Shown here: positions 1 to 44,810 of the stretch, piece after piece
Position numbering within the stretch: the first letter of the stretch is position 1
How the letters are laid out: every line of letters starts with the position of its first letter
DNA from: a virus
Taxonomy: Duplodnaviria > Caudoviricetes
Reading direction: 5' to 3' (one strand)
DNA length: 44,810 bases
Virus record (IMG/VR): IMGVR_UViG_3300005805_000146
Span: 1-44,810 of that record
The notes under the pieces: model-generated
Told to the model about the DNA's origin: nothing
Databases searched by the model: none
Seen by the model: the letters and a program-made list of their open reading frames with translations, nothing else
Position numbers and translations under genes: made by a program

Positions 1-2
1 CT

Positions 3-2843
3 GCTGTTCCCACCCCTGCCCCCGCTGCGGTTGGTTCCGGCATGGTGAACACCGCGCCGGATATTTTAAAAAGCCCGTTAACAACACAACCAATCACGCC
101 TTCGGTTCCGGCAGGTACTACAGGTGCAGCATGGCCTCCAGCTCCTGCAGCAGCCCCTGCAAGTATCGTAGCGTCTGGCGGTACAGCAGGCGCGCCCAGC
201 GTGCTTGGTCAGATGGGCGGTGGCGTACAGAACTTGCTCAAAGACCCTGAAAAGCTAAAAGATTTTTTGGGTGATCAGAAGTTCAACCTGCTTTCGTCAT
301 TGGCATCTGCCGGTACGGAATACGGCGACGAAGAAGAAAAGAAAACTGCATCTGGCATCCCGCTTCAGACATATCAATACGCACCACGCTATGCGCCTTC
401 TGCACGGATTGCCGGTAGCACTGCAGAGCGTACTTACTTTGCTGCTGATGGCGGTCTGGCCTCTTTGGGTCCGGTGGAGAACATGTCGCAACAAAACGCG
501 ATGATGGACAACACACGCTACCCGATGGCTATGCAGAATACCCCTACGTACGCTAGCCCGGCAGAACGTCCCATTTCCCAGAACGTCATCTACCCTGCTA
601 CTGACGCAGCGGTTACGCCTTACAGCGGTACACAGTACATGGCTGAGGGCGGCATAGCTTTGCTGGCTGCTGGCGGTGCAACAAAGTCTGAATCGCAGAA
701 AGAAATTGAAAACCGCACAAAAGAATACAACCAGTGGATAACAGATCGTAATAAAGAAAAAACTGCGTACGAAAAAGAATTTGCCACTAATAGAAGTGCG
801 TTTGTCAAAGATTGGGACAACAGGATATCTTCGTTTAATCGGGAAACAAACACCGAGAAAGAAGCGCGGCAAAGAGAAATTAATAAAATAAAAGACAGGA
901 AAGAAAAAGCGCAAGCGCAGACGGAGCTTAACGCATGGAAAGCTGCGCGTGATGCTGAGTCTACCGGTTTGACTAAAGAACGTACACAAGCAACCAAAGA
1001 CTTTGATGCGCAGAAAACAAACTGGCTTAACGAATTTAATACTAATAAAACAAACTACACAAAAGAACATAACGCAACACTAGACTACCTGCGTTCGTAC
1101 GATTCAAACAAGTACACCGGGTATGAAGGTGGCATTAAAGGTGCGGACAAAACCGCACTAAATAAAGCGTATGACACCGAAATCGGCAAGCAAAAATCCG
1201 AAATGGACAAAGCTAAGCTGGCGCTCGACAATGCAAAACGCACTGGTATTCAGAGCGTAATTGATCGTGCGCAGGAAGAGTACGACCGTCAAGCAGGCGA
1301 CTACAACGCTGTTACAGAAGGTAAAAAAGCGGGGCTTGAAGAATTCCTGCAGTCCACCAAACGTACTGGCACGCTGGGTACACGCGGACAGTACACAACC
1401 AAGCTTGGCGATGTTGACGCTATCAAGAAAGAAATAGCGGACATTAAAGCTAACCCTGCGCAAAGCGGGGGTTACGGCGCTGCAACACTTTCTGCTGAAC
1501 AGCAAAACCGCGTCAAAGAACTGGAGTCAAAACTTACCGGCATGTCTGCGGCGGGGAAAGTGTACAACCCCAAGACCGGCCAGTACGAAACGCAAGAAGG
1601 CGAAAAGTTTCAGAAGCTTACCAAAGCGCCTTCGTTTGGCACTGCTAAGAAAATTATGGAAGAGGAAGACGTTATCAACATGTATGAGTACATGGCTGGT
1701 CGTCGTCCCACCGAGGGAGAGCTGGCAAAGTTTGTTGGCAAGTCGCTGTCTGAGGCGCAGTTAGCACAAAATGTTGGCGCTGTTGCTGAATTGGGCGCTG
1801 CTACCAAGTTTACTGACGACGATCTCAACGCGCAGGCTGAATACTACTGGGGTCGCCCGATGACCAAGGGTGAGCTGGCTTGGTATAAAGACCCGGCAAA
1901 CCGCATTAGCAACTTTAACCAGTTGCGCAATGCCATGACTAACAGCGCGGCGTTCCTGCAGAACGTCAACAAGATTAATCAGGCAGCGTTTGAGAAACAG
2001 CAGGCTGCGTCACAGATTGCGGCTGAAGGACCCGCCAGCATTGACCAGATCGGCTCCGCTTACCAAGACATTCTTGGCAAACCGCCTACCTTTGAGCAAC
2101 TGCAAGCCGCACGCTCGTCTGGTGTTACAGCTTCTCAGCTTGCGCAACAGCTAAAGAACTCGCCTGAGTACGCACAGAAAGCAACACAGCCGTTTGTGCC
2201 TGCTATACAGGCACCGAAAGTTACGCCCATATCGCAAGAGCAGATCAACGCTTATCGTCAGGCGTATAACGCTCCGGCTCCGCAAACACAGCCCGGCTTG
2301 GCTCCGCTGTTCTCGTCAGGCGCAGGTGGTGCAGGTGGCTATGCGTTTACTCCGCCGCAGCAGCAAGCGGCAATTGAAGGTGCGCTGCCCTATCAGGATG
2401 TGATTAACCGTTTGGGTATTGGTGGCGTGTACTCGCAGCTAACGCAGAAATTGCCTGAGATGCAGCCGGGTCTTCGGTTCGATTTGCCAGCGACGTATGC
2501 GCCGTTGGGTACGCCTCCTGCACAGATGGCTGCTGGCGGCGAGACTGGTGGTGAATATCATCTTGGCGACTATTCCGATGGTGGACGTTTGCTGAAAGGA
2601 CCCGGCGATGGAGTTAGTGATTCAATTCCTGCTTCTATTAATGGCAGGCGTCCTGCTCGTCTTGCTGATGGTGAGTTTGTAATTCCGGCGCGGATTGTGT
2701 CTGAGCTTGGCAACGGCTCCACCGAAGCAGGCGCACGCCAGCTTTACGCCATGATGGACAGAATCCAGAAGCGTCGTCGTAAAAGTATCGGAAAGGATAG
2801 GGTAGCTGTGGATAGCAAAGCCTCGCAAGTCTTACCTGCATGA
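3..2843 (+). CDS. Virion-associated protein (5'-truncated): Pro/Ala-rich segment, coiled coil, three DUF4214-like helical repeats, C-terminal GPGDGxSD...DGEFV domain
   Basis: Frame is open from base 3, upstream of the Met at 42. C-terminal GPGDGVSDSIPA...LADGEFVIPA motif is typical of phage virion proteins. Lies just before the GNAT/ejection genes. Confidence 0.7.
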   Translation, partial: AVPTPAPAAVGSGMVNTAPDILKSPLTTQPITPSVPAGTTGAAWPPAPAAAPASIVASGGTAGAPSVLGQMGGGVQNLLKDPEKLKDFLGDQKFNLLSSLASAGTEYGDEEEKKTASGIPLQTYQYAPRYAPSARIAGSTAERTYFAADGGLASLGPVENMSQQNAMMDNTRYPMAMQNTPTYASPAERPISQNVIYPATDAAVTPYSGTQYMAEGGIALLAAGGATKSESQKEIENRTKEYNQWITDRNKEKTAYEKEFATNRSAFVKDWDNRISSFNRETNTEKEARQREINKIKDRKEKAQAQTELNAWKAARDAESTGLTKERTQATKDFDAQKTNWLNEFNTNKTNYTKEHNATLDYLRSYDSNKYTGYEGGIKGADKTALNKAYDTEIGKQKSEMDKAKLALDNAKRTGIQSVIDRAQEEYDRQAGDYNAVTEGKKAGLEEFLQSTKRTGTLGTRGQYTTKLGDVDAIKKEIADIKANPAQSGGYGAATLSAEQQNRVKELESKLTGMSAAGKVYNPKTGQYETQEGEKFQKLTKAPSFGTAKKIMEEEDVINMYEYMAGRRPTEGELAKFVGKSLSEAQLAQNVGAVAELGAATKFTDDDLNAQAEYYWGRPMTKGELAWYKDPANRISNFNQLRNAMTNSAAFLQNVNKINQAAFEKQQAASQIAAEGPASIDQIGSAYQDILGKPPTFEQLQAARSSGVTASQLAQQLKNSPEYAQKATQPFVPAIQAPKVTPISQEQINAYRQAYNAPAPQTQPGLAPLFSSGAGGAGGYAFTPPQQQAAIEGALPYQDVINRLGIGGVYSQLTQKLPEMQPGLRFDLPATYAPLGTPPAQMAAGGETGGEYHLGDYSDGGRLLKGPGDGVSDSIPASINGRRPARLADGEFVIPARIVSELGNGSTEAGARQLYAMMDRIQKRRRKSIGKDRVAVDSKASQVLPA

Positions 2844-3292
2844 GCGATATTCGCTACATCAATGCAGATTTTTTGTCGTTTTTACCCGACTTAAAAATAC
2901 TGTTACCTGCGCATTATGAAGAGCTTTGCGTTACCAAAGATTTCCCCCTTGCGCCAGACTATGATGCATACGAACGGTTAGCTGAAGCAGGGCAGATAGT
3001 GTGTATTGTGTGTATGGACGGAGATGAACTTATTGGGTACATCATTTTTATAGTACAGCCGCACTTGCACTACAAAACATGTTTGACCGCATTTGAGGAT
3101 ATTTACTACTTGAAGCCGGAGTACCGCAAAGGACGCACAGGTATACGGATGTTCAAGTATGCAGAGGAAGTGTTGAAGTCGGTCGGGGTTAACCGCATTA
3201 TCATGCACACCAAAGTGCATCTGGATAACTCTCGGCTGTTTGAATACCTTGGCTACAAAAATAGTGACAAGTTATTCACAAAGATACTGTAG
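2840..3292 (+). CDS. GNAT-family acetyltransferase (positional analogue of P22 gp14 / T7 gp13)
   Basis: YYLKPEYRKGRTG acetyl-CoA loop and C-terminal LFEYLGY; ATGA overlap with the upstream gene. Confidence 0.85.
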   Translation: MSDIRYINADFLSFLPDLKILLPAHYEELCVTKDFPLAPDYDAYERLAEAGQIVCIVCMDGDELIGYIIFIVQPHLHYKTCLTAFEDIYYLKPEYRKGRTGIRMFKYAEEVLKSVGVNRIIMHTKVHLDNSRLFEYLGYKNSDKLFTKIL

Positions 3293-3300
3293 AGGCTACC

Positions 3301-4446
3301 ATGAATTATTCGCGCAGACAGCTTGAAGCTTTGGGAGAGCCGCTTGGTGAAGACGTAACACGTCTAAAACCCGGCGGTCGTATTTATGGTGGCGGCGGTG
3401 CGCCCAGCACGCCAAGCGCTACCACGCAGACCACGCTGACTTATCCGCAAGAGTTTCAGCCAATGGTGCGGGAGATGGCACAGCGTTCGCTGGCGCAAGC
3501 TTCTTCTCCGTATGTGGCGTATGGCGGACAGCGCATCGCTGGCTTTGACCCGTTGCAGCTAACTGCGCAGCAGGCAGTCGCCAACATCACCCCATCACAA
3601 CAGCTTGGTCCAGCCACGCAGTTTGCCTCTTCTGCTGGCATGAAGGCAGGCGACATCCAGTACACACCGATGGGCGTTCAGACCGGCAGCTTTACCCAGC
3701 CGGGGGTTGCTGGCGCTTACATGTCGCCGTACACGCAGAACGTTATAGATATTGGAGCGCGTGAAGCACGTCGCCAATCTGAAATTGAGCGCAATAAAAT
3801 GCAGGCTCAAGCCGTGGGTCAGGGGGCGTATGGTGGCTCCCGGCAGGCCATTGTTGAGGCAGAGCGCCAGCGTAATCTTGGGCAGCAAATCGGTGACATT
3901 CAGCAAAAAGGCCAGCAGGCGGCATACGAGCAGGCGCAGAACCTCTACAACATGGAGCAGCAGCGCGCACTGCAGGCTGCACAGCAAACAGAAACATCCC
4001 GCCAGTTTGGTGCGGGTCTTGGTCTTCAGGGTCTTCAGGCACAGCTACAAGCGTCAGGCCAGCTTGCCAATATTGGCGGACAACAGTTCCAGCAGCAGGC
4101 TGACATCATCAATGCGCTATCTGCCGCAGGCCAGCAGCGTCAGGCATTGGCGCAACAACAGTTGTCGCAGGACTATCAAGACTTTTTGACGCAGAAGCAG
4201 TTCCCATACCAGCAGCTTGCATTCATGGGCGAGATGCTAAAGGGTGTGCCACAGCAAACCACGCAACAGATTTACCAAGCACCACCCTCGTTGGTGTCGC
4301 AGCTTGGCGGTCTGGGTCTGGCAGCGTATGGTCTGTTTGGTCGTGGCAAAGCTGAAGGCGGCACGATTGATGAATACGAAGAAGAGCGCCCGGCAGGTCT
4401 GGGTGAGCTGGCATTGCGCAACGCTCAAATGAAAGCGCGGAGGTAA
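3301..4446 (+). CDS. Putative DNA ejection / internal virion protein 1 (gp7-like)
   Basis: Gln/Ala/Gly-rich; YMSPY and GAYGGSR motifs; N-terminal leader before GGGG; C-terminal hydrophobic GGLGLAAYGLF; follows the GNAT gene. Confidence 0.7.
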   Translation: MNYSRRQLEALGEPLGEDVTRLKPGGRIYGGGGAPSTPSATTQTTLTYPQEFQPMVREMAQRSLAQASSPYVAYGGQRIAGFDPLQLTAQQAVANITPSQQLGPATQFASSAGMKAGDIQYTPMGVQTGSFTQPGVAGAYMSPYTQNVIDIGAREARRQSEIERNKMQAQAVGQGAYGGSRQAIVEAERQRNLGQQIGDIQQKGQQAAYEQAQNLYNMEQQRALQAAQQTETSRQFGAGLGLQGLQAQLQASGQLANIGGQQFQQQADIINALSAAGQQRQALAQQQLSQDYQDFLTQKQFPYQQLAFMGEMLKGVPQQTTQQIYQAPPSLVSQLGGLGLAAYGLFGRGKAEGGTIDEYEEERPAGLGELALRNAQMKARR

Positions 4447-4447
4447 C

Positions 4448-6169
4448 ATGTCACTGGCTACACTACAAGGCGGTCGCGGCATTTCGTTTGACGACTATTT
4501 CAAGCAGGCGCTAAATCTTGATGTCTCCAAGCTGGAGGCAATCATCCGTGGGCAAGATCACTCCATGCCCATCGTAGCCGCTATGGCTGCGTATGAAGTC
4601 AAGAAACCTATGGCTACCGCTGCTGCAGGCCAGCAGGCACAACAGCAGCTACAACAGGCGCAGCCAACCGTACGTCAGAAGATGGAAAAAGAAATGGCCG
4701 GTCCTGCCATGATTCCTGACATGGCTATGCTGCAGCAACAGCGCATGGGTCCGCAGCCTCCGGTCTTGCCTGAACAGGGCGGCGTTGGCGCACTGCCTGC
4801 GCCTAATATGCAGGGTATGGCAATGGCGCACGGCGGCATCATTGCGTTTGATGATGGTGGATATATACCGGGATATGCTGGAGATGATGAAAATTTGGTT
4901 GAAGAAGAAACATCTTCGCCTGTTGGACGGTTTTTTACTGATTTATTTAGTGGTCCTGAAGGCGCACGTGAGCGTTATGCTGAACAGCAAAAAAGACTTA
5001 AAAAAGAACGTGAACTCGCAGCTAAAGAATTTGAGGCAACAGGTGGTGGGTTTAAACAGCAAACAAAAGCACAACGTGCTGAAGCAGAGCGTATAGCTAA
5101 AGAACGCAAAAAGTTAGCGGAACGTCCTCCAGCGCCTGCCGCAGTTCTAACTACTCCTCCCCCTGCTGCAATTAATGAATCAGCAGCAGAAACTGCAAGG
5201 CTACAACGCCAAGCTGCAACGCCTTCGCCAATTTCTACCGTTCGTTCTGGTGCTCCGAGCGTTCGCGGTGCTCCCGCACCTTCAACGCCAGATTCTGCTG
5301 GTCCCACGGGCATAGAAGGCATATTAGATGTACAGAAAAAATTAGCGGGACCTGCTGAAAAAGAGTTTCGTTCGTCACTGGCGGACTACGATAAAGCAGT
5401 GCAGACTGGCGTTGAAGCTTTGCGCAAAACGCGTGAACAAGGCAAGCCCACCGGTGAAGCGTATTCAAAACTGGAAACTTCTTTGCAGAAAGAAGAAGGC
5501 GAGGCCGCAGGCAAAGAAGAACGCAACTTGCGTATGGCACTGGTTAACGCTGGTCTGGCTATTGCTGGAGGTACATCACGTTATGCGCTTGAGAACATTG
5601 GCAAAGGTGCGCTGGTTGGCACCAAGCAGTACATGGACGGTATCGACAAGCTTGAAGCGGCTGCTAAGAAGCGTCAAGAAGCTATGGCAATGATTGAGCA
5701 AGCACGTCGTGCTGAAGCGCGTGATGACTGGAAAGCCAAAAACGAAGCAGAAGCTAAATATAAAGAACTTGAACTTAATGCCAAGAAAACCAGCATTGAG
5801 GGTTTGGGTAAAATATTCCAGCTCAATACTGAAGCTTCTACCACCCTGTACAACAACATGCAGACTAATGCTTCACGTGAGAAGATAGCTAGAGATACTA
5901 ACGCGGCGCATTTAGCAGGACAACGTATTATGGCTAACGCGTACGGGCAACGTAAAGACCCTTACGATACGGCGTGGGATAACGCTACAAAAGCTATGCA
6001 AGTGCAAATTTCTGCTAACCCCACGTTGTTAATGCAGTATCAACAAAATCCGCAGAAGTACCAAGCTGATTTTAATGCGCTTTTACAACAAGCGCTAAAT
6101 AGAACAACTGACGGTGCTATTATGCCGGGCGGTTCAGGTTTAAAATTTCTTGGCTTTGAGAAACAATAA
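4448..6169 (+). CDS. Putative DNA ejection / internal virion protein 2
   Basis: 573-aa helical protein with amphipathic ALVNAGLAIAGG segment; position in the ejection cluster. Confidence 0.6.
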   Translation: MSLATLQGGRGISFDDYFKQALNLDVSKLEAIIRGQDHSMPIVAAMAAYEVKKPMATAAAGQQAQQQLQQAQPTVRQKMEKEMAGPAMIPDMAMLQQQRMGPQPPVLPEQGGVGALPAPNMQGMAMAHGGIIAFDDGGYIPGYAGDDENLVEEETSSPVGRFFTDLFSGPEGARERYAEQQKRLKKERELAAKEFEATGGGFKQQTKAQRAEAERIAKERKKLAERPPAPAAVLTTPPPAAINESAAETARLQRQAATPSPISTVRSGAPSVRGAPAPSTPDSAGPTGIEGILDVQKKLAGPAEKEFRSSLADYDKAVQTGVEALRKTREQGKPTGEAYSKLETSLQKEEGEAAGKEERNLRMALVNAGLAIAGGTSRYALENIGKGALVGTKQYMDGIDKLEAAAKKRQEAMAMIEQARRAEARDDWKAKNEAEAKYKELELNAKKTSIEGLGKIFQLNTEASTTLYNNMQTNASREKIARDTNAAHLAGQRIMANAYGQRKDPYDTAWDNATKAMQVQISANPTLLMQYQQNPQKYQADFNALLQQALNRTTDGAIMPGGSGLKFLGFEKQ

Positions 6170-6172
6170 ATT

Positions 6173-9100
6173 ATGCCAATAGCACGCTTTCAATTGCCCG
6201 ACGGTAGGGTGGCACGCTACGAAGTGCCAGAAGGGACAACGCCTGAACAAGCGCAAGCAATGATTGCGCAGTCGTTAGGCATGCGAGAGGAAAAAGAACA
6301 AGCCCCTCGTCGTCCCGGTATTTTAGAAAGCGGTCTGGGCGGTCTTGAAAAACTTTTATCTTCTCAGCGTACCGCGCTGGCTACCCCGCTTGGTGCACAG
6401 GAAGCAGCGCGTGCTGGCCTTGAACGCGCTCGTGGGCTGGAAGAAAAATACCCGTCGCAGCTAAGCCTTGAAGCCGTAAAACAAATATACGAAAAAGAAG
6501 GGCTTCTTCCCGCTGCTGGCGAAGTGCTGCGGCAAACCCCCCATTTTATTGCTGAACAAGTTCCGCAACTGGGTGAAATGCTTGCCGGAGGTAGGCTAGG
6601 CGCGATGGCTGGCGCGCCTGCAGGCCCGGTGGGTGCGGGGGTAGGTGCTATTGCAGGTGCTGTGGCCCCCTTAATTTTGCAAGCATACGGCACCGGCGCA
6701 GAACGCCGGGAGTTAGAAGGGCTAGAGCCTGACGTAGTAAAAACAGGCGCAGCCGCGGTAGCTACTGCTGGAACTGAATTTGCCGCCACCATGATACCGC
6801 TGGGCGGCAAGCTGGTCAGCCGCATGGTAGGTTTGCCTGAACGAGCGTTAGGTGGCAAGCTGGCAGAAGAAAGCATGAAGAAAGCGCTGGCTAAAGGCGC
6901 TGCAGTTGGTGTTGCTGCTGAAGTTCCTGAAGAAGCGTTTCAACAGATGTTGGAGCGCTGGCAAGCCAACCTGCCCCTTACAAACGATGCCGCATTAAAA
7001 GAATACGCTGAAGCTGCGTATGGAGCCACATTGTTTGGTGGTCCGTTTGGTGCAGGCGCTCGCGCTGTTCAACGGGGTCAAGCACGCAAAGAAGTTGCCG
7101 CAGAAGAAGCTGCAGCAGCACGGGAAAAAACGCGTCAAGAACAAGAAAAGCAACGGGAGTATTTGCAGTCTGAAGAGTACTTGCTGGGCGCGGAAAGCAG
7201 AGCTGATGAGCTAATACAAGAACGCGACCGGTTAAAAGCAGAACGTGACGCTGCAGTTGGCAAACGTCCAAGCAAAAAAGATAAAGCAGGTCGGGCTGCG
7301 TACGATGAAACAGCAGAGCCTTACAACGAGAAACTGCGTGAGATATTTGCCGAGCTTAACCCTCTGCAGCAAACGCTTGCACGCAACAAAGACCGTATTG
7401 CGGAACTAAAAGAACAAGCGCGGTTAAGAAACCTTACCCCTGAAGAATATTTGCTGGAAGAAGCAGGCGCTACATTACCTGTTAAAAAAGAAACTAAAGC
7501 TGAAGCAGAAACACAAGCTGACGAAATAACTGCATGGTGGGAAAAAACAGGCAAAAAAGAAAAGAAAGAGCCTCGTCAACAAGCGCTGGATGATGCGCTT
7601 GAAGGACTACGTTATTTTGATCGCGTACAAAACCCACAAGATGTTGCTCAAGTTCTTGCTACTGACCCGGATTTAATTAACGGTGTGTTGTCAGGTGAGT
7701 TGGTAATTCCTGAATACGCGGCAAAAGAAGGCGCAAGAACACCTGAAGAAAAAGCAGACGCAAAACAAATAAAACAAAAACGTGCGTTGCTCAACGAATT
7801 GTTGCAACAATATAAAAAACGCGTTGGCGAAGTTATTGGGGGAAGACGCGAGGCCGGTTTACGTGCTGCAGAAAAAGAAACTGTACGGCAAGAATCTATT
7901 CGTGGAGAAGAAGCTGCGCTGCGTCGCATTGGTGAGCTTGACGTTGAACGTAGAAAAATGGGCAAAACCAGAACGCCTACTTCTATTTCCGCAACACTTG
8001 CCCAGATAACGTCTGAGCTGGAGGCCAAAGCTAAAGGCAAAGAACCAGCAGTATCAGTTAAGCAACTTGAAGAATCGCTGGCACAAGAAACGGGCAAAGC
8101 ACCGTCAGTGCTTACGGCTGTACAAAATGTTGTTGAAGAACGTGCACCAGAGTTTTACGGTAAGAAAGAGCCGGGGCAAAAAGCCACCCCGCTGGAAGAC
8201 ACTGCACTTGTTCAAAACTTGCGTCGATTAATGGCAAGCACAATTGCTAACGGTATTAAACAAGAAAAAACCGACGATGAAATTTACGACGCACTGGCGA
8301 GCAAAAAAGAAGGCATGTTGGGCGAAGCACTGCGCCCATACTCTGCTAAAGACAGAAAAGTTATTAAAGAAATAATAGCGCAAGCGCGTGAAGCAACAAC
8401 CGTAGTAGAACCGGAAGAAGAGGAAGAAAAATTAGGCGCTATCCCCGGCGTTGTAGGCGCGGCACCTGAAGGAGAGGTAGGAACACCCAGCCCACTAACT
8501 GCGCGGCGTCCGTATCAGCGCGCAGTCAAACAGCTAACAGAACGCGCAAACAGTTACGCAACGGCAAAAGATGCGGCATTACAAGAAATACAAGATTATA
8601 TTGATGATCTTGCACAAGACCGCACGTTGGAAGGCGCTCGTGCCAAAGAAGCTTCGTACACAAAAGACGCACTGAATAGGCGTATACGCGCAGCTAAGCA
8701 AGCATACACTGAAGCCGCAGTATATGAAGCTGCATATCGCAGACAGGCAGAAGGTCTACAACCGTTAACAAACCAGCAAGTAAAAATTGCTGCGAGTTTG
8801 TTCAACATGTATTTAAACCAGCTAATCCTGCCTCGCAAAGAAGCACAAAACAAATACAAAATTTTTGAACAGCTTGACACTGTATTTGATCGCTTGTCCA
8901 CGCAAGGTCCTGAGAAACGCCGTATTGAACCTGAAGGGGGTTTACGCAGGCAGGGCGCTGCCAGAGAGGCAGAACGTGTTGCAGAAGCGCGGGGAGAAAA
9001 AGAACCCACGTTGGGACGCGAGCTTGGTAAACGCGAAAAGTATGTGGCTAACATGGTGGAGCGTGTTCTACAAACGCGCGTGCCATCGCGGCAAATAGAA

Positions 9101-12100
9101 GGTGTACAAGGGGTACGTAAACAGGAGCTTGTGCCTGAGCTAGAACGTGCGTTTAATAAAGCGCTGGACGTTATTTACACTAACCGGTCTTCTCGTGAAC
9201 TGCTTGATGCTGTTGAAGATGCAGCAGATCGATCGCTGCGCGGACAAGATGTTACTGATGTTACTGCGCCTATTAATGAAGCACTGCGCACGCTAAGCAA
9301 AGTTGAAGAAGATGTAACAAAGCAAGCATCTCTGTTTGGTAAAAAAGAAGACATTGCCACTGTACGCGCTAACTTTACCAATTTTGCTAAATATCTACAA
9401 TCTAAAGAAGTGCAAGCTTTGCGGCAAGCGTTGCGTGAAGTTGAAGTAAATGATGTTGATTTAGACTTACGCAAAAAAATTGTTGATACGCTACGCGCAC
9501 AGGAAGTTGAACAACAACTCGATTTAATACGCTTTGCAGAAGAAGCTGGCGTAGATGTTGAGTACAGCAAAGATTTATCAAGAGCAGAAGATAGACTTCT
9601 TGCTACACAAACACGTCTTGCTAACGTAGAAAAAACTATTGCAAACGCAGCTAAAGAAAAACGTGAAAAGCAAAAAAAGCAGACACGTGCATGGCCGCTT
9701 GTTACTTTGATGACTGTAACAAAAGATTTGCAAGGACAAATTAAAGACTTAACAACTAGCACTGCTGAAAACATGGCAGAGCTAGAAAAACTTATTCGCG
9801 CAGAATACGGCAGAATAAAGTATGACGAAATTATTAATAACTTAGATGCTCAAATAAAAGATGCGCTTTTCTGGCGTGACAAAGCTAAACAACAACTTGA
9901 CAAAATTAATAAAACACTTCGTGGGCAAACGGAAATACCTGCTGTACAGCTTTTCTATAACGACGTTGTTATTTTAGGAAGAAAAGCAGAAGCGCTGCAA
10001 AACGAAATTGAACTGGCACGTGCAAAACAAAACTTGTTCTTTAACGAGAAATCGTTTTTTAATGCGCAAAAATATTACACTGAAGCCCAAGATGCCCTTA
10101 TTGAACTTGTTGGCAAAGGTTACAGCGAGACAAACACGCCTAGCGGGTTAAAGTTTAAACGCGATCTGCTTGAAACAGAGTTACGTCAAATTCGTAACAC
10201 GGTCAAAACAGACGCTAACGCGCAAAAACTAAAAACTGTTGCGGATAACAAAGTTGCGCAAATTAAAGACGTTAATGCGCAAATTGAAGAAGCGCAAGAA
10301 AAAATAAATAGCCTGCAAAAAGAAAGAGATTCATTGCGGGAAGAATTAATGCTGCCTGCGTTATTAGCAGCATCAGATAAACGCATTGTGGCAATGAAAG
10401 ACCGCATTGCCGTTTTAGAAAAACGTCTGCAAGACATTGACCTGCGTTCAAACGAACAGATAGCGGCTGAAAAAGAAGCTGCAGCGCTGCGGCAAAAAAT
10501 TGCCGTTGAAACAGCCGCCACTGAAAAAGTACAAAATGCGGCTAATGTTGCGCGCATGCGTGCAGAAGAGAACCTGCAGCAAGGGCTGGGGCTACCCGGC
10601 GGCATTTACGAACGGCAGCGTGCAACGCAGGCTATGAACCGGGTGCGGCGTGTATTAGCCGGTGAAGCTAAGCTAAAAGAAAAAATTGATGCGCTTAAAG
10701 ATGTTCTTGCAAAAGCGCCAAAAGAAAAAGAAGCTGCTTTACAGAAACGAATTGCCAAGGCTGAACGGCAACTTAACAAATACAGAACACAAGTTTTGAT
10801 GCCTGCGCAAGCCATTGCGCAAGAGGCCGGTATAAAAATACCTGCAGAAGTTACCGCCCCGTTTGGTAAACCGCCGGTTAAATCTAAGCCCGTTACTAAA
10901 GAGCGCGGCTTAATGAGTGAAGAAACAGCAGCAGAAGCCGCAGCACGCCGAGCTGAAGAAGCAACGCGGGAAGAAATTCCTGCAGAGTTAAAGCTGTCCC
11001 CGACCGAACAGGCCATAGCAGCGGCTGAAACCGCACGCATACTTACGCAGCAGGCCAAAGATACAAGGATTAAACCCACTAAACGCACACGCCCACAGCG
11101 TATTCGTAGCACTGCTGCGCAGGAAGAGTATGTACGCAGCTCCCCGCGCTATATTGCAGCCGTAAAAGAATATGGTCCTCGTAGCGTAGAAGCAGTACGT
11201 GCGGCTAAACAGTCTGGCGTTGAGTATTTTGTTAAGCTGGGTGCAGGGCTAACAGAAGGTGAATACGCCGGGAAAAAATCTACATTCCGCACACAGGTAG
11301 ATAAAGGCTTTGAACCGGTAAAAACAAAAGCTGCACAATTTAAAGAAAAAGATTTACAAAAAGCTATTAGCCAGTTTGTTGTCAGCAAAAAAGACGGTAC
11401 CGTGTTACGCCTTGGTGAGAAGGTAGTAACTAACCCTATTAGCAAAGAAGAAGCGCAAAAATTTGCAGCGCGGCTAAAGAGCAACCTGCCAAAAAACATC
11501 AAGTTCTACTACACGTATGACGTAACAGGCATACCAGAGCACATTCTGGCGCACATGCGTGAGCAAAAAGTTAACTTAGCTGATCCAGAATCTACGGTTA
11601 AGGGCGGCGTAACGCCTGATGGGTCTGTGCTCATTATTGGTAATCAGCATGAAAGTCTGCTTGATCTTGAAGTTACCGCTGCACACGAACTGATCGGCCA
11701 CTACGGTATTGACACCATGCTGGGTCGCAAAGGCATGCTGGGACTGCTTAATGCGGTGGAGAATAAAGCGGGAGGTATGTTAGGTTTTGCCCGTGAGCTA
11801 GGCGTTGAAAAGTATGTAGAAGAAATAAATGTTGCTACTGACAATTCAGTAGCGGCGGCACAAGCGCGGGGAGATAGCGCGGCTGATATACAGGATATAC
11901 GTGATAACGGACGTATGACCGCGCTGCGGGAAATGATTGCTCGTGTAGCTGAGCAACCTGTACTGGCAGGACAAACTACCGCACCAGCAAAAACACAAAC
12001 GGCAACAAACCGGATACAGGAGTTTATTAAAAAGATAATAGCGGCGTTACGTACGGCGCTAATAAAGTACGGTTTCTCAAAGTATATAGACTTGAGCACT

Positions 12101-14776
12101 AACGACATAAACAACCTGCTGCGTCAATCTGGTGACAGCATCCAGAAACACACCATAGGTGCGTACCGCAACCCGGCAGGGGAGATGGTGTTTAGAAAAG
12201 AAAAAGCCGTACCGGGTCCAGCTTCGCAGCCTGCGCTGCGTGCATTTGCTGACGACTACATTCAAGAAGACGCGCCTGTTTTTGGTGAACACTTTTTAAC
12301 GTCCGCGGGCCTTGCGTTAAAACAAGCCACGATTGATCGTTGGGCAGGCACTATTGAAGCTGCACGTAAAGGCAAAGTAGCCGAAGAAAAGTTTTACCAG
12401 ATGATGTACTACGCTCGTATTCACGACAACCGTACATCTGTTACAGCTAACGCATTAAATAATGGCGCTCCTGTTATTGAGCAAGACTCTCAAGGTAATT
12501 ACATTTTGTCTGACACAGGCAAAGCGTCAATTAAAGACATGGTAAAGCTTTTAAGTCAGGTAAAAGACATGGGCAATATTGCTGCTGTTACCAAAGACTT
12601 TCAGGCAGGTTTAATGGCTTATCGTGCGCGTGATGTAGGACCACACCGCCTTAACTTTGATAATCCGCCATCACGTAAAGCTATTGATAGCGCCATTGAA
12701 GCATTTGAATCAGTGCCGGAGTTTGTCAAAGCGCGGGAGATATACAATCAGTACAACCGCGACCTGATAACTTTCTTGGTAAAAGCAGGCGCTATTACTA
12801 AAAAACTTGGTGAACAGTTAAGTAAAACCAGCTACGTCCCGTACTACCGCATGGATGGTGATTTTGTTGTGGTGGATTTTGGTGACCGTAATTCGTTGAC
12901 CATCGGCAACGTCAAAGACCAGCCATACCTGCATAGCTTAATAGGCGACAACGAAAAAGTTCGTGGTGACTTTTTTGCAACTATTGTTCAGAACACTTCC
13001 ATGATTGTTGACATGGGGTTGAGCAACATGGCTGCAAAAGAAGTTGCGTTTAGTTTGGAGAGCGTTGGTTTGCTGGAAGGTACGTACAACCCGGAAACCG
13101 GAAAGACCAAAATGATTTTTGATGGCAAAGGTCCTGCCAGCAAAGACGCTAATATATTTCGGTTCAAGATTGATGGAGAAGATAAGCACGTTCGTGTAGC
13201 CACTGAGTCCGTGGGCATCCCATCTCGCTTGATTGTGCAGGGCTTGCACGGCACTACAACAACGCTGGGCGCTGGCATAAAGATGCTTTCTATTCCAGCA
13301 AAACTTCTGCGCACGTTAGTTACACGCTTGCCTTTGTATCCGGCACGGCAGATTGTGCGTGATTCCGCAACTAACTACATGGTGGCAGGCGGCAACATGA
13401 CGCCAATTATCAGCCCTATAAAAGAGCTGATGCAAATGTATGGCGCAGGGTCAGAAGCAGAAAGAACGCTGCAACGCGCAGGTGCGTTGGGTGGACAGAT
13501 CATATCTGGCACGTCAGAAGATATGGAAAAAATGCTTTTGCAACTTATGAAAGGCGACGTGAGCCTTCTTGCCAAACTGGATATGTTGGCTATGAAAGCC
13601 GATGCGTCATCGCGTGTAGCGCTATACAACAGCTACAAGCAGCAGGGGTTGTCTGAAATGCAAGCCACGTTGGCCGCAATGGAATCCATGAACTTTACCA
13701 AACGCGGTACCAGCGGCACGCTGTACGCCTTGAATATGATGGTGCCGTTCTTGAATTCCCAAATACAAGGTATCAACGTGCTGTTTGAGTCCATGCGGGG
13801 TAAGTTGCCATACTCAGAACGGTTGGGAATCCAGCGTAAACTGGCGGTGCGGGGTGCGTTGTTAGCCATGTTTACATGGGCGTACGCTGCGGCAATGCAG
13901 GACGATGACAAATACAAGCGCGCCAAACTACGTGACAGACTTAACAACTTCTTTGTCAACATACCGGGCGTTGAAGAACCGCTACGCATTCCCATACCTT
14001 ATGAAGCGGGATTGATTTTTAAAGCGCTGCCAGAGGCCATATTCTTGGCTGCAGGAAAAGACGAAGAATCCAAACGAGTGATTGACGCTTACACAGACCT
14101 GTTAACCAAAGCGTCGCCGCTGGGTCCTTCTACGTTTGTGCCGCAGGCAGTTAAGCCCATACTGGAAAGCATGCTTAACAAATCGTTCTACACCGGAGAA
14201 GACATTGAGTCACGCTCAGAACGTGCGCTGCTACCGGAAGAGCGTATAAGGGATAAAACGTCCAGCGCTGCTGCACAACTTGGAAAAGCCTTTGGCGTGT
14301 CGCCTGTAAAAGTAGACTACACGGTTAACGCCTATACCGGTGGCTATGGAGTGTTACTCATGCAGATGGTCGGTGCGCTCTTGCCCACTACAGAACGTCC
14401 AGAAGCTCCATCACGTGCGCTGTCTGACCTGCCGCTGGTTGGTTCTATGTTCCAGCCTGTCAATGGCCTCTCGCAGCTCGATACGTTCTATGAGAAAGCA
14501 GAAGAATACAACCAGATCAAAACTACATTTGACCTCTACGTGCAGCAGGGACGCGAGAAAGATGCGCAGGAGATAGCTGACATGTACGGCAAAGAGCTTG
14601 TCATGGACAAGCTGGCTGATAAGGTCAAGGTGAAGCTAGGTGAGTTCAAGAAGATGGAGAACTTGATACGCGCGTCTGATCTAAGCAGAGATGAGAAGGA
14701 AGAGCGCATTAAAGAGATACGCCTGTATAGAGAAGATTTTGCACGAGCGTTTAATACCGCAGCGCGTTTACAGTAA
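6173..14776 (+). CDS. Giant internal virion (polyvalent) protein with zincin-like HExxGH motif and C-terminal LPD38-like domain
   Basis: 2867-aa ORF; N-terminal Gly/Ala hydrophobic segment; long coiled coils; AAHELIGHYG near 11680-11705; C-terminal NFTKRG / PFLNSQIQG / IPIPYE / SPVKVDY motifs resembling LPD38. Confidence 0.7.
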   Translation: MPIARFQLPDGRVARYEVPEGTTPEQAQAMIAQSLGMREEKEQAPRRPGILESGLGGLEKLLSSQRTALATPLGAQEAARAGLERARGLEEKYPSQLSLEAVKQIYEKEGLLPAAGEVLRQTPHFIAEQVPQLGEMLAGGRLGAMAGAPAGPVGAGVGAIAGAVAPLILQAYGTGAERRELEGLEPDVVKTGAAAVATAGTEFAATMIPLGGKLVSRMVGLPERALGGKLAEESMKKALAKGAAVGVAAEVPEEAFQQMLERWQANLPLTNDAALKEYAEAAYGATLFGGPFGAGARAVQRGQARKEVAAEEAAAAREKTRQEQEKQREYLQSEEYLLGAESRADELIQERDRLKAERDAAVGKRPSKKDKAGRAAYDETAEPYNEKLREIFAELNPLQQTLARNKDRIAELKEQARLRNLTPEEYLLEEAGATLPVKKETKAEAETQADEITAWWEKTGKKEKKEPRQQALDDALEGLRYFDRVQNPQDVAQVLATDPDLINGVLSGELVIPEYAAKEGARTPEEKADAKQIKQKRALLNELLQQYKKRVGEVIGGRREAGLRAAEKETVRQESIRGEEAALRRIGELDVERRKMGKTRTPTSISATLAQITSELEAKAKGKEPAVSVKQLEESLAQETGKAPSVLTAVQNVVEERAPEFYGKKEPGQKATPLEDTALVQNLRRLMASTIANGIKQEKTDDEIYDALASKKEGMLGEALRPYSAKDRKVIKEIIAQAREATTVVEPEEEEEKLGAIPGVVGAAPEGEVGTPSPLTARRPYQRAVKQLTERANSYATAKDAALQEIQDYIDDLAQDRTLEGARAKEASYTKDALNRRIRAAKQAYTEAAVYEAAYRRQAEGLQPLTNQQVKIAASLFNMYLNQLILPRKEAQNKYKIFEQLDTVFDRLSTQGPEKRRIEPEGGLRRQGAAREAERVAEARGEKEPTLGRELGKREKYVANMVERVLQTRVPSRQIEGVQGVRKQELVPELERAFNKALDVIYTNRSSRELLDAVEDAADRSLRGQDVTDVTAPINEALRTLSKVEEDVTKQASLFGKKEDIATVRANFTNFAKYLQSKEVQALRQALREVEVNDVDLDLRKKIVDTLRAQEVEQQLDLIRFAEEAGVDVEYSKDLSRAEDRLLATQTRLANVEKTIANAAKEKREKQKKQTRAWPLVTLMTVTKDLQGQIKDLTTSTAENMAELEKLIRAEYGRIKYDEIINNLDAQIKDALFWRDKAKQQLDKINKTLRGQTEIPAVQLFYNDVVILGRKAEALQNEIELARAKQNLFFNEKSFFNAQKYYTEAQDALIELVGKGYSETNTPSGLKFKRDLLETELRQIRNTVKTDANAQKLKTVADNKVAQIKDVNAQIEEAQEKINSLQKERDSLREELMLPALLAASDKRIVAMKDRIAVLEKRLQDIDLRSNEQIAAEKEAAALRQKIAVETAATEKVQNAANVARMRAEENLQQGLGLPGGIYERQRATQAMNRVRRVLAGEAKLKEKIDALKDVLAKAPKEKEAALQKRIAKAERQLNKYRTQVLMPAQAIAQEAGIKIPAEVTAPFGKPPVKSKPVTKERGLMSEETAAEAAARRAEEATREEIPAELKLSPTEQAIAAAETARILTQQAKDTRIKPTKRTRPQRIRSTAAQEEYVRSSPRYIAAVKEYGPRSVEAVRAAKQSGVEYFVKLGAGLTEGEYAGKKSTFRTQVDKGFEPVKTKAAQFKEKDLQKAISQFVVSKKDGTVLRLGEKVVTNPISKEEAQKFAARLKSNLPKNIKFYYTYDVTGIPEHILAHMREQKVNLADPESTVKGGVTPDGSVLIIGNQHESLLDLEVTAAHELIGHYGIDTMLGRKGMLGLLNAVENKAGGMLGFARELGVEKYVEEINVATDNSVAAAQARGDSAADIQDIRDNGRMTALREMIARVAEQPVLAGQTTAPAKTQTATNRIQEFIKKIIAALRTALIKYGFSKYIDLSTNDINNLLRQSGDSIQKHTIGAYRNPAGEMVFRKEKAVPGPASQPALRAFADDYIQEDAPVFGEHFLTSAGLALKQATIDRWAGTIEAARKGKVAEEKFYQMMYYARIHDNRTSVTANALNNGAPVIEQDSQGNYILSDTGKASIKDMVKLLSQVKDMGNIAAVTKDFQAGLMAYRARDVGPHRLNFDNPPSRKAIDSAIEAFESVPEFVKAREIYNQYNRDLITFLVKAGAITKKLGEQLSKTSYVPYYRMDGDFVVVDFGDRNSLTIGNVKDQPYLHSLIGDNEKVRGDFFATIVQNTSMIVDMGLSNMAAKEVAFSLESVGLLEGTYNPETGKTKMIFDGKGPASKDANIFRFKIDGEDKHVRVATESVGIPSRLIVQGLHGTTTTLGAGIKMLSIPAKLLRTLVTRLPLYPARQIVRDSATNYMVAGGNMTPIISPIKELMQMYGAGSEAERTLQRAGALGGQIISGTSEDMEKMLLQLMKGDVSLLAKLDMLAMKADASSRVALYNSYKQQGLSEMQATLAAMESMNFTKRGTSGTLYALNMMVPFLNSQIQGINVLFESMRGKLPYSERLGIQRKLAVRGALLAMFTWAYAAAMQDDDKYKRAKLRDRLNNFFVNIPGVEEPLRIPIPYEAGLIFKALPEAIFLAAGKDEESKRVIDAYTDLLTKASPLGPSTFVPQAVKPILESMLNKSFYTGEDIESRSERALLPEERIRDKTSSAAAQLGKAFGVSPVKVDYTVNAYTGGYGVLLMQMVGALLPTTERPEAPSRALSDLPLVGSMFQPVNGLSQLDTFYEKAEEYNQIKTTFDLYVQQGREKDAQEIADMYGKELVMDKLADKVKVKLGEFKKMENLIRASDLSRDEKEERIKEIRLYREDFARAFNTAARLQ

Positions 14777-14960
14777 AAAGCACACCAAACTTACCGTCCA
14801 TAATCGCCGGTGTTGCTTTACCGCGTATGCGGTGGCGAAGGGCTTCCTTCAAGCCTTCCTCCCGCGTCTTGGCAAAATTCAAACTTGGAACAAAAAAGCC
14901 CCCGTAAGGGGGCAAATCCAACCACGGATATTTAATCTTCAGTTTTTTCGTGTGTGGCAT
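14751..14960 (-). CDS. Small hypothetical protein (MPHTKKLKIKYPW...), 69 aa
   Basis: Last gene of the minus-strand operon; start overlaps the primase 3' end; convergent overlap with the giant gene. Confidence 0.55.
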   Translation of the reverse strand: MPHTKKLKIKYPWLDLPPYGGFFVPSLNFAKTREEGLKEALRHRIRGKATPAIMDGKFGVLFTVNALRY

Positions 14961-17865
14961 CGTAAACACTCTTGGGCTGGCTGATCTTGACCACGTTAAC
15001 ACGCATCGGCGGTCCGTTGGTCTTGCGTAGCAGATCAAAACGCTTGATGTACTGAACGTGATATTTCAGTTCAAGCTCGGCTTTAAAGTCCACATAACCG
15101 TACCCCATCGCGGCACAGTGCCCTTTCAGTTGTTGTTCCTCAATGTAAAAGTCCACGTAGCCCGGTGATACCTCGTGCTCCACCCGGCCAGCGACCTTGG
15201 TCTTCAGGGTGTTTTTCTCCACCAACGTATCGTCCCCGAACCGTGCGCCCAGCGGGTCAGCCGCAGAGAACACTACCAGATTGCCGTAGAACGCCGTGGT
15301 GTAGTCGGACAGGATGTCTTCTGCCGTGCGTACCGAACCCTGCATCTGGCCGCGCTGCTCCGTCACCATCTTCTTCAACGACCTGATAATTCCCTCAACT
15401 GGCAGATTAATAATGCCTGCGTAGTTGTCGCCCAGAAGAATCGCTGCGGCCACGTTGGCGGTGCATCCTGCCAACCAGAAGCGCTCATCGTCAACGATAT
15501 TAAACTCTTTCTTCAACCGCGCACTGACTTCAGCCAGCACACGCTTGACAGTTTCTCGGTTCTGCAAAACCCATTGTATGAACAGCGGACCCGCCACACC
15601 GTAGTTGTCATCGTACGTTTTGATCAGCGCCAGCTCAGCGTCTGTCCAGCGCAGCTTCATGCGTGGGTTGTACTCCAGCATACGGCGAAGCTCGCCTTCG
15701 GAAGAGTGCTTACGTGTGCCGGTCATGTAGTCCAGCACAATCGTGTTGGAGGCCATCAAGCACAAGCCTTTCCAGAACGACGTGTTAATCCGTTCCTTGT
15801 TGGCACCGCCCTCCATCCTGTCCTTGCCGCCTCCCTCGCTATAGCTAAAGCAGAAGGTAGGGAACCACTCCAGCTTCTCCCGATTCTTGGTCGTGATCTC
15901 ATCCGAGATCAACGGCTCACTGTTTAACAGACCGGCTCTTTGCAGCATCGCTACGTCAGAGGTCGCAGCGTTGACACGGTAGCGGTTGGGGTGCCCCCAG
16001 ACAGACGCTGCCATGCGCAGGGTGTACGACTTACCAGTGCCTGACTCACGGTGGCCGAGGTGAAACGTCATGCCATCGATGCCGGTGAACTCCATCAGGA
16101 CAGAGCCAAACCCTGACATGGCGCAGGCCAGCAGAGGGTGCAGCACGTCTATCGTATTCAAGCTGGAGGACGCCAGTAATGAGAAGCGCCTTCTCCACCC
16201 ATCCAGTGTGCCCTGCCTGTCTGTTGCTTGAAACACGTTCTCCAGCCCCGGCATGGGAATCTTTCGCAGCACGTTGTCCATGCTGTAGATGGTGTTGTGA
16301 TGAACAAACGTCCCGTCCTTCTGCCAGCCGTAGCTAGCAGGCACACCCACTGCACCACGCTCTGCGCTGTAGTTCTCCACGCAGGCACGCACATATGTGA
16401 AGAGGTGCGCATCGTTACCTGCACCAAACGCAGCGATGATGTTCTGCGCTGCCAGCGCTTTGGCTAACTCTTCTTTGCTGATGACAACCTTCTGCGGGAA
16501 CAGAATGTCCACCGCACCTTCAGGACGCAGCGCCACCATATGTACGGTATGGTCGCCGCCCACAGGTTTTAGTATGTCCATGATGAACAGGTCGTACGCC
16601 AGAATCATTTTTTGTTCCGTAACCGAGTCGCCATCCTCGGTCGCTGTCTCGACTTCCCGATAGACGCCACCCTGACGACCGTACGCGAACCCGCGAGGCG
16701 GTGACGGTCTAACGTACGTAACTTCCGGTGCTTCCACCCCACTACCTGAGCCATCGTGTTCAACAGGCGTCGCCGTAAGTATCTTTTCCTCAGTTTCAAC
16801 TTGCACCTCCCGCCCCAGCGCCAAAGGGTTGGTGATCTTCCCAAAGTGTTTGCACCCTGCGCACACGCCGGGGTTTTCGCTGTCGAACTTTACGCAAGGG
16901 TAGGGTCCCTTAATTTCGCGCAGCTTTTGCGCCATCCTCTCTTTTGTGTACGGGTGTCGGTCTGTAAGAAAGTTTGCTGCCTTTACACCGTCCTCGCATT
17001 TAATTGCGATGGACAGCATGCCGCGCCAGAGAGGCTCCATGCCATCATCCTGCGCGTTGTCCAGATAGTATTTGAGTTGGCCGCAGCCTTCCCCTTTCGC
17101 GGTTTTCTGAAGGATTGTTTTAAAGAACGTCGCTGAGTTCTCAAACAGTTTGATTGTGGTGGCGTTCTTGGGCAGCGTGGGGCGCTTCCCCGGCAGTGTG
17201 TCAAAGACCGGCATGGGTTCTTGCAGCATCTCTGTGACCATTGATGCGAACGCGTCGAACTCAAACATCTCAGGCTTTGGCTCCTGCCAGACGACCACCG
17301 GCAGCGTGATGCCGTACTTGCGCACCCGCTTCCAGTTTGTTGTACCCGGCACGCGCAGAACCCGCGCTGCATCAGCAGGCACGGACATGTCGATCTTCAG
17401 CCCTTCCTGTTTGCACAGGCGCTTGAATCTCTCTGCTACAGGCTTCCACGCAAAGATTTCGACGTTAGCAGTCAGCGGCCAGTACACATGGTAGCCCCCG
17501 CCTGAATCCACGACCAGCGGTGCGCCAAGCCTATTCAGCCCGGTTTTACCAAGAAAAGCGTTCAGTGCGGCAAGGCCATCTTCTTTCGTGGCGTACGTTT
17601 TCGGTCCATCTTCCGCGCAGTCAATGTCGAGAAAGAACGAGCGCATGACCTTGGCGTTTTCAGCCGTGCGGTCACCTGAGTGTTTGTACGCCGCCAGCGC
17701 AAAGTACGCATCCTTCTGGTCACGGTCAAACTGCGCCGCATTTGCAGCCAGTTCTTCCAGCGAGTTGCCGAAGATGTGTTCTTTTTGCCGGGAGTCGAAT
17801 TCCGCTACGCAGTAATAATTTTCCGCGAACGGTAGCACTGCCGCCAGAAACTCTAGCGGTTCCAT
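14932..17865 (-). CDS. Primase-helicase: N-terminal AEP-type primase, Cys-rich linker, DUF927/Cch-like helicase
   Basis: FFLDID, SGGGYHVYW and RVLRVPGT primase motifs; CVKF...CAGC; Walker A ESGTGKS and Walker B ISDE. Alternative start at 17877. Confidence 0.85.
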   Translation of the reverse strand: MEPLEFLAAVLPFAENYYCVAEFDSRQKEHIFGNSLEELAANAAQFDRDQKDAYFALAAYKHSGDRTAENAKVMRSFFLDIDCAEDGPKTYATKEDGLAALNAFLGKTGLNRLGAPLVVDSGGGYHVYWPLTANVEIFAWKPVAERFKRLCKQEGLKIDMSVPADAARVLRVPGTTNWKRVRKYGITLPVVVWQEPKPEMFEFDAFASMVTEMLQEPMPVFDTLPGKRPTLPKNATTIKLFENSATFFKTILQKTAKGEGCGQLKYYLDNAQDDGMEPLWRGMLSIAIKCEDGVKAANFLTDRHPYTKERMAQKLREIKGPYPCVKFDSENPGVCAGCKHFGKITNPLALGREVQVETEEKILTATPVEHDGSGSGVEAPEVTYVRPSPPRGFAYGRQGGVYREVETATEDGDSVTEQKMILAYDLFIMDILKPVGGDHTVHMVALRPEGAVDILFPQKVVISKEELAKALAAQNIIAAFGAGNDAHLFTYVRACVENYSAERGAVGVPASYGWQKDGTFVHHNTIYSMDNVLRKIPMPGLENVFQATDRQGTLDGWRRRFSLLASSSLNTIDVLHPLLACAMSGFGSVLMEFTGIDGMTFHLGHRESGTGKSYTLRMAASVWGHPNRYRVNAATSDVAMLQRAGLLNSEPLISDEITTKNREKLEWFPTFCFSYSEGGGKDRMEGGANKERINTSFWKGLCLMASNTIVLDYMTGTRKHSSEGELRRMLEYNPRMKLRWTDAELALIKTYDDNYGVAGPLFIQWVLQNRETVKRVLAEVSARLKKEFNIVDDERFWLAGCTANVAAAILLGDNYAGIINLPVEGIIRSLKKMVTEQRGQMQGSVRTAEDILSDYTTAFYGNLVVFSAADPLGARFGDDTLVEKNTLKTKVAGRVEHEVSPGYVDFYIEEQQLKGHCAAMGYGYVDFKAELELKYHVQYIKRFDLLRKTNGPPMRVNVVKISQPKSVYDATHEKTED

Positions 17866-17878
17866 TATTGCCCCCATG

Positions 17879-18037
17879 TTAGCGCCAGTCGCTGCGGCGT
17901 TCGTCGTGTATTAACTGCTCAAAGCGTTTGATGATCTCCTCCTGCCATTCTTTTGTTAATTGTCCTTGCGCAAGCAATTGGTCTGCGTACCTGACCAGTT
18001 CTTTGTCCGTCAGGTGTGAAGGTTGAACGCTGAACAT
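17879..18037 (-). CDS. Small hypothetical protein (MFSVQPSHLTDKELVRYAD...), 52 aa
   Basis: Read manually (below the ORF-track cutoff); GGAG upstream; fills the gap between the HTH and primase genes. Confidence 0.6.
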   Translation of the reverse strand: MFSVQPSHLTDKELVRYADQLLAQGQLTKEWQEEIIKRFEQLIHDERRSDWR

Positions 18038-18288
18038 ATTCTTCTCCGGGCTTCCTCCAGCGTGGGGGAGGTCTGCAGTATGTTTAAGAGGGAGGACACG
18101 GCGCTGCGGTACGGTTGCAGGATTTCCCCGCCATTGAACCAGTTGTATACCGTCTGACGCGTAGCGCCCGTGGCCTCGGCAATAAGTGTGACAGGCACGT
18201 CCAGATGGACGCAGTACCGCCCAAGCTGGTTGCCCAGCGTCTTGGGGGATTTATAAACTCTGTCTGTAACAGTCGGTGAGTAAGGCAT
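18010..18288 (-). CDS. Cro/XRE-like helix-turn-helix protein
   Basis: VTLIAEATGATRQTVYNWFNG is a canonical HTH. Start taken at MPYSP. Confidence 0.8.
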   Translation of the reverse strand: MPYSPTVTDRVYKSPKTLGNQLGRYCVHLDVPVTLIAEATGATRQTVYNWFNGGEILQPYRSAVSSLLNILQTSPTLEEARRRICSAFNLHT

Positions 18289-18310
18289 AGGTATGTAAGG
18301 TAGTTTGGGG

Positions 18311-18392
18311 TGCGGGGTCACTGACCGAGGTGTAAATCCGAAAGGGGTAGTCAGCCCCCGCTGCCGGTGTTATTAGCGCCACCTCCGGCTGG
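18311..18392 (-). other. Structured intergenic element (two stem-loops) between ssb and the HTH gene
   Basis: On the minus strand, GCCGG...CCGGC is followed by GCGGGG-GCUGAC...GUCAGU-GA-CCCCGC; there is no U-tract. Confidence 0.4.
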
Positions 18393-18403
18393 GCTAGCTT
18401 GCA

Positions 18404-19312
18404 TTAGTCGTCAGTGTCATCCCACGCATCGACGATCTTGGCAAGATCGGCTTGCGCTTTGGGCACGTTTGCACCAGCGCTCGTTTCCTTGCGCACGGCG
18501 GGTTCATCAGTCTCTTCTTCCTCGACCTTGGGCTTCGTCACTTTCTTGACTGCCTTGGGTGCGGAGCCTGCTACCTCAGCCTGTGACACAGGCTTGGCAT
18601 CGGTTTGAGCAACCGTCATCGTGACAGCGTTGATCGCCTCACGGGTCTGGCCTTTCTCAACGGACACCGCGTACTCGTCGTCAGTCAGCCAACGCTTCGC
18701 TTCGAAGAACAGCTTGGGAACCGGAGCCTTGGTATCAAACTTCAGACGTGTCACCACTGCATCAGGACCTGCGCCCATAGCAGCCATGTAACGTGCGTAC
18801 GCTTGCAGCGGACGGTTCTTGCCTTCTTCCTTACCAAAGATAGACTGTGCAGGCAGCGAAAGCTGCAGCACGTCGCCCTGCATATCGTTCTCCAGCACAA
18901 CAGCAAGACGCTGGCTGTAACGGCATGCGCGGCTAGTGCCATCACCTGAACCCGCGATGTTCTGCGGACAGGACGCACAGGTTAGCGATTGAGGCTTCTC
19001 GGCCTTGGCATCAGGGCGCTCGCCATCTGCCGACCAGCAGTCAGGCGCAGTGGTCTTGCCTTCCTCGTACTTGCCCATGTAGAAAGTGCGCGACACCTTG
19101 GGTGCAGCGTTAACTATCACCACGTCAAGATAACGCTCATCGATGGAAGCGATCTCTTCACCACCTGAGATCAGACGAAACACACCGCCCTTGATAGAGA
19201 CGCGCTTACCGCCAGCGCCTTCACCAGCCAGAGCTTTGGTAACGGCAGATACTGCACCGCGCTTAACAAACGAAGGTAGAGTCTGAGGATTGAATTCAAC
19301 AATATTAGACAT
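18404..19312 (-). CDS. Single-stranded DNA-binding protein (phage type, Cys-containing, acidic tail)
   Basis: RVSIKGGVF, LDVVIV, CWS / CASC / CRY, acidic C-terminus DAWDDTDD; located in the replication module. Confidence 0.7.
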   Translation of the reverse strand: MSNIVEFNPQTLPSFVKRGAVSAVTKALAGEGAGGKRVSIKGGVFRLISGGEEIASIDERYLDVVIVNAAPKVSRTFYMGKYEEGKTTAPDCWSADGERPDAKAEKPQSLTCASCPQNIAGSGDGTSRACRYSQRLAVVLENDMQGDVLQLSLPAQSIFGKEEGKNRPLQAYARYMAAMGAGPDAVVTRLKFDTKAPVPKLFFEAKRWLTDDEYAVSVEKGQTREAINAVTMTVAQTDAKPVSQAEVAGSAPKAVKKVTKPKVEEEETDEPAVRKETSAGANVPKAQADLAKIVDAWDDTDD

Positions 19313-19320
19313 GGATATAC

Positions 19321-19725
19321 TCACTTAGAAGGTTTACGAACACTGATCTGATACTGGGTATCAGAGTTAAGCCCCGGTGGAACAAGTCCGGGATTTTCTT
19401 CAAGGAACTGCGCCATGTTGCGCTGGGCAATGCGCCTTTCCAGAAGGTCAACGGCGTCGTTCTGGATGACAAACTCTTTGAACGACCCCCAATCTTGGGT
19501 GGTGTAGCGGGTCTTGGTGCCAAGCATGACCGTGCCGGAGTCCGTGCGCATGCTTTTTGTGCCCAGCGCCAGCATCTGATCTTTCATGGCGGACTCAAGC
19601 TGGTTCTCCTGCTCGTCCAGCGCGGCCATATCTTCTTCGTACTTTTGGGTCAGCTCGCTCTTTGCGGTGCGTATCTTGAGATACGCCTTGGCGAGCTTAT
19701 CCATTGGAATAATCTCGGTGTTCAT
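19321..19725 (-). CDS. Conserved phage coiled-coil protein of the replication module
   Basis: Start reassigned to MNTEIIP (AGGAG SD); N-terminal coiled coil, DWxxF and VPPGL motifs. Confidence 0.7.
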   Translation of the reverse strand: MNTEIIPMDKLAKAYLKIRTAKSELTQKYEEDMAALDEQENQLESAMKDQMLALGTKSMRTDSGTVMLGTKTRYTTQDWGSFKEFVIQNDAVDLLERRIAQRNMAQFLEENPGLVPPGLNSDTQYQISVRKPSK

Positions 19726-19759
19726 ACTTTCTCCTGTGGTTGGGGTGCTGCTGTCAAAG

Positions 19760-19788
19760 ATTTTACAACTGGGCTTTTTATGATGCAA
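19760..19788 (-). promoter_or_regulatory. sigma70-type promoter TTGCAT-17-TAAAAT
   Basis: -35 at 19783-19788 and -10 at 19760-19765, upstream of the 19725 start. Confidence 0.6.
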
Positions 19789-21337
19789 GCTCTTCTTCAT
19801 ACAACTTGACCAGCGCAGCATGGGTATCCACGCGGCTTGCCAAATTCTTAAACATGCGGCGCTCGATGTCGCTGCCTTGGATGTGAACTACCGTTACCTT
19901 GTCAGACGTCTGCCCCACCCGGTCAGTCCGGGCACAGCACTGCAGATACGTCTCCACGCTCATCACAGGCCCCCAGAACACCACCGTATCAGCGGCGGTC
20001 AGCGTCACGCCGTGCGACGCTGCCTGTGGCTGGATGACCAGCACACGGGGGTTCTGCTCGGTCTGGAACTGCTTGAAGATTGCCGTGCGCTTGGTGGGTG
20101 ACACGTCACCGTGAATCTGTGCGCACTCAATGTTGTTCTTCTGCAAAAAGTCCGTGATGGTGTCGATACTGTGGCGGTACGCAGCGAAGATCAGAACCTT
20201 GCGGCTGGTTTCCTCCAGCACCTCCATGAGCACGTTCAGGCGTGGTTTGCAGTCGAACTCCACCACCTCGGCGTTGTCCGTGTACGCAGCCCCTGCGCTG
20301 ATCTGCAGCAGCTTGTTGACGCCTGCCGCAGCGTTGACCGCAGTGATTGTCTCGCCTGCCGCCTGCATGACCATCCGGTCTTTTAATAACTGGTAGTACT
20401 TGGCTTGCTGGGCAGTTAGCGGTACTTCCCGCGTGACCGTCATGACCGGAGGCAGGTCAAGGCACTGCTCTTTGGTAAACCGGATCGCAGGCTGAAGCAC
20501 CTCGTGCACATCGTCGCCTGCCGTGGGCTTGGGTAGCCACTTAAACCGCGTGGCCTGATACATCACCTTGTCACGCCAGCCAGTGTAGAACTTGGGCACA
20601 GCCTGCGGGTTGACCATACGCGCCAGACCATAGGCATCCAGCGGAGACTGCGCTGCCGGGGTTCCCGTCATCATCCACAGATGCGTGGTGGGCGTGACGA
20701 TTTTTTGCAAGGACTTGAAGCGCTTGGTGCTGACGTTCTTGTAGGCGTTGGCCTCATCGACAATGATCAGATCAAACGTGCCATCTTTGACAACCTCGTC
20801 AGCAATTAAGTTCAGGCCATCGTAGTTCGTGATGACGAACTCATAATCACCATTAACCATCTCCAGCCTACGTGCGGCCTGCGCGTGGTGGGCTACGATC
20901 GCACTGCGGTGGATGATGCTGTTGTTCAAGTCCTGCAGCCAAGCCGACGTCATGATCGACAGCGGACACAGTATGAGGCAGCGTCGCACTTCACCCACGC
21001 GCATCAGATAGTCAGCCGCCCAGAGCGCCGACATAGTTTTGCCAGTGCCGGGTTCTGAGAATACAAACGCCTTACGGTTAAGCGTTAGGAACGAAGCTGT
21101 CTCGCGCTGGTGCGCAAAAGGCTGGAAGCGCCCCGGCCAATCGTATTTCCCGTCGATGGGCGATATAACTTTCTTGACGCCCAGATTGCGTAAGACCCGC
21201 GCTTCGTCCAGACCAAAGTGGACAACGACTTCATAGATGCCATCTTTTTCTCCAAGAATCTTGTGTTTTGGAATAATTGAATATTTAGACGGGTCACGCG
21301 TTTTTAAAAGAATTAACTTGTTGTCGATGATCTGCAT
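19778..21337 (-). CDS. SNF2-like superfamily 2 helicase
   Basis: EPGTGKT Walker A, IVDEA, MTGTP, SHGVTLT, QCCARTDRVGQ motif VI. Confidence 0.92.
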   Translation of the reverse strand: MQIIDNKLILLKTRDPSKYSIIPKHKILGEKDGIYEVVVHFGLDEARVLRNLGVKKVISPIDGKYDWPGRFQPFAHQRETASFLTLNRKAFVFSEPGTGKTMSALWAADYLMRVGEVRRCLILCPLSIMTSAWLQDLNNSIIHRSAIVAHHAQAARRLEMVNGDYEFVITNYDGLNLIADEVVKDGTFDLIIVDEANAYKNVSTKRFKSLQKIVTPTTHLWMMTGTPAAQSPLDAYGLARMVNPQAVPKFYTGWRDKVMYQATRFKWLPKPTAGDDVHEVLQPAIRFTKEQCLDLPPVMTVTREVPLTAQQAKYYQLLKDRMVMQAAGETITAVNAAAGVNKLLQISAGAAYTDNAEVVEFDCKPRLNVLMEVLEETSRKVLIFAAYRHSIDTITDFLQKNNIECAQIHGDVSPTKRTAIFKQFQTEQNPRVLVIQPQAASHGVTLTAADTVVFWGPVMSVETYLQCCARTDRVGQTSDKVTVVHIQGSDIERRMFKNLASRVDTHAALVKLYEEELAS

Positions 21338-21576
21338 TATTTGTTGTCTCCCTGATTCACGCTTTTGCCCCGCAGACGCAGGTTGCCTTTAGTTGACTTG
21401 CCGCCTTTTCGCAGGGGCTTAATGTGATCTATATCTTTACCGCTACGGTCTATCCCCATCTTGTCGTACATGCGCCGCGCTCTCTGGCGCTCGTGCTGTG
21501 CGCTGTCGGGACCGGACTTGCCGGTCTGCAGATCACGCTTGTACTCCTTTTTGTAATCACGTTTTCTTGTAGCCAT
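21337..21576 (-). CDS. Small HNH endonuclease
   Basis: DIDHIKPLRKGG...NL...N HNH pattern. Confidence 0.8.
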   Translation of the reverse strand: MATRKRDYKKEYKRDLQTGKSGPDSAQHERQRARRMYDKMGIDRSGKDIDHIKPLRKGGKSTKGNLRLRGKSVNQGDNK

Positions 21577-21585
21577 GTTGGCCTC

Positions 21586-22257
21586 CTAATGCTTCGGGTT
21601 ATGTTCACACGTTGTTACCGGGCACCACGGGCACAACGGCGTTGGGTTGGGATTCCACACTCCGTTGCTGTGACACGCTGCTAAACGAGCTACGCGCTCA
21701 CGGTAACGCCACCAATTAAAATCTTCTTCGTCAATGTTCATCTCATGCTTGACCATCGTGTTCTTCACCACAAAGAGTAGCGCCGACTTCACGCGCTTTA
21801 CATGTGGGAAATGCCTGAACACCATCAGCGACATCAACACAAGCTGGTCACGGTCTGGATACTTGTCGTTCCCTGTTTTGTAATCCACTACATACGCTGT
21901 GTAGTTGTCGTCGTTGACGATGATCAAGTCTGCGATGCCTCGCACCCACACGTTCTCGCTCTTGAAGTCGCAAGGGTTTAGTTCTTCCGTCAACCCCATC
22001 TCATACTCTGCAAACTTCCTGCCCGGTCTGGCAACCAGCGAGTCCAGCACCGGTTTCATAAACTCGAACTGCGGAGGCAGCGGTGTGTTGTCTTTGATGT
22101 ACAACTCTGCGGCTTCGTGCAACTGCTTGCCATACCGGGTCTGCTCTGTGTCAGGGAACGGATAGTTCTTCAACACTTTCACTTCATGATAGCGACGCGC
22201 ACAACCTTCAAAATCTTTTAGCGCACTGTGTGACCACTTAATTTTTGCAGTTATCAC
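21586..22257 (-). CDS. PD-(D/E)XK Cas4/RecB-like exonuclease
   Basis: SHSAL..FEGC, G..LH, RGIAD, VDYKTG, QL and C-terminal CPWC...C. Confidence 0.88.
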   Translation of the reverse strand: MITAKIKWSHSALKDFEGCARRYHEVKVLKNYPFPDTEQTRYGKQLHEAAELYIKDNTPLPPQFEFMKPVLDSLVARPGRKFAEYEMGLTEELNPCDFKSENVWVRGIADLIIVNDDNYTAYVVDYKTGNDKYPDRDQLVLMSLMVFRHFPHVKRVKSALLFVVKNTMVKHEMNIDEEDFNWWRYRERVARLAACHSNGVWNPNPTPLCPWCPVTTCEHNPKH

Positions 22258-24218
22258 TTAGCTTCTCCATAGCGTTGGGCAGCGTCAATATCTGCCTTTA
22301 ACGGGATGCCCGGCATATACTCCGGGTCAGCGACCATCTGGTCGTACACCCACGGCAGTGCCTCTGAAACATCAGATTCTGGGACCAGCACCACCACCTC
22401 ATCATGCACAGTTAAAACGCAGCGATAGCGCTCTTGAATACGCAGCATACCGTCTGTCATGACGCAACGAGCCACTGCCTGAACGATGTTTTCAGTCAGC
22501 TTCCCGCCGTATAACTTTGTCTTGTTCTCGCCGTAGAACCACTGCAAGCGGCCTTTTTCGTCAAGCTCGAACGCCAGATCAGGATAGCGCAGACACAGGC
22601 CGCTTGGCAATACCACCTCACCTTTTCTGAAGGTCAAGCACTTGTACGTGTACTCGTTGCCTTTGTACAAACTACGCTCAATCAGCGCTTGGCACATCTC
22701 CCAAAATGTCAGCACCGGCTCTGAGGCGTCCCGATACCTGTCGATAATCTCTTTAGCAACTACGCAGTGCACCAGCAGTTCAGCGTCCGTGCAGGTGTGG
22801 GGAATCTCTGCCATCTTCTTGACGTTGACATCCCACTCCATGAACCGCTGCACCTTGTCAGCGGTGATGCCCAGCGCACGTGCATCCTTCTTCGTGTACC
22901 GCAGGGGCGGTGCGCCCAGAAACCCCGTCAGTAGCTGCGCTGCGAACGATGCCCAGCCTAGCCCATAGCCTGCACCCAAGAGCGCTGACTTTGCTGACTG
23001 ACGCTCCACCGGGTGCGTATCTTTGGTCATGCCGGGGATGTTAAACATCTGTGCGCCGAACAGCGAGTACGGGTCAGAGGTTTTTAGCATCTCCAGCAAC
23101 GGTCCGTGGTCAGCCAGATACGCCAAGACTCGCGGCTCAATCTGCGAGAGGTCACTGACAATCAGCTTGTACCCATCAGGCGCAAGGATGGATTTGCGCA
23201 GGAACGACCCGCGCTTCATGTTCTGCATGTTGATGCCGCTGCCCTTGCTGGCAGACCAGCGCCCGGTGTGAGCGCCGTAATAATTCAATGGGACGGGGAG
23301 TGTTCCTCGTCGGGAGATGTCCAGAAATCGCTGCGCTCGCGTACGCTCCAGTGTAGACTTGACTCGCAATCGTGCCTCACACAAGAGTCGAACGTCGTCT
23401 CGTTCGCTATTAAGTAAGGCTTGGAAATGCGCGTCCTTTTTAGATAAAGCAAGCGTCTTTTTACCCGTTGTTTTGCTAACTTTGTATGGTACGTCGCATC
23501 CCAAAGACTCCAGTAAACCTGCGAATTTAGGGTTACTCGCAAGCGCGCTATCTTCCACCTCAAGACGGGCAAGTAACGCCTCACGTTGCTCTCGCTCTTC
23601 ATCCACAGCGTCTGCCAGCATCTCAGGGTCAAGGAGAAGCTTTGGCTCAGTAAACATCTTGAGCGTGAGATCAATGAGCTGAAGCTCTTTGCGTGGGTAG
23701 CCTTTAACCAGCCGCTGAAACACTTCCACGCAGAGGAACACATCGTGCGCACAATAGTCAGCCAGCTCATTTTCTATTTCTTCCGTGAGTTCTGAAAGTC
23801 CGTCGGTAGAGTGAACGGCTTCTCCCTTGGGGGGCAAGCCAAAATCCTTAGCCAGTTGAGCAAGGCTATTGCCAGACTCAACACCACGTAAAGCCCGAGC
23901 CATAGATAGGCTATCAAATATGAAAACAGGACGAATCCCGTATATCCATGAGAGGATTGCCACATCAAACTGAGCATTATGAGCAAGCACGGCAGTCCTG
24001 CTCCAATCAATATCTCCCAGAAAAGCGGGGATGTCTTCGTGCGTAACCCATGTAGTAGTTTCATAATCATCATTCAACCAGTAATAGCAAAGACCGAACG
24101 CCTTGAAGCGCTCGTCACGGATGTATTCCTCCGTTGTCAGCTTCGACAACGTGTACTCTTTGCTCGACCAGCGCGTCTCGAAGTCGATGCAGATTATCCT
24201 GTCGTATGGACGCTTCAA
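22254..24218 (-). CDS. polA: DNA polymerase family A with 3'-5' exonuclease domain
   Basis: DFET and HNAQFD exonuclease motifs; HTGRWS; motif A DLSQIEPR; motif B RQSAKSALLGAGYG; motif C VHDE. Confidence 0.95.
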   Translation of the reverse strand: MKRPYDRIICIDFETRWSSKEYTLSKLTTEEYIRDERFKAFGLCYYWLNDDYETTTWVTHEDIPAFLGDIDWSRTAVLAHNAQFDVAILSWIYGIRPVFIFDSLSMARALRGVESGNSLAQLAKDFGLPPKGEAVHSTDGLSELTEEIENELADYCAHDVFLCVEVFQRLVKGYPRKELQLIDLTLKMFTEPKLLLDPEMLADAVDEEREQREALLARLEVEDSALASNPKFAGLLESLGCDVPYKVSKTTGKKTLALSKKDAHFQALLNSERDDVRLLCEARLRVKSTLERTRAQRFLDISRRGTLPVPLNYYGAHTGRWSASKGSGINMQNMKRGSFLRKSILAPDGYKLIVSDLSQIEPRVLAYLADHGPLLEMLKTSDPYSLFGAQMFNIPGMTKDTHPVERQSAKSALLGAGYGLGWASFAAQLLTGFLGAPPLRYTKKDARALGITADKVQRFMEWDVNVKKMAEIPHTCTDAELLVHCVVAKEIIDRYRDASEPVLTFWEMCQALIERSLYKGNEYTYKCLTFRKGEVVLPSGLCLRYPDLAFELDEKGRLQWFYGENKTKLYGGKLTENIVQAVARCVMTDGMLRIQERYRCVLTVHDEVVVLVPESDVSEALPWVYDQMVADPEYMPGIPLKADIDAAQRYGEAK

Positions 24219-24481
24219 TTCAGCACCCTTTTCGGACCGCCTTCTGTCTCCACAATAATCTCATATGCGCTGGTCAGCATCATGCTCAGTGTGTTGAAGT
24301 TAGCGTTGAATGTGTACGTCTGCATGCGCCCATCATCGTCGTCATACACCAGAAACACAGCGTGTTTAGTCTGCGTGGTTTGCATTAACGCTTTGCGAAA
24401 AGCGTTAACGGCTTCTTCAATGAACTGCTCTTTCTCTTTGTCGTTGCCGGTGTCGAGAGCCTCGCGTAGTTCTTCTGTCAT
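24215..24481 (-). CDS. Hypothetical protein
   Basis: 88-aa ORF with ATGA overlaps on both sides. Confidence 0.7.
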   Translation of the reverse strand: MTEELREALDTGNDKEKEQFIEEAVNAFRKALMQTTQTKHAVFLVYDDDDGRMQTYTFNANFNTLSMMLTSAYEIIVETEGGPKRVLN

Positions 24482-24750
24482 AAATAGTCCAGTTCGTTTA
24501 AGTTATCTTCGTTGATGACGTATGTCATACCACCTGCGTTACGTATCTTTTCCATCTCTGCTTCCTGCAGTGGCGTGGGTTTGTTCTTGCCTGCCTTGCA
24601 CTCGATGCCGATGAACGTGCCTCTGTAACAACAGATTATGTCTGGTACTCCTGATCTGCCGTAGCCTCCTGTCTGCGGCGTAAAGTAATAAATGTTCTTG
24701 GCTTTAAGTATCTTGTAAACCTTGGCTTTTACTTTGGCTTCCGGGGTCAT
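24478..24750 (-). CDS. VRR-NUC domain nuclease (Holliday junction resolvase-like)
   Basis: TPEAKVK, GVPD, IECK, PTPLQ. Confidence 0.9.
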   Translation of the reverse strand: MTPEAKVKAKVYKILKAKNIYYFTPQTGGYGRSGVPDIICCYRGTFIGIECKAGKNKPTPLQEAEMEKIRNAGGMTYVINEDNLNELDYL

Positions 24751-25675
24751 AGCGCTCCAGCAGTTGATCTGCTTCCTTGAAAATGGTTTCGAGAGAAGTC
24801 ATCTGTGGTTGGTAGCCAATCTCCGCGGCTCGGTGATGCTTTGAATAATAGTTCGGTTTCCTGCCTGTGGGCGCGTGGAATATCCGTTCTGCAATCTGAA
24901 ACTGCAGCCCGTACCTGTGGTTCAACGCCTCCAACAACATGCGTTTGCTTATGGGTTCTTTTGTATATACATCCAGCGCGGCATTGAACCCCGGCACTGC
25001 CAAAATACACATAATCAAACGGTGTAAATCTTCGGGTCCAATGAAGTCCCGCATCAGCGGAAAGTCATCAATAGCGTAGGGGGTAGGGTCAACCCCGCGC
25101 TGGCGCAGGATAGCGTTCATCATCTCCATAATCATAAACTTCGAGGACAGCGGCATTGTGCTGCTGAAGTAGTTAAACACACGCAAGTCCACTATGTGTT
25201 TGGTGTACATGACGCGATGCCTGACCTCTGCCATCCACTTCGCCAGCCCATAATAGTGGTGCTTGCTTATGCTAGATGGATAAGTAATCGGTGTACCACG
25301 CTCAACTGCTTTATCAAACGTGCCGCCATACGCCGCCCCGCTGGAGATAAAGATGTACCTTGTCTCAGGTTTGCGCAGGAACTGCATCGACAACTCGTCA
25401 TACTCTTTGGTGATGTCAAAGATGCTGTCCTGCATATTCAGCAGGCGCACGGGGTCACCCACACCCACGAAGTTAATCACTGCGTCAACGTAGAACTGCC
25501 TACCCTTTAACACGTTGTAGTGCAGCGACGTAAAGCTGGTGTACCCGATGTTTCTCATGAACTCCTGCACAGCATCAGGCTTGCGCGAGAACAAGAGCAA
25601 CGCATGCTCATCATTACATTGAATGATGAAGTCCTTGGCAATCTGGCTGGTCGCCCCGATGATGGCAATCTTCAT
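24704..25675 (-). CDS. NAD-dependent epimerase/reductase (extended SDR) acting on an NDP-sugar
   Basis: IAIIGATSQIA Rossmann motif, ISSGAAYG, YGLAK (YxxxK), LRVFN, RDFI. Confidence 0.88.
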   Translation of the reverse strand: MKIAIIGATSQIAKDFIIQCNDEHALLLFSRKPDAVQEFMRNIGYTSFTSLHYNVLKGRQFYVDAVINFVGVGDPVRLLNMQDSIFDITKEYDELSMQFLRKPETRYIFISSGAAYGGTFDKAVERGTPITYPSSISKHHYYGLAKWMAEVRHRVMYTKHIVDLRVFNYFSSTMPLSSKFMIMEMMNAILRQRGVDPTPYAIDDFPLMRDFIGPEDLHRLIMCILAVPGFNAALDVYTKEPISKRMLLEALNHRYGLQFQIAERIFHAPTGRKPNYYSKHHRAAEIGYQPQMTSLETIFKEADQLLERYDPGSQSKSQGLQDT

Positions 25676-26409
25676 AGCTTCACCACCATCTCAGCCGCTA
25701 GTTCTTCGTCAGACAGGAAAGGAAGCATGTCATGCAGCGGCGCTTGTTTACCGTTCTTAAAGTTCTGCGCGGGTAAGATTTGCTGGCTCTCTGTGCATAG
25801 CACTTCTACAATGTGCGGAGCATTCAGCTTAAACACCGATTGGAAATGCTTATCCATTGTGGTAACGCTCCATGTCTTTGTGGCAGAAATGTTGAACGAT
25901 TCTGCAATTGCAAGAAAATCTGGAAACCACACGCCAGTTTCAGGGCTAACGCCATGCACCCTGCCGCCATAAAAATTAGTTTGTGTATTCTTAATGCTCA
26001 AATACCCACGGTTGTTCAAGATGATGATCTTGATGGGCAGGTTGTGCTCACGGATAGTTGCCAGCTCCTGCATGTTCGACATGAAGCTGCCATCGCCCAC
26101 GATACAGATGACGTTCTTTGCGCCTGCTTTAGCTACGCCTATGGAACCCGGTAACGCCCAGCCCATGTCGGCCTGAGATTGAGACATGGCTATGCGCTGC
26201 TGTGCTCGGATATTTGCCATCTGTGGGAGCATGTAATAAGCAAACCCTGCATCACACAGGTAGACCGCATCGTCTGGGGCGTGAGTAGTGATGGCATTCA
26301 TTACCGCGTATACGTTCAGGCCGTTTGTATCATCCAGATATTCTGGTTGCATAACAGGCCACTTAGCCTTCCAATGCTGGCACTTTGCAATCCACTCTTG
26401 TCTTGTCAT
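25672..26409 (-). CDS. ThDP-dependent enzyme, C-terminal (PP) half; YerE/acetolactate synthase-like
   Basis: MGWALPGSIG and the GDGSFMSN...LNN ThDP/Mg motif. Confidence 0.88.
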   Translation of the reverse strand: MTRQEWIAKCQHWKAKWPVMQPEYLDDTNGLNVYAVMNAITTHAPDDAVYLCDAGFAYYMLPQMANIRAQQRIAMSQSQADMGWALPGSIGVAKAGAKNVICIVGDGSFMSNMQELATIREHNLPIKIIILNNRGYLSIKNTQTNFYGGRVHGVSPETGVWFPDFLAIAESFNISATKTWSVTTMDKHFQSVFKLNAPHIVEVLCTESQQILPAQNFKNGKQAPLHDMLPFLSDEELAAEMVVKL

Positions 26410-27416
26410 TGCATCACCTTAAAAAATCTATCTAAGCGTGTGCACAGCTTGTGGTTTACCGGCACAACATCTTTCTCAAGCTCACTTACATCAATGTCCA
26501 CGTATATCTTTTTGCTGGCAGGGCTGAACTGTTTGGGGTCATAACCAATGACGCCTGCGTTTAAAGAAGTCCCCAGTATCAGCAGCAAGTCAGCGTTCTG
26601 CATGGCGAAGTTCCCATACCGTGTGCCACGCAACCCTACCGCACCCATGTTCAGAGGGTGGTCATAAGGCATGTAGTCCTGTGCACCAAAAGAAGTAACA
26701 AACGGTAGCTGGTATTTAGTAACGAACTGCGCAAACTGTTCCACGCAGCCAGATTGCCGCACCCCCATGCCTGCCAAAACAACCGGACGCTGTGCGCGCT
26801 CTAACAAAAGCTGAATGCTGCTTACATCAAACAGATCGCCTTCCATCAATACGGGTTTGAACGACGGTGAATTTTCAGGCATTTCTGCGCCTTGTATATC
26901 GCTGGGTACGTCTATCCATACAGGACCGCGCCTACCATCCAACGCTAAGTACACAGCCATTTCTATGTGATGCTTCACATGCGCCGGGTCTTGCACAAAC
27001 TCAGAATACTTTGTCATGTTTTTAAACGTGTCCGTTATGCCGTGCTCTTGCAGTCCATAGTGCCGTAACGTAAGACCTTTACGCTCATTTATCCACTGAG
27101 CGCATGTATCTTTCCTCACGTTGCCCGATAGAAAAAGAACAGGAACGCCATCTTGCCAAGCGTTCAACACACTGGTCGCGCAGTTCGTACCCCCGCAACC
27201 GGTGGTCGGGTTGACCACCGCCAGCTTGCCTGTGTACTTAGCTTCGCCAATCGCTGCATGCCCAGCGCCTTGCTCATGGTGATAGCAGATGTACTCGATG
27301 CCGCCGTGCTTGATGAACCCATCGTTCAGCCCCGCCGCACCACCGCCCATCAGCCCATGCACACGGCGTACACCGTTGCTGTGCAGGTACTCTGCTATCC
27401 AATCAGCGACTCTCAT
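26406..27416 (-). CDS. ThDP-dependent enzyme, N-terminal (PYR + central) half; YerE/acetolactate synthase-like
   Basis: Starts MRVADWIAEYL (TGATG overlap with rfbH); catalytic HHEQ, TTGCGGTN, GPVWIDVP, RPVVLAGMG, ADLLLILG. Confidence 0.88.
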   Translation of the reverse strand: MRVADWIAEYLHSNGVRRVHGLMGGGAAGLNDGFIKHGGIEYICYHHEQGAGHAAIGEAKYTGKLAVVNPTTGCGGTNCATSVLNAWQDGVPVLFLSGNVRKDTCAQWINERKGLTLRHYGLQEHGITDTFKNMTKYSEFVQDPAHVKHHIEMAVYLALDGRRGPVWIDVPSDIQGAEMPENSPSFKPVLMEGDLFDVSSIQLLLERAQRPVVLAGMGVRQSGCVEQFAQFVTKYQLPFVTSFGAQDYMPYDHPLNMGAVGLRGTRYGNFAMQNADLLLILGTSLNAGVIGYDPKQFSPASKKIYVDIDVSELEKDVVPVNHKLCTRLDRFFKVMQ

Positions 27417-28675
27417 CAGAAGTTCCCCATAAACATATCGATCTTCTCGATCATGTAGTCGAGCATCTCTTTGGTCAGCGCTGGCTGTACGCCAACCCAC
27501 AACAGGTTATTCATTACCGCATCTGACTCCGACAAGCCGCCCACCACACGGTAGTTCCTGCCCTGCATGTACGGTTGCTTGGTTACGTTGCCAGCGAACA
27601 GCAGGCGTGTGCCAATCTTGTTGTCATTCAGGTAGCGCACGAACGTGTCACGGTCGAAGTCAACATCGTTTAGCAGGATGGGGAAACCAAACCACGAAGG
27701 GTCAGCGTCGGGGTAGATCGTAGGTGTCAGCAAGCTCCATGCGTACTTGTCCAGCCCTTTCAAGAGGTAGTTGTAGTTATCCCTGCGTGCCTGTACGAAG
27801 TTGTCGATTTGCTCTAGCTGCGCCACGCCACATGCTGCCTGCATCTCCGTGATCTTCAGGTTGTAGCCTGCATGGGTGAAGATGTACTTGTGGTCGTAGC
27901 CACAGGGTAGCTGCCCCTGCTGCTGATCAAAGCGCCTGCCGCACGTGTTGTCCCTGCCCGGCGAGCACCAGCAATCCCTCCCCCAATCCCTGAACGACTC
28001 CACCGCACGCGTTAACGTCCTGTCGTTGATGATGACCGCCCCACCCTCGCCCATCGTGATGTGGTGCGCAGGAAAAAAAGACAAGGTAGCCAGATGACCA
28101 AACGTGCCCACCTTCTGCCCCCGCCATGTAGCGCCCAGCGCATCGCAGCAGTCCTCGATCAACCACAGGTTGTGACGCTCCACCAGAGGCATGATTTCTT
28201 CAAGGTTGAACGGATTGCCCAGCGTGTGCGCAATGAAGATGGCGCGGGTCTTGGGCGTGATGGCGGCTTCTAGTGCGGCAGTGTCAATGTTCAACGTGGT
28301 GTTGATGTCAAGGAACACCGGCACGCAGCCGTTCTGGAGGATGGGATTGATGGTCGTGGGAAAGCCGCAAGCCACAGTGATGACTTCATCACCGGGCTTG
28401 ATGGCGCGACTACCCAGCGTGGGGGAGGTGAGCGCGGAGAACGCCAGCAGGTTGGCTGAACTGCCTGAGTTAGTGGTGCGTATGGTAGGGGGCTGCATGG
28501 AGAACAATCTTTCAGTGCTTCCCAGATACTCACCCAGCATGTTCTCGAACTGCGCGTTGAACATGCCAGCAGTCAGCCAGCCGTTGTCCACGGCGGTGTG
28601 CATGTATTCTTTTTCTCGTGCCCCCACCACCTGCCCGGAGGCAGGGATGAAGGTTTCTCCGGGTATGAATGTCAT
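27416..28675 (-). CDS. rfbH: NDP-4-keto-6-deoxyglucose 3-dehydrase (E1/DdhC/RfbH), PMP- and [2Fe-2S]-dependent
   Basis: DegT fold with SFFPAHHITMGEGG (His replaces the Schiff-base Lys), EDCCDA, RDCWCSPGRDNTC and YDHKY. Confidence 0.92.
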   Translation of the reverse strand: MTFIPGETFIPASGQVVGAREKEYMHTAVDNGWLTAGMFNAQFENMLGEYLGSTERLFSMQPPTIRTTNSGSSANLLAFSALTSPTLGSRAIKPGDEVITVACGFPTTINPILQNGCVPVFLDINTTLNIDTAALEAAITPKTRAIFIAHTLGNPFNLEEIMPLVERHNLWLIEDCCDALGATWRGQKVGTFGHLATLSFFPAHHITMGEGGAVIINDRTLTRAVESFRDWGRDCWCSPGRDNTCGRRFDQQQGQLPCGYDHKYIFTHAGYNLKITEMQAACGVAQLEQIDNFVQARRDNYNYLLKGLDKYAWSLLTPTIYPDADPSWFGFPILLNDVDFDRDTFVRYLNDNKIGTRLLFAGNVTKQPYMQGRNYRVVGGLSESDAVMNNLLWVGVQPALTKEMLDYMIEKIDMFMGNF

Positions 28676-29454
28676 ACAGGCGTCCGTTCAGGGGTTGGGG
28701 TTTGTGCGATCTCAGTGGGGGCTGGCATCAGTTGCCCGTCGAACTTGTGTGTGCCGATGTGCCCAAGCTGCGCCCACGGCGCTGCCCATACTGTGCCGCC
28801 ACACTTCTCGCGCCATATCTTGCAGAAGTGATAGTCCTCGGACAGCAGGCGCTCACCAATCGGCTCGATGCTGGTAGCGAAGAACTCATGAATACGGTCT
28901 TGCCCGATGTTGCCGCCCAGATCGTTGGTGTCGTTGATGTAGGTGGGAACGTGCTCTTTCAGTTGCTCAAACACCTCGCGTTTGATCAGCATGAAGCCTG
29001 TACCGCCGTTCCATATCTCGGTGGGATGCCCAATATCAACCCGCGCCTGATCAGCGTAGCCTACGAGATTGACGACGAACGAGCCAGAGTATTTGCGAAG
29101 CTCGTGCGGAGGAACACCAGCCTGTGCTGCTGCGTGAATAGCGTTCCAGTTAATCTCTTTCTTGGGGTAGATGCCACAGATGATCGGCTTGTCGGCCAGC
29201 AGCATGGGCAACACGTCCTGTGGGTTGAAGTGGATGTCAGCGTCAATGAACATCAGGTGCGTGAAGTCGGTACGCAAGAAGCCATGCACCAGTGCGTTGC
29301 GCGCACGTTGAATCAGCGACTCGTTAAAGAGGAAGCTGCATGCCGTGTCGATGCGGTTATCCCGCAGCATGTTTTGCAGACTGAGAAGGGACTGCGCGTA
29401 GTAGCCAGCGCACAGTCCTCCGTACATTGGGGTTGCGATGAAAAGCTTTGCCAT
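28672..29454 (-). CDS. GT-A fold glycosyltransferase-like protein (paralog A)
   Basis: IATPMYGG, ESLIQRARN, FIDADI (DxD), GIYPKK, GTGFMLIKR, LSEDYHFC. Confidence 0.8.
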   Translation of the reverse strand: MAKLFIATPMYGGLCAGYYAQSLLSLQNMLRDNRIDTACSFLFNESLIQRARNALVHGFLRTDFTHLMFIDADIHFNPQDVLPMLLADKPIICGIYPKKEINWNAIHAAAQAGVPPHELRKYSGSFVVNLVGYADQARVDIGHPTEIWNGGTGFMLIKREVFEQLKEHVPTYINDTNDLGGNIGQDRIHEFFATSIEPIGERLLSEDYHFCKIWREKCGGTVWAAPWAQLGHIGTHKFDGQLMPAPTEIAQTPTPERTPV

Positions 29455-29462
29455 GATTTCTC

Positions 29463-30182
29463 CTAGTATTTAAAGACTGATTTTTGTAGCCACGCAAAGT
29501 CGGGCATTTTGTTGCGCATAAACGCGTTATTGCCTAAGAACTTTTCTTTCGTCATACCTCCCGTGCCATCGGTTGACAGCCTGTAATTAACGGAGTGCTT
29601 GCCAGTGGTTCCGCATGCAATCCTTGCTTGGCACAGCGCTCTCATGAACGAGCGATCAGACACCACCGGCACGTACCACGCATGGCTGTGCTGCCTTGCT
29701 ACATCGGCGCGTACTGCGTAGCAGGAGTTGTCCACGAGGAACTGATCGTGTGAGTTTGGGTGCATGCCCAGCGACTCGCAATTGTCATCACAGATGAAGT
29801 TACCCTCCGCGTCCACAATACGGCGCAGGCTGTACGCCCAGCCGAGATCGTGTTCCTCGATCATCTTCACCAGTTCCTCAATGTGCCCCGGCTCGTACCA
29901 GTTATCGTCATCAAGATAGAAGATCACATCTTCCTCAACCAGATACGGCGCAGCAGCAAAGACAGGCGCCATGCCGTAACCGTTCTTGCCGTTGGCGATG
30001 GGGAGGTTAACTACAGTAACCGGCAAGCCGTTTGTGCTTTCCTCCACCGCATCCCAGCAATCCCTGCCGTGCGCAAATATATAGTGGTGTGCTGGATACG
30101 ACTGTGCGTCAACGCTGTACGCAGCTTCTCTTATCAGCTTGCGCCCTCGTGTGCTGGTGACTACTGCTACAGATAAACTCAT
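29463..30182 (-). CDS. Glycosyltransferase family 2-like
   Basis: VAVVTST..R, SVDAQSY, YLDDDNWY, SDR, SVNYR. Confidence 0.85.
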   Translation of the reverse strand: MSLSVAVVTSTRGRKLIREAAYSVDAQSYPAHHYIFAHGRDCWDAVEESTNGLPVTVVNLPIANGKNGYGMAPVFAAAPYLVEEDVIFYLDDDNWYEPGHIEELVKMIEEHDLGWAYSLRRIVDAEGNFICDDNCESLGMHPNSHDQFLVDNSCYAVRADVARQHSHAWYVPVVSDRSFMRALCQARIACGTTGKHSVNYRLSTDGTGGMTKEKFLGNNAFMRNKMPDFAWLQKSVFKY

Positions 30183-31117
30183 CTCAACTTCTCCATGTGG
30201 TGCAGCATTGTGTCAACGAAGTGCGCGTTGTAGAACTGCTCTGCCTGTGGTGATGCCAGATACTGCTGCATGGCGTACATGTACTTCATGTAGTCCTCAT
30301 ACGTGATGTCGTTCAAGAACTCCAGCAAGTCCTCGTAGAACTTGTACTTGCGCATGTCGATGAAACACTCAGGCGGGATGTGGTCAGTCACGTTCGGTGC
30401 GCCCCAGTACACAGGCACAACGCCTGCCAGCAGGCAGTCCAGCATCTTCTCTGTGATGTAGCCCCGCGCATGATTGCAGTTCTCGAACGCAATACAGAAG
30501 CGATATTTGTTTAGCACCTCCATTTTGTTGGACGCTGCGCCTTTCCATGAGCTAAAGCCGTTCCAGTTCCTGCCCCACAGATCAAACATACCCGATGCTC
30601 TGCTCTCAAAGAACTGGATGACGTTATCGCGCTTACCGTACAAGCTGTTGGGGTGGCTGTGCATCTTGCGCGTTTGCATCAACACGATGGGCTTGCGCAA
30701 AATAAATTCTTCACGTGTCAGGTTCGTGGGGCTAGCGTTCTGTAGATCAGCCGTGAAGTTGCTCTTGAAATACTTGACGTTATCTACCAGCCGGTCGTCC
30801 CATGTGAACACTTTGTCGCAGGTAGCATGAAACGCCTTGTCCCAATTCTCAGGGATAAGCATGTCGGGTTCGTAGATGATGAGTATTTTTTTCTTAGCTG
30901 GATAAAGTTCGCCCCGCGGTCTGTCCATCATGATGAGCAGATCAGCCTCACCTTTGAACTGGTCAGGCGTGTACATATTGATGCCACGCTCATCAGCCGC
31001 CACGAACAGATCGTTCCACGGCTTTAACAAATTAAAGCCAATGTCGCTTTCCTTGTTCGTGAACAAGTGACCGTCTGTCGTGATGAAAGGGTAGTGGTTT
31101 TGTACGACGACGTTCAT
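30179..31117 (-). CDS. Glycosyltransferase family 10 (alpha-1,3-fucosyltransferase-like)
   Basis: K...LNKYRFCIAFEN....GYITEK..D...AG.VPVYWG is the GT10 signature. Confidence 0.9.
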   Translation of the reverse strand: MNVVVQNHYPFITTDGHLFTNKESDIGFNLLKPWNDLFVAADERGINMYTPDQFKGEADLLIMMDRPRGELYPAKKKILIIYEPDMLIPENWDKAFHATCDKVFTWDDRLVDNVKYFKSNFTADLQNASPTNLTREEFILRKPIVLMQTRKMHSHPNSLYGKRDNVIQFFESRASGMFDLWGRNWNGFSSWKGAASNKMEVLNKYRFCIAFENCNHARGYITEKMLDCLLAGVVPVYWGAPNVTDHIPPECFIDMRKYKFYEDLLEFLNDITYEDYMKYMYAMQQYLASPQAEQFYNAHFVDTMLHHMEKLR

Positions 31118-31878
31118 GTGTTGTTCCTTCCTGCTCTCATCAAATCTCCCGCATACACATGCTGCCCCACATGGCGCAACTCAATCGTCGGGTCAGCGTA
31201 TATCTGCCCGCCTTCTTTCTTCCACAACTCACAGAAGTGGTAGTCCTCTGAGAGCAACAACCCAAGCTCAGTGATGGATGTGCCGAAGAACTCACGCGTC
31301 AATGGTGCTAAGAACTGACCGTTGTTCGGGTCAGTAATTAAGCTGGTGCGGTATGTGGGAACCTTAAAACGCAGCGCTTTCAACACGCTCCTGTGTATCA
31401 GCATGAACCCTGTGCCGCCGTGCAGTACTTCTACCAGACCCTCGTCGTTTAACGGAACCTTGTCGCCATCGTCAGCTACGGCGTTGAGTACATAGCTGCA
31501 CCCGAACTTGCTGATGTCACTTTCACCGCGCAGCGCGGCGTCACGTATCCTGTCCCAAAACAAAAACTTTTTAGGGTAGATACCGCAGACCATCTGTTTG
31601 TCGTGTTGTAGTAGCCGGTGTATCGCGTCTGTGGGAAACCATATGTCGGCGTCAATAAACATGAGGTAGTCATCTTGTGTCTCGTCAAGAAAGTATCTGG
31701 CAATCTCGTTCCTCGCGCGGGTAATCAGCGCTTCCTTGTTCATGAACTGCCAGCGAGTCTTGATGCCTTGACTCTCAAGGTAGCTGACGTTGCGCAGCAT
31801 GCTGTCCACGTACTCCATGAACATCGCACCGCCATACGCAGGAGTGCCGATCATGATGGTTGGTTTACCGTCGATCAT
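31114..31878 (-). CDS. GT-A fold glycosyltransferase-like protein (paralog B)
   Basis: Start reassigned to MIDGKPT (ATGA overlap); same motif set as 28672-29454. Confidence 0.8.
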   Translation of the reverse strand: MIDGKPTIMIGTPAYGGAMFMEYVDSMLRNVSYLESQGIKTRWQFMNKEALITRARNEIARYFLDETQDDYLMFIDADIWFPTDAIHRLLQHDKQMVCGIYPKKFLFWDRIRDAALRGESDISKFGCSYVLNAVADDGDKVPLNDEGLVEVLHGGTGFMLIHRSVLKALRFKVPTYRTSLITDPNNGQFLAPLTREFFGTSITELGLLLSEDYHFCELWKKEGGQIYADPTIELRHVGQHVYAGDLMRAGRNNT

Positions 31879-32879
31879 ATGAGTGCGTACCTGTAAACGG
31901 GGTTGAAGGTATTGAAGTTGAAGTTGCCATACGCACGCGACCAGTGTGCGGCGTTGACAAGGTTGGCTGAAGGACACGACACGCTTTCTTTGCAATCGAT
32001 CAGCGCGATGTAGTTCTTCAGGATTGGCAAGCACGAGACTTTCCCTGCGTACTTGTGGTGGTAGCCATTGTGATAATCAGGCGTGATGTTCTCTGCAACT
32101 GTGTCCATGCACACACCCTTTGCCAGTTCATAGTCGTCTGAGAGCACGAGAACACGAGGCACACGCCGGGCAAGGTTGTTGATGTCTGTCCGGTAACGAG
32201 AGAACGGCGGTAACGGCACTTCAACCTGCGCCTTGTCGCCGCCCCGCACGAACACCAAGCCAGCGTCCTCGACGCTGAACTTATCTTTCTTGTAGTAACG
32301 ACGCACCGCACGTTCAATGCTGCAGTACATGTCGTATTTGAAGGTGTAGAACTGCCGCAGATACACCTCGCCTGCGTTAAAAATGAACTCGCGCATGGCG
32401 TCGAAGTGAACCGCTATTGTGTTTTCAGGTATGCGGTCAACGAGCGTGAACACGCCTCGGAAAACATCGTCGAACTTTTCGTCGTAGCTCCACCAGTCAT
32501 AGGTGTTATCCACGATTAGCTCTTTACCGGACAGGCGTGCGACGTAGGCAGCGACGATTAAGTTCTCGATGACAGAAAAAAAGCCAGAGTTGCGGGGCTG
32601 GTAGAGCATCGTGCCATTGGGCACAATCGGAGGCAGCATGTCATAGTCAGGCAGGATGCCGACATGCAGGTCGTACTGTTCAGGTGTGATGTTGTATTTG
32701 CGGCAGGCGTGTTCCATCCCCAGACAGGCGATAACTTCCTGTCGATAGAAGGTGTGCTTTGGCAGGGTAGCTGGCAGGTCAGCGGCATCGCCGTTGCCCC
32801 AGAAAAAGCGACGTGCGGCGATAGCAGCTAACCGTTCAGCATCCCCCGTGGGAGAAGAGTAAGAGTGGAATTGAATCAT
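31875..32879 (-). CDS. Fucosyltransferase-superfamily (GT11/GT23/NodZ-like) glycosyltransferase
   Basis: SGFFS, VFVRGGDK (cf. HVRRGDK), VLVLSDD, and a late C..S.N motif. Confidence 0.6.
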   Translation of the reverse strand: MIQFHSYSSPTGDAERLAAIAARRFFWGNGDAADLPATLPKHTFYRQEVIACLGMEHACRKYNITPEQYDLHVGILPDYDMLPPIVPNGTMLYQPRNSGFFSVIENLIVAAYVARLSGKELIVDNTYDWWSYDEKFDDVFRGVFTLVDRIPENTIAVHFDAMREFIFNAGEVYLRQFYTFKYDMYCSIERAVRRYYKKDKFSVEDAGLVFVRGGDKAQVEVPLPPFSRYRTDINNLARRVPRVLVLSDDYELAKGVCMDTVAENITPDYHNGYHHKYAGKVSCLPILKNYIALIDCKESVSCPSANLVNAAHWSRAYGNFNFNTFNPVYRYALI

Positions 32880-32882
32880 CTG

Positions 32883-33044
32883 TCACCAGAGTGCGTGCCC
32901 GAAAGTTTCAGGCGTGGGTTTTGGTGTAACAACACGGGGTAAAACAACTAACGTCCAACCGTCTTGCAAAAACCGCTGCGCTGATTCTTTATCCCAGAAC
33001 TTGCGCAGCAGCTTGCCATCCTCGTCAATGACGAGATACCTCAT
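32883..33044 (-). CDS. Small hypothetical protein (MRYLVIDEDG...), 53 aa
   Basis: Read manually; ATGA overlap with the upstream ORF. Confidence 0.6.
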   Translation of the reverse strand: MRYLVIDEDGKLLRKFWDKESAQRFLQDGWTLVVLPRVVTPKPTPETFGHALW

Positions 33045-33235
33045 ATGCGAAGCATCAAGCCAAAGAACTTGGACAGCAACGATTCACGCGGTTGTTGGTA
33101 GCCCAATAGCAGGCTTTGCGCGAAGCGTTCCTCCGGTGTGTAGCTTTCTTCTTTGAACTTGGGTATGTAGAACTGTCCGATCTTGGGCGGTTCTTCCCTG
33201 ATAAATTTTCCGTCTTTGAGCATTACAAACCCCAC
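33041..33235 (-). CDS. Small hypothetical protein
   Basis: ORF tiles the operon; start may be GTG 33235 or ATG 33223. Confidence 0.6.
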   Translation of the reverse strand: MGFVMLKDGKFIREEPPKIGQFYIPKFKEESYTPEERFAQSLLLGYQQPRESLLSKFFGLMLRI

Positions 33236-33531
33236 TTGTCTCTATCGAAGTCAGCATCTTCGATGTAGTACATAGACACGCGGTCACGCCGTTTGGCTTG
33301 AATGTCCTCTGCCTTGCGGCGAGCCGCAACCTTTTCAGCTTTCACTTTGGCGGCTTCAACAGGCGTGTAGATGGGCTTGGGCGGTTTGACAGGCTTCGCC
33401 ACTTCGAGCATTGACTCCAACGTAGAGAACCGTGCGTCGCAAGTAAAGCACTTGCGCCTGCGTAACACGCCTCCGCTTTCATGCTTCATTGTCGTTGTGA
33501 CGTACGTCTGTCCACCGCATTTACACTTCAT
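33223..33531 (-). CDS. NrdR-N-like zinc-ribbon protein
   Basis: MKCKCGG...RRRKCFTCDARFSTLE; no ATP-cone domain. Confidence 0.75.
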   Translation of the reverse strand: MKCKCGGQTYVTTTMKHESGGVLRRRKCFTCDARFSTLESMLEVAKPVKPPKPIYTPVEAAKVKAEKVAARRKAEDIQAKRRDRVSMYYIEDADFDRDKWGL

Positions 33532-33546
33532 CTACACGCCCTCGAA

Positions 33547-34041
33547 TCAGTCATCTACCGAAGCTTCTGTGCCGCGCTTTGCGTTTAAGTTGGGAGCTAG
33601 CATGTCAGCCTTTGACAGACCGTCAGGCAAACGCCAAACCTCCAGCACGGTCTTGTCTTTGTTGGTGACACAGGTCACGCGACCCTTGCCCCACATCTGA
33701 CCGCCCGACGCCGTGATGCTGGACTGCAGGGCATGCCAATCAAACGTGCCCACCGGAACCTGCACCAGATCATCTGGCTGCATGTCCCTGATGTACGGCA
33801 TGTAGTAGGCAATCAGCGTGCCGTAAGGCAGCTTGCTCTTGACCCGCGTCTTGCGGGGCTTGGCAATGGGCTTGCTGAGATCGAGCGTTGCTTCTCTGAT
33901 GCTGTACTTTTCCGACAGCACGGCATAGTCGATGCCGCACTTGGTGTTCAGCAGCTTCAGAGTGTACAACGCACGCTCCAGCATGCTCTGGTAGGTTAAA
34001 GGAAGGTTTGCAACGGAAAGAGATTTAGGCTGTTTAGCCAT
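33547..34041 (-). CDS. Hypothetical protein
   Basis: Start MAKQPK with GGAG SD and its own promoter. Confidence 0.75.
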   Translation of the reverse strand: MAKQPKSLSVANLPLTYQSMLERALYTLKLLNTKCGIDYAVLSEKYSIREATLDLSKPIAKPRKTRVKSKLPYGTLIAYYMPYIRDMQPDDLVQVPVGTFDWHALQSSITASGGQMWGKGRVTCVTNKDKTVLEVWRLPDGLSKADMLAPNLNAKRGTEASVDD

Positions 34042-34068
34042 GATTAACTCCATGTGGTTGGTGGGTGA

Positions 34069-34096
34069 ATAATACAGATGTGGTACTGCGTGTCAA
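34069..34096 (-). promoter_or_regulatory. sigma70-type promoter TTGACA-16-TATTAT
   Basis: -35 at 34091-34096 and -10 at 34069-34074. Confidence 0.65.
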
Positions 34097-34713
34097 GCTT
34101 TCGACAAAAGATTTAATAAATCTATAGATTTTTGCCACGCGTCTTGCCTTGCTTGCTTGTTCCGTCTTAACACGTTAAGTTCCAGACTGCTCAGTTCAGA
34201 CAACCCATCGCATATCTGGTTTAACGTGTCACTCTTAAACGCAGCTTCATTAAACGCCCGGAACAGGCGTACATCAGCGCCAACGCCAGTGAAAACAGAG
34301 TCGTACAGACGTCCGTTTTCCCCTTCGCTGTTGCCGATCTTCAGGCTGTCGTTGAGTTCGTCTAACACCAGCCCGATGCGGTGACACACATCGGAGTACA
34401 TGATGTTGGTACGGCGGCGCAGTTCCTCTGCTGTCTCTGCGAACAAGTCCGGTTGTGCTGCGTTGGTCTTGTTCTCAGGGTACGGCAGGTAATGCACCTC
34501 GATCTGGCACAGACTTGACAGGTTAGTCTTGAACCTATCGACAGTCTCTGCGAACTCTGACCACAGGGGTTCAGGCAGCACGCGCAGTGCGTCCGTTCCC
34601 CACATCATCGTGTGACGGTAGACGTAGCTGCGGAACGCTGCGCTTTTGGCGTTGGCGGTCTTGGCATCTGGCGTCTTGCGGTCATAACTTACCCTTGTTT
34701 CTACGAGAATCAT
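34093..34713 (-). CDS. Hypothetical protein (weak DUF3150-like appearance)
   Basis: Start MILVET with GGAGG SD; helical; RLYDS motif. Confidence 0.65.
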   Translation of the reverse strand: MILVETRVSYDRKTPDAKTANAKSAAFRSYVYRHTMMWGTDALRVLPEPLWSEFAETVDRFKTNLSSLCQIEVHYLPYPENKTNAAQPDLFAETAEELRRRTNIMYSDVCHRIGLVLDELNDSLKIGNSEGENGRLYDSVFTGVGADVRLFRAFNEAAFKSDTLNQICDGLSELSSLELNVLRRNKQARQDAWQKSIDLLNLLSKA

Positions 34714-34931
34714 TTTCGTCCTCCTTTGTTGTTCGCACGCGGCCACAACGCCAAGCTAACGGGCTTGGCACCGAGGGCGGTTAGTTCTTTCTCAGAATAG
34801 GTGTCGTAGTGCGTTTGCCCGTAGCCGGGGCGCACATAGCAACTTTCAACGTAATGTGGCAAGTAGGTGATGCCGTTTAGCACATACGCTGTGTTAACAA
34901 CTAAGTCCATTTTTGTATCGTGTACCATCAT
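34710..34931 (-). CDS. Small hypothetical protein
   Basis: AAGGAG SD and ATGA overlaps. Confidence 0.6.
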   Translation of the reverse strand: MMVHDTKMDLVVNTAYVLNGITYLPHYVESCYVRPGYGQTHYDTYSEKELTALGAKPVSLALWPRANNKGGRK

Positions 34932-35158
34932 CTGCTCCTTATACGCGCTGCGGCGTGTTGAATGGTTGCGCAAAGCTCCCGCACTTCATGCACTGACGGT
35001 TCGCCTTGCAGGTTTTCTACTATGTGGTTGGCGTGCAGGATGCAGCGCGTCAGTTCCCCATGCGTTACCAGCGCCTGCACAATGCCGTTTAGCTGGGACT
35101 CCAACTGCTGCACCATGTCGATCAACTCATCTTTAGTCAGTCCTTGTAGTTCGCTCAT
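34928..35158 (-). CDS. Small hypothetical protein
   Basis: Start MSELQG; GAGGA upstream. Confidence 0.6.
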   Translation of the reverse strand: MSELQGLTKDELIDMVQQLESQLNGIVQALVTHGELTRCILHANHIVENLQGEPSVHEVRELCATIQHAAARIRSR

Positions 35159-35345
35159 TGGCGTCATCCTCTGTTGGATCAACGCGGAACCGTATGGTGT
35201 CTACGTTGAAGTTGTCCACGTCGCGCTGTGTAATAGCATCCAGCCCTGCGTGTATGGCGTCCTCGACTGATGTTGCGTGGACGTTCAAGGTTTTATCAAA
35301 GTCAGCTTTGCCTTTGATGCGTACGATGTATGATTTTTTACTCAT
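35133..35345 (-). CDS. Small hypothetical protein
   Basis: Start MSKKSY; GGAGG SD. Confidence 0.6.
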   Translation of the reverse strand: MSKKSYIVRIKGKADFDKTLNVHATSVEDAIHAGLDAITQRDVDNFNVDTIRFRVDPTEDDANERTTRTD

Positions 35346-35475
35346 CACTGCCTCCATTTAGTTCAAGGTACGTTTCTTTATCTACTTTTAGCAACAAATA
35401 ATCTCCAAACTCTTGTATAACTTCTGCGTTTTGAATTAAGTCAAACGCAAGTTCAAGTTTTTTCCAATCATCCAT
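35338..35475 (-). CDS. Small acidic protein (MDDWKKLELAF...), 45 aa
   Basis: Read manually; AGGAGG SD. Confidence 0.55.
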   Translation of the reverse strand: MDDWKKLELAFDLIQNAEVIQEFGDYLLLKVDKETYLELNGGSDE

Positions 35476-35483
35476 ACATCCTC

Positions 35484-35618
35484 CTAGAAAAATAAAAGCC
35501 GCCACACGGGCGGCACAAAAGCCAACGCAAGATACGCAAGCGCAGCACCGGTCATCATCAGGATAACCACCGACACCACGATCACGCAGACGTCACGCAA
35601 AATGTTTTCGTCATCCAT
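35484..35618 (-). CDS. Small membrane peptide (MDDENILRDVCVIVVSVVIL...), 44 aa
   Basis: Read manually; GGAGG SD; long hydrophobic stretch. Confidence 0.55.
   Translation of the reverse strand: MDDENILRDVCVIVVSVVILMMTGAALAYLALAFVPPVWRLLFF
35488..35514 (-). terminator. Possible intrinsic terminator within the end of the 44-aa ORF
   Basis: GCCGCC-CGTGT-GGCGGC followed by TTTTATTTTT on the minus strand. Confidence 0.45.
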
Positions 35619-35647
35619 AAAAACCTCCAAAAGAAGAATGACACCCG

Positions 35648-35902
35648 TCAATGTTTCGCTTTGTCGATGGCATTGGACGCCACCTCCATAGCCAGCGCAG
35701 ACACACGCGCAGTGTCTATGTCAGCGATCAGTTTGCTATACGCGTACGCAAGATCAGCTTCATCAGACAAGCCATGCGCCAGCACATAGCCCAGCGACGC
35801 GGCCAGCACCATGATTGCCTCCACGGTGTCGATGTTGTCGTCGCCATCAGCTAACGCTTTGTGTATGGCTTTCATCTTTCTCACGAATGATTCTTGTTGC
35901 AT
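35648..35902 (-). CDS. Hypothetical protein
   Basis: 84 aa; GGGAG SD. Confidence 0.65.
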   Translation of the reverse strand: MQQESFVRKMKAIHKALADGDDNIDTVEAIMVLAASLGYVLAHGLSDEADLAYAYSKLIADIDTARVSALAMEVASNAIDKAKH

Positions 35903-35913
35903 ATCAATCTCCC

Positions 35914-36939
35914 TTATTCAGCGATTTCGCTGTCCATGTTGCCGTTGTCGAACAAGTCCCACACCCATGCTGCTGCTTCCTCTGGGTCAGAGTCCACGAG
36001 TATGCGCATCTCGCCTTCCTCCTTCTCACCGTAGCTCTCGATCAACAGGTACTCAGCCTTGTCCGGTGCAGCGACAACCCAGTCAACAAGCTGGTGCATA
36101 CCGCGTCGATAGCAGTTGTGTGCAGCACGCACGATCTTGTTCATGTTCATCTTCTTGGGCTTGATGTTGTAGCCCTCGTACTCGTCATCGTAGTCGCCGT
36201 ACGCTTTGCCCTCTGGGTCGTACTCATCCCAGCCGAGCATCTTGCTTGAGTGCTTGGTGATAGGCGTAACAGTGCTGGGCTTGCCTTTGCCTGTGGAATA
36301 CGTTGTGTAGCCACCGAACCCATCGCTGTAGTAGTCATCGTCATAGCGTGACCAGCCACCATACGAACGCTTCGCACCATGCCCATGCTTGTGTGCTGAC
36401 CATGCGTAGGTGTTGGACAGCCACGCGCCTTGATGCTCAACGCCTGCCTCGTAGTTAAGCACGACGATCTCGCCGCTACTGTGCAAGAACGCGAACTTGT
36501 TAGCTGCGCCGATCATCTTCTCGATGTACGCCTGATAGTCAGGGTCAAGGATGATGTTAGGGTTGGCGAGCATGGCAGGCTTCAAGATGAACTCGATGAA
36601 GTGCCACGTGTCAGACTTGCGTTGATCGATGGGGTTGCCCATTGACAGGATGCCGTTGTGCGCCATCCACAGATCGTCAGTGACTTTGTATGGATGACAG
36701 TTGTCAAGATCAATGTCACCGTGCGTTTTCATGCGGTAGTGAATGATGCACTCACGACCCTTCAGTGTGTCACGGTAGAGCGTGTTGATCTCGGCAGGTT
36801 TGCCAAGCGTCTTGATGACAACGATGCTGCCGTTCTCGACATACATCGCACCGAAGCCGTCAGGGTTGTAGGAATAAAAGTCGTTCAGCAGTTCGTCGTT
36901 GAACGCGGTGTTAGCTGGATGATGGATAAGTATGCACAT
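35914..36939 (-). CDS. Class II glutamine amidotransferase (Ntn hydrolase)
   Basis: N-terminal MC nucleophile, NPDGFG, HYRMKTHG, NCHPY, AHNG, SDT; Tyr/Gly/acidic tail. Confidence 0.9.
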   Translation of the reverse strand: MCILIHHPANTAFNDELLNDFYSYNPDGFGAMYVENGSIVVIKTLGKPAEINTLYRDTLKGRECIIHYRMKTHGDIDLDNCHPYKVTDDLWMAHNGILSMGNPIDQRKSDTWHFIEFILKPAMLANPNIILDPDYQAYIEKMIGAANKFAFLHSSGEIVVLNYEAGVEHQGAWLSNTYAWSAHKHGHGAKRSYGGWSRYDDDYYSDGFGGYTTYSTGKGKPSTVTPITKHSSKMLGWDEYDPEGKAYGDYDDEYEGYNIKPKKMNMNKIVRAAHNCYRRGMHQLVDWVVAAPDKAEYLLIESYGEKEEGEMRILVDSDPEEAAAWVWDLFDNGNMDSEIAE

Positions 36940-36965
36940 AGTTAGTTCTCCTTGTGGTTGGTTGA

Positions 36966-38945
36966 TTAAGCAGTGAAGCCGACAGCGGTGAGATAGTTAC
37001 GCAGATAGCGTGTTTCAGGTTTCATCACGTCGGCGTTGATGAAGTCCATGAACTTGTCAGTCGTCAGAACAAAGCCAGCCTGCGATGCAGGTGCAGTGAA
37101 CTTGACTAGCGCATGGGTGAACTCGAGCGCAGCAAGCAACGAGTCGTGCTTTAGCGTACCTTTGAAGATGCGCATCTCGATGGTGCGACGGTTGGTCAGG
37201 TTGACTGCCTCGTAGCGTGGGTCACTGCGTGACGGTTCATGTGCAGTGCCGAGCTTCTTGGCGTGCATGGATGCGTAGCCAACACCATGACGACGAGCAA
37301 TCGCTTTGATCAAGTTGCGATTGTCAGGTGAGTGAATGAACACGCACATCTTGTTGATCTGCAAGCGGTTCAGATTGTTGCGGTTGACGTGGACGTGCAG
37401 GCCACAGGTTGATGTGTCGTGACTACGCAGGTTTGCTGTTAGTGATTTGTCCTGCAGCCACTCCCAGAACTGATAGTGTGTGTCCAAGCCCATCGGTTGC
37501 GTGATGATCTCGAAGCCATTAGATAGCGAACCATCTTCCTCGAAGAAGCAACGTGCGCCAGCGTCACCGTCATTGAGTGCATCGTTTAGCTTGTCAACGT
37601 AGTCACCAGGGTGACCCTTGCGGCACTCGACCTCAAGCTCGATGCCGAAGAACCGATCGTTCTGCTTTGTCCACTCAGAGATGACAGCACTATAGTCATC
37701 GTTGTTCTTGGCAGTGTGATAGCGACGCAGCACACGCGACGGTGGTGAGTAGTCATGATGCACACGGCAGTCCTCCTCATCGTCGTAGTAGAAGTCATCC
37801 TCATCGCAGTGGATAGTGATGCGCTCACCATGCCGATTGAGTGCCGTGCAAGCGTCATCGCGGTGAATGTAGCCCTCGCTGTAGTCGCTGTACACATAGT
37901 TCTGGTCAATGCAAGTGCGGCACACATCGCTGCTATCGTCGAACGCAGGAGTCTGCATCTCATCTCGCATCTCCCACTCACCGCAGTCACTGCACGTATT
38001 GAAGTCGTTGTCGTGCAGCAGTTCCTCGACGTCATCGCTATCCTCGTAGTTGAGCAAGCTGCTGATGACTGAGCGTATTGCGCTAAGGCGCATATCGTTA
38101 GTGGCTGGATACGCCAACCTGCCATAGTTAAGCTCGTAGTACGCTCTCACATAGCCTGTGTTTGATTTACTGCACACATCGTCTAGCGTGTCGCTGACAA
38201 GCGTGCGCAGCTTGCTACGCATATCCTGCAAGTAGCGTGACCCATCGTAGCTGTTTGTATCTCTCACTGCATCAGTGATTGCCAGTACGAGAGGGTTAAC
38301 GATTGCCTGCACCACGTTTGCCAGCGGATACAAGTCATCCACATCCTCGCCGTTGTTGAGGCGTTTGGTTATTGCTGCGCCCAGCGCATCAGCGAACCCA
38401 TCGAGCACAAGCTGCGCTTCTCTGTACTCAGCGTTAGTGAATGGATAGACGACTTCAGTGTCAGCCGATGTGCCAAGATCAATGCCGTTGTTGCGTATGT
38501 AGTTCTTCAGCGCACTAAGCTGCGCCAGCATGAGGAAGCTCTGCCCGATGCGTTTGTAGTACGGCTGCGTGCTGAAGTACGGCTGGACGTTATCGATACA
38601 CGCTCTGTCTTTCATTGTCGTACCGATAGGCAGATGGTCAGCTACGATCAACTGATAGCGGCGTGTGCCGTGACGTGCGGCTTCTACGGTGTCTTGCATG
38701 GTTGCCTCCTGTGTGGTTGGTTGTGCTTCTGGTGCTACTAAATCGCGATGCTCATACATGGGGCGACCGGTGTGGTCACGCCCTACCTCGACGTGCATAC
38801 CTATGTCGTGCCAGTCGTCAGAGGTTTGCGGAACAACGCAGATTAGCTGCCCTTGCTGGATGTAGTAATTGCGTGTGCCAATGGGCAGGATGTCGCCCTC
38901 GTTTGCGGGCAGGCTGTACCCGTCGATGAAAGCAAATCTAGGCAT
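36966..38945 (-). CDS. Amidoligase (COOH-NH2 ligase type 2, glutamine synthetase-like) with N-terminal extension and CxxC motifs
   Basis: FGIELEVE, EEDGSL, GFEIIT, CGLHVHV, RYEAVN, TIEMRIF; CSDC and CRTC upstream of the catalytic domain; second in-frame start at 38699. Confidence 0.88.
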   Translation of the reverse strand: MPRFAFIDGYSLPANEGDILPIGTRNYYIQQGQLICVVPQTSDDWHDIGMHVEVGRDHTGRPMYEHRDLVAPEAQPTTQEATMQDTVEAARHGTRRYQLIVADHLPIGTTMKDRACIDNVQPYFSTQPYYKRIGQSFLMLAQLSALKNYIRNNGIDLGTSADTEVVYPFTNAEYREAQLVLDGFADALGAAITKRLNNGEDVDDLYPLANVVQAIVNPLVLAITDAVRDTNSYDGSRYLQDMRSKLRTLVSDTLDDVCSKSNTGYVRAYYELNYGRLAYPATNDMRLSAIRSVISSLLNYEDSDDVEELLHDNDFNTCSDCGEWEMRDEMQTPAFDDSSDVCRTCIDQNYVYSDYSEGYIHRDDACTALNRHGERITIHCDEDDFYYDDEEDCRVHHDYSPPSRVLRRYHTAKNNDDYSAVISEWTKQNDRFFGIELEVECRKGHPGDYVDKLNDALNDGDAGARCFFEEDGSLSNGFEIITQPMGLDTHYQFWEWLQDKSLTANLRSHDTSTCGLHVHVNRNNLNRLQINKMCVFIHSPDNRNLIKAIARRHGVGYASMHAKKLGTAHEPSRSDPRYEAVNLTNRRTIEMRIFKGTLKHDSLLAALEFTHALVKFTAPASQAGFVLTTDKFMDFINADVMKPETRYLRNYLTAVGFTA

Positions 38946-38969
38946 GGTTGCCTCCTATGTGGTTGGTTA

Positions 38970-38990
38970 AGCGGGACAGGGCGTCCCGCT
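38970..38990. repeat. Palindrome family A, copy 1: AGCGGGAC-AGGGC-GTCCCGCT
   Basis: Read directly; intergenic. Confidence 0.85.
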
Positions 38991-39189
38991 ATGGGTTACT
39001 CGCTTGTGCTTCTACTGCATCGGCAGTCTGCGCTGCCTTAATCATGCTTAACAGGTTATTTAGTTCTTTTTCGTATCTTGCCCTCCTTTCGGTTAACTTG
39101 TCAATTTCTTTCTGCGTCCACTTTATGCGGTACATCATCAGCCCTGCTTTAGCTTGCAGGGCTTCAAGCTGGGTTTTAGTTAGCGTCAT
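38989..39189 (-). CDS. Small coiled-coil protein (MTLTKTQLEALQ...)
   Basis: Start reassigned; ATGA overlap with the upstream gene. Confidence 0.65.
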   Translation of the reverse strand: MTLTKTQLEALQAKAGLMMYRIKWTQKEIDKLTERRARYEKELNNLLSMIKAAQTADAVEAQASNP

Positions 39190-39992
39190 GCTGCTTCCCC
39201 CTTCAGTTGTGTACGTTTTTGTTTTTGCACAGCGATGCGTTCGGCTGCGGTCACGAGCTTCCTCCAGTGAGGAGACACCCGTCGGTCTTTCTTCATTGCG
39301 TCCAGCTTGGCTATGGCTATCTGTATCAGCGCAGCTTGCTCTGCCTCGAGAGGGCGTCTGTCTGCGCCATCCCGATCGAGAATGTTTAGCAGTTGGTTTA
39401 ACTCCTGCGTCCATTTGTCTTTGACAAACGTGTGCTGCGCGATGATGGTCTTGGGTGGGTCGCGCTGGAATATGGGCGCGATGGGCTTGGTCTTGGCACT
39501 CAAGTTGGCATGGGCGCGACGAAACTCTGTGCGTATGCGTATCGGAACCCAATCAGACCAGTGATGGCCGAGAGGTATGCGCGACAGGGACAAAGGTAGT
39601 ATGCCCTCGTCAGACAGCTTGGCTTCTCTTACCTTCTCGTCTGGCGTCAGAGATTGGCGCTGGTATGCCTTCAGTATCTCGCGCACTTTCATCAGGGCGG
39701 AAACGTATGCACCATAGAAAGTAGACAATGGGATGTTCTCGCGCTTCTTGAACTGCGCCAGCCGCGTTTGCACTGAGCGTATCTCTTGCGATAGCGGTTT
39801 TATGATCAGGCTCCATTTGTCTTTGTGCTTTGCCGCTGCGCGTGCGGCTTTCTTTTGTTCTTTGCGCTTGTCAATAATCCGCGTGGCGATAGCGACGACG
39901 GTCTGCGGTGGGTATTTCCCACGCCTGTTTAAGCGCGTGATGATTTCCTTGCGCGTGCAGTCGCGCAAGCGTTTGGTGCTTTTACGAGGCAT
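39186..39992 (-). CDS. Basic hypothetical protein (possible DNA-binding)
   Basis: Lys/Arg-rich; GGAGG SD; HWSDWVP motif; adjacent to the large palindrome. Confidence 0.7.
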   Translation of the reverse strand: MPRKSTKRLRDCTRKEIITRLNRRGKYPPQTVVAIATRIIDKRKEQKKAARAAAKHKDKWSLIIKPLSQEIRSVQTRLAQFKKRENIPLSTFYGAYVSALMKVREILKAYQRQSLTPDEKVREAKLSDEGILPLSLSRIPLGHHWSDWVPIRIRTEFRRAHANLSAKTKPIAPIFQRDPPKTIIAQHTFVKDKWTQELNQLLNILDRDGADRRPLEAEQAALIQIAIAKLDAMKKDRRVSPHWRKLVTAAERIAVQKQKRTQLKGEAA

Positions 39993-40041
39993 GATTTCCT
40001 CCATTGAGAGTTAACGTGTTACCGTGATTCGTGTTTTGTCC

Positions 40042-40378
40042 AGATACTAAACACTTGGTACAGCGAAGTGCAAACGCTGTCATTTAGCGTAGTGCTTTGA
40101 TTTATATACGCATTGTTGCCTCCTGATTTTCTCGTTTCACACTTGTCCATGTTTTTTGAGGGTATATATATGTCCAAGAAAAGTTTATTGAAAGTTTGTT
40201 GAGAGTTTTGTTGTTTTCTCTCTGTTTGTAAATAATCTTTTTTCATACCCATATATACCCCTGAAATACATGGACAAGTGCTAAACGTAGTACTACTACT
40301 ACTAATAATATTATATATATTAGATACTTACGCCAGTTAACAGCGTTTGCACATCGCCGTACCAAGTGTTTAGTATCT
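40042..40378. repeat. Nested inverted repeats centred on 40210 (candidate replication origin)
   Basis: Outer arms 40042-40080 / 40340-40378 match at 37/39; inner arms 40140-40169 / 40251-40280; AT-rich. Confidence 0.85.
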
Positions 40379-40398
40379 CGCATTTTTGCAAACCGCCC

Positions 40399-40617
40399 TT
40401 AAAAATCCTCCTTCTGGGTTAACGCGTCAACTGAGTTGTTAGATTGCCAGCGTGCGAAGCGTTCTGTGTAGTACTCACGCTCGAAGGATGAGAGGGCTTC
40501 CCATGTTGGCTTGTCGCTCTCATCAAAGCGGGACGCAATGTCCCGCTTGGGCTTGGACTCTTTGGCTTGTGCAAACCCTGCGCGAATGAGGGCTTGGGCT
40601 AGTTGATCGTTACGCAT
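40399..40617 (-). CDS. Small early protein
   Basis: AAGGAG SD. Confidence 0.65.
   Translation of the reverse strand: MRNDQLAQALIRAGFAQAKESKPKRDIASRFDESDKPTWEALSSFEREYYTERFARWQSNNSVDALTQKEDF
40526..40548. repeat. Palindrome family A, copy 2: AAGCGGGAC-GCAAT-GTCCCGCTT
   Basis: Read directly; lies inside a CDS. Confidence 0.85.
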
Positions 40618-40795
40618 GGTGTTCTCCTTTCAGTGTGGTAATGGCTTGGTTTACGGCGGCAAGTGCCGCCATTACGTTTTGCTCTGCGGGTTTGAGAGAG
40701 CAGTAGCAGACGCCGAACGGACTGCGGTTATCTAGCTGCTTGCACGCCTCGTTCAGTAGCTTTTGCGCTGTGAGTAACGCGTCGAGTGTTGTCAT
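40610..40795 (-). CDS. Small early protein
   Basis: GGGAG SD. Confidence 0.65.
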   Translation of the reverse strand: MTTLDALLTAQKLLNEACKQLDNRSPFGVCYCSLKPAEQNVMAALAAVNQAITTLKGEHHA

Positions 40796-40808
40796 GGTGT
40801 TCTCCCGA

Positions 40809-40946
40809 TTAGTCGATGATTACGGGCAAGATGCCGCAAAGGATGTACCAAGCACCAACCCATACAGGTATGTGATGCCCGATGACAAGGACAAGGCTGA
40901 TGAGCGTGATGGCGGCAAGGCACGCTGGTGTGATGTCTTTGTGCAT
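40809..40946 (-). CDS. Small two-helix membrane protein (MHKDITPACLAAITLISLV...), 45 aa
   Basis: Read manually; AAGGAG SD; two hydrophobic segments. Confidence 0.6.
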   Translation of the reverse strand: MHKDITPACLAAITLISLVLVIGHHIPVWVGAWYILCGILPVIID

Positions 40947-40958
40947 GATTAACTCCTT

Positions 40959-41087
40959 TCATGGGCGGGTTGAGAGCATGGTTTTGGTGTACGCCAACGT
41001 ATCCCAGACAGCTTGGGCGTAAATTATTGTGTCGCACTCGAACGAGCGAACGATGCCATCGGCATCGCAATACCAGATTGTGAACAT
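40959..41087 (-). CDS. Small early protein (MFTIWYCDADG...), 42 aa
   Basis: TAAGGAG SD before the ATG at 41087. Confidence 0.65.
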   Translation of the reverse strand: MFTIWYCDADGIVRSFECDTIIYAQAVWDTLAYTKTMLSTRP

Positions 41088-41111
41088 GGTGAACTCCTTA
41101 GACAAAGTTGA

Positions 41112-41146
41112 GAATCCGCGCAGAAGGGTAATTTCCTGCGCGGTTC
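41112..41146 (-). other. Intergenic GC-rich hairpin (possible RNase III or pause site)
   Basis: GAACCGCGCAGGAA-ATTACCC-TTCTGCGCGGATTC on the minus strand. Confidence 0.5.
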
Positions 41147-41151
41147 GGCTA

Positions 41152-41174
41152 AAGCGGGACAACGTGTCCCGCTT
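41152..41174. repeat. Palindrome family A, copy 3: AAGCGGGAC-AACGT-GTCCCGCTT
   Basis: Read directly. Confidence 0.85.
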
Positions 41175-41571
41175 ACAGGTTTTGCAGATACTTGATGTAC
41201 TTCTTAAGCTCTGATCTGCTGTGCGACTTAGCGAAACGTTCCGCTGCTGCTAACAGCGGGTCTTTGTCCAACACGTGTGACGTGTTAGATTTCATGCCGA
41301 ATCCCATACGAGCAAGGATGCGGTTCTTGCGACGCTTGATTGCGTCGAACTCAGGATGCTCAGAGTCAAGACCTTTGACAGGACGCTTGTTCTCAGTCGT
41401 GTCAACTATCTCGATACCGAAGCGAGCATTGCACCATTTGAGTACAAGCTCGTTGGCTGACTTGCGATTGCTCGCACCAAGCGACTTCGCTTCAGCGACA
41501 AGAGCATCGATGTCCTCCTTGTTCATGCTGAGAATATCGAAGCACTCAAACAGTTGGCTTTGCTTTGACAT
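41173..41571 (-). CDS. First early gene, hypothetical protein (MSKQSQLF...)
   Basis: GGAGG SD; downstream of an extended -10 promoter. Confidence 0.7.
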   Translation of the reverse strand: MSKQSQLFECFDILSMNKEDIDALVAEAKSLGASNRKSANELVLKWCNARFGIEIVDTTENKRPVKGLDSEHPEFDAIKRRKNRILARMGFGMKSNTSHVLDKDPLLAAAERFAKSHSRSELKKYIKYLQNL

Positions 41572-41591
41572 GGCACACCTCCAAAAAAGAA

Positions 41592-41614
41592 AAGCGGGAC
41601 AAGCTGTCCCGCTT
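41592..41614. repeat. Palindrome family A, copy 4: AAGCGGGAC-AAGCT-GTCCCGCTT
   Basis: Read directly; in the 5' UTR of the first early gene. Confidence 0.85.
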
Positions 41615-41655
41615 CGCGTCGTTGCAGAGCGAAGTGCTCTCAAACCGACAACTAT

Positions 41656-41692
41656 ATTTTACCATACACGTTATTTTATAACGCGTTATTTC
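41656..41692 (-). promoter_or_regulatory. Early promoter with extended -10 (TG-G-TAAAAT) and upstream AATAACGYGT repeats
   Basis: -10 at 41656-41661, TG at 41663-41664; palindrome ATAACGCGTTAT at 41678-41689. Confidence 0.55.
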
Positions 41693-41840
41693 CAATAGGC
41701 GAACCCCACCATACCCCGACCCCCACAAAATATTGCAGCGGCGGCGCTCCGACCCGATCACTAATCCCCACAAACACCACACAATTTTCTTAAAATCATG
41801 ACAACAGCCCCCAAAAATTTTAAAAAATTTACCACCACTC

Positions 41841-41856
41841 TGTCTAATATTAGACA
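41841..41856. promoter_or_regulatory. Perfect 16-bp palindrome TGTCTAATATTAGACA (operator family B)
   Basis: Related sites at 34091-34106 and 19752-19767 overlap promoters. Confidence 0.6.
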
Positions 41857-41865
41857 TACGTAGCC

Positions 41866-41892
41866 AAAAAAAGCCCCCACCGAAGTGGGGGC
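41866..41892 (-). terminator. Intrinsic terminator with cUUCGg tetraloop
   Basis: GCCCCCAC-TTCG-GTGGGGGC-TTTTTTT. Confidence 0.85.
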
Positions 41893-41964
41893 AAAAGCCG
41901 CTTGGCTTTAGCGAGAGATCTCCAACCACGGAGACAGCCCCTGTGTAAAAATTTACACAGAGAC
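41866..41964 (-). ncRNA. Putative ~100-nt trans-acting small RNA with four hairpins
   Basis: Own promoter and terminator, no ORF; G-U pairs form only on the minus strand; seed complementary to five ribosome-binding regions. Confidence 0.7.
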
Positions 41965-41981
41965 AAAACCGAGTATATACT
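41952..41981 (+). promoter_or_regulatory. Putative terS/late promoter TTTACA-18-TATACT
   Basis: -35 at 41952-41957 and -10 at 41976-41981, about 30 nt before the terS ATG. Confidence 0.5.
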
Positions 41982-42000
41982 CCGGTAACTTTGACTGCAA
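41972..42000 (-). promoter_or_regulatory. sRNA promoter TTGCAG-17-TATACT
   Basis: -35 at 41995-42000 and -10 at 41972-41977. Confidence 0.6.
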
Positions 42001-42012
42001 CAGTCAACGCCT

Positions 42013-42627
42013 ATGCTTGAGCACCTTCTCGATGAAACCCTCTTCACTCCTGACGTGCTCCCCACGCCAGCGGCTAAACACGTCGATAAAGCCACCCCGG
42101 CTGAACTGATTGATGCGCAGGTTGAGACTGCAAAATGGCTTGAAGAGCTGGGGGCAACGCCAGACGAGGACATCCACGACCAGTTACAAGAGCACACCGC
42201 ACGCGAAGCCTTCGCGGTGTTAACACAAACCACTGACGTCAAGAAGCAACGCGCCACACTAACCAAGATCGAGACGCCAGAGGCGGTAAAGCATCTGGTG
42301 GGGATGCTAACGGCATACGACTGGCACTTTGTGGAGCAGGCCAAGGAGATCAGAGGCTACGCGGTGGCAAAATTAGTGGAAGAAACAGCCCATCCTGACG
42401 CCAAAATACGCCTGCGAGCGCTGGAACTCTTGGGGAAAGTCACGGAAGTGGCGCTCTTCACCGATCGGGTGGAGGTCAAAAAGACCGAAATGTCTGACAA
42501 CGAGCTGGATGACCGCATCAAAGAGAAGCTGGAGCGCATGGCAAAGATCATTGACGTGTCAGATGTAACGGAAGTGGAGTCAAAACTGGTGGAGGACGGG
42601 GATGAACCTGACGAAACAGGAAATTGA
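42013..42627 (+). CDS. terS: Terminase small subunit
   Basis: Directly upstream of terL; RLRALELLGK...LFTDRVEV motif. Confidence 0.75.
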   Translation: MLEHLLDETLFTPDVLPTPAAKHVDKATPAELIDAQVETAKWLEELGATPDEDIHDQLQEHTAREAFAVLTQTTDVKKQRATLTKIETPEAVKHLVGMLTAYDWHFVEQAKEIRGYAVAKLVEETAHPDAKIRLRALELLGKVTEVALFTDRVEVKKTEMSDNELDDRIKEKLERMAKIIDVSDVTEVESKLVEDGDEPDETGN

Positions 42628-44140
42628 CGCTCTCCAGAAGCTCCTCCCCACGCTAAACCCCCAAGAAAAAGCAGAACTGCTGGCGGATTTGGAAGAGAGA
42701 GCCGCCCGTGCGGCCAAAAACGCGGCAAAAACGTCATTGTTGGGCTTTGCCACCCACGTGTACCCCGGATTCAAGGTGGGACCGCATCATAGGAAATTAT
42801 CGCGCATCTTTAGCGATGTAATAAACGGAAAAAAGAAGCGGGTCATCATCAATATTGCGCCGCGTATGGGTAAATCGGAGTTCTCCTCCTACCTGTTCCC
42901 GGCATATTTCATGGGGCACTACCCCGAAAAGAAAATCATTATGGGCACGCATACCGCGTCCCTCTCAGAAGACTTCGGTCGTCGCGTAAAGAACTTAATT
43001 GACAGTGAAGAGTACCAAGAAATCTTTCCGGGAACGCAGATTGCAGAAGACCAGAAAGCCGCAGGAAAGTGGTCCACAGTGGCCGGAGGCCAGTATTACG
43101 CAGCAGGTGTTGGTGGAGCACTGGCCGGTCGTGGTGCAGACCTTTTTGTCATCGATGACCCGCACTCAGAACAAGACATGAGGGCGAACAGCCGCTTAGC
43201 GTTCGATACCGCATGGCAGTGGTTCCAGCAAGGTCCCTTGCAGCGCTTGATGCCCAACGGGGCAATCATCGTAATCATGACGCGCTGGTCGCTGCTTGAC
43301 CTGACCGGTCGTTTGATTGACTACCAGATCAAGAACCCCGACACTGAGCCGTGGGAGATCGTAGAACTCCCTGCCATATTGAATGATGGCGAGGACAACG
43401 AGAAAAGCTTGTGGCCTGAGCAGTGGCCGCTGGAGGTCTTGAAGTCCAAGAAGGGCGCGATGGACCCGCGGTACTGGAACGCGCAGTACATGCAGAACCC
43501 CACCTCGGAGGCGTCAGCCATCATCAGCCGGGGCATGTGGAAAATCTGGGAGTACGACGAGCCACCGCAGTGCGAGTACATCATTCAGAGCTGGGATACC
43601 GCGCACGAGGAAAAGACCACTGCCGACTATTCGGCATGCACCACGTGGGGCGTGTTCTATAACGACGAGGATGGCGGGGCACCGAACCTGATACTGCTGG
43701 ACGCCTTCAAGGACAGGATGGGCTTCCCGGAACTGAAACAGGTCGCGTTCAAGCACTGGAAGGAGTGGGAGCCAGATGCGTTCATTGTGGAGAAAAAGGC
43801 GGCAGGTGCGCCACTCATTCAAGAGTTTCGTGCGATGGGTATTCCCGTGGACGAGTTCACGCCAAGCCGAGGCAAGCAACGAGGCTCAACTGACAAAACC
43901 GCCCGTCTCAACGCTATCGCTGACTTTTTCTTCAGTGGCAAGGTCTGGGCACCAGATACACGATGGGCAAGAGAAGTGATTGAGGAACTCGCTGCCTTCC
44001 CCGTGGGCGAGCATGACGATTACGTCGATACGATCTCACAAGCGCTACTGCGCTACCGTCAGGGCGGGTTCATCAGCCTGCCATCGGACTACGAGGACGA
44101 GCCACAGTTTTTCAGGCGCAAATCACACGCCTACTATTAA
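42602..44140 (+). CDS. terL: Terminase large subunit
   Basis: APRMGKS Walker A, VIDDP Walker B, MTRW, YMQNP, SWDTA and HDDYVD nuclease motifs. Confidence 0.96.
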   Translation: MNLTKQEIDALQKLLPTLNPQEKAELLADLEERAARAAKNAAKTSLLGFATHVYPGFKVGPHHRKLSRIFSDVINGKKKRVIINIAPRMGKSEFSSYLFPAYFMGHYPEKKIIMGTHTASLSEDFGRRVKNLIDSEEYQEIFPGTQIAEDQKAAGKWSTVAGGQYYAAGVGGALAGRGADLFVIDDPHSEQDMRANSRLAFDTAWQWFQQGPLQRLMPNGAIIVIMTRWSLLDLTGRLIDYQIKNPDTEPWEIVELPAILNDGEDNEKSLWPEQWPLEVLKSKKGAMDPRYWNAQYMQNPTSEASAIISRGMWKIWEYDEPPQCEYIIQSWDTAHEEKTTADYSACTTWGVFYNDEDGGAPNLILLDAFKDRMGFPELKQVAFKHWKEWEPDAFIVEKKAAGAPLIQEFRAMGIPVDEFTPSRGKQRGSTDKTARLNAIADFFFSGKVWAPDTRWAREVIEELAAFPVGEHDDYVDTISQALLRYRQGGFISLPSDYEDEPQFFRRKSHAYY

Positions 44141-44149
44141 GGATAGATC

Positions 44150-44810
44150 ATGGCTATAGACAAGGCACTGTACCAAGCACCGGTGGGGCTGGATGTTTTG
44201 GAAGGCGAACCGGACATCGAGGTGGAAATCGAAGACCCGGAGTCAGTCAGTATTCGCGCTGACGGTCTGGAGATAGAGATTCGCCCCGGTGAAGAAGATG
44301 AAGACTTCAACGCCAATCTGGCAGAACAAATGGATGAGGGCGAGCTGTCCTCTCTGGTCGGTGAGTTGCTGGATGACGTGAAGAACGATCTGTCCGCACG
44401 CAAGGATTGGGAAGAGACGTACAAGGAAGGGTTGACGCTTTTAGGCTTGAAGTACGACGAGCGTACCGAGCCGTGGGCAGGAGCCTGTGGTGTGTATCAC
44501 CCTATGATTACTGAAGCAGTGGTGCGGTTCCAATCAGAGACGATTACGGAGACGTTCCCTGCCAAGGGTCCGGCCAAGACCAAGATTATTGGTGACGACA
44601 CGCCGGAGAAGAAAGAGTCAGCCATTCGTGTTGAAGAGGACATGAACTACTACTTAACCGACAAGATGGCGGAGTTCCGCCCTGAGCATGAGCGCATGCT
44701 CTTCTCTTTGCCAGCGGCGGGTTCTGCGTTCAAGAAGATTTACTTTGACCCCAGTACAGAGCGCCCTGTCTCTGTATTTGTCCCCGCTGAAGACATCATC
44801 ATCCCTTATG
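44150..44810 (+). CDS. Portal protein (3'-truncated)
   Basis: Open frame from ATG 44150 (MAIDKALYQAP...) to the window end; R.DWE..Y..G, PWAGACGVYHP, GSAFKKIY; follows terL. Confidence 0.88.
   Translation, partial: MAIDKALYQAPVGLDVLEGEPDIEVEIEDPESVSIRADGLEIEIRPGEEDEDFNANLAEQMDEGELSSLVGELLDDVKNDLSARKDWEETYKEGLTLLGLKYDERTEPWAGACGVYHPMITEAVVRFQSETITETFPAKGPAKTKIIGDDTPEKKESAIRVEEDMNYYLTDKMAEFRPEHERMLFSLPAAGSAFKKIYFDPSTERPVSVFVPAEDIIIPY

Follow-up and report, generated by a model that had tools for sequence, protein, structure and literature searches.

The small RNA GcvB pairs through a G/U-rich seed with C/A-rich enhancers. Phages also encode RNAs that block translation by pairing, for instance c4 of P1 and P7 and sar of P22, which pair by their loops around the RBS of phage mRNAs (PMC12197685). 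In the systems treated in the relevant parts of that source, phage antisense RNAs act on one phage mRNA or on host genes. For the Betaproteobacteria toxic sRNA family RF02278, CU-rich stretches are predicted to cover the RBS of many mRNAs (PMC5688073, PMC4603805), and expression of an RNA of this type in E. coli inhibited growth (PMC5688073). A further parallel is provided by the start-associated sequences (SAS) and ESAS of cluster K mycobacteriophages and cluster EF Microbacterium phages (PMC3203893, PMC7302621, PMC11373665). In cluster K the SAS is a 13-bp tag found at 11-19 starts, with a single reversed copy in four genomes, and whether its partner is RNA or protein was left open in 2011 (PMC3203893); its role was still described as unknown in 2024 (PMC11373665), and the parts of this literature drawn on here identify no partner. 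A phage small RNA with a multi-gene regulon and a leader tag that tracks its seed was not found in a search of papers available without subscription. In addition, seed strings of the family were not found in seven supplementary files of a survey of 10,000 viral RNAs (PMC10690425); this search did not extend to two further large files, where the family may be listed without a function.

The locus compared here with these systems lies in a whole virus record of 44,810 nt, about 70% complete, which is referred to as the window. On the plus strand, virion and DNA-ejection genes are at the left end and terminase genes at the right end. Genes on the minus strand run from ~41570 to 14750 and comprise small hypothetical ones and those for an amidoligase, a glutamine amidotransferase, sugar-modifying enzymes, polymerase, helicase and primase; from gene content alone, the minus arm is labelled early/middle and the plus arm late. 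Back-to-back with the presumed small terminase gene, for which there was no family match, is a gene-free unit (Table 1) that is likely to be transcribed as a small RNA. The favoured reading, at a probability of roughly 55%, is that this is a trans-acting small RNA (sRNA) that damps the phage's own early and middle genes in lytic growth, and its sequence relatives make up an apparently undescribed, conserved phage sRNA family with a plausible self-regulon.

The large terminase is ~50% identical to those of HTVC023P, HTVC027P and DSL-LC04, and an assignment to the HTVC023P type was dropped because the best matches of the polymerase are KPP25-like and Rhizobium phages at 29%; no cultured relative of the polymerase was found above about 30% identity. 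A probable sugar-modification pathway cluster occupies 24704-32034 of the minus strand, with an epimerase, a TPP enzyme, a DegT aminotransferase and several glycosyltransferases. The TPP enzyme lies in two ORFs (26406-27500 and 25672-26409), both of which match one PHROG.

Table 1. Coordinates of the predicted sRNA unit, its genomic partners and the predicted target leaders in the window (net energies in kcal/mol)
Feature	Position	Strand	Basis or remark
Predicted small RNA, about 101 nt	41866..41966	-	5' end inferred from -10 box
Hairpin 1, 12 bp including two G-U	41937..41964	-	Pair changes in clade A
Hairpin 2, with seed UGUCUCC-GUGGUUGG at 41936-41922	41918..41936	-	Helix 41935-41918
Hairpin 3, variable, missing from some relatives	41894..41909	-	Relatives compared
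Intrinsic terminator GCCCCCAC-UUCG-GUGGGGGC plus U7	41866..41892	-	Stem 41892-41873
sRNA promoter -35 box TTGCAG	41995..42000	-	17-nt spacer to TATACT
Palindromic -10 region, TATACT on both strands	41971..41982	both	Minus 41977-41972, plus 41976-41981
Predicted terS promoter -35 box TTTACA	41952..41957	+	Under hairpin 1 loop
Presumed small terminase gene (terS)	42013..42627	+	Position before terL; divergent partner of predicted sRNA
Large terminase gene (terL)	42602..44140	+	PHROG 38, E 7e-102; anchor for finding relatives
DUF7307 (Pam3 gp33-like) gene, 134 aa, predicted target leader	19725..19743	-	Rank 1/50, net -12.8
Internal amidoligase start (ATG 38699), predicted target leader	38699..38720	-	Rank 2/50, net -11.4
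Class-II glutamine amidotransferase gene, predicted target leader	36939..36961	-	Rank 3/50, net -8.4
SNF2 helicase start 21337, additional candidate site AAUCA-GGGAGACA	21345..21357	-	Rank 4/50, net -8.2
Upstream amidoligase start (ATG 38945), predicted target leader	38945..38966	-	Rank 5/50, net -7.1
164-aa protein gene, predicted target leader	34041..34061	-	Rank 10/50, net -4.8

The unit folds much as a sequence-only reading of the window had described it, with a z-score of -5.56 and none of 200 shuffles as stable, and the G-U pairs that this reading had placed in hairpin 1 on the minus strand are there, two in number. Its count of four hairpins needs amending, as the fourth of the four helices is the UUCG terminator, leaving three hairpins and a terminator; likewise, the GUGGUU loop it gave for hairpin 2 has 6 nt only if the closing G-U pair opens, the minimum free energy loop being one of 4 nt. 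Within hairpin 2 the anti-SD sequence lies in the 5' arm and the anti-CCAACCAC sequence in the loop and 3' arm, and opening the hairpin costs 8.5 kcal/mol. When the two strands were compared, the minus fold was -51.0 and the plus fold -40.5 kcal/mol, and the strand was not picked by z-score alone because both score about -6.2 to -6.3. A second GUGGUU hairpin (14918-14925), after the primase stop and before a terminator-like stem, was dropped as a second sRNA because the stretch codes for Y-P-W-L-D in a minus-strand ORF that is itself conserved: its YPW/FPW and GGFFVP residues recur, despite base changes, in two related genomes (G006 and G008). This ORF of 65-74 aa (14751-14960, minus strand) overlaps the 3' end of the primase gene, carries a YPW...GGFFVP motif, is conserved in lineages A, C, D and F of the relatives described below, and had no NCBIfam match.

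The promoter proposed for the unit, TTGCAG-17-TATACT, is present in the sequence but failed a consensus scan, its -35 box matching the consensus at only three of six bases; the scan instead reported TTTACA-18-TATACT on the plus strand, which the sequence-only reading had passed over, on the same palindromic -10 region. This region is predicted to act as a bidirectional promoter for the sRNA and terS, and the implied distance of about 23 bp between the two start sites is a common spacing for such promoters (PMC12825309). The arrangement is repeated in relatives, where the -10 region is symmetric, with TAYACT-like hexamers on both strands. Among 24 distinct promoter configurations, TTG at a 17-nt spacer is found on the sRNA side in 20, and a terS-side -35 box (TTG or TTTAC at 17-18 nt), under the hairpin 1 loop, in 16; conservation of boxes on both sides supports a promoter in both directions. 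As sequence features, an own promoter, a seed and an intrinsic terminator with a U tail are also those of Hfq-dependent trans-acting sRNAs.

Several further elements flank the unit. Just past the sRNA terminator is the palindrome TGTCTAATATTAGACA (41841-41856), a possible protein site, of which 41 of 49 relatives have a TGTC..GACA form; after it come T- and G-rich tracts, which might be the sign of a packaging or genome end. Another palindrome, TTGACTG-TTG-CAGTCAA (41991-42007), lies over the sRNA -35 box and is not kept in close relatives. Past the sRNA terminator, three related loci (L061, L073 and L075) have in common a second hairpin-terminator stretch, possibly another small RNA (minus strand, L061:6055-6160 and L075:514-610). 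Three sequencing runs matched the window at a 5-8% word share; all hold assembled contigs only, and the contig that spans the unit (41764-42028) comes from a run flagged as probably DNA.

Relatives were collected by two terL scans that together gave 120 distinct loci, the second scan supplying the best 80 of 552. A unit was scored on the minus strand by a -10 box, CTCC or TTCC, a stable fold, and a GC stem with a T run. By this rule, it stands back-to-back with terS in 91 of the 92 loci having at least 900 nt upstream of terL, near-copies included, and the same rule applied to the plus strand as a control was satisfied in 2 of the 92. The unit is also visible in a locus with 66% terL identity. 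A 14-mer scan of viral contigs returned 119 loci, and about 1,900 terL-matching stretches are estimated for the family. In the cultured relatives scanned, the unit was absent from four of five records, and the one weak match in DSL-LC04 was dropped, as it lies inside a CDS and is without a U tail. A sequence-only model (R1) was built from 30 phage RNAs outside lineage A, whose 30-row alignment gave no consensus pairs; it matched the window at the unit and nowhere else (14.2 bits, E 0.0075), and missed two loci, L069 and L096.

Changes on both sides of predicted pairs point to a folded RNA in clade A. In an alignment of nine hand-picked distinct sequences, with L069 and extra-hairpin versions left out, 90.7% of cells are paired, as against 39-58% in slid controls. 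Five of 18 pairs change on both sides, a result matched by none of 500 shuffles, in a test where kinship alone can beat shuffles for some measures. These changes fall on 3 of the 12 pairs of hairpin 1 and on 2 of the 6 stem pairs of hairpin 2, the loop of which is invariant. In relatives, the 3' arm of hairpin 1 or the adjoining linker carries an anti-start-codon.

The motif CCAACCAC occurs nine times in the window (seven minus, two plus), against 1.40 copies expected, and none of 100 shuffles reaches nine. The tag that the sequence-only reading had placed at five minus-strand starts was recovered among the same seven minus-strand copies: five have GGAG 1-3 nt further on, succeeded by an ATG that opens 134-659 codons, and the other two (24805 and 35024) lie inside coding sequence, with their context kept in G001 and G002. 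Thus CCAACCAC(N1-3)GGAG precedes 5 of 30 SD-bearing minus-strand starts (29 script-called, plus the internal start 38699), and no 8-mer upstream of the SD other than CCAACCAC is shared by as many of them; in 20,000 runs of a second-order Markov null built on those leaders, five copies were never reached. The only plus-strand tag with GGAG is the mirror of the RNA. When the leaders of 50 window starts were ranked for pairing, as the same reading had proposed, using a ViennaRNA approximation that includes opening costs rather than IntaRNA, the five sites took ranks 1, 2, 3, 5 and 10 with accessibility. The predicted hybrids have -18.8 to -24.3 kcal/mol; net energies in the window are modest (-4.8 to -12.8 kcal/mol), and a bulge is needed at every target.

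The predicted targets differ in how far their leaders can be followed. The glutamine amidotransferase leader keeps the motif in clade-A orthologs and lacks it in a class-B ortholog (L132), the additional helicase site, absent from the list of the sequence-only reading, is kept in G001 and G002, and for the 164-aa protein no family match was found. At 38700-38945 (minus strand), the amidoligase ORF has two in-frame starts with near-identical leaders, and the G001 protein lacks anything corresponding to its first 82 codons, which suggests either a fused upstream ORF or two isoforms. Both starts are plausible, because 38699 roughly coincides with the start of the G001 homolog. Directly upstream of the tagged leader of gene 34041 is a near-consensus promoter, TTGACA...TATTAT (11/12; 34068-34096, minus strand). 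An inverted repeat, GCGGGAC-N-GTCCCGC, has four minus-strand copies in the early region (41612, 41172, 40546 and 38989), two of them directly before an RBS and one next to the tag; four are also present in G001. Other lineages have different repeated palindromes before early leaders, for instance GGGTCACAGTGACCC-like ones in G008, and such palindromes are possible operators or processing hairpins.

If the RNA acts on these leaders, seed and leaders should change together among relatives, a check that the sequence-only reading had named. In lineage A, which includes the window and accounts for 18 of 91 loci, the seed is CUCC-GUGGUUGG in a hairpin; outside it, the seed in most relatives is a CU-rich single-stranded anti-SD linker. 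The open-linker seeds are GCUUCUCC in B, GCUUUCUCC in C, CUACUCUCC in D, CUAUUCUCC in E and GUUUCUCC in F. In a terL tree made by a quick method with a midpoint root, A, D and E have one origin each and C has two, on a B background. Leaders of each class were counted in 49 genomes or loci picked for long upstream DNA, with identical leaders collapsed, in the order own lineage, other lineages, own plus-strand starts. The counts are 13/102, 4/437 and 0/68 for class A, 34/267, 10/273 and 1/137 for class B, 18/82, 22/457 and 0/26 for class C, 11/47, 5/492 and 0/28 for class D, and 5/21, 21/519 and 1/9 for class F, the motif classes having been set after the seeds and some leaders had been seen and the p-values ignoring kinship. 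Class E leaders do not follow the seed (1/21, 20/518 and 0/6). The virion-arm (plus-strand) starts are near-devoid of the tag, and at minus-strand starts its frequency is no higher than about one in eight to one in four.

The DUF7307 gene shows the change of leader with seed within one set of orthologs: its leader reads CCAACCAC-A-GGAG in A, GGAGAAG[C/T]A in B and F, GGAGAAAGC in C and GGAGAGTTG in D, and fits the seed of its own lineage in all five. A matrix of pairing energies for 16 genomes has clear blocks for A and D only; the B, C and F seeds differ by one base and cross-react, class B RNAs rank 1-11 and class C RNAs 7-8 on their own genomes, and the class E genome ranks 15 of 16 on its own leaders. 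One genome (G014) combines a B seed with mostly C-type leaders, and almost no strong sites are found in G007 (1/18) and G010 (1/10). Duplexes of -20 kcal/mol or stronger are commoner at minus- than at plus-strand starts in seven of the nine genomes with both arms, for instance 12/24 versus 3/20 in G001 and 8/20 versus 0/14 in G006. Together, these comparisons suggest about two clean independent seed shifts (A and D versus B/C/F), with finer shifts visible by motif counts only and one miss (E). Covariation of seed and leaders thus holds for A and D, by motif count for B, C and F, and for the DUF7307 orthologs, and fails for E; on this test the proposal of a multi-target antisense RNA over the SD of the phage's own minus-strand starts is supported in its core, lineage E apart.

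A likeness to GU-rich seeds that meet CA-rich enhancers, also part of the sequence-only reading, applies to lineage A, where, as with GcvB, the partner of a GU-rich seed in several mRNAs is an AC-rich stretch immediately preceding the SD. It does not extend to the other lineages with their CU-rich open linker, for which the double-hairpin sRNA of RF02278 is the nearer model. Even in the window, the seed differs from that of GcvB in sitting in a hairpin and in also covering the SD, and there is no Rfam match.

Under the favoured reading, the unit would be transcribed by a host sigma70-type polymerase. In lineage A, the loop (G)UGGU(U) would first contact the unstructured AC-rich CCAACCAC, whereupon hairpin 2 would open and CUCC/UGUCUCC would cover GGAG(GCA) across a target bulge of 1-3 nt, with the covered SD blocking ribosome loading at tagged starts. 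A seed locked in a stem would spare ordinary SD sites, host ones included. In most other lineages, the open CU-rich linker would cover SD, spacer and AUG directly. A reading as translation activation was dropped, as the pairing covers the SD itself. The outcome would probably be damping of early and middle proteins as lytic infection proceeds, timing being the least certain step. The promoter shared with terS suggests a tie between the sRNA and the late programme; however, activation of one direction tends to repress the other at E. coli bidirectional promoters (PMC12825309), and for this reason the sRNA could equally be high while the late direction is off.

The same antagonism of directions favours an alternative in which RNA and pairing are as described and the job is a different one, the RNA being made during quiescence of the late promoter and early genes being held down for a dormant or carrier state, or for superinfection exclusion, in the manner of P1/P7 c4. 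The sRNA promoter is of the host sigma70 type and on paper needs no phage factor, and lineage-specific seeds would form immunity groups, c4 being what underlies P1/P7 heteroimmunity (PMC12197685). As with c4 and sar, the predicted RNA is phage-encoded and pairs around the RBS of phage mRNA; those RNAs, however, hit one antirepressor mRNA in temperate phages, whereas here five or six scattered tagged starts are concerned, and the Rfam C4 model matches neither the window at gathering level nor the surroundings of the unit at E up to 1 and 5. Signs of a temperate life are also missing where they were looked for: no integrase, repressor or antirepressor was found among the 50 proteins scanned in the ~70% complete record. 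A search of 185,579 genomes gave six terL hits, on MAG contigs of five unrelated groups, five of them shorter than 5 kb, and none has a prophage-like context. Since several targets are, moreover, small or accessory genes rather than obvious master regulators, a role in dormancy or exclusion is considered unlikely, and damping during lytic growth is preferred.

RNA-RNA regulation would be dispensed with altogether if the seed were an inverted copy of a repeated phage RBS cassette, its likeness maintained by recombination or by use as a protein site, or a plus-strand RBS with a minigene, and if the hairpins had their role in termination or at the terS promoter. An SD plus ATG or GTG does appear on the plus strand in 26 of 42 distinct seeds, other palindromes are repeated in the early regions, and hairpin 1 overlaps the terS -35 box, so that its conserved loop is explained without an RNA role. 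However, 16 of the 42 seeds have no start, the mirror ORFs range from 1 to 235 codons with no conservation, and nine seeds have ACG, ATA or ACA as the start-codon mirror, changes that lose the plus-strand start and keep AUG pairing via G-U. The minigene was dropped on these grounds, and they favour an antisense RNA. The mirror also sits upstream of the predicted plus-strand start site, and the spacing at targets (1-5 nt) never equals the 0 nt of the seed, unlike what a copied repeat would give. G-U pairs number 232 on the minus and 27 on the plus strand over distinct RNAs, and the minus fold is the more stable in 45 of 46, so that an explanation without RNA-RNA pairing appears distinctly unlikely beside that of an antisense sRNA.

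No Rfam family matches the window at gathering level. Against RF02278 the window scores 26.9 bits, with a cut-off of 50, and phage loci score 22.6-26.9 bits, the window being best among the 5 and 13 loci scanned; against RF02837 (anti-hemB) the window scores 21.6 bits and the best phage locus 23.9, with a cut-off of 49.5, and in both families the 3' part is what matched. RF02278 copies above the cut-off are present in 24 of 31 genomes of the Limnohabitans family. The arrangement in ten host copies matches that of the phage unit: after a -10 box and, in most, a 5' hairpin come a UGUCUCC linker, another hairpin and the terminator. In these copies (L291-L300), a 5' hairpin and -10 box mostly lie 30-60 nt upstream of the model start (upstream of position 1500); the host primary transcripts are probably longer than the Rfam model.

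Both RNAs contain the 7-mer UGUCUCC, with which the RF02278 consensus begins, both have a hairpin and then an intrinsic terminator after a CU-rich anti-RBS stretch, and for both the predicted mode of action is occlusion of the RBS on many mRNAs. The phage unit differs in being single-copy and back-to-back with terS, in having no second CU-rich loop (the window loop is (G)UGGU(U), that of host copies CCUCC-type), and in predicted targets that belong to the phage itself and change along with the seed. The anti-SD of the window is also paired in hairpin 2 behind the GUGGUU loop, most other lineages having a largely unpaired linker. The layout is thus like that of RF02278 at a score below the cut-off for membership, and common descent is possible. 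A betaproteobacterial host is suggested by this likeness and the TTGC-type -35 box of the sRNA promoter, compared with the B. cenocepacia consensus TTGCC, only.

The likeness raises the prospect of a captured or mimicked betaproteobacterial toxic anti-RBS sRNA used for takeover, mainly against host mRNAs, with the match to phage leaders secondary; a phage-built model does match six of the ten host copies (14.5-23 bits), many host SD sites would be partners for the open CU-rich seeds of classes B-F, and cells grow more slowly when ncS27 is overexpressed (PMC5688073). Among candidate rather than proven hosts, represented by 41 genomes from the family to which a Limnohabitans MAG belongs, the tag occurs 0-6 times per genome, by hand sum 103 times against 119 for a reversed control, and so does not appear to be a generic SD context of candidate hosts. 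With a stem-locked window seed whose loop target is not enriched in these genomes, seeds that track the phage's own leaders, and model scores that come partly from generic terminators, mainly host targets are the least probable reading considered.

The SAS resemble the window's tag in being a conserved extended RBS tag at a subset of non-structural starts, all facing the same way except for a single reversed copy that is not near a start. They are unrelated to it in sequence, host group and phage type, and the window leaders, judged by those listed, differ from the 13-bp SAS consensus. The ESAS have an upstream inverted repeat; in the window, GCGGGAC..GTCCCGC is found four times in the early region and only once next to the tag. 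In the 34.6 kb of Adephagia examined there are 16 forward SAS and one reversed. The reversed copy lies between genes 92 and 93 (L282:33683-33695), where it makes up the 10-nt loop of a long hairpin on the strand transcribed rightward, and the gap between these genes is where late transcription appears to start (PMC11373665). A reversed SAS core was not found in the examined parts of Pixie and TM4, and an antisense scan of both returned only the reverse strands of the SAS sites themselves.

A broader and more tentative proposal is that phages took over a betaproteobacterial anti-RBS sRNA scaffold, gave it a two-way promoter in common with the packaging genes, and directed it at a barcode in the leaders of their own early genes. 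Such a system would be an RNA-run switch of translation from early to late, with an address that co-evolves with its regulon, and the same logic, reached independently, would explain the SAS of cluster K. For the latter, the Adephagia hairpin with its reversed SAS gives a direct test, in a cultured phage with a laboratory host, of a question open since 2011. The RNA would also offer a small, naturally evolved template for SD-blocking RNAs that owe their specificity to a seed locked in a stem. If the favoured reading is true, the timing of infection in a large uncultured phage family would gain a post-transcriptional layer.
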